From contig OX597842.1 in assembly GCA_951406725.2 (NCBI GenBank), forward strand, positions 19,220,001-19,284,000: a DNA stretch of 64,000 nucleotides, in the 5' to 3' direction. Below are positions 1-64,000 of the stretch, piece by piece (within the stretch, counting starts at the first letter, position 1; every line of letters begins with the position of its first letter). The notes beneath the pieces are model-generated. The model had not been told where the DNA came from. It did not search any database and was given only the letters and a program-made list of their open reading frames with translations. Origin of the DNA: Octopus vulgaris. Taxonomy: Eukaryota. The position numbers and the translations under genes were made by a program.

Positions 1-46
<46 letters not shown>

Positions 47-74
47 AAGTTGGTTTGTGAAAGCACGTGGTTGA

Positions 75-619
<545 letters not shown>

Positions 620-710
620 CAATAATAATCTCTAAAAGGGATATAGACAGTAACTGCTCGATAACATAAGGGACTAAAGCCATCTGAATATGGCTAGGGA
701 CAGGGCAGGG

Positions 711-818
711 TGGTGGGGTGTTACTGTTGCATTTACATCGACGTCACCGACGGTATCGAGCCTTTCTGGTGACGTCGATGTTCGCCTGGGGCTAAATGCA
801 ACAGTAACACCCCCACCA
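711..818. other. GC-rich nested hairpin element between (TA)n tracts
   Basis: TGGTGGGGTGTTACTGTTGCATTTA pairs with TAAATGCAACAGTAACACCCCCACCA; the inner CATCGACGTCACC pairs with GGTGACGTCGATG. Confidence 0.75.
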
Positions 819-828
819 ACTGGTCCCT

Positions 829-901
<73 letters not shown>

Positions 902-1107
902 TTATATATATATCTATATATGTATGTATGTATATATATATATATATTTACATCAATTATGCATTGATATAAACCGTCTAATAAAAGCCAGAAACATATG
1001 TACCGCTAAATCCTTTGCATCATGTTTTTATTTTGATAAATATACTCTATCACCTACACCACTAAATGGCATATACAGGTGCTTACAATTATCAAGTAGT
1101 CACCCTG

Positions 1108-1222
<115 letters not shown>

Positions 1223-1246
1223 TAAATATCTATCTATCTATCTATC

Positions 1247-1306
<60 letters not shown>

Positions 1307-1462
1307 AAAGCCATTACTACAAAGAATGTGTCTTCAAGAAAAATCTCAGCAAAAGACCAAAATGTTAAAATAAGCAAGACAAATGAAAATATACGGCGAT
1401 TTGACATCTATGTTTAGCATATAGGCTATCCACTTTTAGTGGTCAGTCCTCTATATATATAC

Positions 1463-1677
1463 TCTATTACTCTTTTACTTGTTTCAGTCATTTGACTGCG
1501 GCCATGCTGGAGCACTGCCTTTAGTCGAGCAACTCGACCCCGGGACTTATTCTTTTTTTGTAAGCCCAGTACTTATTCCATCGGTCTCTTTGGCCGAACC
1601 GCTAAGTGACGGGGACGTAAACACACCAGCATCGGTTGTCAAGCAATGCTAGGGGGACAAACACAGACACACAAACA

Positions 1678-1723
<46 letters not shown>

Positions 1724-2065
1724 TACATAATACAATGGGCTTCTTTCAGTTTCCGTCTACCAAATCCACTCACAAGGCTTTGTTCGGCCTGAGGCTATAG
1801 TAGAAGACACTTGCCCAAGGTGCCACGCAGTGGGACTGAACCCGGAAACATGTGGTTCGTAAGCAAGCTACTTACCACACAGCCACTCCTGCGCCTATAT
1901 ATATATACGACGGGCTTCTTTCAGTTTCCGTCTACCAAATCCACTCACAAGCCATTGGTCGGCCCGGGACTATAGCAGAAGACACTTGCCCAAGATGCTA
2001 CGCAGTGGGACTGAACCCAGAACCATGTGGTTGGTTAGCAAGCTACTTACCACACAGCCACTCCT
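1463..2065 (-). mobile_element. tRNA-derived SINE (main family) with an extra tandem head
   Basis: Reverse complement of the head GGCGCAGGAGTGGCTGTGTGGTAAG...GGTTCAGTCCCAC (A/B-box-like), an internal (TA)n, and the tail ending GAAACAAGTAAAAGAG. Confidence 0.9.
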
Positions 2066-2304
2066 ATATATATATATATATATACATGCTCACACATGCA
2101 TGCACACACATATATACACGATGTTTCCTTTTATTAGGCAGGTCAATTATTCCTCAATAAAGTCAAAACCCTTGTTCCGTTTTCTGAAAAATTTTTACGG
2201 GGTATGTAAGATAAAGTATCCCATGTCTCGTGTATGTTTTGTCTAAATCAGTGTACATTTAAAATGGAAATGTAGAACAATACATTCGCGGGGTGTTTCT
2301 TTTT

Positions 2305-2500
2305 GTGGCTGTGTGGTAAGTAGCTTGCTTACGAACCACATGGTTCCGGGTTCAGTCTCACTGCGTGGCACATTGGGCAGGTGTCTTCTACTATAGCCTC
2401 GGGCCGACCAAAGCCTTGTGAGTGGATTTGGTAGACGGAAACTGAAAGAAGCCTACCATATAGGCGCAGGAGTGGCTGTGTGGTAAGTAGCTTCCTAACC
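2305..2500 (+). mobile_element. SINE head plus the start of a second head that is interrupted by the 2501-4757 insertion
   Basis: Matches the head consensus; the second head stops at ...AAGTAGCTTCCTAACC and resumes at 4758. Confidence 0.85.
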
Positions 2501-2535
2501 TCTGAACTGTTCAGACGTGTTTTTTTGCTGCTCCA

Positions 2536-2931
2536 GATGTCGCGTGTTAAAACGTGAATTGTTGAACTTTTGACTCGACTAAAGGTAGGAATTTTGTATT
2601 TTTGTGGGCGAAGTGAAGTTTTATTACTTGCATGAATGTTTTTTAAGCATTTAAAATTTTTAGCAGATAATAAGGCTCCACTTTGCTCCGGATATAATTT
2701 TTCTGCCTGTGTCGAGTGAAAAGAAATTGTATTGATGTCGCGTTGTTTCAACGTGAATTGTTGAACGTTCGAATCGACTACGGGTAGGCGTTTTATGTTT
2801 TCGCGAGTTTAGTGAAGTTTTATTACTTGCATGAATGTTTTTTAGCATTTAATATTTTTAGCAGATAATAAGGCTCCACTTTGCTCCGGATATAATTTTT
2901 CTGCCTGTGTCGAGTGAAAAGAAACTGTATT
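2536..2931 (+). repeat. Two tandem ~198-bp monomers in the element's 5' region
   Basis: GATGTCGCGT...GTCGAGTGAAAAGAAA(T/C)TGTATT at 2536 and 2734. Confidence 0.9.
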
Positions 2932-3259
2932 TTTGAAGCGGCATAGTCCGTCTGAAGAAATTATTGTTGAAATTGTCGTTGTGTTGTCCACGGATTACCA
3001 AGGATTATTTACCAAGGGTTTTACCAACAGTGCATTTGGCCTGGATTACAATTTTTGGCCGAAGAAGTGGAAAAAAAAAAAAAAAAAAAGAACTGAATTC
3101 CTTTGTCTGAATTGAACTCTCTTTCTCTGTCTATTATTTATTTGTAAAAACTTTTTTGAACTGCCATTTTCAATTTTATTTCTTCCCTTCTGTTGCATTT
3201 TCACTCTCCTTTCTGTGTCTAATTTTAGTTTACCATTTTGAACTGTTGTATTTTACGTT

Positions 3260-4455
3260 ATGGCACAGGCAAAGAAATTCACTGTGTGGGAGTTAACACC
3301 TCCCAAAAAATATTTGCACGAACTCGACGAAAGAACCGTGGTGCTGAGGACATATTCAAAGTCACTCGACACCATAATGGTTTTTCCGAGAGACACCATT
3401 GTGAACGAGCTGGCAGACTATATGCCAGCCGTTAAACATATTCAACGGGAGTCAAATACGCAACGGTATGGTTGCTATTTGACTCCGCTGAAGCAGCTTG
3501 CAAATTTGCAAGCCAGCCCATTGAGGGCGATGAGATTCTGTTTCTCCCCAGTTACAAGGGGGAAAAATTGTTACGTTTATGGGTCTGTGGCCTGCCGCCC
3601 GGCTTTGAGCCCGAGTGGGTGGAAGATTCCATCCGCCGGGGTCTGAGCGGTGGTAGCGCCAAGATCCTGAATGTGAAAATGCAGCCTGCGGCTAACTGGG
3701 AAGGAGGAAAGGCTACCTTGACTCTGTGGACCCTGTCGGCCAAGAGTCTGGTTTTGCCAGACTTCCTGAAGATGGCCGGATCCAAGTATCCGGTGATGCT
3801 GGAGGGACGCCCCCCCAAGTGTCACCTGTGCTCGGAGACCGGCCATATTAAGAAAAACTGCTCCAGGAACCAGAGTAGGATCCTGGAGAAGTTAATATTA
3901 GAGCCTCTCCCTGCCTCACCAATGGAGGGAGAGAAACAAAGCGGCGAGGAGGGGGAAAAACCCTCCGCCAAAAGAAAAAAAAGAGTGGGAAGCAATGGCG
4001 ACCCACAAAAGGAACCGGAGGCTGCGGAAGAAAAAGAGGACCCGGTGCGTATAGCACCGGAACCTCAACCTCCCGAGGCCCAGCGTAAAAGGAAAAAGAA
4101 AAAGAGGAACGGGACGCCGCCAGCTGACTGTAACACCCAGAAGGCGCCTCCCAGGTGTCCTCCGGCGATTGTAATGCCGGACAAATTTTATGTAGTCCTC
4201 TTCCATAAAGGAGGCACTATAGAAAACGAAATACGTAAGAGGAGGAAGAGAAACGAATGGGAGGGACTTCGGTCCTGCATGGAGCATCCCGAGTGGCCTT
4301 CGCAGCTGGCTGCGGAGGTCCTACTCGAAAATGATATGTGCAGGATCGAGAATTCTTTCCCGGAGGATCTCTTGCAAGTCATACCAGTATGCGGAAGCCT
4401 GTCGATGGACGATTGCGTCATTAAAGCAAAAGAGTTCATCGGTCAGGTAACGTAA
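3260..4455 (+). CDS. ORF1p/gag-like nucleic-acid-binding protein (RRM-like region + CCHC zinc knuckle), ~398 aa with one frameshift near 3447
   Basis: MAQAKK.. joins the ..VKYATVWLLFDSAEAA frame if one G is restored in CAACGGGAGTC. Has RLWVCGLPPG (RNP-like), CHLCSETGHIKKNC (CX2CX4HX4C) and a basic NLS-like RKRKKKKR. Confidence 0.75.
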
Positions 4456-4757
4456 AATTGTAATTGTGTTACATTGTGACAGAGGTTTATTGCCTCTGAA
4501 GAGACTTTTTAAAAAGTGTAAATTGTAAATTGAAATTTCTGTGAAAATTTTTTGAATTTTTTGTAATTTTTGAAATTTTGTAAATGATTGAAAAAAAAGA
4601 AAAAAAAGAACATTGTTTTAGAGAAGCAAAAGTCGGCGGGCGCTTTCTGACTTCTCCCATCACCATCGTCATTCACCACCACCATCATCCATTAATGTCT
4701 ATGTCCAGCCCGTAGCTACTATCTGTGTACTGCCCTTGTGGCAAATTAGATGAAATA

Positions 4758-4906
4758 AAGTAGCTTGTTTACCAACCACATGGTTCCGGGTTCAGTCCCA
4801 CTGCATGGCACCTTGGGCAAGTGTCTTCTACTTTAGCCTCGGGCCAACCAAAGCCTTGTGAGTGGATTTGGTAGACGGAAACTGAAAGAAACCCGTTGTA
4901 TATATG

Positions 4907-4937
<31 letters not shown>

Positions 4938-5508
4938 ATGTTTGGGTATCTGTGTTTGTCTCCCTAGCATTACTTGACAACCGATGCAGCTGTGTTTATT
5001 TCCCCATCAGGTGCAGGAGTGGCTGTGTGGTAGGTAGCTTGTTTACCAACTGCATGGTTCCGGGTTCAGTCCCACTGCATGGCACATTGGGCAGGTGTCT
5101 TCTACTATAGCCTCGGACCAACCAAAGCCTTGTGAGTGGATTTGGTAGACGGAAACTGAAAGCCTAGCCATATAGGCGCAGGAGTGGCTGTGTGGTAAGT
5201 AGCTTGTTTACCAACCACATGGTTCCGGGTTCAGTCCCACTGCATGGCACCTTGGGCAAGTGTCTTCTACTTTAGCCTCGGGCCAACCAAAGCCTTGTGA
5301 GTGGATTTGGTAGACGGAAACTGAAAGAAGCCTGTCGTATATAGGCGCAGGAGAGGCTGTGTGGTAAGTAGCTTGCTTACAAACCACATGGTTCTGGGTT
5401 CAATCCCACTGCATGGCACCTTGGGCAAGTGTCTTCTACTTTGGCCTTACCTGGGCCGACCAAAGCCTTGTGAGTGGATTTGGTAGACGGAAACTGAAAG
5501 AAGCCCGT

Positions 5509-5578
<70 letters not shown>

Positions 5579-5805
5579 TGTTTGTGTGTCTGTGTTTGTC
5601 CCACTAGCATTGCTTGACAACCGATGCTGGTGTGTTTATGTCCCCGTCACTTAGCGGTTCGGCAAAAAGAGACCGATAGAATAAGTACTGGGCTTACAAA
5701 AAAAGAATAAGTCCCGGGGTCGAGTTGCTCGATTAAAGGCGGTGCTCCAGCATGGCCGCAGTCGAATGACTGAAACAAGTAAAAGAGGAAAAGAGTAAAG
5801 AGTAA
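4758..5805 (+). mobile_element. Multimeric SINE cluster (four head units, two tails)
   Basis: Heads at ~4758, 5009, 5174 and 5343; full tail at 5575-5805. Confidence 0.9.
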
Positions 5806-6055
5806 GTTAACACGATACTGGTTTTCTTTGTGTGATGTGATGTTGAAATATTTGTTTTGCCTTTTTTTTTTTTCTCATAATTTCAGATACAGAAAATATA
5901 GAATTAGGTCGAAGTACAGGAGAAGAAAGAAACAGTAAAACTACTGGGAAAAGCGCATACAACAATAGCATTTTCTGAAAAGCTAAATAGAGATCACTGA
6001 ACAATAAAGGTGAGAATAAAGAAGAGAAATGATTTCAAATACTTTCGGTTTGAAC

Positions 6056-6315
6056 GGCAGTGGCTGTGTGGTAAGTAGCTTGCTAACCAACCACATGGTT
6101 CCGGGTTCAGTCAAACTGCATGGCATCTTGGGCAAGTGTCTTCTGCTATAGCCCCGGGCTGACCAATGCCTTGTGAGTGGATTTGGTAGACGGAAACTGA
6201 AAGAAGCCTGTCGTATATATGTATATATATATATATATATATATGTGTGTTTGTGTGTCTGTGTTTGTCCCCCTAGCATTGCTTGACAACCGATGCTGGT
6301 GTGTTTATGTCCCTG
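6056..6315 (+). mobile_element. SINE, 3'-truncated
   Basis: Head consensus, (TA)n(TG)n and a partial tail. Confidence 0.85.
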
Positions 6316-8024
6316 TTGAGGAAATTTCAACCATGGGTAATTGACACACATCAAGAAATTTTCTCAAATTTTCCACTTCTCATGAGGATTCTAAGACCCC
6401 CTAAGGGGCGTTAACTCCCAAATTTTAGTCTTTTTTTATGATCCAAAACTACGTCAAAAGTACTGAATGGATCTTTATGAAATTTGGAAATTATATTCTA
6501 TGCATAAGGGTCATAACCCCCATGACAATTCATATCTTTTTGCTGTTGATGAAATTTTAACCATAGATATTAGACACAAATGAAGTAATATTTATAAAAT
6601 TTCATCTTATTACAAGTTAGAAAGGCCCCTTCATGGGGACTTAACACCCACAATTTAGTCATTTTATCTAAGCAAAGACGAATACAGTTGTACTCTTGGA
6701 AGCTGTAGGGTCACCAAAGCATAAAAGATGAGCATAATTCAATGGTACAACAGTGTAAGAGTTTGCTTTGACATACACTTACATTGTGATTTCTGCAATG
6801 TGGTGCATAAATTGTCAAGTAAATGAGAGGCATCTTTGCCTCCACTGAGTCAATTGCAAAGTGTTGAGTAAAGTTATTTGGTTGCAGACCTCCTTTCATT
6901 CTTTTTATTATCACTGGGTTACACAGAGTCCCCAGAGGGTAACATTGATTTCAAGGCCTTCCCAGATGAGTGACTGGTTATTGAAAGACATTTATAGATT
7001 GTAAATTTTTTCTGTCCAGTTACCTATCAGTATAGTGGTCATTTGCAAACTCCAGAGGTGACACTTTCATTTCTCCTTAGCCCTCACATCACACAGTTGT
7101 TAATGCTTATTTCAATTGGGTCACACTCTTCCAATTGCTATAGATTTGTAATGCATTTTACCGCTTTGCCTGTCACCTGTATGGTGAGGAATCCTACACT
7201 GCAGAGTGGTAACAACTAGGGTAGGGTTTCCTGTAGTTTTGTTCTCTTTTACAAACCCTGTGAACATATATTTCCTATTTCAAAGAAACCCGAACAATAG
7301 ATATAAGACCCAAGTTAAAAAGATTCTCAACAATTCAACTTCTCTGGTTGACATTAAGACACCCACCCCCAATAGGAGTCTTAACTCACACATTTTAGAG
7401 CTCCATGACCTCCATTTTTCAGGAGCAAAATCCTTTTAACAGGTTCTATAAGAGTGGAATTTTGGAATATGCGCATAAAAATCAGTCGTATGAGATATAT
7501 GTGGCATAATTAAAATATTTTAAGGTGTGTAATGAGGGAAAAAACCCTCATCTGCAAGACAGTAATATAAGACACACACATGCTCTCTCTCTCTCTCACT
7601 TTCTCCTCATCCATCACCCTCTTGTACTGTCTTATGTCCTTCCCCACCACTACAAACTCAATAACACTATAAAATGGTCAAAACTCCTCACACAGGAACT
7701 TAGAACTTAAATTGATTTGAAAACCCCACTAGAATGGGAGAAAGCGCTAACACATGATCTAAGTTACATGATGTATAAAAAATGTAATATACAAATAAAT
7801 ATCTGTAAATATAAACCATCCGATTTTCTGAGTACCTCATTTCTTCTAATATATCTATCTATCTATATATATATATATATACATACATACATACATACAT
7901 ATATATATATACGTTTAAATATTTGTTGTGCAAGATTTTTTATGTGAAGTTTTGTGTTGAAACAGATATTGTTATATTTCGGAATGGTCATATATATAGT
8001 GCGTGTGTTTTTATTCCGAAATAT

Positions 8025-8065
<41 letters not shown>

Positions 8066-8177
8066 CATATATATATGTATGTATGTATATATATATATAA
8101 ATATATATATATATACATATATATATGTATGTATGTATATATATATATATATATATACATATATATATGTGTGTATG

Positions 8178-8212
<35 letters not shown>

Positions 8213-8424
8213 ATATATGTATATATATATATATATATAGACACACACACACATACATACCTCTTTCTACATAACAGCTCAATAACTATTCCACCTGTAT
8301 GAAAATACAAACTGCAGGTATGGAGATGTGATTATCTACTTCGTATATTTCCTATTTAGTACTGGATATGTTTCATTTATGAAGATTCACATGTACTCTC
8401 AGAATCAACCCTTGAAACGATCGT

Positions 8425-8909
8425 TGGCACCTTGGGCAAGTGTCTCTACAATAAACATACTGAGCCTTGTCAGTGGATTTGGTAGACGGAAACTGAAAGA
8501 AGCCCATCGTATATATGTATATATGTGTGTGTGTATATGTTTGTGTGTCTGCGTTTGTCCCCCCAACATCGCTTGACAACCGATGCTGTTGTGTTGACGT
8601 CCCTGTAACTTAGCGGTTCGGCAAAAGATACCGATAGAATAAGTACTAGGCTTACGAAGAATAAGTCTTGGGGTCGATTTGCTCGACTAAAGGCTGTGCT
8701 CCAGCATGGCTGCAGTCAAATGACTAAATCAAGTAAAAGAGTAAAAGAGATAGATACATACATTAACATATACAAACCAACCACATGGCTCCGGGTTCAG
8801 TCCCACTGCGTGTCACCTTGGGCAAGTGTCTTCTACTATAGCCTCGGGCCGACCAAAGTCTTGTGAGTGGATTTGGTAGACGGCAACTGAAAGAAGCCCA
8901 TCGTATATA

Positions 8910-8971
<62 letters not shown>

Positions 8972-9215
8972 TGAATGTCTGTCCCCCCAACATCGCTTGA
9001 CGACCGATGTTGGTGTGTTGACGTCCCTGTAACCAAGCAGTTCGGCAAAAGCGACAGATACATACATTAACATATACAAACCAACCACATGGCTCTGGGT
9101 TCAGTCCCACTGCGTGTCACCTTGGGCAAGTGTCTTCTACTATAGCCTCGGGCCGACCAAAGTCTTGTGAGTGGATTTGGTAGACGGCAACTGAAAGAAG
9201 CCCATCGTATATATG

Positions 9216-9251
<36 letters not shown>

Positions 9252-9327
9252 TGAATGTTTGTCCCCCCAACATCGCTTGACAACCGATGCTGGTGTGTTG
9301 ACGTCCCCCAGTTCGGCAAAAGCGACC
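8425..9327 (+). mobile_element. Three SINE copies; the last two form a ~303-bp tandem duplication leading into the satellite
   Basis: GATACATACATTAACATATACAAACCAACCACATGG occurs at ~8753 and ~9057. Confidence 0.85.
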
Positions 9328-12300
9328 GATAAAATAAGTACTAGGCTTATGAAGAATGAGTCCTGGGGTCGATTTGCTCGACTAAAGGCAGTGCTCCAGC
9401 ATGGCCGCAGTCAAATGACTGAAACGAGTAAAAGAGTAAAAGAGTATGGTACCAAAATCTCTTTTTAAATAAACTTAGCAGTTTGGCAGAAGTGACTGAT
9501 AAAATAAGTACTAGGCTTATGAAGAATGAGTCCCGGGGTCGATTTGCTCGACTAAAGGCGGTGCTCCAGCATGGCCGCAGTGAAATGACTGAAACGAGTA
9601 AAAGAGTAAAAGAGTATGGTACCAAAATCTCTTTTTAAATAAACTTAGCAGTTTGGCAGAAGTGACTGATAAAATAAGTACTAGGCTTATGAAGAATGAG
9701 TCCCGGGGTCGATTTGCTCGACTAAAGGCGGTGCTCCAGCATGGCCGCAGTCAAATGACTGAAACGAGTAAAAGAGTAAACGAGTATGGTACCAAAATCT
9801 CTTTTTAAATAAACTTAGCAGTTTGGCAGAAGTGACTGATAAAATAAGTACTAGGCTTATGAAGAATGAGTCCCGGGGTCGATTTGCTCGACTAAAGGCG
9901 GTGCTCCAGCATGGCCACAGTCAAATGACTGAAACGAGTAAAAGAGTAAAAGAGTATGGTACCAAAATCTCTTTTTAAATAAACTTAGCAGTTTGGCAGA
10001 AGTGACTGATAAAATAAGTACTAGGCTTATGAAGAATGAGTCCCGGGGTCGATTTGCTCGACTAAAGGCGGTGCTCCAGCATGGCCGCAGTCAAATGACT
10101 GAAACGAGTAAAAGAGTAAACGAGTATGGTACCAAAATCTCTTTTTAAATAAACTTAGCAGTTTGGCAGAAGTGACTGATAAAATAAGTACTAGGCTTAT
10201 GAAGAATGAGTCCCGGGGTCGATTTGCTCGACTAAAGGCGGTGCTCCAGCATGGCCGCAGTCAAATGACTGAAACGAGTAAAAGAGTAAAAGAGTATGGT
10301 ACCAAAATCTCTTTTTAAATAAACTTAGCAGTTTGGCAGAAGTGACTGATAAAATAAGTACTAGGCTTATGAAGAATGAGTCCCGGGGTCGATTTGCTCG
10401 ACTAAAGGCGGTGCTCCAGCATGGCCGCAGTCAAATGACTGAAACGAGTAAAAGAGTAAACGAGTATGGTACCAAAATCTCTTTTTAAATAAACTTAGCA
10501 GTTTGGCAGAAGTGACTGATAAAATAAGTACTAGGCTTATGAAGAATGAGTCCCGGGGTCGATTTGCTCGACTAAAGGCGGTGCTCCAGCATGGCCACAG
10601 TCAAATGACTGAAACGAGTAAAAGAGTAAAAGAGTATGGTACCAAAATCTCTTTTTAAATAAACTTAGCAGTTTGGCAGAAGTGACTGATAAAATAAGTA
10701 CTAGGCTTATGAAGAATGAGTCCCGGGGTCGATTTGCTCGACTAAAGGCGGTGCTCCAGCATGGCCACAGTCAAATGACTGAAACGAGTAAAAGAGTAAA
10801 CGAGTATGGTACCAAAATCTCTTTTTAAATAAACTTAGCAGTTTGGCAGAAGTGACTGATAAAATAAGTACTAGGCTTATGAAGAATGAGTCCCGGGGTC
10901 GATTTGCTCGACTAAAGGCGGTGCTCCAGCATGGCCACAGTCAAATGACTGAAACGAGTAAAAGAGTAAAAGAGTATGGTACCAAAATCTCTTTTTAAAT
11001 AAACTTAGCAGTTTGGCAGAAGTGACTGATAAAATAAGTACTAGGCTTATGAAGAATGAGTCCCGGGGTCGATTTGCTCGACTAAAGGCGGTGCTCCAGC
11101 ATGGCCGCAGTCAAATGACTGAAACGAGTAAAAGAGTAAACGAGTATGGTACCAAAATCTCTTTTTAAATAAACTTAGCAGTTTGGCAGAAGTGACTGAT
11201 AAAATAAGTACTAGGCTTATGAAGAATGAGTCCCGGGGTCGATTTGCTCGACTAAAGGCGGTGCTCCAGCATGGCCACAGTCAAATGACTGAAACGAGTA
11301 AAAGAGTATGGTACCAAAATCTCTTTTTAAATAAACTTAGCAGTTTGGCAGAAGTGACTGATAAAATAAGTACTAGGCTTATGAAGAATGAGTCCCGGGG
11401 TCGATTTGCTCGACTAAAGGCGGTGCTCCAGCATGGCCGCAGTCAAATGACTGAAACGAGTAAAAGAGTAAACGAGTATGGTACCAAAATCTCTTTTTAA
11501 ATAAACTTAGCAGTTTGGCAGAAGTGACTGATAAAATAAGTACTAGGCTTATGAAGAATGAGTCCCGGGGTCGATTTGCTCGACTAAAGGCGGTGCTCCA
11601 GCATGGCCGCAGTCAAATGACTGAAACGAGTAAAAGAGTAAAAGAGTATGGTACCAAAATCTCTTTTTAAATAAACTTAGCAGTTTGGCAGAAGTGACTG
11701 ATAAAATAAGTACTAGGCTTATGAAGAATGAGTCCCGGGGTCGATTTGCTCGACTAAAGGCGGTGCTCCAGCATGGCCACAGTCAAATGACTGAAACGAG
11801 TAAAAGAGTAAAAGAGTATGGTACCAAAATCTCTTTTTAAATAAACTTAGCAGTTTGGCAGAAGTGACTGATAAAATAAGTACTAGGCTTATGAAGAATG
11901 AGTCCCGGGGTCGATTTGCTCGACTAAAGGCGGTGCTCCAGCATGGCCGCAGTCAAATGACTGAAACGAGTAAAAGAGTAAACGAGTATGGTACCAAAAT
12001 CTCTTTTTAAATAAACTTAGCAGTTTGGCAGAAGTGACTGATAAAATAAGTACTAGGCTTATGAAGAATGAGTCCCGGGGTCGATTTGCTCGACTAAAGG
12101 CGGTGCTCCAGCATGGCCGCAGTCAAATGACTGAAACGAGTAAAAGAGTAAACGAGTATGGTACCAAAATCTCTTTTTAAATAAACTTAGCAGTTTGGCA
12201 GAAGTGACTGATAAAATAAGTACTAGGCTTATGAAGAATGAGTCCCGGGGTCGATTTGCTCGACTAAAGGCGGTGCTCCAGCATGGCCGCAGTCAAATGA

Positions 12301-12418
12301 CTGAAACGAGTAAAAGAGTAAACGAGTATGGTACCAAAATCTCTTTTTAAATAAACTTAGCAGTTTGGCAGAAGTGACTGATAAAATAAGTACTAGGCTT
12401 ATGAAGAATGAGTCCCGG
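9328..12418 (+). repeat. 170-bp tandem array (satellite) derived from the SINE 3' tail, at least 18 copies
   Basis: GATAAAATAAGTACTAGG recurs at 9328, 9498, 9668 ... 11198, 11360 (one 162-bp unit) ... 12380, then runs into the gap. Confidence 0.97.
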
Positions 12419-12518
12419 NNNNNNNNNNNNNNNNNNNNNNNNNNNNNNNNNNNNNNNNNNNNNNNNNNNNNNNNNNNNNNNNNNNNNNNNNNNNNNNNNN
12501 NNNNNNNNNNNNNNNNNN
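12419..12518. other. Assembly gap (100 N)
   Basis: N run. Confidence 1.
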
Positions 12519-13420
12519 TCCTTGTTGTCACTATCGCTAGAATTGCTACTGTCTCTGTAACAACCTGTTGGGCAAACGAATAGATATATGTAAATAACAT
12601 TTCTTCCTTCGTGGACTTAATTCTTCGATGTTCACTGGTTACTCCGACGTGAGAACCTTGAAGTGTTACATCTATACGCTACATTTAGTTGTGGGTTACC
12701 TCATATCGATTGATATGGCACATCACATCTAGCCTACTACATTTGGTGACCCCATCGAAGAATCACAGCCTTCACATCACCCGGCAATGAATTGGAACTG
12801 GAAAACCCCTGCGATTAATCAGCACATAATGTCTCTCTCTGAACACAGCCCAGCAGCGAACACATCCACTGTCGACATGGCATTCCAGGTGGCAATTACA
12901 TTGAGGATTCCCCCATTTTGGACACACGACCCTGCATTATGGTTTCACCATATAGAGGCCCAATTTTCATCCAACCGAATAGTGATCAATGTGTCTCGAC
13001 TTACGCATGTGATCAATTCCCTTTCACCAGAGATCATGAATGTGTTCCATGATCTCATTATGGCACCACCTGGTTCTGTGTCATATGACACTTTCAAAGC
13101 CACCCTGATCAAAAGAACTTCAGAGACCCAACAAAAGCGACTCCACCAGCTCCTTACATCGGAAGAATTGGGTGACAGAACACCTTCCAAGCTTCTACGA
13201 TGAATGAAGCTGCATCTTGGAGATGAGATCCTCCCTGAAAAGATTTTTAAGTAGCTTTTTCTCTGGCGTCTGCCCTCCAACACATAGGTGGTCCTCTCTT
13301 CCACATGAGAATCCACTTCCATTGAGGAACTGGCGGAGCTAGCTGACAAAATAGCCGAGGTTCCACATAGATATTCAACAGTATCAACGGTGACACCAGC
13401 CATCCCCACTATAATTCTTA
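12519..13420 (+). mobile_element. Ty3/gypsy LTR retrotransposon remnant: 3' part of the LTR, PBS and degenerate gag
   Basis: ...CTACA-TT-TGGTGACCCCATCG is a tRNA-Trp-type PBS at 12744, followed by the gag motif PPFWTHDPALWFHHIEAQF...LGDRTPSKLLR. Confidence 0.8.
12787..13420 (+). pseudogene. gag pseudogene
   Basis: ORF 12787-13203 continues through in-frame stops (..IEELAELADKIAEV..) and is truncated by a SINE head at 13420. Confidence 0.8.
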
Positions 13421-13561
13421 GGAGTGGCTGTGTGGTAAGTAGCTTGCTTACCAACCACATGGTTCCGGGTTCAGTCCCACTGCGTGGCATCTTGGGCAAG
13501 TGTCTTCTACTATATATATATATATATAAGTAAATATAATGTCTTGTTGAGATAGGTTCTC

Positions 13562-13657
13562 TTTCTTTCCTGATGAGAAGATTGCATTATTTTACACCGT
13601 TTATTCCTTTGGAATAAAACCAATGTTGTCCTTGAAACATATGTCGAATATAAAAGA
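13562..13657 (+). ncRNA. Type I hammerhead ribozyme motif with extended stem II
   Basis: TTC-CTGATGA(13570)-stem II-GAAA(13634)-CATATG-TC-GAA; palindromic minimal stem III. Confidence 0.7.
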
Positions 13658-14071
13658 ATTTGAATAACATCTGCATTCAACTCCATTTATTTACTTATAC
13701 TACACAAATTACTGCACATTAACCTGGAGTTTCTACCTTTGAATAGGTCGCTACATCCGTGTTACTCGCGTGAATTTTGCTACTCTGGTAACTGTTTATT
13801 GAATTTACCATGTTAACGGTAAACAAAGAATAATTCATTCATCAATTTATATATATATATATATATATTTGTGTGTGTGTGTGTTTGTATGTTATGTAAA
13901 CCTATTGTATATATGTATATACATATAATATATGTATAAAAGATGTATTATATGTGTGTGTATAATATATATATATGTATAAATATGTATATATATATGT
14001 ATAAATATGTATATATATATGTATATATATATGTATATATATATGTATATATATATGTATATATATATATG

Positions 14072-14144
<73 letters not shown>

Positions 14145-14259
14145 GTATATATATATATGTATATATATATGTATATATATATATATGTATATATATATGT
14201 ATATATATATATGTATATATATATATGTATATATATATATATGTGTATATATATATATA

Positions 14260-14325
<66 letters not shown>

Positions 14326-14328
14326 CAT

Positions 14329-17300
14329 ATCATCATCATCATCATCATCATTTAGCGTCCGTTTTCCATGCTAGCATGGGTTGGACGGTTCTGCTGGGGT
14401 CTGTGAAGCCAGAAGGCTTCATCAGGCCCAGTCAAATCTGGCAGTGTTTCTACGGCTGGATGCCCTTCCTAACGCCAACCACTCCGTGAGTGTAGTGGGT
14501 GCTTTTTACGTGCCACCCGCACTGGTGCCAGCCAGAGCTGGCAAACGGCCACGAACGGATGGTGTTTTTTATGTGCCACCGGCACGAGGGCCAGGCGAGG
14601 CTGGCAACGAACACGAAACGGGGCGGTGCTGGCAACGGTCGCGAAACGGAAGGTTCTCTTACATGCCACCGGCACTGGTAACACATCTGCAATTTCCATT
14701 GATCGATTTCCATTGATCGATTTCGATTCTGATCCTCACTTGCCTCAATGGGTCTTCACAAGCAGAGTTTCGACATGCCACCGGCACTGGTAGCACATCC
14801 GCAATTTCCATTGATCGATTTCGATTCTGATCCTCACTTGCCTCAACACGTCTTCACAAGTAGAGTTTTGTGTCCCAAGAAGGGAAGGTATGCATACGTA
14901 GGATGGCTCCATCCCATGTAGAAGGCCACGGGTTGTGGACTCACTTGTCCTGCCGGGTCTTCTCGCGCACAGCACACTTCCAGAGGTCTCGGTCTCTAGT
15001 CATTTCCTCGGTGAGACCTAAAGTTCGAAGGTCGTGCTTCACCACCTCGTCCCAGGTTTTCCTGGGTCTGCCTCTTCCACAGGTTCCCTCAACCGCTAGG
15101 GTGTGGCACTTTTTCACACAACTATCTTCATCCATTCTCGCCACATGACCATACCAGCGCAAACGTCTCTCTTGCACACCACAACTGATGCTTCTTAGGT
15201 CCAGCTTTTCTCTCAAGGTACTTACACTCTGCCGAGTGTGAGTACTGGCATTACACATCCATCGGAGCATACTGGCTTCATTTCTAGCGAGCTTACGCAT
15301 ATCCTCAGCAGTCACGGCCCATGTTTCACTGCCATGTAGCATGGCTGTTCGTACACACGCATCATACAGTCTGCCTTTCACTCTGTGCGAGAGGCCTTTT
15401 GTCACCAGCAGAGGTAAGAGCTCTCTGAACTTTGCCCAAGCTATTCTTACTCTAGCAGTTACACTTTCAGCACACCCGCCCCCGCTGCTGACTTGGTCAC
15501 CTAGGTAACGGAAACTATCAACTATTTCTAGTTTTTCTCCCTGGAAAGTGACAGAAGTTGGTCTCAGAGCATTTTCAGTGTTTATTGTTCCTGAGCATCT
15601 GCCACATACAAAAACCATCTTCCTAGTTAGCCTTCCTTTGACATTGCTGCATCTCTTATGTGTCCATAGCTTACACTTGGAGCATCTTATAGAGTTTCTA
15701 CCTACACCTTTTCTACAGATCGAGCAGGGCCATCTACCTGAAGGTGTTTGTGATTTGTCTACCTTCCTACTGATTACGACTTTGGTTTTAGCTAGATTGA
15801 CTCTGAGGCCCTTCGATTCTAATCCTTGTTTCCACACCTGAAACTTCTCCTCCAGTTCTGATAGCGACTCAGCAATTAGAGCAAGGTCATCAGCATAGAG
15901 GAGCTCCCAAGGGCATCCTGTCTTGAATTCCTCCGTTATTGCCTGGAGGACTATGATAAATAGGAGGGGGCTGAGTACTGAGCCTTGGTGGACCCCTACC
16001 TCTACCCGGAATTCTTCACTGTACTCATTTCCAACCCTCACCCTACTAGCGGCGTCCCTATACATGGCCCGCACAGCTCTCACTAACCATTCATCTATCC
16101 CTAGTTTTCTCATTGCCCACCAGATAAGGGATCGGGGGACCCTGTCGAAGGCTTTCTCCATGTCAACAAAAGCCAGGTACAGGGGCTTATCTTTGGCTAG
16201 GTATTTCTCCTGCAGCTGCCTTACCAGGAATATAGCATCAGTAGTACTTTTCCCTGGCACAAACCCAAACTGCATCTCATCTAAACTAACTCTCTCTCTA
16301 ATTAGTTGGGCTATGACCCTCTCCGTAACCTTCATCACCTGGTCCAACAGCTTGATACCTCTGTAGTTGTTTGTATCTAGGGCATCACCTTTACCTTTGT
16401 AGCAGTTGACTATTATACTGCTACACCAGTCATTGGGTATGACCCCTTTGTGTATCACCTGATTAACTATATGGGTGACTAGGCTATAGCCGACACTACC
16501 AGACATTTTGAGCATCTCTGCAGTGATTCCTGATGGGCCTGGGGCTTTCCCTGTCTTCATGCTTCTAATTGCCTTAGCTACCACAGAACTATCAACTCGG
16601 ATAGCTGGTCCCTCTGTTGGGTCAACATTCGGCAGACTCTCTTTATCCCATTCATTTTCTTCATTCAGCAACCTTTCATAGTGGCATCTCCAAACCTCTC
16701 TCTTTGCATCCTCATTTAGCGCAAGTGAACCATCTTCCATGCGAACACACTTCTCTCCTACCACATCACGATTCTCTCTCACACACTGTCTTGCAACACG
16801 AAACACCTCCAGTCTTTGGTCCTCACGGCGCAGAACATTGGCAAATTTTTTCTTATCTGCTTCCCCTCTGGCTAAATAAACCTGTCTCCTAGCTTCTCTT
16901 TTGGCAGTCTGATACAATTCCCTGCTACCCCCATTTTTCCAGACCTTCCAAGCCTGTCTCTTTTCTCTAATAGCCCTGTCTACAATATTGTTCCACCACC
17001 ACGTTATTCTAGGTCGAGAGGGGACTTTGCACCAGCCACAGATCTGGTCAGTGGCTCTCAGCAGGTTGTCCCTTAGAAACGTCCAGCTGTCTTCTACCCC
17101 CTGTGATGCTCTATCCCCTTCTACTTCGTCAGAGGCTTCAAGTAATATGTCCCTAAATCTCTGTCCATTTGCAGGATCTTTAAGCTTCCAGATCCTTCTT
17201 CTCCATATTTGTCGTCTTCTGGTTGTCCTCCTAGTCCTGATCCTAAAGTCACTAACTACCAGTCTATGTTGTGGGGTACATTCTTCACCTGGGAAGGTTT

Positions 17301-17930
17301 TGGCATTTATAAGCAGCCATCTCTCCCTTTGCCTTGTAAGGATGTAGTCAATTTGGCTGGTATGTTGGCCCGATTGGTAAGTGACTAGGTGGCTGGTAGG
17401 TTTCCTGAAGTTAGTGTTGCAAATCATAAGATTATTTGCATCGCAGAACTCCAGCAGCCTGGTTCCTTCCTCGTTGCGGGAGCCATAGCCGTAGCCTCCA
17501 TGTACGCCATGGAAGCCCCCAGCATGTCGTCCAACGTGACCATTGAAGTCACCAGCCACAAAGATAAGGTCTCTGTCGTTCGTCAATGAGGTAGTCTGCA
17601 GTAGAGTGTCATAGAATCGGTCTTTCTGTCCATCGGGTAGCCCCGACTGAGGAGCATAGGCTGATATAATGGTTGCTAAACTATGATGAAGCACTAATCT
17701 AATCTTAAGTATTCTGTCACTTACTCTGATTACCTCAATTACTTTATCTACCCATTTCTCAGCGATAAGTATACCCACGCCACCAACCCCGTCAGTATTC
17801 CCTGCCCAGAAAATCTTGTACCTGCGTTCCTTGCCTGTGAGGAACCTAGCTGATCCTCCTCTCCACCTTATTTCTTGCATGCAACATATATCCACACATC
17901 TCCGTTCAAGCATCTCGACTATCTCACCAG
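14329..17930 (-). mobile_element. RTE-clade LINE, slightly 5'-truncated, with (GAT)n tail, inserted in (TA)n
   Basis: Single APE+RT ORF, ~600-bp 3' UTR with internal tandem repeats, (CAT)n on the + strand. Confidence 0.95.
14941..17930 (-). CDS. RTE ORF: AP endonuclease + reverse transcriptase + PHD-like zinc finger, uninterrupted for ~995 codons
   Basis: Motifs [37 protein letters not shown] and LLYADD. The first ~23 aa of the computed ORF come from microsatellite. Confidence 0.95.
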
Positions 17931-17982
17931 ATATATATATATATACATATATATACATATATATATATACATATATATATAC

Positions 17983-18031
<49 letters not shown>

Positions 18032-18282
18032 CATATATATATACATATATATATATATATACATATTTATACATACAGACCTTGTTCGAAGGTTATATGG
18101 ATACAGTTTGTGTATCAAATAGCTAACTTAAGGCGATGGCCTCATGGAGCTAATAAGCGGACAGCTTTTTTCTTATTTTTATAAGAATGCCATATTAGTA
18201 TGGCGATAACTATTATTTTCCGGGAACGCTGCCGCTGTTCTCTTTTAGAGAGACTTAGTAATTTTAATATTTCTATTATATA

Positions 18283-18360
<78 letters not shown>

Positions 18361-18853
18361 CATACATATATATATATCAATGCGTGTGTGATAGGATGTG
18401 CTCCATGCATGACACTGTTCCATCCAAATTTTGACACTTGAGGTTAATCAGTTTAAATTCCTTCCATTTTGAATTCAAACTGGATCCTGTACAATCAGCG
18501 GAGGGCTGTCATAATATAAAAAGCACATCATTAACGAGAGAATCAAGCAGGGGCTTCAACTTGGCCCTCCTTCATTTCATGTTACACCTGTTTCAGTATT
18601 TGGTAACACATCGTTGTGTCACACAATAGCTGCAATTGGTAGATGCACCGCATAAGGGCAGCATGTATAAGGAAATACATGCAGTAACCAAAACGAAATA
18701 CTTGAGAGGTACACGGCTTGAAGGGAAAGGAGATCAGGAGAAGGTAGAGTGGGAACACGACCCCCAGAAACACAATTGTGGACTAGTGTTGATGAGAATG
18801 GGGGCTAAGAATTGACCAGAGTTTGGGGATATAGGCTGTGCTTACATGCCCCC

Positions 18854-19573
18854 TTAACCCTTTCGTTACTGTATTTATTTTGAGATGCTCTGTGTTTCTT
18901 TCAATTATTTTAAATATAACAAAGAATTTAGTAAAATAACTTAGTTATCATTAAGCTAGTGTTAGGAACATAAATTGTGACTAAGGTTTGCTGGAAGATT
19001 TTAATTCAAAACTTAAGAAAACAAGACATTTGTACTACAGAGCCAGAGGTGGTTTCACATGGGTTGGTATCGAAAGGGTTAAGAATTGTTTCTCTATTAT
19101 ATATTTTAACCCTTTTGTTACCATATTTCTGTTGAGATGCTCTGTGTTTCTTTCAAATAATTTTAAATATAACAGAGAATTTAGTAAAATAACTTAGTTA
19201 TTATTAAGCTAGTGTTAGGAACATAAATTGTGACTAAGGTTTGGTGGAAGATTTTAATTCAGATCTTTTGGAAACAAGACATTTGTACTCAGAGCCAGAG
19301 CCAGTTTCAGCTGGGTTGGTATCAAAAGGGTTAAGAATTGTTTCTCTATTATATATTTTAAAGCCTTTTGTTACCATATTCTGTTGAGATGGTCTGTGTT
19401 TCTTTCAATTATTTTAAATATAACAAAGAATTTAGTAAAATAACTTAAGCTAGTGTTAGGAACAAATTGTGACTAAGGTTTCGTGGAAGATTCTAATTCA
19501 AAACTTATGAAAACAAGACATTTTACCACAGAGCCAGAGCTGGTTTCAGCCGGGTTAGTATCAAAAGGGTTAA
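18854..19573. mobile_element. Three tandem ~225-bp piggyBac-like MITEs
   Basis: TTAA-CCCTTT...AAAGGG-TTAA at 18854-19082, 19106-19334 and ~19358-19573, with an identical spacer between copies. Confidence 0.8.
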
Positions 19574-20062
19574 GAGAGGGGAGACAGGTGGGTAAGTAGA
19601 TAACATAGGTGACCAGTAAGAGATTCTGGGTGCAATAATCAAGCACCACTGGGGTTTGTGGTAGCACCATTGATAGATGCGTCCAACTACATACAAACCT
19701 GCGGATACGCATTAACACATTAATATGCTTGCTTCCCCAGCCACTCATGCGCAGAGAGTTGGTGGGTTGGTGGGGGCGGGGAATGAGTAGGAGGATTCCT
19801 TGAGCAAGAACCTTTATTTCACGTTGCTCCAGTCTACTCAGCGAAAATGAGTTGTGCCTGTATTTCAAAGGGTCAGCCTTGTCACACTCTGTGTCATGCT
19901 GAATCTCCCTCAGAACTACATTAGGGGTACACGCGTCTGTGGTGTACTCAACCATTTGCATGTTAATTTTACAAATGAGCTGTTCCGTCTTCTTTAAATT
20001 GCTCTTTACTTCATTTTATAAGTTTTTAAAAACCATCTTACTTTCCTTTCTATTCAAAAGAC

Positions 20063-20146
20063 ATGGATGTGAAGAAGATTATAAGCAACATTCTGACTGG
20101 GAACTTTCAAGATGTGAAACGATTTATGAAAGAAAATCCTGATAAA
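20063..20146 (+). CDS. Exon 1 (MDVKKIISNILTGNFQDVKRFMKENPDK)
   Basis: Acceptor AG at 20059-60, ATG at 20063, donor GTAGGT, phase 0. An upstream exon may exist. Confidence 0.75.
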
Positions 20147-20298
20147 GTAGGTTTACTTCATATTGCTTCTTCAATGTTGAATGTTTGTTTATTATTTTAT
20201 ACACAATATTAAATGTTCCTAAATAACCAGATATATTTGTCCATAATATTTCATTTCTTTCTTTACCTCTTTCCTCTAATCCTCATCATTGTCACTTT

Positions 20299-20550
20299 TT
20301 ATAAATATTCAACCAGACAATGAGGTATGCCAGAATTGATGGAATGTGAGTGAGAGAGAAACCCATCCTCACACACTGCAATGGAGTATTCTGGCAGGAA
20401 ATATTCATTCCAAGAGATGGGGGACAGATGGACCCAATAGATAAATGGTGACTTTGTCAAGAAATTCTCTTGCCATACACAGTTAAAGGTTTTACTGACA
20501 TCAAGGGCTACAGTATTTCTTTTGCAGAAGTTGTCAAACATAACCAAAAC
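20299..20550 (-). pseudogene. Degenerate LINE RT fragment
   Basis: ALDVSKTFNCVW (cf. LDISKAFDRVW) and SINSGIP (cf. SGVPQGS). Confidence 0.6.
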
Positions 20551-21991
20551 ACTGGGAAGTCACGTAGGAATCAGACCCCTGCTTGAACCGGCTTTATGGA
20601 ACTGTACTGGGGCTCATTGCATAGAGAAAGATACCCAAAGGGACAAAGATAATGGTTGTTTATGACTTTTTACTTCATAATTGAAATATTGGAAGTTAGA
20701 ATGACTGGCTGGTAGTCAGCAGACAGGACACTATCAGCAAGAATTATAAAACAGGGCTTCTCTAAGATAGTAGTACTATCCTTCGGTAGGGATTGCGAAG
20801 AATTTTATAAGGACCAGAGAGCCAAGGAGGCTATGGTGGTACAAATATATGAAACTCAATGTGTAGTTGAGTTTGGATCAGAAACTAAAGTGAAGTGGTG
20901 ATGCATCAAATGTTCACTTATTGTTGGGTGGTGCTGTAGTAAGTAGTCACCTATGTCAAGACTAGGACCCAAAGGTAAATTAATCTGACCTGTGAGAACA
21001 TTAAAAATCAGAGATATTGAATCATAGCAAGAAAAGGGGCATTGAAAAACTCTTAGTAAATAAAAAAGGGCCATAATTGAAAAGTTTAAGAAGTACTGGT
21101 ATAGAACTATCATGGTTAGGGAGTGGTGGGTGGAATGATTCTGTAAAATCTATAGAGATACTCTTGGTAAGAGACCAGAAAATGTGGCTTTTAATTTGGA
21201 AGGGAAGACAGCTGACAAACGGTGAAATGCAGAAAAAACATCCTTTAATTTCTTGATGACCATCATACATGTATTTCAATGGTGGGTGAATGTCTGCCAG
21301 TTAGTGAGGGTAGGTGTTTTCCTCAAGGAGAAGTCGATAGTGTTGTTTGTACAGCTGTAATACAGTTGTGTATGAACCACTCACACCTTTTTAAATATTG
21401 TATGGCTACAAACTAATGTAAGCCCTGATACTGCTGCCGCATTTAGGCTCAAAATTCTGATCACTACTTTCATAATATTTCTTATTTTCTCCATTGTTTC
21501 TTTTCATGTGTGTCTACCTTTCCATAGTTGCTCATATTTAGTTGTGATTGGTGTCGTTCCAAAGATGTCACAGATGTCTAATTACAAGTAATTGCTTTGT
21601 AATAGATTCAGTGACTAACATAAATAGATTTTCAATCTTTTCCTTGAGCTTATGCATGAACTAAACAGTCTTTCTAAGCCTTTTCCACCTTGATTTACCT
21701 GTGCTCTACACCTTTCTTGTAGATTTGCTTTCATTCTTTTCCAAGTAGATCCCACGTTGCTGTTTCACCAGACATATGACATCTGAAGATCCATGCTTCA
21801 TTTCAAACATCCTGTTCTTCTCTCACCATTTCTTAAATCTCCTTCATCATTATAGCATTAAATAAAAAGTGCTACTATGCCAGACATCAGTGATAACACA
21901 GTGTAGAATTTCATGAGCTTTACCAGGGAATACTAAACTAAAATCTCTCTCCTTTGATATATTTTATATATCTTCTCTTTCTTCTCTTCAG

Positions 21992-22143
21992 GTCAACCAA
22001 ATAAACTCACACAGTCAAACTTTCTTAATGGCAGCTTGTGAACAGGGCAGCACAAGTCTCATAGCCTTCTTGATAGAATCTGGAGCCAATATGGACATGA
22101 GTGACAAAGAAGGTCTGACAGCATTACATTATGCTGTGAAAAG
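21992..22143 (+). CDS. Exon 2, ankyrin (VNQINSHSQTFLMAACEQG...DKEGLTALHYAVK)
   Basis: Polypyrimidine-CAG acceptor, GTAAGA donor, phase 0 to 2. Confidence 0.92.
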
Positions 22144-23159
22144 GTAAGACTTGAATTAACTAAAATCTTCAGATCTCCTTTTGTTTTGAAATTTTTGCAA
22201 TTCCAGACTATTTGAATATCCAAAGATACCATAATAGTGGCAGTGTGACACGATAACAACATGATAGTAGTAACCAAATAACATCCTTTTCTCATTTTCT
22301 CCATGAATCCTCTTCATTGAATCACCAAAATTTTTTTCGTTATTTGGTGTCAAAACAGATTATTTTTGTTTTGGAGATATTCTTTGAGATCCAAAAGTTC
22401 TTAAGATTGACCCAATGTGATTCAGTGTCTTCTCTTCATATTGATTATGGAGAGATCGATCAATTTTTCTCCAAAGAAAATGTTATTTGAGATCTAAAGC
22501 AACAAGAAAGATTCTCAAGCTTGTTTTGGCAGTAAATAATCTGTAAATTTCTTACAGAAATTATTTCTCACCTCCATCAGCAACTCAACACATTTTGAGA
22601 TCTATTATATTTTGAATTGTGCTTCATAAGGTCATCTCTGGACAATAAAACATGTTTTGAAGTTCTTGTTAGTTTCTATAGCTTCTGCAGTCACAAATTG
22701 TTCCAGAATTTTGCACAAACACACAATCACGCACACATCATCATCATCATCGAATGTTGCTTTTCCATGCTGGCATGGGTAGGAGGGTTTGATAGGAACA
22801 GACAAGTCAGAAGACCACACCAAACACTACTGTCTGCTTAGGTTTGGTTTCTATGGCTGGACGACCTTCCTAACACCAACCACTTTGCAGAGTGTACTGG
22901 ATGCCTTTTACATGCCATCAGAACCAGTGAGGTCACCAATTAATTGCAAGACAAAGACCTCTCGACTGGTTGAGGTGGTGGGATGGGGGAGCTAATATTG
23001 CTGGAGAGAAAGGTGTCTTGCATTAGAAGAGGGACATGGCTCCTTCAGATGGAGAAGACAGAGGAGGGAAACACTAGGTTAAAATCTTGTGTTTGGTCCA
23101 AGCAAAGAAAAAGGAAAAAATAGTGCAATAGGTGTGAAACAACATGTAGTAAACGAATA

Positions 23160-23558
23160 CTCTTACTCTTTTACTTGTTTCAGTCATTTGACTGCGGCCA
23201 TGCTGGAGCACCGCCTTTAATCGAGCAACTCGACCCCGGGACTTATTCTTTGTAAGCCCAGTACTTATTCTATCAGTCTCTTTTGCTGAACCGCTAAGTG
23301 ACGGGGACATAAACATACCGGCATCGGTTGTCAAGCAATGCTAGGGGGACAAACACAGACACACAAACACACACATATATATATATACATATATACGACA
23401 AGCTTCTTTCAGTTTCCGTCTACTAAATCCACTCATAAGGCTTTGGTCGGCCCGAGGCTATAGTAGAAGACACTTGCCCAAGGTGCCACGCAGTGGGACT
23501 GAACCCGGAACCATGTGGTTGGTAAGCAAGCTACTTACCACACAGCCACTCCTGCGCC
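23160..23558 (-). mobile_element. Full-length SINE (main family)
   Basis: Complete head, microsatellite and tail. Confidence 0.92.
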
Positions 23559-23574
23559 TATGGAAAAAATATAT

Positions 23575-23896
23575 GGCGAACAGGAGGTGGGGAGACGACT
23601 CGGAAAATTCAAATCTCACCACTTCCCCATTCGTCGGCAAATTTTTTTGTTCTTTATTTTCGTTTTTTACACCTTATTTTACACCCGGTACTCTACTTTT
23701 GTTCCATTTTTATGACAGTGTGGGTGGGTGGGGTGTGGACTCGGATAATTCACACGATCCGGTAACCCCACTAGACAACCGGTCCCAAAAATGAAAACAA
23801 GAAGTGTAATAGGTGTAAAGCAACGTTGAGTTTTCGGATCCTGTGAGATTGATCGTGTGAATTTTCCGAGTCGTCTCCACCACCCCACGTTCGCCA
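23575..23896. mobile_element. MITE-like element with ~37-bp inverted repeats
   Basis: TGGCGAAC..GGAGACGACTCGGAAAATTC versus GAATTTTCCGAGTCGTCTCC..GTTCGCCA. Confidence 0.65.
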
Positions 23897-24730
23897 ACGT
23901 GTAATTTTTTTTCTGCACATTCGTTTACTACATGTTATTTTACACCTATTGCACAATGTTTTTGCTCAAGTCAAACACTGGAGTTTAACTTATACACACA
24001 CACACACACACATATATATACACACACACACACACAATATATATACACACACACACACACACACATATATAATAAATATGGGTGTGTTTATATATTCATT
24101 TATGTGTGTTATATGACCGCCATACTTCCTTGTTGGTCACTGTTTCTTTTGGCGGTAAAAATACGCCTCGTTGCCCTTAACAACAAACTTTCTCTTGCAT
24201 AGTCCGTTCCTATGACAACATTACATTTGCAGACGTAGTTTTCCCGCCAATTACGACGGGCTGCTGTTGTTGTTTATTTTTAGATTGATGAGAAATTTGC
24301 TATCAATTAGTTTGTCTATAATTTTCAGACATTCCATCTTTCGCAAAAGGATTACAATATATTTTTCAATGTATACCAAATATGTAGATACTAACAACGG
24401 TACTTAATCCTTGTTTTGCATTGTACACTCGCTGGAATAAAAATATTTATACTTTATACCCTCACCTATTAATATGTGTATACACACACACATGTACACA
24501 TTTGTTTACTGTGTATTAACGATTATACGTATTTCAGTGGCTCATATTTCTCTGTCTGTCTGTCTCTCTATATACATACATATATATATACGTATACATA
24601 CATACACATATATGCATATATAAATATATATATATACATTCACATATACACCTATATAATATTATTGACTTTGACATTTCAACTTGCGATATGAACCGTT
24701 GATATATATATGTATGTGTGTGTGTGTGTG

Positions 24731-24768
<38 letters not shown>

Positions 24769-24783
24769 TATATGGTATATATA

Positions 24784-24811
<28 letters not shown>

Positions 24812-24819
<8 letters not shown>

Positions 24820-25077
24820 AGTGAATGGAATAAATGGAGTTGAACGAAGATTGTACAGAATACCTTTTATTACATTCTACACATGTTTCGAAGGCCACAA
24901 ATTTCCAAATTCTGTTTAAATAAGGGTACCATATTGCGGCTTTCTCTTCAGGAAAAAAACAGGAATTCCGTTGACAGGACAAAACAATTGCTGTGCCGAA
25001 ACATGTGTAGAATGTAATAAAAGGTATTCTGTACAATCTTCGTTCAACTCCATTTATTCCATTCACTAATAATATTA
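24812..25077. repeat. ~79-bp perfect inverted repeat (Penelope pLTR-like arrangement)
   Basis: 24812-24890 is the reverse complement of 24997-25077. Confidence 0.9.
24875..24954 (-). ncRNA. Type I hammerhead ribozyme motif
   Basis: Minus strand: TTC-CTGAAGA-GAAAGCCGCAA...TTGTGGCCTTC-GAAA-CATGTG-TA-GAA. Confidence 0.7.
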
Positions 25078-25224
25078 AACTTCAATTATCCGCTCCAACG
25101 CACGGTTGCAACACCAAATGGTCTTATCTCCAACCGTGCTGTTTTCCGCTGTGATTTTTGCTACCCAGGTATCTGTTAAACCTTTGAATAATCTGTTACA
25201 AGAAAATTCATCTTTCTATTTCAA

Positions 25225-25291
<67 letters not shown>

Positions 25292-25295
<4 letters not shown>

Positions 25296-25994
25296 CATAC
25301 TTACACAACTGGGACCCCGAAGAATTTGTTTCCTTATAACTTTTAGACAGATGGATATCTTTTAATGAAATTTCTTTGACAAAAATGCTTCAGATGATGA
25401 AGATTCCAATTATATTGGAATTTGTTGTGAAATCAAATTTTCAAACGTTGAGAAGTTGACTTAAATCCTTATAGAAACTTTCAGAAAAATGGTTCTTTTG
25501 TGTGAAAATTTCTACAAATCCCTTTCAAATGGATTAGATTAGGATTATATCGGAATTTAACATGAAAAAACATTAAATATTTGGTGGATACACACACATA
25601 TATACTGACACACATCACGGTTATTTTTCCAAAGTTCATCTTTTCATTTTCTGATGTGTATCAGTGTATATCTCTGCGAATCCACCAAGTTTTTTAATTT
25701 TTCTTCATATTAAATTCCGATATAAGTGGAATCTTCACCATCTGAAACGGTTTTATTGAAAATTTCATTAGAAAATATTTATTTTTTTGGAAAGAAAGCC
25801 GACTCGGTGAACTTTCCCAAATTTCTCTCTGCACCCACTAAAAATTTTTTCTCACAATAAATTCCAATATAATTGGAATCTTCGCCTTCTGAAGCATATT
25901 TTTGAAAGAAATTTCATTAAAAAATATCCATTTTTCCTAGAAGTTACAGGGAAAGAAATTCGTCGGGGGAGCACACTTGTGTAGTTATGTCTCT
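25292..25994. mobile_element. ~700-bp foldback/MITE with long imperfect inverted arms
   Basis: GATGGATATCTTTTAATGAAATTTC versus GAAATTTCATTAAAAAATATCCAT, and TATATTGGAATTT versus AAATTCCAATATA; TA-flanked. Confidence 0.7.
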
Positions 25995-26013
25995 ACAGGC
26001 ATGCACGCACACA

Positions 26014-26064
<51 letters not shown>

Positions 26065-26164
26065 GCGGCTGTAATATATATGCGTTTAATTGAACACGAG
26101 TGTATATTTAATGTAATTGTTAAGTGAATGTCTGTGATGTTTTATGTTTTTTTCTTCCTTTCAG

Positions 26165-26321
26165 TCGTAAAATTGAAGCTGTGGCCTTCTTAGTTTCCAG
26201 GGGAGCAAATGTTAATAAGCAGGATTCATGGAGCAACACACCTCTACATCGGGCTGTGAGGAAGAACTATGAAGATGTAGTCAAAGTCCTGTTAGGTAGC
26301 AAAGGAAATAACATTTTACAG
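26165..26321 (+). CDS. Exon 3, ankyrin (RKIEAVAFLVSRGANVNKQDSWSNTPLHRAV...)
   Basis: TTTCAG acceptor, GTTAGC donor, phase 2 to 0. Confidence 0.92.
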
Positions 26322-27177
26322 GTTAGCGAATACATTTATATTTGTGTATATAGATATGTATATATACGTATGTGTGTGTTATATGTATATGATATATACA
26401 TACAGTTTAGTGCCCCAAATTTCGTTTCTTCATAACTGATGATTCATATTATTTTAAATAAAACTTGCTGCAAGACTCCCTTTTCTACCCCACAAAAAAA
26501 CCACCCTTTCTTTAAATTTTTTTCCCCGACACAAATCCCGCTTTTCGGTTAAGGGAAATACGAATCTGCAAAAAGATTGGCAAAAATCGGCATTTTTAAA
26601 TTACCCCCACCCCTATTTCCTTCATTCTTTACTTTTTTCACAATTTTATTTTCAGAATTTGCGGGAAAATACGGAGATGATGATTCGGACAAAAATTTCA
26701 AAACATTTCTGTAGTTAGGGTTAGGGTTAGTGTTGGGGAAAAAAAGGCAAAGTTGAAGAAATTTGGAGGGGGTAGAAATTCTACGGCCGATTTTTTGGCA
26801 ATTTTCCGGAACCTCCGTGTCCGAAATCGGGGGGTTTTTGGCAAAAAAATTCTTTAAATAAACAAATTTATGAGAAAATGGTGGTGGTGGTGGGAGGACT
26901 CTTTCGAAAGTTGCTCATTTCCTTGTGTGAGAGTGTATATATATATATATGTGAGAGTGTATATATATATATATGTGTGTGTGTGTTTATATGTATATAT
27001 ATATATGTGTGTGTCTGTGGGTACAGGTATGATATGAACCTCATTTATTTACTCCTCTCCAACTTCATTCCACCTGTTTATTAATCTGATTCTTTCTCTT
27101 TTTTTGAAATTTTTCATTTTTGCCCCCCCCCTCCACTTGATGCCATCTTTAATGTCTTTATTGTTTATCTATTTCAG

Positions 27178-27788
27178 GTAACTCAGCGAAACAATGATGG
27201 TGGGACACCTCTACATCTTGCCTCTTATCATGGACACACAGACACAGCTAAACTTCTCCTACAACAAAATGGCACTGATGTGAGGGTGGTGACCAACAAT
27301 GGTTCGACACCGCTACATCTTGCCTCACTTCAGGGACACACAGACACAGCTAAACTTCTCCTACAACAAAATGGCACTGATGTGAGGGTGGTGACCAAAT
27401 ATGGTTGGACACCTCTACATCTTGCCTCACTTCATGGACACACAGACACAGCTAAACTTCTCCTACAACAAAATGGCACTGATGTGAGGGTGGTGACAAA
27501 TATGGTTGCACACCTCTACATCTTGCCTCACTTCATGGACACACAGACACAGCTAAACTTCTCCTACAACAGAATGGCACTGATGTGAGGGTGGTGACCA
27601 AATATGGTCGGACACCTCTACATCTTGCCTGTTGGGATGGACACACAGACACAGCTAAACTTCTCCTACAACAAAATGGCACTGATGTGAGGGTGGTGAC
27701 CAAATATGGTCGGACACCTCTACATCTTGCCTGTTGGGATGGACACACAGACACAGCTAAACTTCTCCTACAACAAAATGGCATCGAT
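27178..27788 (+). repeat. 102-bp coding tandem repeat, six units
   Basis: Units start at 27178, 27280, 27382, 27484, 27585 and 27687. Confidence 0.95.
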
Positions 27789-27841
27789 GCCAATGAACTG
27801 GACAAACATGGTGACACTCCCCTCCATCTGGCAGTTCAAAA
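27178..27841 (+). CDS. Exon 4, six tandem ankyrin repeats, with a 1-bp deletion at ~27497
   Basis: TTTCAG acceptor, GTAAGT donor; TPLHLA..GHTDTAKLLL x6; GTGACAAAT in unit 4 versus GTGACCAAAT in units 3, 5 and 6. Confidence 0.93.
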
Positions 27842-28626
27842 GTAAGTCCCCAATGGATTTGGATTATCCAAATCCGTTTCTTTAATGTTTTCAATAACGT
27901 TTGTTTTCTTGTTTTGAGTCATTCATGTCATAATATCACCATGGGACGTCGTGCTTCAACTCTCTCTCTCTCACACTCTAATGACACTGTAACCTACTTC
28001 ATTAATTAATCATCCTAATTATTATTGTTGCTGTTGTTACCTGACTAGATTCTTTACTTCATCTCATCCTTCGTTACCTCAACTTTACAAGTTCAAATCT
28101 TTCCTTTTCTTCTTTTCATTCCATATAAAACACCTCACCCCCTCTCTCTTATAATTTTCCTCTTTCCTCTGACCCTGGTCTAAATGCAGAATCATTCCCT
28201 TACAGTGTTTAGTTTGATCTGTTTATGTTGCAGGTTCAAATCCTGCCAGAGTATTTATTAACAACCTGGAGTGAAAATCTGTACCAGTAATATCCAGGGG
28301 TTCATTTAATAAATTGTCCTCCCTCTTTTCTCCTGTTTTTGTGTCTGATTGCTGTTGGGCAAAATACCTTGTGGTATTTATTTACCACACTTTATGTTCA
28401 AAGTTCAAATCCTGCTGAGGTCACCATGTCCTTCCATCTTTGCTAGGCTAATAAAATACAATACCAGTCATGTACTGGGGTCCTTATAATCCACATTAAT
28501 GCCTCTCCCCATCCTAAATTTCATGGCTATATAACAGTTGTTCATCATACCATATATAGATTGCCGTGTTTACTCAGGTGTGTATATATATCGTTGATCT
28601 ATAATGTAGAGAGTATATCGAATATA

Positions 28627-29168
28627 CGAGGGGGTACCCAAAAGTGGCCGGAAACGTTTCTGTAGGGCAAGGCCATTGAAGTTCAGGCTTCTGCTGCTAG
28701 AAGCCACTTGATGCAATACTCAGGCATCATCCTGCCAAGCGGCATCTTCGAGGATGGTGCTGTTACCATGTGGTGCATCTTTGTTTTGCAGGGCTTCTCC
28801 CCTGTTCGAGTTTTGCAATGGCTGAAATGAAGGATCAGCTTGCTTCCATAAAATTCTGTTTTCTGCTGGAGAAAACGGCAGCCGAAACAGTTGTCATGCT
28901 TCAAACAGTTTACGAGGACACTGCCATGATGCCACGAGCAAAACACAAGATCATGAGTGGTTTTCATGCTTTTCGAATGGTCACTTGTCACTTGAGGTCC
29001 AACCTCATTCAGGGCAGTTCCAGCACTGCTACAAATAGTGGAAAACATGTCTGGGTCGATGCAGTGCTTCAAATGGGGACTACTTTGACGGTGATAATAG
29101 TGTTAATACGTAAAACTAAGCAAAGAAAATAATATTGCAAAATTCTGGGTCCTTCTGGGTCCCCACCT

Positions 29169-29170
<2 letters not shown>
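28627..29170 (+). mobile_element. Internally deleted mariner-type transposon
   Basis: TA-CGAGGGGGTACCCAAAAG...CTTCTGGGTCCCCACCTCT-TA, with the transposase N-terminus QLASIKFCFLLEKTAAETVVML. Confidence 0.75.
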
Positions 29171-29211
<41 letters not shown>

Positions 29212-29505
29212 ATGAGGGTGTCTGAGAGACACCACCATGCCGAAATAGCAGTCGAAACTCTGACTATAAAAACCACGTTAAATGTTCATATCGTTATTAT
29301 ATTCACTGCAGTGTTTATTTTAACCATATCGTGCTTATGGGGTGTTTTGGCGGGCAATTTAACTGGCCGTGTGCATACGTACATATGACACCCTCATTTT
29401 TAATTGTTAAAAAAAAAATTATTACCTTTGTACGGTATTTTTTCCCATGGTGGCCACTTGATAATATCGATATTTAAATATCGATATTATCCTCATTTAT
29501 AAATT

Positions 29506-29536
<31 letters not shown>

Positions 29537-29632
29537 TTATATTAAAGGGTAAAATCATAAATAATTTTTACTAAGTGGTCAGTGCGGAAATATAACCCAT
29601 AGGTAAATTTTTATAAACATTTTATAATTATA

Positions 29633-30026
29633 CTAGCAGTATCGCCCGGCGTTGCTCGGGTTGTAAGGGAAATAACTATATAAGCATTTTTAGAGAGTTA
29701 TAGCCAAAAAATAGCAAAAAAATGCATTAAAAATTGAAAAAAAATTAAGGTAAATTTTTTTTTAAATCGTTGACACATCGTAGATATTTTTAGAGAGTTA
29801 CTTCCCTTATATAAAAGCGAAAAAAATGCATTAAAATGGAAAAATATGATAGTGAATTTTTTTAAAATCGTCGACTCATCATAGATGTGCGCTAATACCC
29901 AGAAGGGCTCGATATGAATCACGACTATAAGATACCCGCTTTTGGTTAAACTGCACCGCAAATGTGGGAGTAGTTACGAATCTAAATCGTAGGAGACAGA
30001 CACACAACTTCACTCTTATATAAAGA
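29633..30026 (-). mobile_element. Non-autonomous Helitron-like element
   Basis: On the minus strand: 5' TC start, 3' GC-rich hairpin (CCCGAGCAACGCCGGG) and CTAG end; related copy at 63163. Confidence 0.7.
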
Positions 30027-30941
30027 TGCTTTTTTTTTCAGTCATAGAGTTAGATTTATGAAGGTCTTCAGTAGAAAATCCTTCGAATTCTGACTCGCTG
30101 CTTGATATAATGAAATTTGTATCCATTTTTTGTAAGAATTACAAATTTTGAAAACACAATAGGAACAAATTTTGGAAAAAAATCTCCGATAATTCACGGA
30201 ATTAAAATTACACTTCGATTTTTGTACAAAACTGTATTTGAAGTGTTTACGAAGTATAACACGTGTTTTCACGAATATACTGAAGAGATTTACTCTGATA
30301 TTCTCATTTAAATATGAATAGGTAAATTCGGGCGGTTTGGTAACGAAAGGGTTTATATAAGTGTCGTCTGTTTATACATAAACACTGTTTCATACTTTCA
30401 GTTTAGTCTTCCTCAAATCACTCTGTCGCTAATTTACTCTCTTCCAAGAACATTTTCACTCACTGTTATCTGTTAGCTTCCCATACATTTTACTCATGTA
30501 TCTATCAGCGTGATAGACAGAAACAAATATTACATCTAGTTTCACTTTATTCGTTGCACACTGTGTGTGTGCGTTTGCGTGTGCTGTAAACCAGACTAAG
30601 AAAAGCATTTGACACACACACCAGAATGTGAGTTTTCTGTAAATTTTGCTTAATTGGAGTTTAAATTTTAAAAACTGGACCTGGCATGACCCGATGCATT
30701 CTACTCTTAAAAATGCTAGGTAAATTGTAATTGAAGAAATCCTATATTGTAGATTTCTATAACTTACAAAGGGAGGCAGATAAAATCTGCCTTTTATAAT
30801 AAGAGATACATAATTATAACAAGGGCTTGGCTTGCTCCTCACCACGCACTGAAAAATAGACGTGAAATACACTATTACCACCATTAATTCTCCAGAAAAA
30901 CACAGTACATGTGTTATAATTATGTATATAATTGTATAATG

Positions 30942-31001
<60 letters not shown>

Positions 31002-31002
31002 G

Positions 31003-31049
<47 letters not shown>

Positions 31050-31235
31050 AGGATCCAAGGATTGAGATGTAGGAAGGTGAGCTTCAAACAATCCATAGAA
31101 AATGTAAGAAACAACTTTCAGGAACAAAAGGGGTTTATTGGGGTACAAGGTTGTTGGTTTTTCCCTTACCGTATCTTCTGTGTTTGAACATGTTCCTCCT
31201 ATTGACAGTGTAAACTTCATTTAATCAAGACACCC

Positions 31236-31323
31236 TTGGTCTGAAGAGTAGCCTGTGGTATACACCCCGTTTGGATATTTACCAGTTCTGATGTTCCACC
31301 TGCTTTGAAACATATGTAGCCCA
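31236..31323 (+). ncRNA. Type I hammerhead ribozyme motif, intronic and in sense orientation
   Basis: TGGT-CTGAAGA(31241)-long stem II-GAAA(31307)-CATATG-TA-GCC; stems are imperfect. Confidence 0.55.
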
Positions 31324-31347
31324 GATTTTATCTACTCCATTCCTTAA

Positions 31348-31400
<53 letters not shown>

Positions 31401-31528
31401 GTATAATGTGTATTTGTGTGTATGTAATTATTGATGTAATTAGGTTATAATGACCTAATTACTTTTGTTTTCATTGGTTAATCTAATAATAATAATTGTT
31501 TTTCCTCTCCTCTTTGTATAACTTTCAG

Positions 31529-31565
31529 GCAACACTATGGTGTGGTATCGTTGATGCTGGCCCAG
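31529..31565 (+). CDS. Exon 5, 37-nt mini-exon (QHYGVVSLMLAQ)
   Basis: TTTCAG acceptor, GTTAGT donor, phase 2 to 0; completes an ankyrin helix. Confidence 0.85.
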
Positions 31566-31877
31566 GTTAGTTAAAAAATACATATTATATCCTCTCTCTA
31601 GTATTCAATATTTATATCATCAAAATACCAGTGAAAATCTGGGGGTAGATTTAATCAACTGCACTGCAGCAGCCTTTACATAGCAGGTCTTGGGTCTGTG
31701 AAGAATAATTATGTTGGTAATAACAATGATGATAGTAGTAGTGGTGATGACAGTCCAACTGACCACCACTGCTGATAGTACTATCTTTAATGGTCAGACA
31801 AAACAAGATCATTATGAATTCAACCCATATATATATCAGATTATATATATCATCATCAACCACTCTGCCATATGCCC

Positions 31878-32145
31878 GTGGGCATATGGCATAGTGGTTA
31901 ATAGTACAGGCTACTAACCCCAAGATTCCGAGTTCAGTTCCAGGCAGTGACTTGAATAATAATAACAATAATAATAATAATAATAATAACAACAACATTG
32001 AAAAATACCTTTGGAATGAGAACATAGGTTCGAAATTTCCTCAAGACACCTGGCAAAGGCTGGAGGGTATATCAGCCGAAACATTGTGTTAACAACAAAC
32101 AAGATGAGGACAAATATCCATCAAATGTAAATAATGTAAATAATG
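31878..32145 (+). mobile_element. Second tRNA-derived SINE family with internal (AAT)n
   Basis: TGGCATAGTGG A-box, GAGTTCAGTTCC B-box and a TGTAAATAA repeat tail. Confidence 0.7.
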
Positions 32146-32844
32146 ATGATCATCATCTTTTAATGTCTGTCTCTCATGTTGCGTGTGTGTGTGTAAATTG
32201 TTGGTGTCTGCATTTTATCTTGTGTCCAATAATTTATTTGGCTTCTTGGCTGCTTTTTTCCCTCTGCACGTATGTATAAATGTGTGTGTATATATGTATA
32301 TATATATATATGTATACCCAGAAAGAGAGTTACTCTTGTCAGACACATTGCACACTCAGATTATGCAGCAGAGATAAGTTAAAGGTCCTTGTCCCCAGCA
32401 GCAAAGCTAAATGAGGGCATGCTGAACTCAGTGCCTATTGCTTCGTTAATCCCTTATCATCAGTACATGATGCATCAACTTCCCCTTCTCCTCTCTCTGT
32501 GCCTAACTCAACAGATTGACTACCCTTACTGTATTTGTCTACCTAACTTATTTACCTTTATTTGTATTAACATGGCTTTGCATGAATGCCGGGATGCAAC
32601 ACCCTCCACTGTTGGTGGTGACAATACCTGATTAACTCCTCTTTACAGGTATCCATACGAACACCTCTGTGCTAATGCCAGCACAACACCCACGTCCAGT
32701 GGTGTTAGCAAGCGTTACATGAATGATGCAGGATTAAATGCAAGGACAACTGCTAATGACATGCTGGCAGGAAAATGCTAATAACAACCTTTTCAGATGC
32801 TGATAGCTGCAGCCAATGTAGACACAGCACTGTCGATGTAAGCA

Positions 32845-33290
32845 CATATTCATCAGGTAGCCCTGACTGAGGGTCATAAGCCAAGATAATGGTTGCTAAT
32901 CCATGTTGCAGCACTAATCTAAACTTCAGTATTCCATCACAGACTCTGACTATCTCGATTACCTTATCAGCCCATTTCTCTGCAAGAAGTATACTCATGC
33001 CCCCGACTCCATCAGTGTTCCCTACCCAGAAAATCTTATACTTATGTTCTTTGCCTGTGAGGAACCTAGGAGAACTTCCTCTCCATCTTCTTGGATGCAG
33101 CACAAATCTACACATCTCTGTTCAAGCATGTTAACAATCTCACCAGACCTACCTTTCAGTGTGCCGACGTTGAGAGTACTAACCCTGAGGGTGTTGAAGA
33201 TATGGGTCCATGAGACCCTGGGATGGGGGACAGCAGCATCATGTACCTGAAAAGAAAGCTTGCATTTGGCAGAACCCATAAACATACAAT
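32845..33290 (-). pseudogene. Old RTE 5' fragment (endonuclease N-terminus)
   Basis: RVSTLNVGTLKGRSGEIVNMLEQRCVDLCCIQE and [15 protein letters not shown]; frameshifted. Confidence 0.85.
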
Positions 33291-33391
33291 AGTCTTCAAC
33301 CTGCAAACACTACACCATCATTTTATGCACTACATCATCACTACATTACATAGGAGATAAACCCTATATATATTATATGTATATATGTGTA

Positions 33392-33437
<46 letters not shown>

Positions 33438-33654
33438 AAATTAAAATCAAAATGTGGGTGAAAGATTGGATATTAATTTAATAACATCAATTTAACACCA
33501 GTGGTCTAGTGTATAAAAAACTGAGATTCAGTAAATGATTTTCTGGAGAACAATTCTTAGTGGTTGAGAGCTATGCAGATCTCTTTTTAGCGCAATGGCT
33601 TCCACATAGTGGTTCCCTCATATTTATGTATAAAATACTATTTACTGAATCTCA

Positions 33655-33704
<50 letters not shown>

Positions 33705-33974
33705 GTATGTATGTATTGGGATTGTATCACCAATTATTATGACATGATACTGTTTATACTATAACCTTGTAGTAACAATAAAACATATTACGGATCAGGG
33801 TAACAACAACAATCCATACACAAACCAACAAACAATGAAAACAACACCTTACGACTTCCTGCAATTAACACCTACTCTCTCTGGTCTCTCACTCAGACTG
33901 CTACTATTCATAGTCGTTCAGTCAAGTCTGTTCTTGCACGCGTTCTTGTGACTCTCGCCACAACATGTAATCGA

Positions 33975-34252
33975 GTCCAGGACTTATTCTACGTAAGCCT
34001 AGTACTTATTCTGTTGATCCTTTTTGCCAAATCGCTAGCAATTGTTAAGCAATGTTGGGAGGACAAACACAGACACACAGACACACACACACATACGATG
34101 GGCTTCTTTCAGTTTTTGTCTACCAAATCCACTCACAAGGCTTTGGCCAGTCCGAGATGATAGTACAAGACACTTGCTCAAGGTGCCATGCAGTGGGACT
34201 AAACGCGGAATCATGTGGTTGGTAAGCAAGCTATTTACCATAGCCACTCCTG
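33975..34252 (-). mobile_element. Diverged SINE (main family)
   Basis: Similarity to head and tail. Confidence 0.75.
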
Positions 34253-34255
34253 TAC

Positions 34256-34297
<42 letters not shown>

Positions 34298-34631
34298 AAA
34301 TATATCTATATATATATGTTTGTGTGTATCTCACTTCCATAATATTCATGTATATGTGTGTGTATGTACAGGAATGTTAAGGATGTGGACACTAACCAAC
34401 TCACCTGTTTTATGAACCCCTTATTAATATAGCAACATCATAATTCTTCTTTACTAGTTTTGATCTGCTAATTATATGTTCACTCTTGTTCTGCTCCCCT
34501 AAAATTTACTATAGTGAGAGATAAATATAGATTAGGCTGAAACAATCTGTTTAAGACCTCTTAATAGATTTATCATGTCCCTAACACATATCCCATGTAC
34601 ATTTTCAATTTCTATTTTTACTTCCACAAAG

Positions 34632-34844
34632 GATTCAGTGAAACTGGATATTGGGAATCATAACAAAATGACACCATTGCTGGAAGCCGTGTCCAGGACC
34701 CACCTCGGAATAATCCATAAACTTATTATACATGGTGCAAATATTAATGCTGTCGACAATGATGGCAATAATTGTTTGCACCTCTCCATAATAAAGAAAG
34801 AGATGTTCCATTCTGAGGTGGAACCCATTCCCATTTTAGATGAG
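34632..34844 (+). CDS. Exon 6, ankyrin (DSVKLDIGNHNKMTPLLEAV...DNDGNNCLHL...)
   Basis: AAG acceptor, GTAAGT donor, 213 nt, phase 0 to 0. Confidence 0.9.
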
Positions 34845-35619
34845 GTAAGTTTTTAAAATTGTTTGTGAATATGTGTGTGTGGTTGGCATTAGGAAGGGCA
34901 TGCAACCATAGAAACTATGCCAAAACTGGCAATTGGTGCCTGAGCAGCTCTGCAGCTGCCCAGCTTCTGCCAAACTATCCAACCCATGCCAGCATAGAAA
35001 ACGAATGTAAAATGATGATGAGGAGGATGTGTGTATGTGTGAGTGAGAGAAAGAGAGAAACAGGCAGACATTGTTTGCTATTTTCTTTCACTCCCATCCA
35101 CTTCTCTTCCTTTAGTATTAAATAATTCAGTTTCTCCTGATAGCACTAGTTGTATTATGTAACTAACAATATTCCATCTTCTTTCACCTTCAAAAGCATG
35201 GCCACTCCACTGTAAAGAAGGTAACCCGTCTTAAATATGTGTCATGTAAACACTGCCATCACTGTATGAAGGAGAGGTGACCAACGACAGAGATAAGTCT
35301 TTAAATTTAAGAAAGAGAAATTCACAAACTGTTTTAAATATCGAATTTCAAGTTAAACGAGTTGAACTGTGTTAATTGCTAGAAAGCATATTTCATTATT
35401 CTTTTTCAAAGAAAGGAAAAGGAAAATAAATTCGTTTATGGACAATTAAATTTAAAGAAAATAAATTCATGGACTTCGAAGAAAGTTTCTTTTATCAGCA
35501 TGATAATGAATATATAACTGAGTTTATTCAAAGTTGATAATTAGGGTTCCAAATATTGCCAGGGCTTGGACTTTATGTGTATATTGACTACAGTAATACC
35601 CCTTGCAATGATTGTAAAG

Positions 35620-35861
35620 AAGGGAGATGTGATGAGAATGAATTTACATTAAGATGTGTGCACAAAAGTGTAATGTCCCGAGATTGTATGTATGACGATG
35701 TAACTAGACAGATAGTCATAGAGGCCCTTTGTTACCAACAAAGATAGAAGCTCTCTGAAGTTTGCCCTGCTTAATCTTATTCTAGCAGCTATGCTCTTGG
35801 CGCATCCACCTCCACTACTGACTTGATTACCTAGATGACAGTAGCTATCAACTACTTCTAG

Positions 35862-35865
<4 letters not shown>
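35620..35865 (-). pseudogene. Old RTE RT C-terminal fragment
   Basis: [29 protein letters not shown] matches the intact RTE ORF. Confidence 0.8.
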
Positions 35866-35913
<48 letters not shown>

Positions 35914-36921
35914 TTGTTTGTTTGAAAGACCTCAGCATCTATCTACTGGTAGATCTGATGGTGTTTATTGTCTATTGTTGCAGAATTTAAGCAACTCTTT
36001 GATTCCCAAATATGTAACGGTCACTACAGATGTGTGACTATTTCAGACAGTTGATGGTCACCTATGTATTGTTGTAATGTCTTCTTTGGTGAGAAGAAGC
36101 TACTCTAGCAGTCAACAACCCATTATTATAGGAATTGTCTATCAGACTAACAGTTTCAACAATTTCTTGACTATAATGTGTTGGTGTGTTGCCTCAACCA
36201 CCATGCCAATCTTTACTTCACTTCATCAGCCAAAAATGTTTCTTTATAAATTTTGGAAACATTATTGATATGCTTGGATATGTCTGTCTGGTGTTGGTTT
36301 TGTTGCTGTGTCTGAAGAAATTATTATGTTCTTGGTGTTCTCTGTTCATTGTTTGTTGTTATGGAAATGAGTTGCACTTAGTGACCAGTGAAACGTTTCC
36401 CAATCAATATTTGGATTATCGAAATTACCAGTAGGAAAATATGGGTGACTGCTTTCATAGATGCAGATCTGAAGATGTCAAAAATCTGAGTTTTGATGGC
36501 AGTTTTGCAGATGGTAAACAAATTCAAGTAGGAGTATATATGTTGTTAAAAAAATACTTCTTGTTGCGACCAGTTAAAATCTCCCCAAGGAATTACAGAA
36601 AATCTTGAGTGACCATAGACCATCACACGACCCCCATGGTAATTAGAATGGCCTTTGTGTAAAAAAATGTAGCTTGCCATTGTTTGTTGTTATGTTGTTG
36701 TGTTATATTTATATATACAATACTCTTCCATAAGTATTTCTTTTGTTATGGCCAGTTGGCTTTATCAAGCCAGTTGTAAAGATAGGTTCTTGTTGGTTTG
36801 TTGTGTTCTGTTATTTGTGATACTTGTTCCATTATATTTCCTACATTTGACATGATTTGTTTATCTACAATATATATTTGTGTAATATTCTACTGATCGT
36901 TTTATATTTCATCATTTGCAG

Positions 36922-37097
36922 TGCTGCAGAGAGCTCCAACTGGACATGGATAGGAGGCTCTCTGGAATAGTAGTTTTGAGTTATCTTGCCAGCCAAGGAG
37001 CCAGCTTATACCATCGTAATGATGAGAAAGTGACCCCATTGGACTGCATAGAAAATCAACATTTGAAAGAAAAATTAAAAACATTTTTACAATCACT
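36922..37097 (+). CDS. Exon 7 (CCRELQ...YLASQGASLYHRNDEKVTPLDC...)
   Basis: TTGCAG acceptor, GTAAGT donor, phase 0 to 2; resembles the last Mind-bomb ankyrin. Confidence 0.9.
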
Positions 37098-38088
37098 GTA
37101 AGTACTCACTGGCAACGCCAAGATAAACCAGGACATTTTCTTTTTTGTATATAATCATGTTTATATGTTTATTTAGTTTGAATTCTCCCATTGTATTATT
37201 CCGTCATTAGTGTCTTGACTCAAGACAACAATAATGATTTCAATTCTGGCACAAGGCCAGCAAGGTCAGGGAGGGGATAAGTCAATTACAACAGCCCCAG
37301 TTTTCAACTGGTACTTATTTCATCAACATCAAGGTAAAGTCAACCGCAGCTGAATTTGAACTCAGCATGTAAAGGCAGACGAAATGCCAGAAAGCATTTT
37401 GATCTGTGTGCTAATGATTCTGCCAGCTTGCAGCCTTAAGACCACACAACAATAATAAGAACAATAAACAGAAAATACAGTTGTTAGTGGATCAAACGAA
37501 AAACACTATTTTGATGACATTCACATGATTGCTTGTGTTGACTGATATACCTCACCATCCACCCCTGACTATTTTAGAGTTCGGTGACCTCCATGAAAAT
37601 GTAGTACTAAATAATAAAGTGAATGAACACATTTTGAAATTGCTATTGAGAAGTAAATAGGATTTATCTGTCTACCAACAATTTTTTCTCTTTCTCTCTC
37701 TTCTCTGATTCAATCAGTTGTCATGTACGCTTTCATGTGAAAATAACCTAAAACACACACTAACAATGTGTATGTCATCATCATCATCATTTAAAGTCTG
37801 TTGTCCATGCTGGCATGGATTGGACTGTTTGACTGGGATGGCATGTTGGAAGGCTGCACCTTAGTCAGCCTTTGATATTTTCAGCCCACCCTTGTATGTG
37901 TATGTTAATGTGACGCTTGTATACACACAAATCTGCTTGTATGTAATTGTTTACAGAAGAATTTACGATGTACTCTTGCTGGTTACTGTTGTGCCCCTTA
38001 ATATTCTGTACTCTAAATATGTCCACAACGAAATATTTTATTATAAATGAATGTTAATGATGGGATGTGTTAATATTTTGTTCCACAG

Positions 38089-38231
38089 GTGTCGGTGGTG
38101 TCAAGAGAAAAAGGCTACTGTCACACTCCATCCATGTCAACATACTGTTATTTGTCAGAATTGCTGTTCTCAACTGGCATTTAAGCAATGCCCCATATGT
38201 CGACAACACATACTCCGGAAAAGTGGATTTG
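38089..38231 (+). CDS. Exon 8, RING finger C3HC4
   Basis: CRWC-x11-CQH-x3-CQNC-x8-CPIC; CACAG acceptor, GTAAGA donor, phase 2 to 1. Confidence 0.93.
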
Positions 38232-38515
38232 GTAAGAACATTCTTTCTTGATCTGTCTGTTGTCTCATTAACTTTCTGATATGGAATAATGCACTTCATA
38301 TTGTAGTGGAGACATGCAACTCCTTGTTTGTAATAATATATGATTAACACTTGTTATAATGTTTGCCATCCTTTTAGACATTTTATACTCACACTCGTTA
38401 GTTTTTAGATGTGATTAATGCTAAAAGAGACATTGTTTTCTGACTCTTTCACCTTTTGGCTTTACTTTTGAGTTGATTCGTTTTAATTCGAACATGAAGC
38501 CTGGTCATTGCTCCA

Positions 38516-38752
38516 AGGTAGTATCAGAAAGTTCACGGACTAGTTCTGAAGCATGCCAACAGATGGCAGCACACGGTTGCGTGCACAGTGAGAGCTAGCA
38601 GTGACTTTCATGAGGCGGTGTGCTGGGTGACACCACTGTGTTTACTTAAAAAGTTGTGAAATTTGTGCTTTTGTGGTCATTTGTAGGCTGTAGTCTGCAA
38701 TTTTCTAATGGGCAGGAACAAATAACCAATGTGAAATTTTGTGTTAAACTTG
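38516..38752 (+). mobile_element. mariner-like 5' fragment
   Basis: TIR-like AGGTAGTATCAGAAAGTTCACGGACT and the ..NVKFCVKL remnant. Confidence 0.45.
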
Positions 38753-39080
38753 TCCAGCAAAGACATAAGAAAGAAACAACAAAACTAAGAGAAAAAGAGT
38801 GTTATGAAGTGATAACTAAGTGAGAGAATTTCAGAATTGTTAGATTAGTATATAGGACGTCCTAAGAGAAAGATGAGATTTAGAAAGGTTTGCCTATTTT
38901 GTTGTGGTTCTAAATATTGAACTATTATATAGTAACAGCTTAGAAAGTGTTGACCGAAAGCATAGTGGTCACCAATTGACTATTGATGATATGAATGCCT
39001 TACAATAATGGAATATAGATTATTAAAAGAGACAAAGAAATTTTACTATGAAGTATAAAACTTTGAAATGCTTATTTCAG

Positions 39081-39131
39081 TGTGTCCAAAGTTTGAAGAA
39101 GAAGCAACCCAGGCAGTTGCAGAGTCTGTTG
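39081..39131 (+). CDS. Exon 9, 51-nt symmetric mini-exon (CPKFEEEATQAVAESV)
   Basis: TATTTCAG acceptor, GTGAGT donor, phase 1 to 1. Confidence 0.75.
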
Positions 39132-39246
39132 GTGAGTATAAAATAACTGTAATTGATTTCTATAAATTTTACCTTCACCTGAGATATATTATTTGTGTGA
39201 ATGTCTGAGAACAGGTTCCATTCCTAATTTCCAATTCTTATTTCAG

Positions 39247-39298
39247 AGTGTCCAAGGTGTAGAGAAAAAAACAGTCAAGATGGTTGTAGAATCTTTTG
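39247..39298 (+). pseudogene. 52-nt duplicate of exon 9, frameshifting if included
   Basis: Same splice context as exon 9; aligns to it with one extra base. Confidence 0.6.
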
Positions 39299-39717
39299 GT
39301 GAGTATAAAATAACTAATTGATTTCTATAAATTTTACCTTCATCTGAGATATATTATTTGTGTGAATGACTGAGAACAGGTTGTAAGAAAGAAAAGACAC
39401 AATGAAGAGAAAAACAGTGTTATCAAGTGATAGTTGAATGAGATATTCGCAGAAATGTTAGATTATGTAGGCTGTCTTAATAGAGAGAGAAAAGGGGAAG
39501 AATTTAGGAAGGTTAGTCTATTTTGTGGTGGCCCTGAATGTTGAGCTTTAACATGGTATCACGGTAGAAAGTATAAAAATATTAGCCAAAACCATAGTGG
39601 TCACCAGTTGACCATTGATAATAGGAATGTCTGACAATAATAAAATATAGACTATTAAGAAAAATAATTTTAAAAAATTTAACTATATATTGTAAAACTT
39701 TTAAATATTTATTTCAG

Positions 39718-39789
39718 AGAGTTTAAATTTGGATGAAAACCGCTCCCATAGCACATCGAAGAAGGTGGAAGTTAAGCAACAGCAAGTTG
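39718..39789 (+). CDS. Exon 10, 72-nt symmetric exon, a diverged paralogue of the first Death-domain exon
   Basis: TATTTCAG acceptor, GTGAGT donor; ends in QQV like exon 11. Confidence 0.72.
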
Positions 39790-40599
39790 GTGAGTATAAA
39801 ATAAGTCTGTAAGTGATTTCAAATTAGTTTTACTTCACTTGAGCATATTTTATTTGTCAGAAGGACTGTGAACAGGTTCCATTCTTAATTTTCAATTGAA
39901 AAATTATCTGTTTAATAATTCTTTTGAAGAAATTACTGAAATTTAAGAGAATGCCCACCAATGTTAGAACAGACAAAAGTTAATGATGTCTTTTGGAATA
40001 GAGAACTAAAATATGTTATTTGGTTGGGGGTGAACAAGTGCTTTAACGACAAGGCCTTCATTTTACATTTATACTGTGTTTACTAATAAGTTGTTGTTGT
40101 TTTAGCAGGAGTCTCTCATAATCTGGCAGACTTACAATGAAATGCATTCCAAGTGTCAACATCCTGTCTTTTTGTCACTGATAGGAAATCTAACATTACA
40201 TCCATTAAACACATTGTCTTTATCGAAGTAGAAAACACTGGCTTGCTACTGAGATAGCCATTGCTTCTTTGTTGTTTTTCTCTCTCTCATTCTCTTTTTG
40301 ATAGATACTAGCTGCAAGATACAACAAATGACATTGTCCTCATCATTTATCATCTGATTTCCATGTTGCTGTGGAATGGATGGTGAGGGGGGTGGGTCAC
40401 GGTCCAAGTCAGTTCTTATTAGCAGTTACTGTCCACCTTCGTTGGTTGAGGATCATGTCCCACTAAAACATTCCAGCTTTCCTATGATGGTCTACCCTTC
40501 CTAACACCATCCACTTTATAAAGGATCCTGGGTGCATTTTATTGTGGCACAAATACAAGAAAGATTGTTATGTATTCAACAAAATTAAACGTTCCTCTC

Positions 40600-40657
<58 letters not shown>

Positions 40658-40954
40658 AATCATTCCCTGAGTTCAGTACCTTCTTAGGTTGACTTTTCAT
40701 TTCATTCCTCATGGGTCAGTAAAACAATTACAAGTTACATAACATGTCAAACTAATTGACTTCATACTCTCTCCTACAGATCTATCCACTTGTATTAATC
40801 GAAGAATTCATAATTAACATTCATTTTTGATCATTTTTCAAAACCCTCGTTACCACACTATATTGTTGTCCAACTGAATCATCTCTTCCAATCATATCAA
40901 GTAAAACCTTCCGCTTTTCTGTATATTTTGGTGAGACTGATTGTTTGGTGTTTT

Positions 40955-41219
40955 AGAACATGACCTTTAAAGCCAAGTATTGAGAAGACGACCCATCAAG
41001 CCAAGTAAAATTGCAGTCGTGGCAGATACTGGTGCCGTGCTGGTGGCATGTAAAAGCACCCATTGCACTCAGGGAATGGTTGGCATTAAGAAGGGCATCC
41101 AGCCGTAGAAACCATGCCAAATCAGACTGGAGTCTGGTGCAGCCTTCTAACTTGCCAGCCTCAGTCAAACTGTCCAATCCATGCCAGCATGGACAATGGA
41201 CGTGAAGTGATGATGATGA
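40955..41219 (+). mobile_element. RTE-3'-end-like short element with (GAT)n tail
   Basis: GGAAGGGCATCCAGCCGTAGAAAC-like core; similar copies near 22735, 34875 and 37775. Confidence 0.7.
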
Positions 41220-41289
41220 ACTGGAGGGGCACATACAGGAGATCTACACTGATCCTAAGTGAGATAATCCATTCCTACTCATGGACAGT

Positions 41290-42410
41290 TTGAAATGTCC
41301 CCAAAAAACCATGAATCAAATCTCAACTTGGTGGTTTCTAGCAGAAACAATTATATAGCTGAGTGAAGAAGGCAAAAGCAAAGAGTGCCCCAGGAGGTGA
41401 TGGTGTATCATAGAAAGTGTACAGGTATTGTACACAATTATGTTATAAGCTGTACTTAAAGAGTTGTGGCATAAAGGTGAAATGGTTGATGACTAGTACA
41501 AGGCATAAAAAAATTACTTACCAAAGAAAGCTGAAACAGAACTGATTGAGCAGTTCAGACCCTTTTCAATCTTGAATGTAGATGGCAAGATTTATATGGG
41601 TCCAGTTGCCAAGAGATCAGCTACACATCTCCAAAATAATGACTATGAGACCGAGAGTGTCCAGGATGCTGGAATTTCCAGAACCACTGGATGGGTAGAA
41701 CATGATTTTTCAATGTGCAATGCAATACAAGACACAAAGAAGAATAAAAGGGATTTGAACGTTGTATGACCTGATCTGGTTGATGCTTATGGTTCTGTAC
41801 CACACAAATTAGTGATGGAACCAATGAACTTCTTTTATATATAAGAGAAGATTAGAGATCTGACTAGAAGCTGCTGTAATAATTTCAAAATGTGGTTCCT
41901 GACAGAAAATTTCACAACAGACATCGTTTTGAAACTGTAATTGCTGTAGGTTGCACAATATCAGTCATTTGGTTTGTGCTTGTTATGGAGATGTTACTTA
42001 GATCAGCAGATTGATCAGAAGAAATGGCTCGAGTGAAATCACCCAAGAAGGAATTTAAAGGATGATATAACAATACTAACAAGAGAGCAAAAGGGTATGC
42101 AAATAGTTCTGGATGGACTGGATTAACTAATTCTTTGGTCAAGAATGGAGTTTAAACCAAATAATTAATGCAGTCATTTGTCAAAAGGTTAGCTGAAGCA
42201 AGTGAAGTTCAAAACAGCATACAAAACCATGCCAAGGGTTAAAGAGAAACCTCTAAAATCTTTTGGACGATGGTATGCTACCTCATTGTCTAGTAAGAGT
42301 AGAGTTATAGAGGTCATGGCACAAACTGAAGATGGGCTAAAGGCAATAGCTAAGCCAACATTTCCTGGCAAATAAAAGATTTGATGCTTCCAGTTTGATC
42401 TGTATCCCTT
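41290..42410 (+). pseudogene. Degenerate RT of a non-LTR retrotransposon of the restriction-like-endonuclease group (NeSL/HERO-like)
   Basis: QFRPFSILNVDGKIY, DLVDAYGSVPH, VGCTISVIWFVLVME, DDITILT, WSRMEFKP and EKPLKSFGRWY, with many stops and shifts. Confidence 0.75.
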
Positions 42411-42964
42411 CCTTGCTTATAAAATTCTTGAGTATCAGTTTTTATGCAACATTTCAGATTTTTTTACTGCTATAATGTATGGATGAACAATTATATATAG
42501 TTAATAAGATTTTGTGAAAGCATAAAGTGTTTTTGGATACCTGATATGTTTTTGCTCCCTCTGTAGAATTAATCATTGCCCACCTGGAAAGAAATCTGCT
42601 TCATTAAGAAGTCTTCTAACATCTCAAATACATGTGGCACATATATAAGAAACAAAAAATGAAAACTAAAAGGAAAACAGTGTTATCAAGTGATAATTAA
42701 ATGAGATAATTGTAACATTGTTAGATTATTTAAGATGTTTTAATAGAGAAAGGAAATTGAGGAAGGTTAGTCTATTTTGTTGTAGACCTAAGTATTGAGC
42801 TATTTACCTGGTCCCACTGGAGAAAGCATAAAAATGTTGACCAAAAACATAGTGGTCACCCGATGACCAGCGATGATGACAGGTATGTCCTACTATAATA
42901 AAATATAGATTATAAATAAAGAATTTTTACTCTCAAGTATAACAGTTGCAAATATTTATTTCAG

Positions 42965-43036
42965 AAACTCCAAAGTTAGAGGAGAAGTGTCTCCAAGATG
43001 TTGCAAAACTGTTAGGAGTCAACTGGCAGCAAGTTG
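42965..43036 (+). CDS. Exon 11, Death domain N-terminal part (TPKLEEKCLQDVAKLLGVNWQQV)
   Basis: The L..VA..LG..W..(V/L)G pattern of Death-domain helices 1-2; 72 nt, phase 1 to 1. Confidence 0.9.
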
Positions 43037-44363
43037 GTGAGTATAAAATAACAGTACTTAATTGATTTCAATAAGTGTCAGCTTTTGTTTGTCAGCATGA
43101 CTAAGAGAAGCTCCCATTCCTACTTTCCAATTGAAAGGCTAGCTGTAAAGTGATTCTATTAAAGGTGTTGGTATTACTGAAACATCATAAAATAGCCACC
43201 GAGATTAGCGGGGTCAGTAAAATGGCTAAATTAGAGGACACAATCGATTTAATATTGTCTTTTGAGAGAGCAAATTAAAATATGTCATTTAAGGGTAAAC
43301 TGGTGAGTTAATGACCATTTTTTTTTGTTTGTTTTACATTTTTACTAAGTTTACGTTTTGTTGTTTTTTCTTTGCAAAATGCCTGTTTTAATCAGAAATA
43401 CGATGGAAAGTATTTCAGGTGGGACATCTCTGTCTTTCAGTTGGTAGTACAGGACTACATCATTAAGTGCATCCTTTTTTACATGCTCCTGTGTATAGTG
43501 AGTGGCACGTTGCAGCCACTCCACTGTCCAGTGTCCATTTAGTTGTGAACCACTCTTCACTGACATGTAATGGTTGATTGTACGTAGGTGGATGGTGTTT
43601 ATGTTGGTGATTCCTGTCTTCTTTCCTGCAAGTTAAAAGTATCCTCTTTGCTTGGTTTAATTTAACACCTCTCTATTACACTGGGTAACAACGATTTTTG
43701 TCCATGGATAACAATTGTTATTTCCAATTTGCTTAACCCTAGAAAATATGAGAATGGCTAGTATCTCCTTCAAACTTTGCTTTCGTCACAATATATACCA
43801 TGTAGACCTCACACATTTCAGCTGATGTTGTTTCACAGTGATTTTACGCTGTTGTCTTGATAAATTCACCACAGACACAGCAGAATGTATCTGCCAGATG
43901 CTTACAACCTCTTGATGCCATCTGTGATGAATGCAGTTCTTGGATAGTTAGAAATAAACTGAACTGGTGATCTTATGATCCCTTTTTTTACACTGGTATC
44001 TATGTTGCCAGAACGTTCTAGAAATTCTTGGAAATTTTAGTAACTTCTTGATGATAGTTCTAGAAAATTCTAGAAAATTCTGCTTCAGTGACTCAGCACT
44101 GAATCTGTCTGGAAATAGGTTTCAAAACATTGATGTCCAGGTGACAAAAGCAACGTTTGAAGGGAACAGATGTCCTTTCCTTTGATTTCTTGATGGAAGT
44201 AAATAGGAAATAACACTTAACTTATCAAAGACAAGAAAAAATTAAAAGTTTGTTAAGCAGTGTTATTGATTTCTCTCTAAATCATGTCCTTGAACCATTC
44301 AAAGAGATCCTTATTATGAGTCATGAACCCATGTTGTCTACCAAAATGTGTTATATTTTTGTA

Positions 44364-45604
44364 TTGGGTCATCCCATAAGTAATGCAGTGTTTTCAATTG
44401 TATGAACTAAAAGTTGGAGGGGGATGGGATAAACTACCTGCATCAACTTGCTATAAAAGCAGTACCTTGTACTTATTCTTAGTGTGAGTTTTGAAGAGTG
44501 CAGTTAAATTTTAACAGTTATTTTTTCAAAGCTATAATGGAAGTGACAAAGGAGCATATTCGACATATTTTGCTTTATGAGTTCAGTAAAAGCAACAATG
44601 CAACAGAAAGTGCGAGGAATATTAATGCAGGATTTGGGGATTGGACAATAAGTGTAAGCCAGTGTCAATGGTGGCTCCAGAAGTTCCGAGCTGGAAACTA
44701 CAGCCAAGAAGATCAACTTTGTTCTGGAAGATATGTAGAGCTTGACGAGGACATCCTGCAAACCCTGGTGGAACAAAATCCCATTGTAACTAGCAGAGAA
44801 GCTTGGATTTGGTCATTTAACCATTCATTAATACTTGCATGGTATTGGAAAAATCAGCAAATTGGGTCAATGGATTGAGCACAGAGTAAATGTGTGCTCT
44901 TCTCTGCTGCCATGTCTCATGAATGAACCTCTTTTGAACTGAATAGCGACTGGTGATGAGAAAAGGGTCCTCTATAAATATGTTATGCACCAAAGACAGT
45001 GGGTAGGGAAAGGAAAAATACTGGCACTCCAGAATAAAAAAGGTCTCTACCCACGTAAGGTGCTGTTATCTGTTTGGTGGGATATGAAAGGTTTGGTCCA
45101 CTTTGAACTTTTAAACCCAAACCAAACAATAACAAAGGAGATCTACTGTGAGCAGCTTGAGTGGCTTAAGTCAGTGCTAGAAGAGAAATGACCATCTTTG
45201 GTTCCAAGATGACAGGTGTTCTTCGATCAGGATAATGCTTGGCCACAGCAAGGATGACATTCCAAAGGCTGGAGCAGTTTGAATGAGAAACAATTCCCCA
45301 CCCACCATATTCACCAGTCATTGCCTCATCCGATTATCCTTTATTCTGCAGTCTTCAAAATCATTTGGACAGAAAAAAAATATGAATTCTGTAGATGCAG
45401 GCAGAACAGTAGTGGAGGAGTATTTTTCATCACGGACAAGTCAGTTTTGGAAGAGGTGCCTTGCAAGTGTGCCAGATAGATGGAAGAGCATTGTAGAAAA
45501 TGAAGGACAGTATAGTTTAGGTTAAAAAAGAAATTTGTTTATCTTAATTTTGAAGAATAAAATATGTATAAAACAAATGCATTATTATTTATAGGATGAC
45601 CCAA
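44364..45604 (+). mobile_element. Full-length degenerate mariner transposon (~1.24 kb)
   Basis: TIRs TTGGGTCATCCCATAA and TTATAGGATGACCCAA, with a TA flank on the left. Confidence 0.9.
44537..45525 (+). pseudogene. mariner D,D34D transposase pseudogene
   Basis: MEVTKEHIRHILLYEF, TGDEK, LLSVWWDMKG, QDNA and HPPYSP..SDY, with stops and frameshifts. Confidence 0.9.
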
Positions 45605-46535
45605 TGCTTTGTGTAGTTGAGATCATTCTGGTATCTTGTCTCTTTGTATTTGAATTGGCCCAGATATGCCTAATAGTACTGGTATTGTCTGATAGTTCAA
45701 ACCATATCTTCTAGATATTTCTAACTCTTGATATGCTTTAGTTATCAATTATTCAGAAGAGGAGAAGCATCACAGACAACTATTTCAGGCATTGACCATG
45801 GAATGTTATCAGACGGCCAAAATGGGATTCCTTTGAAGGATCTCTGGAGTAATGATACTAAATAGGATGTATAGTCCAGAGATCTGGGAATCTCTCCAGG
45901 TTGAGCCAGTTCCTCTCCACATCTCTGGTACTATGGACGTGTGTTGCAGGAACAAATAACAAGACAGATTCTTCAAGCCAAACTAATGGAGCAGGGGTCC
46001 TAGGGGTAGATCACAAACTAAATGGTTGGGTGATAGCCATTGTCTTAGCTGTTTATGTTTGGGAACCCAACCAAAAGCTCTCATGACAGCTGCTTCTGAT
46101 AGGACCCTATGGAGGAGATGCCTGAAGACTCTGTCTTTACAATCCTCCCAAGAATATTGATCAGAGACAATGGTTGGGTGGATCAAATGGATTGACTGTT
46201 GATGGTCTATATTGATTCTTTAGGTTCTCCATACACTTTTGCCAACACAAACACTTCTCCTACCATCTGTTTACCATAAATTTTTGAAAGTGTAATTTTC
46301 AATTAATTTTCTTTAAAATCTTCACCATTTTCATCCTGTATTTCCACCTCTTCGTTATTATTTAATTAACATTCTTAGAAACAGAGAACAACATCTTTTA
46401 TTTATTTTTTTATGTTTCTTAACTATTTCTCATTCACATAATTTATTTGTTACATTTATGACAAACTACAGTACACATCTTTTATGTAATCATTAATGAT
46501 TTTGAAATTATTTCTCATTGTTTTATGTTTTGCAG

Positions 46536-46741
46536 GCAGGAATTTAGGAATCAGAAATGTCCAACTGGGGATTATCAAGCATGACAATCCTTTAAACACT
46601 AAAGAGCAGAGCTTCCAGATGCTGCACACATGGTACACAAGTTGTGATCCAGAGAGACGAACACTCAAAACACTCAGAAAAGCTCTTGAGGAAGCTGAAT
46701 GCTTTGAGGCACTTCAATGCCTACCATCAGAAGAAAAGTGA
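46536..46741 (+). CDS. Exon 12 (last), Death domain C-terminal part and stop
   Basis: RNLGIRNVQLGIIKHDNP..KEQSFQMLHTW..TLKTLRKALEEAEC; TTGCAG acceptor, TGA stop. Confidence 0.92.
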
Positions 46742-46987
46742 ACTTGTGTGTAAATGCTGCAATTGTTTAGTCCAAGGTCAACCTTGACTAAACAGAGACT
46801 CCTGATCAAATGCCTTCCAGCTAGGACCCTCCTGACTTTATCCTTAGTGTAGGGAACCCAGAATCACATTGTCCTATGTGATAATTGAATTGAGCAGGAT
46901 TTGGCTACTAATTCTAGCAAATCTATCAACAACATAAGAGACTCCCTTCCTGAATTGTTTCTTTTCTTCTCAGAAATTAACTTTTGA

Positions 46988-46993
46988 AATAAA
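46988..46993 (+). terminator. Candidate polyadenylation signal
   Basis: AATAAA ~250 nt after the stop, followed by a GT-rich tract. Confidence 0.55.
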
Positions 46994-47119
46994 GATAAAC
47001 TTTGAAATGTTTATTTGTTGTTGTTGCTGTTGTTGTTGCTGTGTATCTAACCTCCTCCCCATTATTGTGTAAACAGTTTTAAGATCCTCTCATATATTCA
47101 TAGTTATCTACCTTCATTT

Positions 47120-47468
47120 AACCACACAGTTCCGGGTTCAGTACCACTGCGTGGCACCTTGGGCAACTCTTCTACTATAGCCTCGGGCAGACCAAAGCCT
47201 TGTGAGTGGATTTGGTAGACGGAAACTAAAAGAAGCCCGTCGTATGTATATATAATATGTTAATATGTGTGTCTGTGTTTGTCCCACCAACATCGCTTGA
47301 CAACCGATGCTGGTATGTTTACGTCCCCGTTACTTAGCTGTTCGGCAAAAGAGACTGATAGAATAAGTACTAGGCTTATAAAGAATAAGTCCTGGGGTTG
47401 ATTTGCTTGACTAAAAGGCGCTGCTCCAGCATAGCCGCAGTCAAATAACTGAAACAAGTAAAAGAGTA
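47120..47468 (+). mobile_element. SINE (main family)
   Basis: Similarity to head and tail. Confidence 0.85.
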
Positions 47469-47477
47469 TATCATATG

Positions 47478-47780
47478 TGGAGGCGCAATGGCCCAGTGGT
47501 TAGGGCAGCGGACTCGTGGTCGTAGGATCACGGTTTCAATTCTCAGACCGGGCGTTGTGAGTGTTTATTGAGCAAAAACACCCAAAGTTCCACGAGGCTC
47601 CAGCAGGGGGTGGTAGCGATCCCTGCTGTACTCTTTCGCCACATCTTTCTCTCACTCTTTCTTCTGTTGGCCTGCTCACTTAGCCAGCAGGTTGTTGTCA
47701 TTTGAAGGCTAAAACAATGCGAAGCGCCTTGTGACCAGTGATGTGTAGCAACATCTGATAATCTGGTCGGTCACGGTGAT
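47478..47780 (+). mobile_element. Third tRNA-derived SINE family
   Basis: GGCGCAATGGCCCAGTGGTTAGGGCAGCGGACT...GGTTTCAATTC head. Confidence 0.7.
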
Positions 47781-48332
47781 ATATATATCATATAGAGATT
47801 CTTTTTCTATGTAATATATGATGTACCTGTGGGCATTTCACTTTGACCTGTTGTGGTGTTTTAAGACAGGTCCCCTCTAATGTAGGGGGTGTTTGAATAA
47901 AGCTCAGGGTTGTTAATGCAAGTAAGAGTTATCTCTATTTTATATTCTAGCTTTAGGATCATTGTTAGTTACTAATTACTGCAATTTTTTTATCAGCAGA
48001 AAATAAAACTTTATGATTGCATATATAAAAAATAAATCCATAATTTTACAATTTAATTATTGATGTGTAGATAAATCCTTTTCTATTAAGATAATGGTAT
48101 ATTTGTGATTTTTATACAAATGTGGTTGTGGAAAAGACACAATGACTCTCACCTTCCAAATAACTTGTTATTAGATTCGCTCATGATAGGAGAAAACAAA
48201 ACTGGTTGAACTGAAATTATATACAAAAATATTTCAATTACATCAAATTTATTTCAGAAAATGATCAACAGTTACTATGAAAATTTTATTAGTATTCAAA
48301 CAAATTATTTGGTATCAAAGTTTGTGGAAATT

Positions 48333-48720
48333 ATCTCTCTATATATAAACGGCAAAATGTCTGTGTGTGTGTCCTTTATACAAATGCACAATTTTTCAGT
48401 TAGAGGGCTCACACTTTCTATCGTCATTCAAAACCGTCCAAGGGTGGTTGTGCACATCTTTACATTTCCCCAGTCACCCTGCAAAGCCATTAAAAAATCA
48501 ACAGAAATGACTTTTTTCTGTTTGAAATACACTGAAAAGGGCGACAAAGCAGTCAAAAAATGTTTTTTGTGAATTTTCTATCCAAAATACAATCAAAATG
48601 CTTGAAACTTGATACGCCAATTGAATGCCAGCTAGCTGTATGTGATTGGTCGGAGATTTGGACAGTACTCGCGTGTATGTGTTCTCGCACGCAGCTGTAT
48701 ATGCACTAGAACTATGACCT
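48333..48720 (+). mobile_element. Helitron-like 5' portion
   Basis: Starts ATCTCTCTATATATAAACGGCA, matching the 5' end of the 63163-63538 element. Confidence 0.5.
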
Positions 48721-48724
48721 GGTG

Positions 48725-48972
48725 TTTTCTCTTGTGTACAGTGGCTTTTCTCTCTGGGACACATTTGTAGCATATGGCTTGCATTACAGACATGAATTGT
48801 TGAAGTTTCATGTCGATGTCTGGCGAGGATAGACATTCAGGCCAGTTTTGTTTGAGGATCTCTTTCTCAATTTGTTCCCAGTTTGCCTTATGGAAGTTCA
48901 AGCTGGAAAGATTCTGAGAGTTTGTTGTAGGCTGCATGTCCATGCTTTCCTTTGGCCCGTACATGGTCAGCT
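48725..48972 (-). pseudogene. CR1/L2-type LINE fragment (EN-RT linker)
   Basis: LNFHKANWEQIEKEILKQNW...CVPERK. Confidence 0.6.
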
Positions 48973-48974
48973 CT

Positions 48975-49310
48975 ATATAAAATATAAAATTTAAATTATT
49001 AAATTTTTAATTTTTAAATTTATACTCATAATTTATTTTATTTTTATATTTTAAATTTTAAATTTATAAATTTTTAAAACTTAAAATATTTTTTTAAACT
49101 ATCAAATAGTATTAAAAAGTTTAATATAATACAATAAGTAAAAACATATTACTTATTACATATTACTTATTATTTTAAACACTTTAATACTTTTTAATAG
49201 TTTACGAAAAAAAATTAAAATTTTAAAAATTTATAAATTTAAAACTTAAATATAAAAATCTATAAATATGAATTATAAAATTTCAAATTTTAAATTTTAG
49301 ATTTTATATA
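48975..49310. repeat. Almost pure-AT imperfect palindrome
   Basis: TAAATTTTAAATTTATAAATTTTTAAAA..AAACTAT is mirrored by ATAGTTT..TTTTAAAAATTTATAAATTTAAAACTTA. Confidence 0.7.
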
Positions 49311-49381
49311 TATTTTGTATATTAATTATATTTATTCTTTGTTTTTTTATGTTTTGGTTTATGTGTATCACTGTTTGAGAA

Positions 49382-50142
49382 CTCAAAAACACCTTAATTG
49401 ACAGACATTACCCAACTCAACTCATAGAGGATGGGATCAGACGTGCAACAGAAATCAACATAGAAACTTTAAGAAAAGTTCAACACAACAACACACCTTC
49501 CCCGAAAATACTACCTTACATATCTACATACAACCCCAGAAACAAAGAAGCTTTCACCATCATCACCCAGAATTTACCAATACTTCATAAAAACCCCAAA
49601 TTAAAGGAAATTCTAAACATACACCAAATCATTAAAAGCTACAAACAGCCTAAATCACTTAAAAGATTCTCACAAAGGCAAAATTGTCTTCTAAAATTAC
49701 GGATGCAAAAGTAAAAAAATGTGGTAGATCGAACTGTGCAACATGTCCTAACCTATTGGAAGGATCAGAATTCTTCTTTAAAGAGGGACAGAAATTCAAG
49801 ATCAAATCTAACTTTACTTGTGCCTCTGAAAACATAATTTATGTCATTAAATGCTCGGGCTGCCACCAAGACTACGTGGGGTCCACGGGACTATCACTCA
49901 GACGTAGATGCACACTGCATCGACAACAGATTGCATTCCCAGAATATAGAATGATACCTTTTAGTGAGCATATTGAGAAATGCGCAAAGCAACTACAACC
50001 ACAATTTTTAATCTTTCCATTTTACCAATGTGCTTTCGGATCATCATCACAAATTAGACTAAATAAGGAAACATTCTTCATTGAAAAGTACAAACCCAGA
50101 CTCAACTATCCGAACTCAATAATACAGAGAAATTCACACTAA
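49382..50142 (+). pseudogene. Penelope-like element 3' fragment: RT thumb/linker + GIY-YIG endonuclease, one frameshift near 49668
   Basis: DRHYPTQLI, LPYISTYNP, CGRSNCATC and NIIYVIKCSGCHQDYVGST..LRRR..LH. Confidence 0.9.
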
Positions 50143-50270
50143 AGGAAAAAAATTTTTTTAAGCGATTATCTCCCTTACACCGGAAGAAATCACTCACTAC
50201 TTTCCCTTATTTAGAACTCTCCGTAGCAAAAATACAAGGATTACGTTATTAAAAATAAACATTAAGTCAC

Positions 50271-50309
50271 AAGAAATTTGAAGAGCTAACTGCGAAACCG
50301 GTATTTCTT
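50271..50309 (+). ncRNA. Minimal hammerhead variant downstream of the Penelope ORF
   Basis: AAGAAA-T-TTGAAGA-GC-TAACT-GC-GAAA-CCGG-TA-TTTCTT; the core has a C-to-T change. Confidence 0.5.
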
Positions 50310-50440
50310 TAAAAATTATAAAATTATGTCATTTTAAGGAGGGAAAAAAATTTTTCCAATATTCTCCAGACATTTTGACGCAAATATATATATTTTTTAA
50401 CATTTAAGCCTTCTGTCGTTTCTTCACTCTTTACTATTTT

Positions 50441-50473
<33 letters not shown>

Positions 50474-50626
50474 GTATATTCAAAACGTGCATACACGCAA
50501 CAAAACACACACATGACCAGATACACATCTGCACGTAAAACTGAAATATATATAAGTTCACACATATCCACCAATTTATCAATCTGACTATATATATATA
50601 TATATATGTATTTTTTTTATAGAAGG

Positions 50627-50677
50627 AGCTTCTACAGGACTAGAACTGTTTCATTCAAAAGAAATCATCAGGAAGCT
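50627..50677 (-). ncRNA. Type I hammerhead ribozyme at the left end of the palindrome
   Basis: Minus strand: AGCTTC-CTGATGA-TTTCTTTTGAAT-GAAA-CAG-TTCTAGTC-CTG-TA-GAAGCT. Confidence 0.8.
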
Positions 50678-51135
50678 TGGTGACAAGAATAGTTTTGGCA
50701 TTTATACATTTAGGCAGATTTAAAGTGGTGGTGGTAGTGGACTTTTTGGGGTCGGCATGGGGCAGACTGTCTTTCTTAGGGGAGTGGTCAAAAGAATCGG
50801 TGATAAAGTAGATAAAAGAATAAATAGAATAATAGAATAGAGTTTTAGGTAAATAAGAAGACTATCACTCATATATATATATATATATACATATACACAC
50901 ATACATACATATATATATATGCACCCATATACATACATATACGTACACACCCATACACATACATACACACATACATATATCCATACACTCACATATATAT
51001 ATATATATATATATACAAATACACACACATACATGCCAACATGCAAGCACACGCACACATATCTACACACATATATAAAAAAAGAATATACACCCCCATA
51101 CACACACGCTCACATATATATATACATACATATAT

Positions 51136-51168
<33 letters not shown>

Positions 51169-51861
51169 CATATATACATATATATACATATGTATATACA
51201 TGCACACATATACACACACATTTCTTCCCTTATTTTATTTTATTTTTATTTTGACCTCGACCTACCAGGCCGGCACTGAAGTAAGACCCTCCTGAGGGAG
51301 CTAGCCTGCCTAAAAAAACCATTTATTGCCCCTCTCCCTTCCTTTCTAACTTTCTTCCCACTGATACGAACACGAACACTCACACACGCACACACACTCA
51401 CACGCACACTCATACACATACACAAACGCACGTGTTCTATGTATACACATACATATACACACACAAGTACACATATTCATACATACATAAGTGTACCGAC
51501 TTTCACATAAACGTACACATAACTATGTACACACAAAACCACATATATAAATGTACTTCAGTACACATAAACACACATGAACATCTGCCCGCATATATAG
51601 ACGCATATGCCTATATACAGACATTTGTGCATATAAACATACATACGCATATATATGCATCCATACGCTTTTAAGTACATATTAGCACACCTGCAAGCAT
51701 ACACGTGTACATAAAAGCATACCTACATATACCTACCTACACACATACATATACATACATGCACGTATATACACATACGTACACGTACCTACAAATTCAT
51801 ATCTACACGCATACACATACTTACATCTATAAACACACAGAAAACTAGTCCATATATATAC

Positions 51862-51914
<53 letters not shown>

Positions 51915-52329
51915 TACACATACGTATATACCTACATATACATACACATATATACTTACACCAGTCATATACATACCTACATACACATACATACATATAT
52001 ATAAACACATGCACATACTAATACACATACGCATATCTACGCACATACACGCACACATATCTATCTACATATATAAAAAAGAAACCCAACAAGTCCATAC
52101 ATATACACACATACATATACATATACACGTACATACATACACATACATATACACATATATACCCATACATATATACATACATATACACATACACATATAC
52201 ATATATATATATATATACACATATATATACATACACACACATACATATACGTCCATACGCACAACATATACATACATACATCCACACTGAGGTATACAGG
52301 CATATACACACACATATATACTCATATAT

Positions 52330-52786
52330 CAGCACCATCATCATCATCATCATCGTTTAACGTCCGTTTTCCGCGCTAGCACGGGTTGGACGGTTTGACC
52401 GGGGTCTGGGGAGCCAGGGGCTGCCCCAGGCTCCAGTCTGGTCTGGCAGTGTTTCTACAGCTGGATGCCCTTCCTAACGCCAACCACTCCGCGAGTGTAG
52501 TGGGTGCTTTTCACGTGCCACCTGCATAGGTGCCAGAGGGGTCTGGCATCGGCCACGATCGGTTGGTGCTTTTTTATGTGCTACCGGCACAGAAGCCAGT
52601 CAAGGCGGTGCTGGCATCGGCCACGTTCGGATGGTGCTGGTGGGGTTGGCATCAGTCCCGTTCGGATGGAGCTTTTTATGTGCCACCGGCACAGAAGCCA
52701 GTGGAGGCTGCACTGGCAACGGCCACATTCGGATGGTGCTGGCGGGGTTGGCATCGGTCACGTTTGGTTGGAGCTTTTTATGTGCC
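52330..52786 (-). mobile_element. RTE-3'-end element inserted only in the left palindrome arm
   Basis: (CAT)n + CGTTTAACGTCCGTTTTCC.. core; the right arm has only (TA)n at ~54950-54975. Confidence 0.85.
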
Positions 52787-54941
52787 ATATATATGTATAT
52801 ATACACACGAACGCACATATATACACCAATACACATACGCATACATAAATGTATACATATGTATATACATATGCATACACATATACACACACACACGCGC
52901 ATCTATATATACATAAATACATACATGCATACAAACATATACATATATACATACATGCATACTCAAATAATAAATATATATACGTGCAATTACCCATACT
53001 TACACATACATATACGCGCGCCTGTACACATACATACAGATACATACATATAAACATACACATATATACATATTTACACATATACACATATATACATACA
53101 TACATATACACATATATCTACATACATACATATACATAAAACACACAAGCATACATATATATATATCAATATACATATATATACACATATATATACATAT
53201 ATAAATATACATACATATGTAAATACACGTACACACATACATACGTATATTCATACTTACACCCATACATATATATACATATACATGTGTACTTATACAC
53301 ACCCATAAACATATACACAAGCATATACCTACACGTAAATATATACCCGTATACACACAGACTCATACACTAGTACATACACACACATATATGTACACAC
53401 ATATGCACACACACATATATACAAATACACAGATACATATACATACATACATACATACACATACATACATATCCATAAATACATATATGTGCATATACAT
53501 ACACATACATCTACATACACATATATATACGCACACACACATATATACATCTATATATATAAATATATACATATACACACTCATATATATACACATGCAG
53601 AACCATGTATACATATACACATGCATACGTATGCACGCCTTCACATACACATGTACATACACTGTAGCACATACATTCACATACAGATACGTATATGCAC
53701 TCGTATACATATATGTACGCACACGCACATATGCCTACGCCCATATATATGTGAATAGTCTTAGGAGAGAAGGTAATTGGGGGTGCTGAGGGAACGGTGG
53801 GGGTGGGGTGGGGGTGTCGTCAATCGGGTTGCCGGGTGGGTCTGTAGTTTTTGTATTTTGCATAAGTTTTGTGCAAGATCTCGGAACACTCCCCAAATTG
53901 TATGCACAAAGTTTATGCAAAATACAAAAACTACAGACCCACCCGGCAACCCGATTGACGACACCCCCACCCCCACCCCCACCGTTCCCTCAGCACCCCA
54001 ATTACCTTCTCTCCTAAGACTATTCACATATATATGGGCGTAGGCATATGTGCGTGTGCGTACATATATGTATACGAGTGCATATACGTATCTGTATGTG
54101 AATGTATGTGCTACAGTGTATGTACATGTGTATGTGAAGGCGTGATACGTATGCATGTGTATATGTATACATGGTTCTGCATGTGTATATATATGAGTGT
54201 GTATATGTATATATTTATATATATAGATGTATATATGTGTGTGTGCGTATATATATGTGTATGTAGATGTATGTGTATGTATATGCACATATATGTATTT
54301 ATGGATATGTATGTATGTGTATGTATGTATGTATGTATATGTATGTGTGTATTTGTATATATGTTTGTGTGCATATGTGTGTACATATATGTGTGTGTAT
54401 GTACTAGTGTATGATTCTGTGTGTATACAGGTATATATTTACGTGTAGGTATATGCTTGTGTATATGTGTATGGGTGTGTATATGTATATATATGTATGG
54501 GTGTAAGTATGAATATACGTATGTATGTGTGTACGTGTATTTACATATGTATGTATATTTATATATGTATATATATGTGTATATATATATGTATATTGAT
54601 ATAGATATACGTACGCTTGTGTGTTTTATGTATATGTATGTATGTAGATATATGTGTATATGTATGTATGTATATATGTGTATATGTGTAAATATGTATA
54701 TATGTGTATGTTTATATGTATGTATCTGTATGTATGTGTACAGGCGCGCGTATATGTATGTGTAAGTATGGGTAATTGCACGTATATATATTTATTATTT
54801 GAGTATGCATGTATGTATATATGTATATGTTTGTATGCATGTATGTATTTATGTATATATAGATGCGCGTGTGTATGTGTATGCATATGTATATACATAT
54901 GTATACATTTATGTATGCATATGTGTATATATGTGTGCGTT

Positions 54942-54974
<33 letters not shown>

Positions 54975-55079
54975 GAGTATATATGTGTGTGTATATGCCT
55001 GTATACCTCAGTGTGGATGTATGTATGTATATGGGTGTGCGTATGGACGTATATGTATGTGTATGTATATGTGTGTGTA

Positions 55080-55132
<53 letters not shown>

Positions 55133-55449
55133 ATGTGTATATGTATGTATATATGTATGGGTATATATATGTATATGTATGTGTTTGTATGTACGTGTAT
55201 ATGTATATGTATGTGTGTATATGTATGAACTTGTTGGGTTTCTTTTTTATATATGTAGATAGATATGTGTGCGTGTATGTGCGTAGATATGCGTATGTGT
55301 ATTAGTATGTGCATGTGTTTATATATATGTATGTATATGTATAGATATATATGGATGTATGTGTATGTAGGTATGTATATGACTGGTGTAAGTATATATG
55401 TGTATGTATATGTAGGTATATACGTATGTGTATGTGTGTATATGTGTGT

Positions 55450-55495
<46 letters not shown>

Positions 55496-56340
55496 GTATA
55501 TATATGGACTAGTTTTCTGTGTGTTTATAGATGTAAGTATGTGTATGCGTGTAGATATGAATTTGTAGGTACGTGTACGTATGTGTATATACGTGCATGT
55601 ATGTATATGTATGTGTGTAGGTAGGTATATGTAGGTATGCTTTTATGTACACGTGTATGCTTGCAGGTGTGCTAATATGTACTTAAAAGCGTATGGATGC
55701 GTATATATGCGTATGTATGTTTATATGCACAAATGTCTGTATATAGGCATATGCGTCTATATATGCGGGCAGATGTTCATGTGTGTTTATGTGTACTGAA
55801 GTACATTTATATATGTGGTTTTGTGTGTACATAGTTATGTGTACGTTTATGTGAAAGTCGGTACACTTATGTATGTATGAATATGTGTACTTGTGTGTGT
55901 ATAGGTATGTGTATACATAGAACACGTGCGTTTGTGTATGTGTATGAGTGTGCGTGTGAGTGTGTGTGCGTGTGTGAGTGTTTGTGTTCGTATCAGTGGG
56001 AAGAAAGATAGAAAGGAAGGGAGAGGGGCAATAAATGGTTTTTTTAGGCAGGCTAGCTCCCTTGGGAAGGTCTTACTTCAGTGCCGGCCTGGTAGGTCGA
56101 GGTCAAAATAAAAATAATAATAAAATAAAATAAGGGAAGAAATGTGTGTGTATATGTGTGCATGTATATACATATGTATATATATATGTATATATATATA
56201 TATATATGTGTGTGTGTATATATGTGTGTATATATATGTGAGCGTGTGTGTATGGGGGTGTATATTCTTTTTTTATATATATGTGTGTAGATATGTGTGC
56301 GTGTGCTTGCATGTTGGCATGTATGTGTGTGTGTATTTGT

Positions 56341-56374
<34 letters not shown>

Positions 56375-56443
56375 ATGTATGTGTATGGGTGTGTACGTAT
56401 ATGTATGTATATGGGTGCATATATATATATGTATGTATGTGTG

Positions 56444-56485
<42 letters not shown>

Positions 56486-56675
56486 TGATAGTCTTCTTAT
56501 TTACCTAAAACTCTATTCTATTATTCTATTTATTCTTTTATCTACTTTATCACTGATTCTTTTGACCACTCCCCTAAGAAAGACAGTCTGCTCCATGCCG
56601 ACCCCAAAAAGTCCACTACCACCACCACTTTAAATCTGCCTAAATGTATAAATGCCAAAACTATTCTTGTCACCA

Positions 56676-56726
56676 AGCTTCCTGATGATTTCTTTTGAAT
56701 GAAACAGTTCTAGTCTTGTAGAAGCT
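56676..56726 (+). ncRNA. Type I hammerhead ribozyme at the right end of the palindrome
   Basis: AGCTTC-CTGATGA-TTTCTTTTGAAT-GAAA-CAG-TTCTAGTC-TTG-TA-GAAGCT (G-U pair in stem III). Confidence 0.78.
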
Positions 56727-56874
56727 CCTTCTATAAAATAAATTAATTTACTCTGCTATGTATTGAGTACCTTATTTACTGTGGTTAACCCCGACTCAAC
56801 CCGGGACCTACATATATATATATGTATGTATATATATATACATACATATAAGTATATATATATATGTATGTATG

Positions 56875-57113
56875 TATATGAAAGAAAGTTTGAAAATGCA
56901 ATTTTAAAAGGTGTTTAAAAGGTGATAATTTCTTGTAGCTTTGATTATTATCGTTATTTTCTTTAATTGAAAAAAAGCAAAGCAAAACAAATACATGATT
57001 TGTGTACACATTTGGTGGCTAATGTGTTGTAATATGGATTACGGAATGTTTGAATTTGCAGCTGAAAGTAAACACCTTTAAAAATTGCGTTTTCAAACCT
57101 TCTTTCACATATA
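56875..57113. repeat. Small inverted-repeat element
   Basis: GAAAGAAAGTTTGAAAATGCAATTTTAAAAGGTGTTT versus AAACACCTTTAAAAATTGCGTTTTCAAACCTTCTTTC. Confidence 0.65.
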
Positions 57114-57221
57114 TTTCCACTCGTGCGGTATCTTAGAACCTCACTTTCTTATTTATATAAATATATATACATACATAGATACATACATACATCCATATAT
57201 ATATATATGTATATATATATA

Positions 57222-58418
<1,197 letters not shown>

Positions 58419-58535
58419 GATATATATATATAAATATATATATACTTATATATGAATATACATGCATATATATATATATATATACACATATATACATACA
58501 TAGATAAATACATACACACACACGCACACACACAT

Positions 58536-58620
<85 letters not shown>

Positions 58621-59043
58621 TATGTATGTATATATGTGTGTATGTATGTATGTATATAATTTATATCCATTTAAAAGAAGAAAATTAAACAAGATCGATC
58701 CTCTTAACATCCAAAAGAACATGTTTTCAATTTGATGAAATTATACACATGTCACATAGATGTAAATTTAATGTATAAATTTGTAATAATTTCTTGAAAT
58801 AGCTGTCAGCAGCAAAGATGACCAATTTGATAACAAAATGTATTAAATTCCTTATCTCTAATTTCTTTATTTCTTTTAAATGAATATAAACCATGTGCTT
58901 AATAAGATCTATATATAATATATATGCTTTATATAGATCTAATGATTTAAGGGACTTTCATTTTGCCCAAATTTTAGGTATTAAATCAGTATTTCCTTGA
59001 ATACAACTATCCCTTGAAAAGGCTAACATATCCCCTAATTATA

Positions 59044-59088
<45 letters not shown>

Positions 59089-59639
59089 GTGTTAAATACA
59101 TTATAGGTATATACATACATATATATATTATATGAATGTATGCATGTATGTATAGACAGATTGATAAATTGGGGAATAAGTCTGGGCGTATATGTATTTC
59201 AGTTTTACATATTTTTCTAAATTCACACAAAAGGGTGACCTAAGATTAGAATAAAGACAAGTTTGTTTTGAGTTATAAGTTCAGTGATGCAGAGACGTAA
59301 TAAGAAAAGATTGAGATATTTTTTAGTTTCTTTAGAATTGTGAAAGAAAAGAAATAGTGAGTCAGCATTTGAACGAATCTTACATTGTGCAACAAATAGG
59401 TGGTACGCAAATAGCTATGTACATGTACATATATGCAGATAATTAGGTGTATGTGTGTGTATGTATGCAGTTCTATATGTATTTAAGTATGTATATTGTG
59501 TATGTGTGTGTATGTGAATGTGTGTGAGCGTATGTATACCTATGTTTGGATTTAGTTTAATATGTATGATTGTCTATAGTTATGTATATATGTAAACATG
59601 AAATCTCCATGTATGTATATATATATATATACATTTATG

Positions 59640-59738
<99 letters not shown>

Positions 59739-60119
59739 TATATATATATATATATATATTTATGTATATATATATATATATATATATTATGTATATATAT
59801 ATATATATATGTATTTATGTATATATGGTGATGATGATGATGGCTATCCGCTCTTAAGCAAAGAAGACCATCACTGACCATCACCCATGTGAAATATCTG
59901 CAAGGACCGTTCTAAGTCGTACAGTGTTCACGGATGGCTTTATTCTGATTCGCAGTTGTAGCTTTCATGCTCCCCACAGTGCCCTCCAAATTCATCGGGC
60001 GTCGTAAATGACTGTCGCCTAGCGATTGTATAACCTCCAATTTTAAATCCAATAAGGCTTGGCTGACCCCTCACAGATCCTTTCCATCCTATTGACATGA
60101 TCCAGAGACAAGGGCTGGC

Positions 60120-60335
60120 AGAGTATCCAGGGCTAGTGTGAATCGCAGGCTGAATGTGGGGGTATTATGATCCCATGCACAACCAAAACATCCCCCATAA
60201 TTTAAGGTATCATTTACACACACGCAAACGCATATATACATACATGCATATACACACGTATTATGGATATATACATATAAACTACTTTAAAGGAGGCAGT
60301 GGGAAGTTATGGTGTTTGAGTAGTTTGGTGTGTGT
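60120..60335 (+). repeat. Left copy of an inverted duplication (partner at 63780-64000; partial direct copy at ~61610-61730)
   Basis: CAGAGTATCCAGGGCTAGTGTGAATCGCAGG.. is the reverse complement of the window end. Confidence 0.88.
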
Positions 60336-60374
60336 GTTTGTGTATATAGATATATATATATATATATACATATA

Positions 60375-60475
<101 letters not shown>

Positions 60476-60483
60476 TATATATA

Positions 60484-60557
<74 letters not shown>

Positions 60558-60567
60558 TATATATATT

Positions 60568-61087
<520 letters not shown>

Positions 61088-61133
61088 TAATATATATATA
61101 ATATATATATAATATATATATGTATATATAATC

Positions 61134-61218
<85 letters not shown>

Positions 61219-61305
61219 ACATATATATAATATATATATATATAATATATAAATATATATATAATATAATATATATATATATATATATATATAACATATA
61301 TATAT

Positions 61306-61380
<75 letters not shown>

Positions 61381-61425
61381 TAATATATATATATATATAT
61401 AATATATATATATATAATATATAAC

Positions 61426-61510
<85 letters not shown>

Positions 61511-61516
61511 ATATAA

Positions 61517-61571
<55 letters not shown>

Positions 61572-61768
61572 TATAATATATATATAATATATATATATAT
61601 AAATATATACATACATGCATACACATGTATAGTGGATATATACGTATATACTTCATCATTTTATACATATATAGACACCTTCTTTAAAGGAGGCAGTGTG
61701 AAGTTATGGTGTATTAAGTAGTTTGGTGTATATATACATATATATATACAGAGAGAGAGAGAGAGAGG

Positions 61769-61841
<73 letters not shown>

Positions 61842-62259
61842 CACACACATATATATATATACACACATATATATATATATATACACATATATATGTATAT
61901 ACATATATATATATATACATCATCATCATCATCGTCGTTTAACGTCCGTTCTCCATGCTAGCATGGGTTATATATATATATATATATATATATATAGGCA
62001 AAGCCAGTCAAATGCATATACCTGGTGAAGTCGGTGAAAGCAGAATCCCGGCAAGATGGCCCACCCAACTACAGAGTTATTGTTTCCACTGTGGTAGTAC
62101 CACACAAAACAAAGTATCAGGAAAACTGAAGCACCTCAAACGTCAATTAGTAAAATGATAAATGGCATGACCCGCTTTGACTATTGGGGTCAACTAGAGA
62201 AGCACAAGCTTAATTCTCTGCAACGTTGCCATGAGCGCTATATCATCTGCATGATGGGG

Positions 62260-62580
62260 AAAACATTCCATCTGCATTGCCTGAATAATGCCGGCATCTC
62301 CTTTAAGATATAACCAAGACTTCTGCCCCGTGCTATCCCCCAACAACATAAATCACACTTGCATCTCATAACAACAATACAGAACTACAATTTCGCATCA
62401 AGTGACCCCATTCTCTTTAATATGATATCAAAACACAGCAGATCCCATAAAGTTCAAGAAGTCTTTGGAAAAATTCCTTCGAGAAATCCCGGATAAACCT
62501 CCTACACCCAGATATGTCTCTGGAAACAATAACTCTCTATTTGAGTGGGCCATGTTGCCTGAATTCTGCTTCGACTGATT
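62260..62580 (+). pseudogene. CR1/L2-type LINE 3' fragment
   Basis: KFLREIPDKPPTPRYVSGNNNSL. Confidence 0.5.
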
Positions 62581-62600
62581 TTTGCCTATCTATATATATA

Positions 62601-62731
<131 letters not shown>

Positions 62732-62732
62732 G

Positions 62733-62924
62733 CTCTTTTACTCTTTTACTTGCTTCAGTCATATGACTGTGGCCATGCTGGAGCACCGCCTTTAATCAAG
62801 CCACTTGACCCCGGGACTTATTCTTTGTAAACCCAGTACTTATTCTATCAGTCTCTTTTGCCAAAACACACCAGCATCGGTTGTCAAGCAATGCTAGGGG
62901 GACAAACACAGACACAGAAACATG

Positions 62925-62976
<52 letters not shown>

Positions 62977-63141
62977 TACGACGTGCTTCTTTCAGTTTCC
63001 GTCAACCAAATCCACTCTCAAGGCTTTGGTCGGCCCAAGGCTATAGTAGAAGACACTTGCCCAAGGTGCCACGCAGTGCAACTGAACCCGGAACCATGTG
63101 GTTGGTAAACAAGCTACTTACCACACAGCGACTCCTGCGCC
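62733..63141 (-). mobile_element. SINE (main family)
   Basis: Tail, microsatellite and head. Confidence 0.88.
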
Positions 63142-63162
63142 TTATATGTATATATATGTATA

Positions 63163-63538
63163 CTAGCAGTATCACCCGGCGTTGCTCGGGTTTGTAAGGG
63201 AAATAACTATAAAGCATTTTTAGAGAGTTATAGCCCAAAAATAGCAAAAAAATGGGAAAAAAAATTATGGTAAATTTTTTTGATAGTTAAAAAGGTCGAG
63301 TTGCGTCCCCTAGACCATCTGTGGTTTGTGCTTCTGATTGTCGACCCCATGTCAAATTTATCGATCATTTTCAAAACTGGGGGAACATTTCAAAATTTTC
63401 GCTGCGTTAGTTTTGAATTATGACATTGGGCTATGTGTGTGTCAAGTTTCATCAGAATCGGTTGAAAGCCGTGGTCGGGGTGAGGGTACAACCTGACAGA
63501 CACACAGACAGACAAACTGCCGTTTATATAGAGAGAGA
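63163..63538 (-). mobile_element. Non-autonomous Helitron-like element
   Basis: CTAGCAGTATCACCCGGCGTTGCTCGGG terminus shared with the 29633 element. Confidence 0.7.
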
Positions 63539-63560
63539 TATTTATATACATTATATATGT

Positions 63561-63631
<71 letters not shown>

Positions 63632-63779
63632 ATAGAATATAGAATAGTATATCGAATATATAGAATAAGTACTTGGCTTACAAAGAATAATTCTCGGGGT
63701 CGAGTTGCTCGACTAAAGGCGGTGCTCCAGCATGGCCGCAATCAAATGACTGAAACAAGTAAAATGAGTATATACACAC

Positions 63780-64000
63780 ACACACACACCAAACTACTCA
63801 AAGCAACATAAGTTCCCACTGCCTCCTTTAAAGTAGTTTATATGTATATATCCATAATACGTGTGTATATGCATGTATGTATATATGCGTTTGTGTGTGT
63901 GTAAATGATACCTTAAATTATAGGGGGATGTTTTGGTTGTGCATGGGATCATAATACCCCCACATTCAGCCTGCGATTCACACTGGCCCTGGATACTCTG
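63780..64000 (-). repeat. Right copy of the inverted duplication, reaching the window edge
   Basis: Reverse complement of 60120-60335. Confidence 0.88.

Follow-up and report, generated by a model that had tools for sequence, protein, structure and literature searches.

Evidence for a shuffled and selected ankyrin-repeat exon in a Mind bomb-like gene family of Octopus, whose products may be inherited intracellular sensors

Near-identical repeats that vary in number are known from the fungal NLRs (Podospora Pa_3_8560 and the HNWD/het-e proteins, with units of the ANK, TPR or WD type), in which they are accompanied by selection on the concave ankyrin face, by exchange between loci and by coupling to a module for cell death or signalling. 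The number polymorphism of the ANK repeats and the selection on their concave face are described in PMC4986451, where highly conserved repeats of this kind account for 0.8% in metazoans (here and below, statements drawn from the literature refer to the accessible portions of the cited sources). Near-identical units, a unit number that varies among genes, selection on the predicted binding face, exchange between loci and coupling to a death module recur in the Octopus genes analysed in this work, and the parallel with fungal high-identity repeats drawn in a preliminary description of this DNA is supported by that source (PMC4986451); unlike the fungal receptors, the octopus genes belong to an animal, have neither NACHT nor NB-ARC, carry their sensor at the N-terminus, derive from MIB2 and end in a death-domain effector. 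The engineered DARPins (6mol; PMC4308713) offer a second term of comparison, since they share with the octopus units the fold, the fixed scaffold, the variable hairpin and the variable end of helix 1. The octopus units differ from them in being natural, in their length of 34 aa, in having position 33/34 fixed and positions 1, 10 and 12 also variable, and in their limited residue alphabet (44 faces among 63 units).

Two further groups of proteins resemble the family in part. The fish TRIM-B30.2 genes (finTRIM, btr; PMC3137616) likewise lie in clusters, carry a RING, have a recognition domain under positive selection and swap domains within a multigene family; the folds are different, the octopus diversity arises by modular repeat shuffling, and a ligase activity of the octopus proteins is doubtful. 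ANKDD1A/B, PIDD1 and the RIPK1-type adaptors combine a repeat sensor or ankyrins with a C-terminal death domain of a similar sequence class; their ankyrin likeness to the octopus proteins is that of a generic repeat only, and they are single-copy and conserved. No description of the octopus family was found in the accessible part of the literature, which included six cephalopod or mollusc papers and mostly lay outside the subscription journals. Tissue evidence was found neither in the main texts of PMC4199593 and PMC10138644 nor in the supplements of PMC9712504 and PMC13230822 that were searched; the main text of PMC6522055 mentions no Mind bomb gene but canonical MIB1, and the octopus hemocyte and brain cell-type papers make no mention of the family and yielded no ligand, tissue, induction or phenotype. 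The ANK caspases of PMC11463336 were considered as well and are not a MIB2-derived ankyrin-death-domain family.

The window, i.e., the whole stretch of 64,000 nucleotides of Octopus vulgaris under investigation, contains a tandem repeat with a 102-nt period (27197-27783; 5.8 copies, 94% matches by TRF), which on translation proved to lie in a single exon (27178-27841, + strand) bounded by AG and GT, whose splice ends coincide with loose ends of assembled contigs. This exon encodes six ankyrin units of 34 aa (102 nt each), followed by a seventh, capping half-unit. The amino acids vary at seven of the 34 positions (1, 2, 3, 5, 12, 13 and 14) and are invariant at the other 27; positions 15-34 contain one silent change only (Gln26, unit 4), another is found at Pro7 (unit 2), and two more silent differences fall inside the variable codons 2 and 12. 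The array is real and no artefact, and its units are more than 85% identical over at least 100 aa, the measure by which highly conserved NLR repeats are recognised. The preliminary description had seen six near-identical units with about two silent changes, which the translation and the count of silent sites bear out, and it had rightly placed the variable sites at the turn, at the residue before TPLH and at the end of helix 1; it had overlooked position 1, which alternates between T and D, and had counted six faces where there are five, units 5 and 6 being identical at positions 1-28. It had also missed a 1-base deletion inside the array, which sets units 3 and 4 only 101 nt apart. Beyond the array, it had not recognised the gene described below, with its RING and its death domain, nor that this gene stems from MIB2 and belongs to a multigene family.

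In order to place the array in its gene, the Octopus sinensis proteins P0002-P0004 (P0002 by tblastn) were mapped onto the window and the splice sites were checked. The host gene consists of 13 exons (20063-46741, + strand), all with canonical splice sites, encoding ankyrins, a RING, a linker and a death domain. Exon 1 (20063-20146), located by tblastn with P0002 and ending in a GT donor, carries the start codon and an N-terminal ankyrin cap. By protein mapping, exon 2 (21992-22143) is an ankyrin exon, the counterpart of an octopus MIB2 exon with the same phase-2 end, and exon 3 (26165-26321) an ankyrin exon with a single-copy unit, whose binding face also varies among the paralogs. The array exon, the fourth, is followed by exon 5 (31529-31565, 37 nt), by exon 6 (34632-34844), a MIB-type ankyrin used here as the family marker, by exon 7 (36922-37097), the last MIB-type ankyrin (both recognised by protein mapping and by comparison with MIB2), and by exon 8 (38089-38231), which encodes a C3HC4 RING, intact and corresponding by homology to the first of the two RINGs of MIB2 (Pfam zf-C3HC4_3, E 4.4e-11). 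Three symmetric phase-1 linker exons (39081-39131, 39247-39298 and 39718-39789, by protein mapping) are used alternatively in the O. sinensis isoforms and are disordered in the structural model; in the paralogs, they are duplicated to differing numbers. Exon 12 (42965-43036, by protein mapping) opens the death domain, and exon 13 (46536-46741; Pfam Death E 3.6e-5 for the exon alone) encodes its remainder and the stop codon. All these exons lie on the + strand.

In P0003, the Pfam Death match is above the cut-off (E 1.8e-9), and the model of this protein shows a helical domain at residues 641-718, as in the six-helix death fold; by sequence, the domain belongs to the RIPK1/TRADD/PIDD class, with RIPK1 and TRADD as the best PDB sequences. 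Differences between the window copy (46538-46610) and nine paralogs cluster in a short patch near helix 3 of the domain, with a non-significant whole-exon omega of 1.72. Pfam scans of eight full-length relatives revealed no NACHT or NB-ARC, so that on its domain content the family is not classed among the NLRs. Two candidate identities of the gene were rejected, namely a bacterial or endosymbiont ankyrin gene (the gene is spliced and has MIB2 introns) and a canonical ankyrin-1/2/3 (there is no ZU5 and the tail is of the MIB type). As to the surroundings, a LINE with an open frame of 1041 aa, containing endonuclease and reverse transcriptase domains, lies just upstream of the gene on the opposite strand (14941-18066), and a 170-bp unit, which seems to have been amplified from part of a common interspersed repeat, occupies 9309-12418 in 18.3 tandem copies with 98% matches.

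The octopus genome also contains a canonical two-RING MIB2, on C26, which matches exons 2, 3, 4, 6, 7 and 8 in order and with the same intron phases; P0002 is 43-50% identical to it in exons 6-7, and the match to MIB1 (8v0e) spans the atypical last repeats (E 7.5e-12). The MIB2 counterpart of exon 4 holds one 34-aa unit, which explains the 34-aa period of the array. Judged by exon order, intron positions and intron phases, the family was derived exon by exon from MIB2, its RING being the first RING of that protein. The MIB_HERC2-ZZ-MIB_HERC2/REP substrate-binding N-terminus is absent from the full-length relatives (Pfam), none of the ten MIB_HERC2 matches in the whole genome (from 22 candidates) lies on C29 or C31, and the terminal catalytic RING is replaced by the linker and the death domain. 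Having lost these two defining parts, the family protein is, by its domain content, no Mind bomb ligase. It differs from MIB2 and MIB1 also in copy number (at least 77 against two) and in a concave face that is hypervariable, but conserved in MIB1 as far as the accessible source goes. These data show the first two steps of the history: the C-terminal half of MIB2 was copied, with loss of the MZM/REP region and, in this branch, of the terminal RING, and with gain of a death domain; then a single exon, with only one complete ankyrin of 34 aa, expanded this unit in tandem to 4-14 copies in close paralogs, and to more than 20 in a distant one. The O. bimaculoides protein P0017 (70% identical), which keeps both MIB2 RINGs and lacks a death domain, is likely an intermediate form.

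The reading that we favour, if only by a little, is that the array forms the variable exon in a MIB2-derived Octopus family whose units are shuffled and selected, and whose proteins are likely, as putative receptors, inherited intracellular sensors. The ankyrin groove would bind pathogen or parasite proteins, upon which the death domains would cluster and recruit partners of the RIPK/FADD/TRADD/PIDD type, leading to cell death or to an NF-kB output; binding, ligand and output, and with them the immune role, are inferred. The register of the variable sites is consistent with such a groove: the AlphaFold model of P0003, a 7-unit O. sinensis relative (pLDDT 83), superposes on the DARPin 6mol with a TM of 0.88 and an rmsd of 2.6, and positions 2-5 fall in the loop before helix 1 and positions 12-14 in its last turn, so that by homology to the DARPin the variable residues are predicted to lie on the concave face.

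Among the other explanations, the one that survives best, though it is unlikely, is that the proteins are ubiquitin ligases of variable specificity, comparable to the fish TRIM-B30.2 proteins (PMC3137616), in which the array picks the targets, the RING ubiquitinates them and the death domain serves as a localisation or assembly module. All eight zinc ligands of the RING are intact, and in close paralogs the domain ends in CPICR; many active RINGs are recognisable by an Arg that follows their last Cys, and some relatives, such as P0017, keep the terminal MIB2 RING. However, the RING kept here is RING1 of MIB2; human MIB2 requires its second RING for the ubiquitylation of cFLIP and can dispense with the first (PMC7815719, section 8), the MIB1 fragment ANK-RING1-2 shows no self-ubiquitination, and RING1-2 of MIB1 are dispensable for ubiquitin transfer (bioRxiv 10.1101/2024.03.01.582834). 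The kept RING is more likely to be structural than catalytic.

Less probable still is that the same binders serve a role unrelated to pathogens, i.e., self/non-self recognition, gamete or neuronal identity, or the binding of transposon proteins. Sequence signs of selection do not reveal what exerts it, mobile elements abound in the genome, and the Podospora repeat receptors act in allorecognition (PMC4986451); on the other hand, both the cytosolic architecture with a death domain of the RIPK1/TRADD class and the part played by MIB2 in TNF death signalling (PMC7815719) point to immunity and cell death, in agreement with the sensor reading preferred here.

The extent of the family was assessed by searching the 2.8-Gb genome with exon 6. 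Among 327 candidates, 150 matches were scored, and 49 of them were excluded as parts of a tandem satellite on C9 (9,565,802-9,586,214), which is built of exon 6 copies with a period of about 262 bp. Of the 101 remaining, 77, a lower bound for the number of relatives, are followed within 40 kb by a death-domain exon on the same strand, and 57 of these 77 lie on the small chromosomes C29 and C31; for the death domain, 19 of 145 matches were excluded (tandem C1 copies with stops). The family seems to be centred on Octopus: a protein search with exon 6 retrieved 30 proteins, 26 of which come from O. sinensis, O. vulgaris or O. bimaculoides and four are generic ankyrins; with the C-terminal half all 50 hits are from Octopus, as are all 20 family-like matches checked among the 150 matches listed by HMMER. 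Nine close loci have arrays of 6, 5, 4, 6, 8, 9, 8, 14 and 4 units; 63 of these 64 units were compared (one garbled unit was dropped and two single-unit remnants were left out). In the 10 kb upstream of the marker exon, ten further members have mostly one unit or none; either most members lack long arrays or their array exon lies outside the stretch examined.

Some members of the family depart from this scheme. A distant one (C31:826,500-830,700) has more than 20 tandem 34-aa units with the same variable positions and an omega of 3.0, and an older array (C29:21,773,000-21,777,500), which is long and has a period of 33 aa, shows no excess at the DARPin positions (omega 0.73). Paralogs at 29.44, 29.52 and 29.61 Mb of C29 and at 23.66 Mb of C27 are 90-96% identical in exon 6 and carry another type of death domain, 55-57% identical to that of the window, which represents a swap of the effector domain. 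Outside cephalopods, arthropod clusters of "mib1-like" ankyrin and RING proteins of about 400 aa (200 and 60 members) are present in the ESM Atlas and hint, as a lead only, at separate truncated Mind bomb expansions.

The 63 units bear the marks of exchange. Of 171 pairs of informative sites, 141 are incompatible (PHI P=0.0012), the multi-base blocks at positions 2-3 and 12-14 (KY/ND and SYN/CQN) occur in all four combinations, the diversity of units within loci equals that between loci, and eight of the 44 faces are found in more than one locus. The window gene itself is a mosaic, since a tract of 16.5 kb (27500-44000, + strand) that starts inside the array is 99.7% identical to the neighbouring paralog A (C29:19.318-19.335 Mb; 52 mismatches in 16,534 columns). 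Outside the tract, the two genes differ by 83 mismatches in 3,016 positions upstream and by 100 in 2,431 downstream; upstream of it, the window gene is mostly nearer to a paralog B, with which it has unit 2 in common, one silent base included. The region around 44500-45550, at the distal end of the tract, resembles, by eye, what we take to be a decayed mariner transposase. Between species, the nearest O. sinensis relative of the window gene has seven units, the last two being the same, and seven of 17 O. sinensis faces are present in the O. vulgaris pool; unit numbers range from 4 to 14 among paralogs and are 5, 6 and 7 between species in the nearest set, short contigs being too short for arrays. 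Compared with O. sinensis, the array of paralog B is nearly unchanged (four units kept, three faces unchanged), and turnover is thus not constant.

The PHI test, the shared faces and the mosaic tract together support an exchange of units within and between genes, and they bear out the recombination that had been proposed for the array from its appearance alone. Germline exchange explains the repeat patterns seen. In a third step, which the sequence statistics show, unequal crossover and gene conversion keep the scaffold uniform, while the blocks of the hairpin (1-5) and of the helix end (12-14) are reassorted from unit to unit and from gene to gene.

Whether the variable sites correspond to binding positions was evaluated on the six positions 2, 3, 5, 13, 14 and 33, which we take to be those randomised in DARPins. 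Five of the six vary, position 33 being invariant, and 13 of the 16 minimum non-synonymous changes of the window array fall on them (binomial P=1.5e-7, for a set checked for register on 6mol and fixed after the units had been seen, hence not blind), a concentration for which a chance repeat was rejected. An independent library, ANK-N5C, randomises 2, 3, 5, 10, 13 and 33 in its own numbering (PMC4308713). Among the 63 units, dN at the DARPin positions is 0.39 within and 0.47 between loci, the framework dN is 0.04, dS is 0.082 within and 0.087 between loci, and the flanking introns of close paralogs diverge by 0.019-0.032; of 200,000 random sets of six positions, 60 reach the DARPin rate (P=3e-4). 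At the synonymous sites that alternate with the variable codons, pS is 0.088 against a pN of 0.345, and the codon bootstrap against codons 1-14 gives 0.017. The same pattern is seen in two other sets of arrays (omega 2.8 with 46 units and 3.0 with 22 units); the older 33-aa array has an omega of 0.73 (13 units). A codon model, fitted over a grid of fixed omega values, prefers 3 to 1 (2dlnL 6.8), though roughly, with recombination ignored and equal rates forced. The variable codons also show more synonymous change (pS 0.156), which brings the local omega down to about 2-3, and a deliberately conservative minimum-change count there gives 28 non-synonymous changes in 15.0 sites against 7 synonymous ones in 3.0 sites, a ratio of 0.8. 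The DARPin-type contact positions named in the preliminary description are thus supported by register and enrichment, and the excess of non-synonymous change that it predicted is seen in the dN/dS comparisons and in the codon model, the tests on local dS being weaker.

To our knowledge, DARPin-type positions vary in all natural ankyrins, and the pattern could be imagined as neutral turnover: redundant or decaying paralogs would have duplicated their units in tandem in recent times, and constraint would be relaxed where change is always tolerated. The raised synonymous change and the local ratio of 0.8 speak for it, as do the four of nine arrays that are frameshifted as assembled, the satellite and pseudogene copies of family exons present in the genome, and the omega of the other exons, which for exons 1-3, 6-8, 12 and 13 as wholes is 0.3-1.7, in no case significantly above 1, and also fits weak constraint. 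This explanation is nevertheless very improbable: relaxation is unable to raise dN about tenfold above the divergence of introns, the four-fold sites at codons 4, 6, 7 and 11, which lie between the variable codons, are almost fixed, the pattern recurs in separate clades, and no stop codon occurs at the variable codons in the 63 units. The comparisons support a selection that would favour new residues at positions 2, 3, 5, 13 and 14 (and 10), the fourth step of the proposed history; diversifying or balancing selection on the variable codons, with homogenisation of the rest, is the form that the data support, the size of omega being uncertain.

Expression was examined in the runs X2, X3 and X16, from two studies, in which the array exon is covered and its flanks are not, so that they are guessed to be RNA from this exon-limited cover and their spliced ends; a DNA run covers both. 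The loose ends of contigs match exon 5 (29 of 30 bases, X2) and the end of exon 3. Spliced, in-frame transcripts are thus present for the subfamily, not specifically for the window locus, and at this level, with runs presumed to be RNA, the expression of the exon that the preliminary description had demanded is found. In X2, all the depth at 27494 (four contigs) carries the base missing from the assembly. The deletion (27494-27495, + strand; one base with respect to paralog A and the transcripts) lies at the start of the near-identical tract, shifts the assembled frame and leads to a stop after unit 4; as assembled, a second indel adds one A to the run of A at 39265-39271, in the second linker exon. 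Both are changes of homopolymer length, paralog A being otherwise identical at the linker site. Since the mosaic switch coincides with the deletion, an assembly junction is possible there. The frame-changing indels in four of the nine close arrays fit either consensus errors in repeats or real decay; for the window, the copy is probably intact in vivo and affected by two homopolymer errors of the assembly, a real frameshift being a serious possibility of lower probability, which would concern this copy and not the mechanism of the family. That the family is real but this locus holds no working gene, being either dead or a chimera assembled from two haplotypes, is hardly credible: the two indels, the position of the deletion where the tract shared with paralog A begins and the in-frame contigs, which are indistinguishable from paralog A, would agree with it, but the indels change homopolymer length only against an otherwise identical neighbour, the splice sites are canonical throughout, the tract still has its 52 mismatches with flanks that are 2-4% different or without match, and intact relatives with 4 and 7 units are found in O. 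sinensis.

In its widest form, the sensor reading would describe a MIB2-derived natural library of DARPin type, in which two small chromosomes carry about 100 cytosolic sensors with ankyrins and a death domain, diversity being maintained by shuffling and selection, acting in the role of NLRs and possibly reshuffled in somatic cells; we hold this version tentatively, at slightly less than even chance, and the data analysed contain no evidence of somatic diversification. With its 34-aa units, the array itself is what nature offers as a counterpart to the DARPin design. No diversified receptor family of such a build is known in cephalopod immunity, and the genes described here have been concealed under the labels "MIB2-like", "ankyrin-3-like" and "secG-like". 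If the reading is true, it would represent an independent animal invention of a variable intracellular sensor with repeat dynamics like those of the fungal NLRs. The genes, the positions and the two chromosomes named here are concrete objects to set against the parasites of octopus.

Follow-up and report, generated by a model that had tools for sequence, protein, structure and literature searches.

The Hydra clade of Penelope-like elements (PLEs) with a C-terminal endonuclease (EN) was described by Craig et al. 2021 (PMC8557442). In the text considered, its members have an N-terminal RWK-type motif, DKT in place of DKG, a CxCx5C linker, and CxxC and CxH motifs around conserved E and N residues, and they lack CCHH; they target (TA)n and carry a type I hammerhead in which stem II rests on a U.U pair and stem III contains ACAG/CTGT. 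The octopus family studied here is alike in all of these respects. An inverted, 5′-truncated copy is listed there for Penelope-13_HM, and the palindrome described below resembles it. For EN+ PLEs, inverted copies and one-sided tails are already published: head-to-head copies, palindromic junctions, and a tail at one end, all features of the present family, have been reported in pLTR/tail arrangements (Arkhipova et al. 2013, PMC3846280; Craig et al. 2021, legend of Fig. 2). The mechanism of tandem and inverted PLE insertion is stated to be undefined (PMC8557442).

Two further systems are pertinent. The Poseidon protein PAc, studied in vitro, cuts and extends both strands of an AT-rich target, as is proposed here for the octopus family; its two reverse-transcription (RT) start sites bound the tail, and its template is uncleaved RNA (Frangieh et al. 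2024, PMC11167929). It belongs to another clade, and the text considered draws no connection between these start sites and inverted insertion. Non-LTR retrozymes (bioRxiv 10.64898/2026.07.22.740005) share a type I hammerhead and a PLE origin with the octopus family, but they are short, tandem, non-coding units, whereas the palindrome consists of inverted, truncated copies of an autonomous element. The palindrome is a known kind of insertion; the strictness of the rule governing its ends sets this family apart.

Structure of the palindrome

The window (the whole 64-kb stretch of DNA that was analyzed) contains an inverted repeat with a left arm at 50610-53875 (minus strand) and a right arm at 53874-56812 (plus strand). 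It is bounded by target microsatellites, (TA)n at 50591-50608 on the left and (TA)n/(TATG)n at 56813-56880 on the right; other ends of the family also run into (TA)n. Global alignment of the arms yielded 2,771 columns with 40 substitutions, 34 of them within the arms (ca. 1.2%), and 26 gaps, chiefly differences in microsatellite length, together with one 453-bp insertion confined to the left arm. The region is free of N, the sole N run of the window being at 12419-12518. The locus is an ordinary member of its family, although longer than most.

The first-pass annotation had described a palindrome at 50614..56737 with mirrored unique anchors, a 27-bp spacer, G-run clusters near the center, and one arm-specific insertion. 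The arm alignment bears out the palindrome itself. The spacer is present at 53876-53902 (plus strand) and, by family comparison, is coding sequence that occurs only in the right arm; the G-runs lie at ca. 53780-53815, and C-runs mirror them across the center. The span had been drawn too short, because the right side runs on through a tail of ca. 70 bp (56744-56812, plus strand) that the left end lacks; in full-length copies, this tail leads into the start of the open reading frame (ORF). The anchors are mirrored, but the central one is partly coding (53875-53958). Comparison with the family sequence places the head-to-head junction at 53874-53875, with 2 nt (CA) of microhomology.

The arm-specific insertion, also confirmed, derives from an unrelated APE-type LINE, of which it is the 3′ end. 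It occupies 52331-52785 (minus strand) within a TA run of the left arm and matches 14330-14600 at 84%, a segment that lies downstream of the LINE ORF (14941-18066). At a duplicate locus (L021), the junction of the palindrome recurs, as do the flanks (97%) and the LINE insert in one arm; this argues against an assembly artefact in which haplotypes were joined or a read folded back. Also contrary to an artefact, the arms end differently, with a family-type tail on one side, and loose ends with the head-to-head junction type turn up among contigs from independent public runs (16 in X16, five in X15, one in X1). A contig spanning the palindrome junction was not found among the short-read contigs considered, which are uninformative on this point. 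An artefact is accordingly considered extremely improbable.

Identity of the element

The left arm holds, on the minus strand, the end of an ORF, a 3′ UTR, and a hammerhead. On the right, comparison with the ORFs of other copies identified 53875-53958 (plus strand) as the final 27 codons and stop of a PLE ORF (the C-terminus of the endonuclease region); the 3′ UTR follows at 53959-56675. Other family copies extend past 53874 instead of starting there, and their ORF runs on upstream of the sequence at the palindrome center. In at least two loci (L160 and L161), a 713-aa ORF is intact, and the same UTR, hammerhead, and tail come after it. From these comparisons, the palindrome almost certainly represents two 5′-truncated copies of an autonomous Hydra-clade PLE, arranged head to head. 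The arms match the 3′ parts of the family. The earlier proposal was upheld in that the element is real, related to Penelope, and present as an inverted dimer whose hammerheads face outward.

The same annotation had taken the element to be non-coding and retrozyme-like, mobilized in trans. A type I hammerhead does end a mostly non-coding arm, and non-coding stubs make up most genomic copies (of 42 pairs, 34 are 81-128 bp across). However, the center is the end of an ORF, and the same UTR stands behind intact ORFs, which argues against a non-coding unit without a link to an ORF. Retrozymes are defined by tandem repeats with a 51-972 bp consensus in the text considered (bioRxiv 10.64898/2026.07.22.740005), i.e. 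head-to-tail units under 1 kb, each with a hammerhead; the present arms measure ca. 2.9 kb and are inverted. This portion of the proposal was abandoned, as its probability is very low.

The clade placement rests on motifs rather than a tree: the motif set fits the definition in section 11 of PMC8557442. The family ORF has an N-terminal RWR motif (RWK in 11 of 11 aligned relatives), DKT, a CxCx5C linker (CNCPDKTTC), CxxC (CDLC), and CxH (CMH), and CCHH is absent. The RT motif YRDD is followed by a C-terminal Y..YIG..F..R..H region in L160 and L161. A canonical 3′ hammerhead and insertion into (TA)n, both characteristic of the clade, were found as well. The assignment of RT and GIY-YIG domains is based on these motifs, on the PMC8557442 alignment, and on Atlas neighbors of the ORF, which carry GIY-YIG and RVT_1 at 0.96 and are treated as a lead; Pfam returned neither an RT nor a GIY-YIG match in the family ORFs or five relatives, and a family profile found nothing significant among PDB sequences.

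Hydra-clade elements are “generally short (<3 kb)”, with 1.1-3.0 kb listed (PMC8557442, text considered), whereas the family unit is ca. 5.2 kb (tandem period of 5,193 bp on C1). This excess is a difference from the clade, not an exclusion from it. The tail is also longer, ca. 70 bp versus the 30-40 bp described there for PLEs. The printed Hydra-1_Obim protein agrees by eye with the family motifs, but its hammerhead and protein both differ from those of the palindrome family. A sister Hydra-like family (L178 and L179; 42% identical) was found to be without the Hydra-1_Obim hammerhead. The text of the PMC8557442 supplement, in which long sequence runs appear shortened, contained neither of two short query motifs. 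A neighboring GIY-YIG fragment at 49663-50142 was considered as a partner element and rejected, as its motif set and hammerhead are different.

Hammerhead motifs

A type I hammerhead motif with an intact core faces outward at each end of the palindrome, at 50627-50677 (minus strand) and at 56676-56726 (plus strand). In both, cleavage is predicted to follow a GUA triplet, whose A lies at 50633 and 56720, respectively. The CUGANGA/GAAA core, the NUH triplet, and three stems are present in both, and the right-hand motif has one G.U pair in stem III. Both had been called well-formed. This holds for the core and the orientation; on the other hand, stem II consists of three pairs above a U.U pair, folding prediction favors another structure over the hammerhead on both sides (-7.3 for the hammerhead vs. 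-7.6 kcal/mol on the left, -5.1 vs. -8.2 on the right; z scores of 0.44 and 0.14), and Rfam, at the gathering score, gave no match anywhere in the window. In the part of File S2 of PMC8557442 considered, a stem II closed by the same U.U pair is a usual feature of the published Hydra-clade hammerheads. Among 196 family ends, which were chosen by likeness to the motif, recurrent variants fell at N7, in loops II and III, and outside stem I.

The family has an indel hot spot at +1/+4 relative to the predicted cleavage site. Such indels occurred in one arm only in 13 of 42 pairs, and in 0 of 13 cases were they in both arms; four tail-arm indels have no copy in the partner arm. Tentatively, the one-arm indels 3′ of the scissile bond could be scars made when RT crossed a template that the ribozyme had cut, and would then preserve a trace of in vivo cleavage in the genome; this reading is part of a broader proposal on inversion given below. 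Templating by a quasi-palindrome (AGTTCTA/TAGAAGCT) would be an alternative source.

Insertion ends across the family

Exact 35-mer matching located 5,612 family ends, while the control gave 0. Outward-facing pairs accounted for 28 of 31 neighboring ends less than 7 kb apart and for 44 of 60 position-ordered loci. The head-to-head inverted pair is the normal insertion form of the family. Exactly one tail of ca. 70 bp was present in 43 of the 44 outward pairs, as at the palindrome; published accounts of EN+ PLEs, in the text considered, call the tail “optional” or “often” one-sided. No tail-tail pair was found among 100 tail ends listed, nor any tail-less/tail-less pair among 100 tail-less ends listed, and a tail end lay within 10 kb of 32 of 43 tail-less ends. 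Exceptions to the rule exist: a partner end was not found at 12 of 60 loci (six still had none after 10 kb more sequence), and neither outer end of L160 is tailed. The family seeds thousands of palindromes in the octopus genome. Literature searches outside subscription journals and Repbase did not find this family, a strict one-tail rule, PLE twin priming, a long microsatellite UTR, one-arm cleavage-site indels, or arm-to-arm conversion.

Mechanism of insertion

The palindrome is best read as a single head-to-head insertion in (TA)n, probably made by RT primed on both ends of one break. As to how, we lean toward a scheme in which both (TA)n break ends are primed from start sites bounding the tail. 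The endonuclease would cut both strands of the (TA)n target; synthesis of two cDNAs would begin on a single transcript (or on two sister transcripts), at the far edge of the tail for one cDNA and at the near edge for the other; each would stop independently, and microhomology would join their 3′ ends. Subsequently, the LINE fragment would have entered the left arm, a duplicate of the palindrome region would have arisen ca. 1 Mb away, and gene conversion would have continued between the two arms within each copy. The Poseidon protein, with its cleavage and extension of both strands and its pair of start sites bounding the tail (PMC11167929, text considered), offers biochemical support from another clade; the octopus family is known from its sequence.

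In L1 twin priming, a second cDNA is primed from the second target strand, and an inversion with a microhomology join results. Inversions of this L1 type are not known to duplicate the 3′ end. In the scheme proposed here, the two start points both lie close to the 3′ end, so that the arms cover nearly the same sequence.

Hammerhead subfamily marks were common to both arms in 24 of 25 pairs (permutation mean 7.3, maximum 16), which points to the same template for both. This concordance, with at least six subfamily variants coexisting in the family, weighs against the priming of the two break ends by unrelated transcripts. Independently varying arm lengths would suit such transcripts, but the strict one-tail rule implies that the ends are coupled; we regard this explanation as unlikely. 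Arm-to-arm conversion could also generate subfamily concordance.

Subfamily concordance would also follow if one tail-primed cDNA snapped back and was copied, the endonuclease trimmed the second arm at the near tail edge, and later deletions left the arms unequal. The palindrome locus fits this account exactly (the tail arm is 27 nt longer, with 2-nt microhomology and a 27-nt loop); moreover, self-priming has been proposed for head-to-head PLE palindromes (PMC3846280, text considered), and tails have been ascribed to endonuclease resolution (PMC8557442, text considered). Other loci fit it poorly. Among 22 hand-picked larger loci, the tail arm was longer in nine, the tail-less arm in nine (by up to 3 kb), and the arms were equal in four; at L110 and L118, a hammerhead end is joined to a tail-only piece. 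Mini-palindromes centered on self-complementary AGCT in 13 of 18 readable cases, several without a loop. The variable longer arm, the tail-only partners, the AGCT centers, and the one-arm indels (including those of the tail arm noted above) argue for two independent cDNAs, and copying back a single cDNA is judged a minority possibility. Central deletions in a symmetric fold-back palindrome could also shorten the tail arm.

Returning to priming at both break ends, the strict pairing of one long and one short end likely records how these elements copy themselves into a DNA break from its two sides, and the near-binary signature of thousands of young ends separates the two-primer from the snap-back model. 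More speculatively, and with a good deal less confidence than in priming at both ends, inversion may be the default: a paired enzyme would prime both break ends from the two tail-bounding start sites of one RNA and leave one tailed and one tail-less end at each event, the indels would be RT scars, and the kilobases of microsatellite cargo would seed new (TA)n targets.

Transcripts and the 3′ UTR

A transcript of the palindrome could geometrically form dsRNA, a possibility that is unsupported. Contigs of presumed-RNA runs contain family sequence, which is not assignable to this locus and does not reveal ends. No A-to-I footprint was found in 44 ORF-copy pieces (A>G 1.16 vs. T>C 1.71 singletons per 1,000 bases).

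The CA/TA stretch of the arms is the 3′ UTR of the family and is homologous across copies. At the palindrome, the right-arm UTR is ca. 2.7 kb with 80% purine/pyrimidine alternation (TA/TG on the RNA strand); in other copies, the distance from stop to hammerhead was 2.0-3.7 kb (30 measurements). A microsatellite UTR of this length differs from the Hydra-clade PLEs described in the text considered of PMC8557442. Pen1_Av has a similarly long spacer before its 3′ pLTR (0.9-1.5 kb; PMC3846280, text considered), but its spacers are unrelated captured DNA. Copy comparison revealed a non-repetitive, family-wide island in the UTR (51245-51375, minus strand; mirror at 55984-56112). A second ribozyme or conserved fold in this island was considered and rejected (28 non-redundant copies; consensus energy of -1.8 in the sense direction; no covariation). 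With each copy, the family spreads 2-4 kb of CA/TA microsatellite in an animal genome that is rich in microsatellites.

Structure of the palindrome and its hammerheads

The arms of the palindrome (50610-53875, reverse strand, and 53874-56812, forward strand) were aligned over 2,771 columns, which contained 34 internal substitutions; the gaps mostly reflected microsatellite length. A 453-bp insertion was confined to the left arm. The mirrored arms, 27-bp spacer (53876-53902) and one-arm insertion described in the first-pass annotation were thus borne out by this alignment. A motif scan of both strands of the window also located the claimed outward-facing hammerheads at the two outer ends; both are of type I. 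Each features a CUGAUGA core, a GUA triplet, a 6-bp stem I, a 3-bp stem II on a U.U pair, and a 4-bp stem III with an 8-nt loop. The motif has an intact core, triplet and three stems, but its earlier description as well-formed needs qualifying: the left fold was close to the energy minimum, the right one lay 3 kcal/mol above it, neither was more stable than shuffled sequence, and Rfam gave no match in the window at gathering score.

Identity of the arms

Both arms are formed by the ORF end, 3' UTR and hammerhead of a Penelope-like element (PLE) family. The end sequence was located at 1,130 candidate places in the 2.8-Gb genome, and exact 35-mer matches of the family end numbered 5,612 (control, 0). 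In other copies, the sequence at the palindrome's centre does not turn back but continues into an ORF, whose final 27 codons make up the window centre. A protein search of the genome gave 124 matches, and two family copies had open frames of 718 and 722 codons. At L160 and L161, the UTR and hammerhead of the window arms come after a 713-aa ORF, contradicting the earlier view of the arms as a non-coding element. Locus L067 shows the classical arrangement, in which an inverted truncated copy precedes a short pLTR carrying hammerhead and tail, and the ORF and UTR come after it. The stop-to-hammerhead distance was 2.0-3.7 kb, with 69-82% purine/pyrimidine alternation (30 measurements). Unique islands of the UTR were found repeatedly across the genome. 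The scrambled CA/TA sequence of the arms is thus a 3' UTR that copies of the family inherit. A single frame break, leaving 506 codons open, is common to many near-full-length copies on different contigs, which suggests a defective lineage spread in trans.

Transcription through the whole palindrome would give an RNA that folds into a long hairpin and ends, on the 3' side, in a single hammerhead. The editing footprint expected of a dsRNA source was absent, there being no A-to-G excess in family copies.

Clade placement

The family protein has the motifs RWR, DKT, YRDD, CxCx5C, CxxC and CxH and is without CCHH. Section 11 of PMC8557442 gives these motifs as diagnostic of Hydra, together with canonical hammerheads and insertion into (TA)n, and by its motifs the family can be placed in the Hydra clade. 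In the supplement of that paper, Hydra hammerheads likewise close stem II with U.U and use the same words in stem III as this family. The Hydra families listed there measure 1.1-3.0 kb (one of them, from octopus but distinct from this family, is 2,507 bp), whereas the unit here (from one tandem pair) is 5,193 bp. Thirty relatives were 31-41% identical to the family protein. Atlas neighbours of the ORF bear GIY-YIG and RVT_1; neither domain was recognised in a Pfam search on the ORF. A second, more uniform Hydra-like family, 42% identical, was observed at L178 (3951-7130) and L179 (7065-8193), with 727-codon frames at dozens of places and a hammerhead of its own; an outward pair was seen in it too (L179).

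Pairing of tailed and tail-less ends

For the 100 exact ends listed first, 31 neighbours lay no more than 7 kb away, and 28 of these were outward pairs. Pairing was examined in the first 60 of 73 clusters, in position order, and 44 loci were paired, 42 via one script and two (L104, L106) via another. A tail, i.e. ca. 70 bp beyond the hammerhead (56744-56812 in the window, right end only), was present on exactly one end in 43 of the 44. The exception, L114, has two tails plus a third, short tail-less end farther out. At L110 and L118, a hammerhead end is joined to a tail-only piece, and L095 and L096 constitute a single 9.7-kb pair. Twelve of the 60 loci were without a partner end, six of them even with 10 kb more read. 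Over longer spans, like-with-like outward pairs were found for 0/100 tail ends and 0/100 tail-less ends, and 32 of 43 tail-less ends had a tail partner within 10 kb. Both outer ends of the full-length locus L160 are tail-less. Most events are tiny (span 81-128 bp in 34/42 pairs); the window palindrome is the family's normal product in a long version. Contigs from other public runs likewise contain the junction and tail-less end types, as loose ends. At L031-L033 (C2 206.28-206.30 Mb), a family end is embedded in a tandem array that repeats every ~8.5 kb.

PMC8557442 and PMC3846280 already describe 5'-truncated copies in inverted orientation and tails on one side; this family, its long microsatellite UTR and the strict end rule were absent from the literature searched.

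Origin of the inverted arms

Hammerhead subfamily marks were common to both arms in 24 of 25 pairs (10,000 permutations: mean 7.3, maximum 16); that two unrelated RNAs prime the two ends is quite improbable. According to PMC11167929, both strands of the target are cut and extended by a Poseidon protein, which uses two start sites bounding the tail, with uncleaved RNA as template. We somewhat favor two primers acting on one source: each end of a (TA)n break would be primed, one from each of the two tail-bounding start sites, and the cDNA ends would then be joined through microhomology. AGCT, the self-complementary word of stem I, occurs in 13 of 18 readable mini-palindrome centres, five of these 13 having loop-less AAGCTT.

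The longer arm was tailed in 12 small pairs and tail-less in eight, with 22 equal; in 22 hand-picked larger loci the counts were nine, nine and four. A snap-back origin is rather unlikely, as a short tailed arm could not be templated by a long tail-less arm devoid of an internal tail, although snap-back plus a deletion across the centre yields the same arm-length picture. The window locus (tail arm 27 nt longer, 2-nt overlap) is, alone, compatible with two-primer or snap-back synthesis.

Proposed ribozyme constraint and cleavage-site indels

Across 196 ends, variants recurred at N7, loop II, loop III and beyond stem I, and core and stems were nearly invariant; the ends were chosen by likeness to the motif, a selection that limits but does not explain this pattern. 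It suggests that the hammerhead is under constraint in source elements. A loop III variant in 41 of these ends gives ACTAGT, a longer self-complementary word that, speculatively, could favor a dimeric ribozyme.

An indel at the predicted cleavage site of one arm was present in 13/42 pairs (4 tail, 9 tail-less). These indels cluster at +1 and +4, compared to 3 indel columns across -28 to -5. When the pattern was relaxed, 15 variant ends (11 shorter) appeared among the 100 listed first, and the partner was intact for all 13 variant ends having a listed one. The indels may result from reverse transcriptase crossing a cut template; quasi-palindrome templating may also account for them.

Later history of the locus

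An APE-type LINE that itself lies in the window matches the one-arm insert with its 3' end (84%). This near-complete LINE (14330-18066, reverse strand) has a 1,041-codon open frame (RT, endonuclease, PHD-like finger), and the insert, like several other fragments in the window, is of the type derived from its 3' end. At L021, 1 Mb away, junction and insert are as in the window palindrome, with flanks 97% identical over 3.4 kb. L021 and L153-L156 (C29 18.23-18.26 Mb) are a segmental duplicate of the window region, with flanks 90-97% identical.

In 1,786 well-aligned columns between window and L021, 12 sites (three adjacent) were common to both arms of one locus, 0 were common to the same arm across the loci, and 41 were private. 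Judged by outgroup copies, derived states occur in both loci. The pattern speaks for gene conversion between the arms of both palindromes, later than the duplication, and arm identity would therefore understate age; the arm-shared sites may instead be polishing artefacts. Neither such conversion nor the cleavage-site indels appeared in the literature searched.

Neighbouring features

A different PLE terminates 300 bp left of the palindrome. Its 3' end (49663-50315, forward strand) encodes a GIY-YIG domain, with CCHH-type residues and a CX4CxxC linker. A minimal hammerhead comes next, at ~50278; position 3 of its core is U and its stem III is ACCGGT. An ankyrin-repeat coding stretch (Pfam Ank) is located at 27085-27588 on the forward strand.
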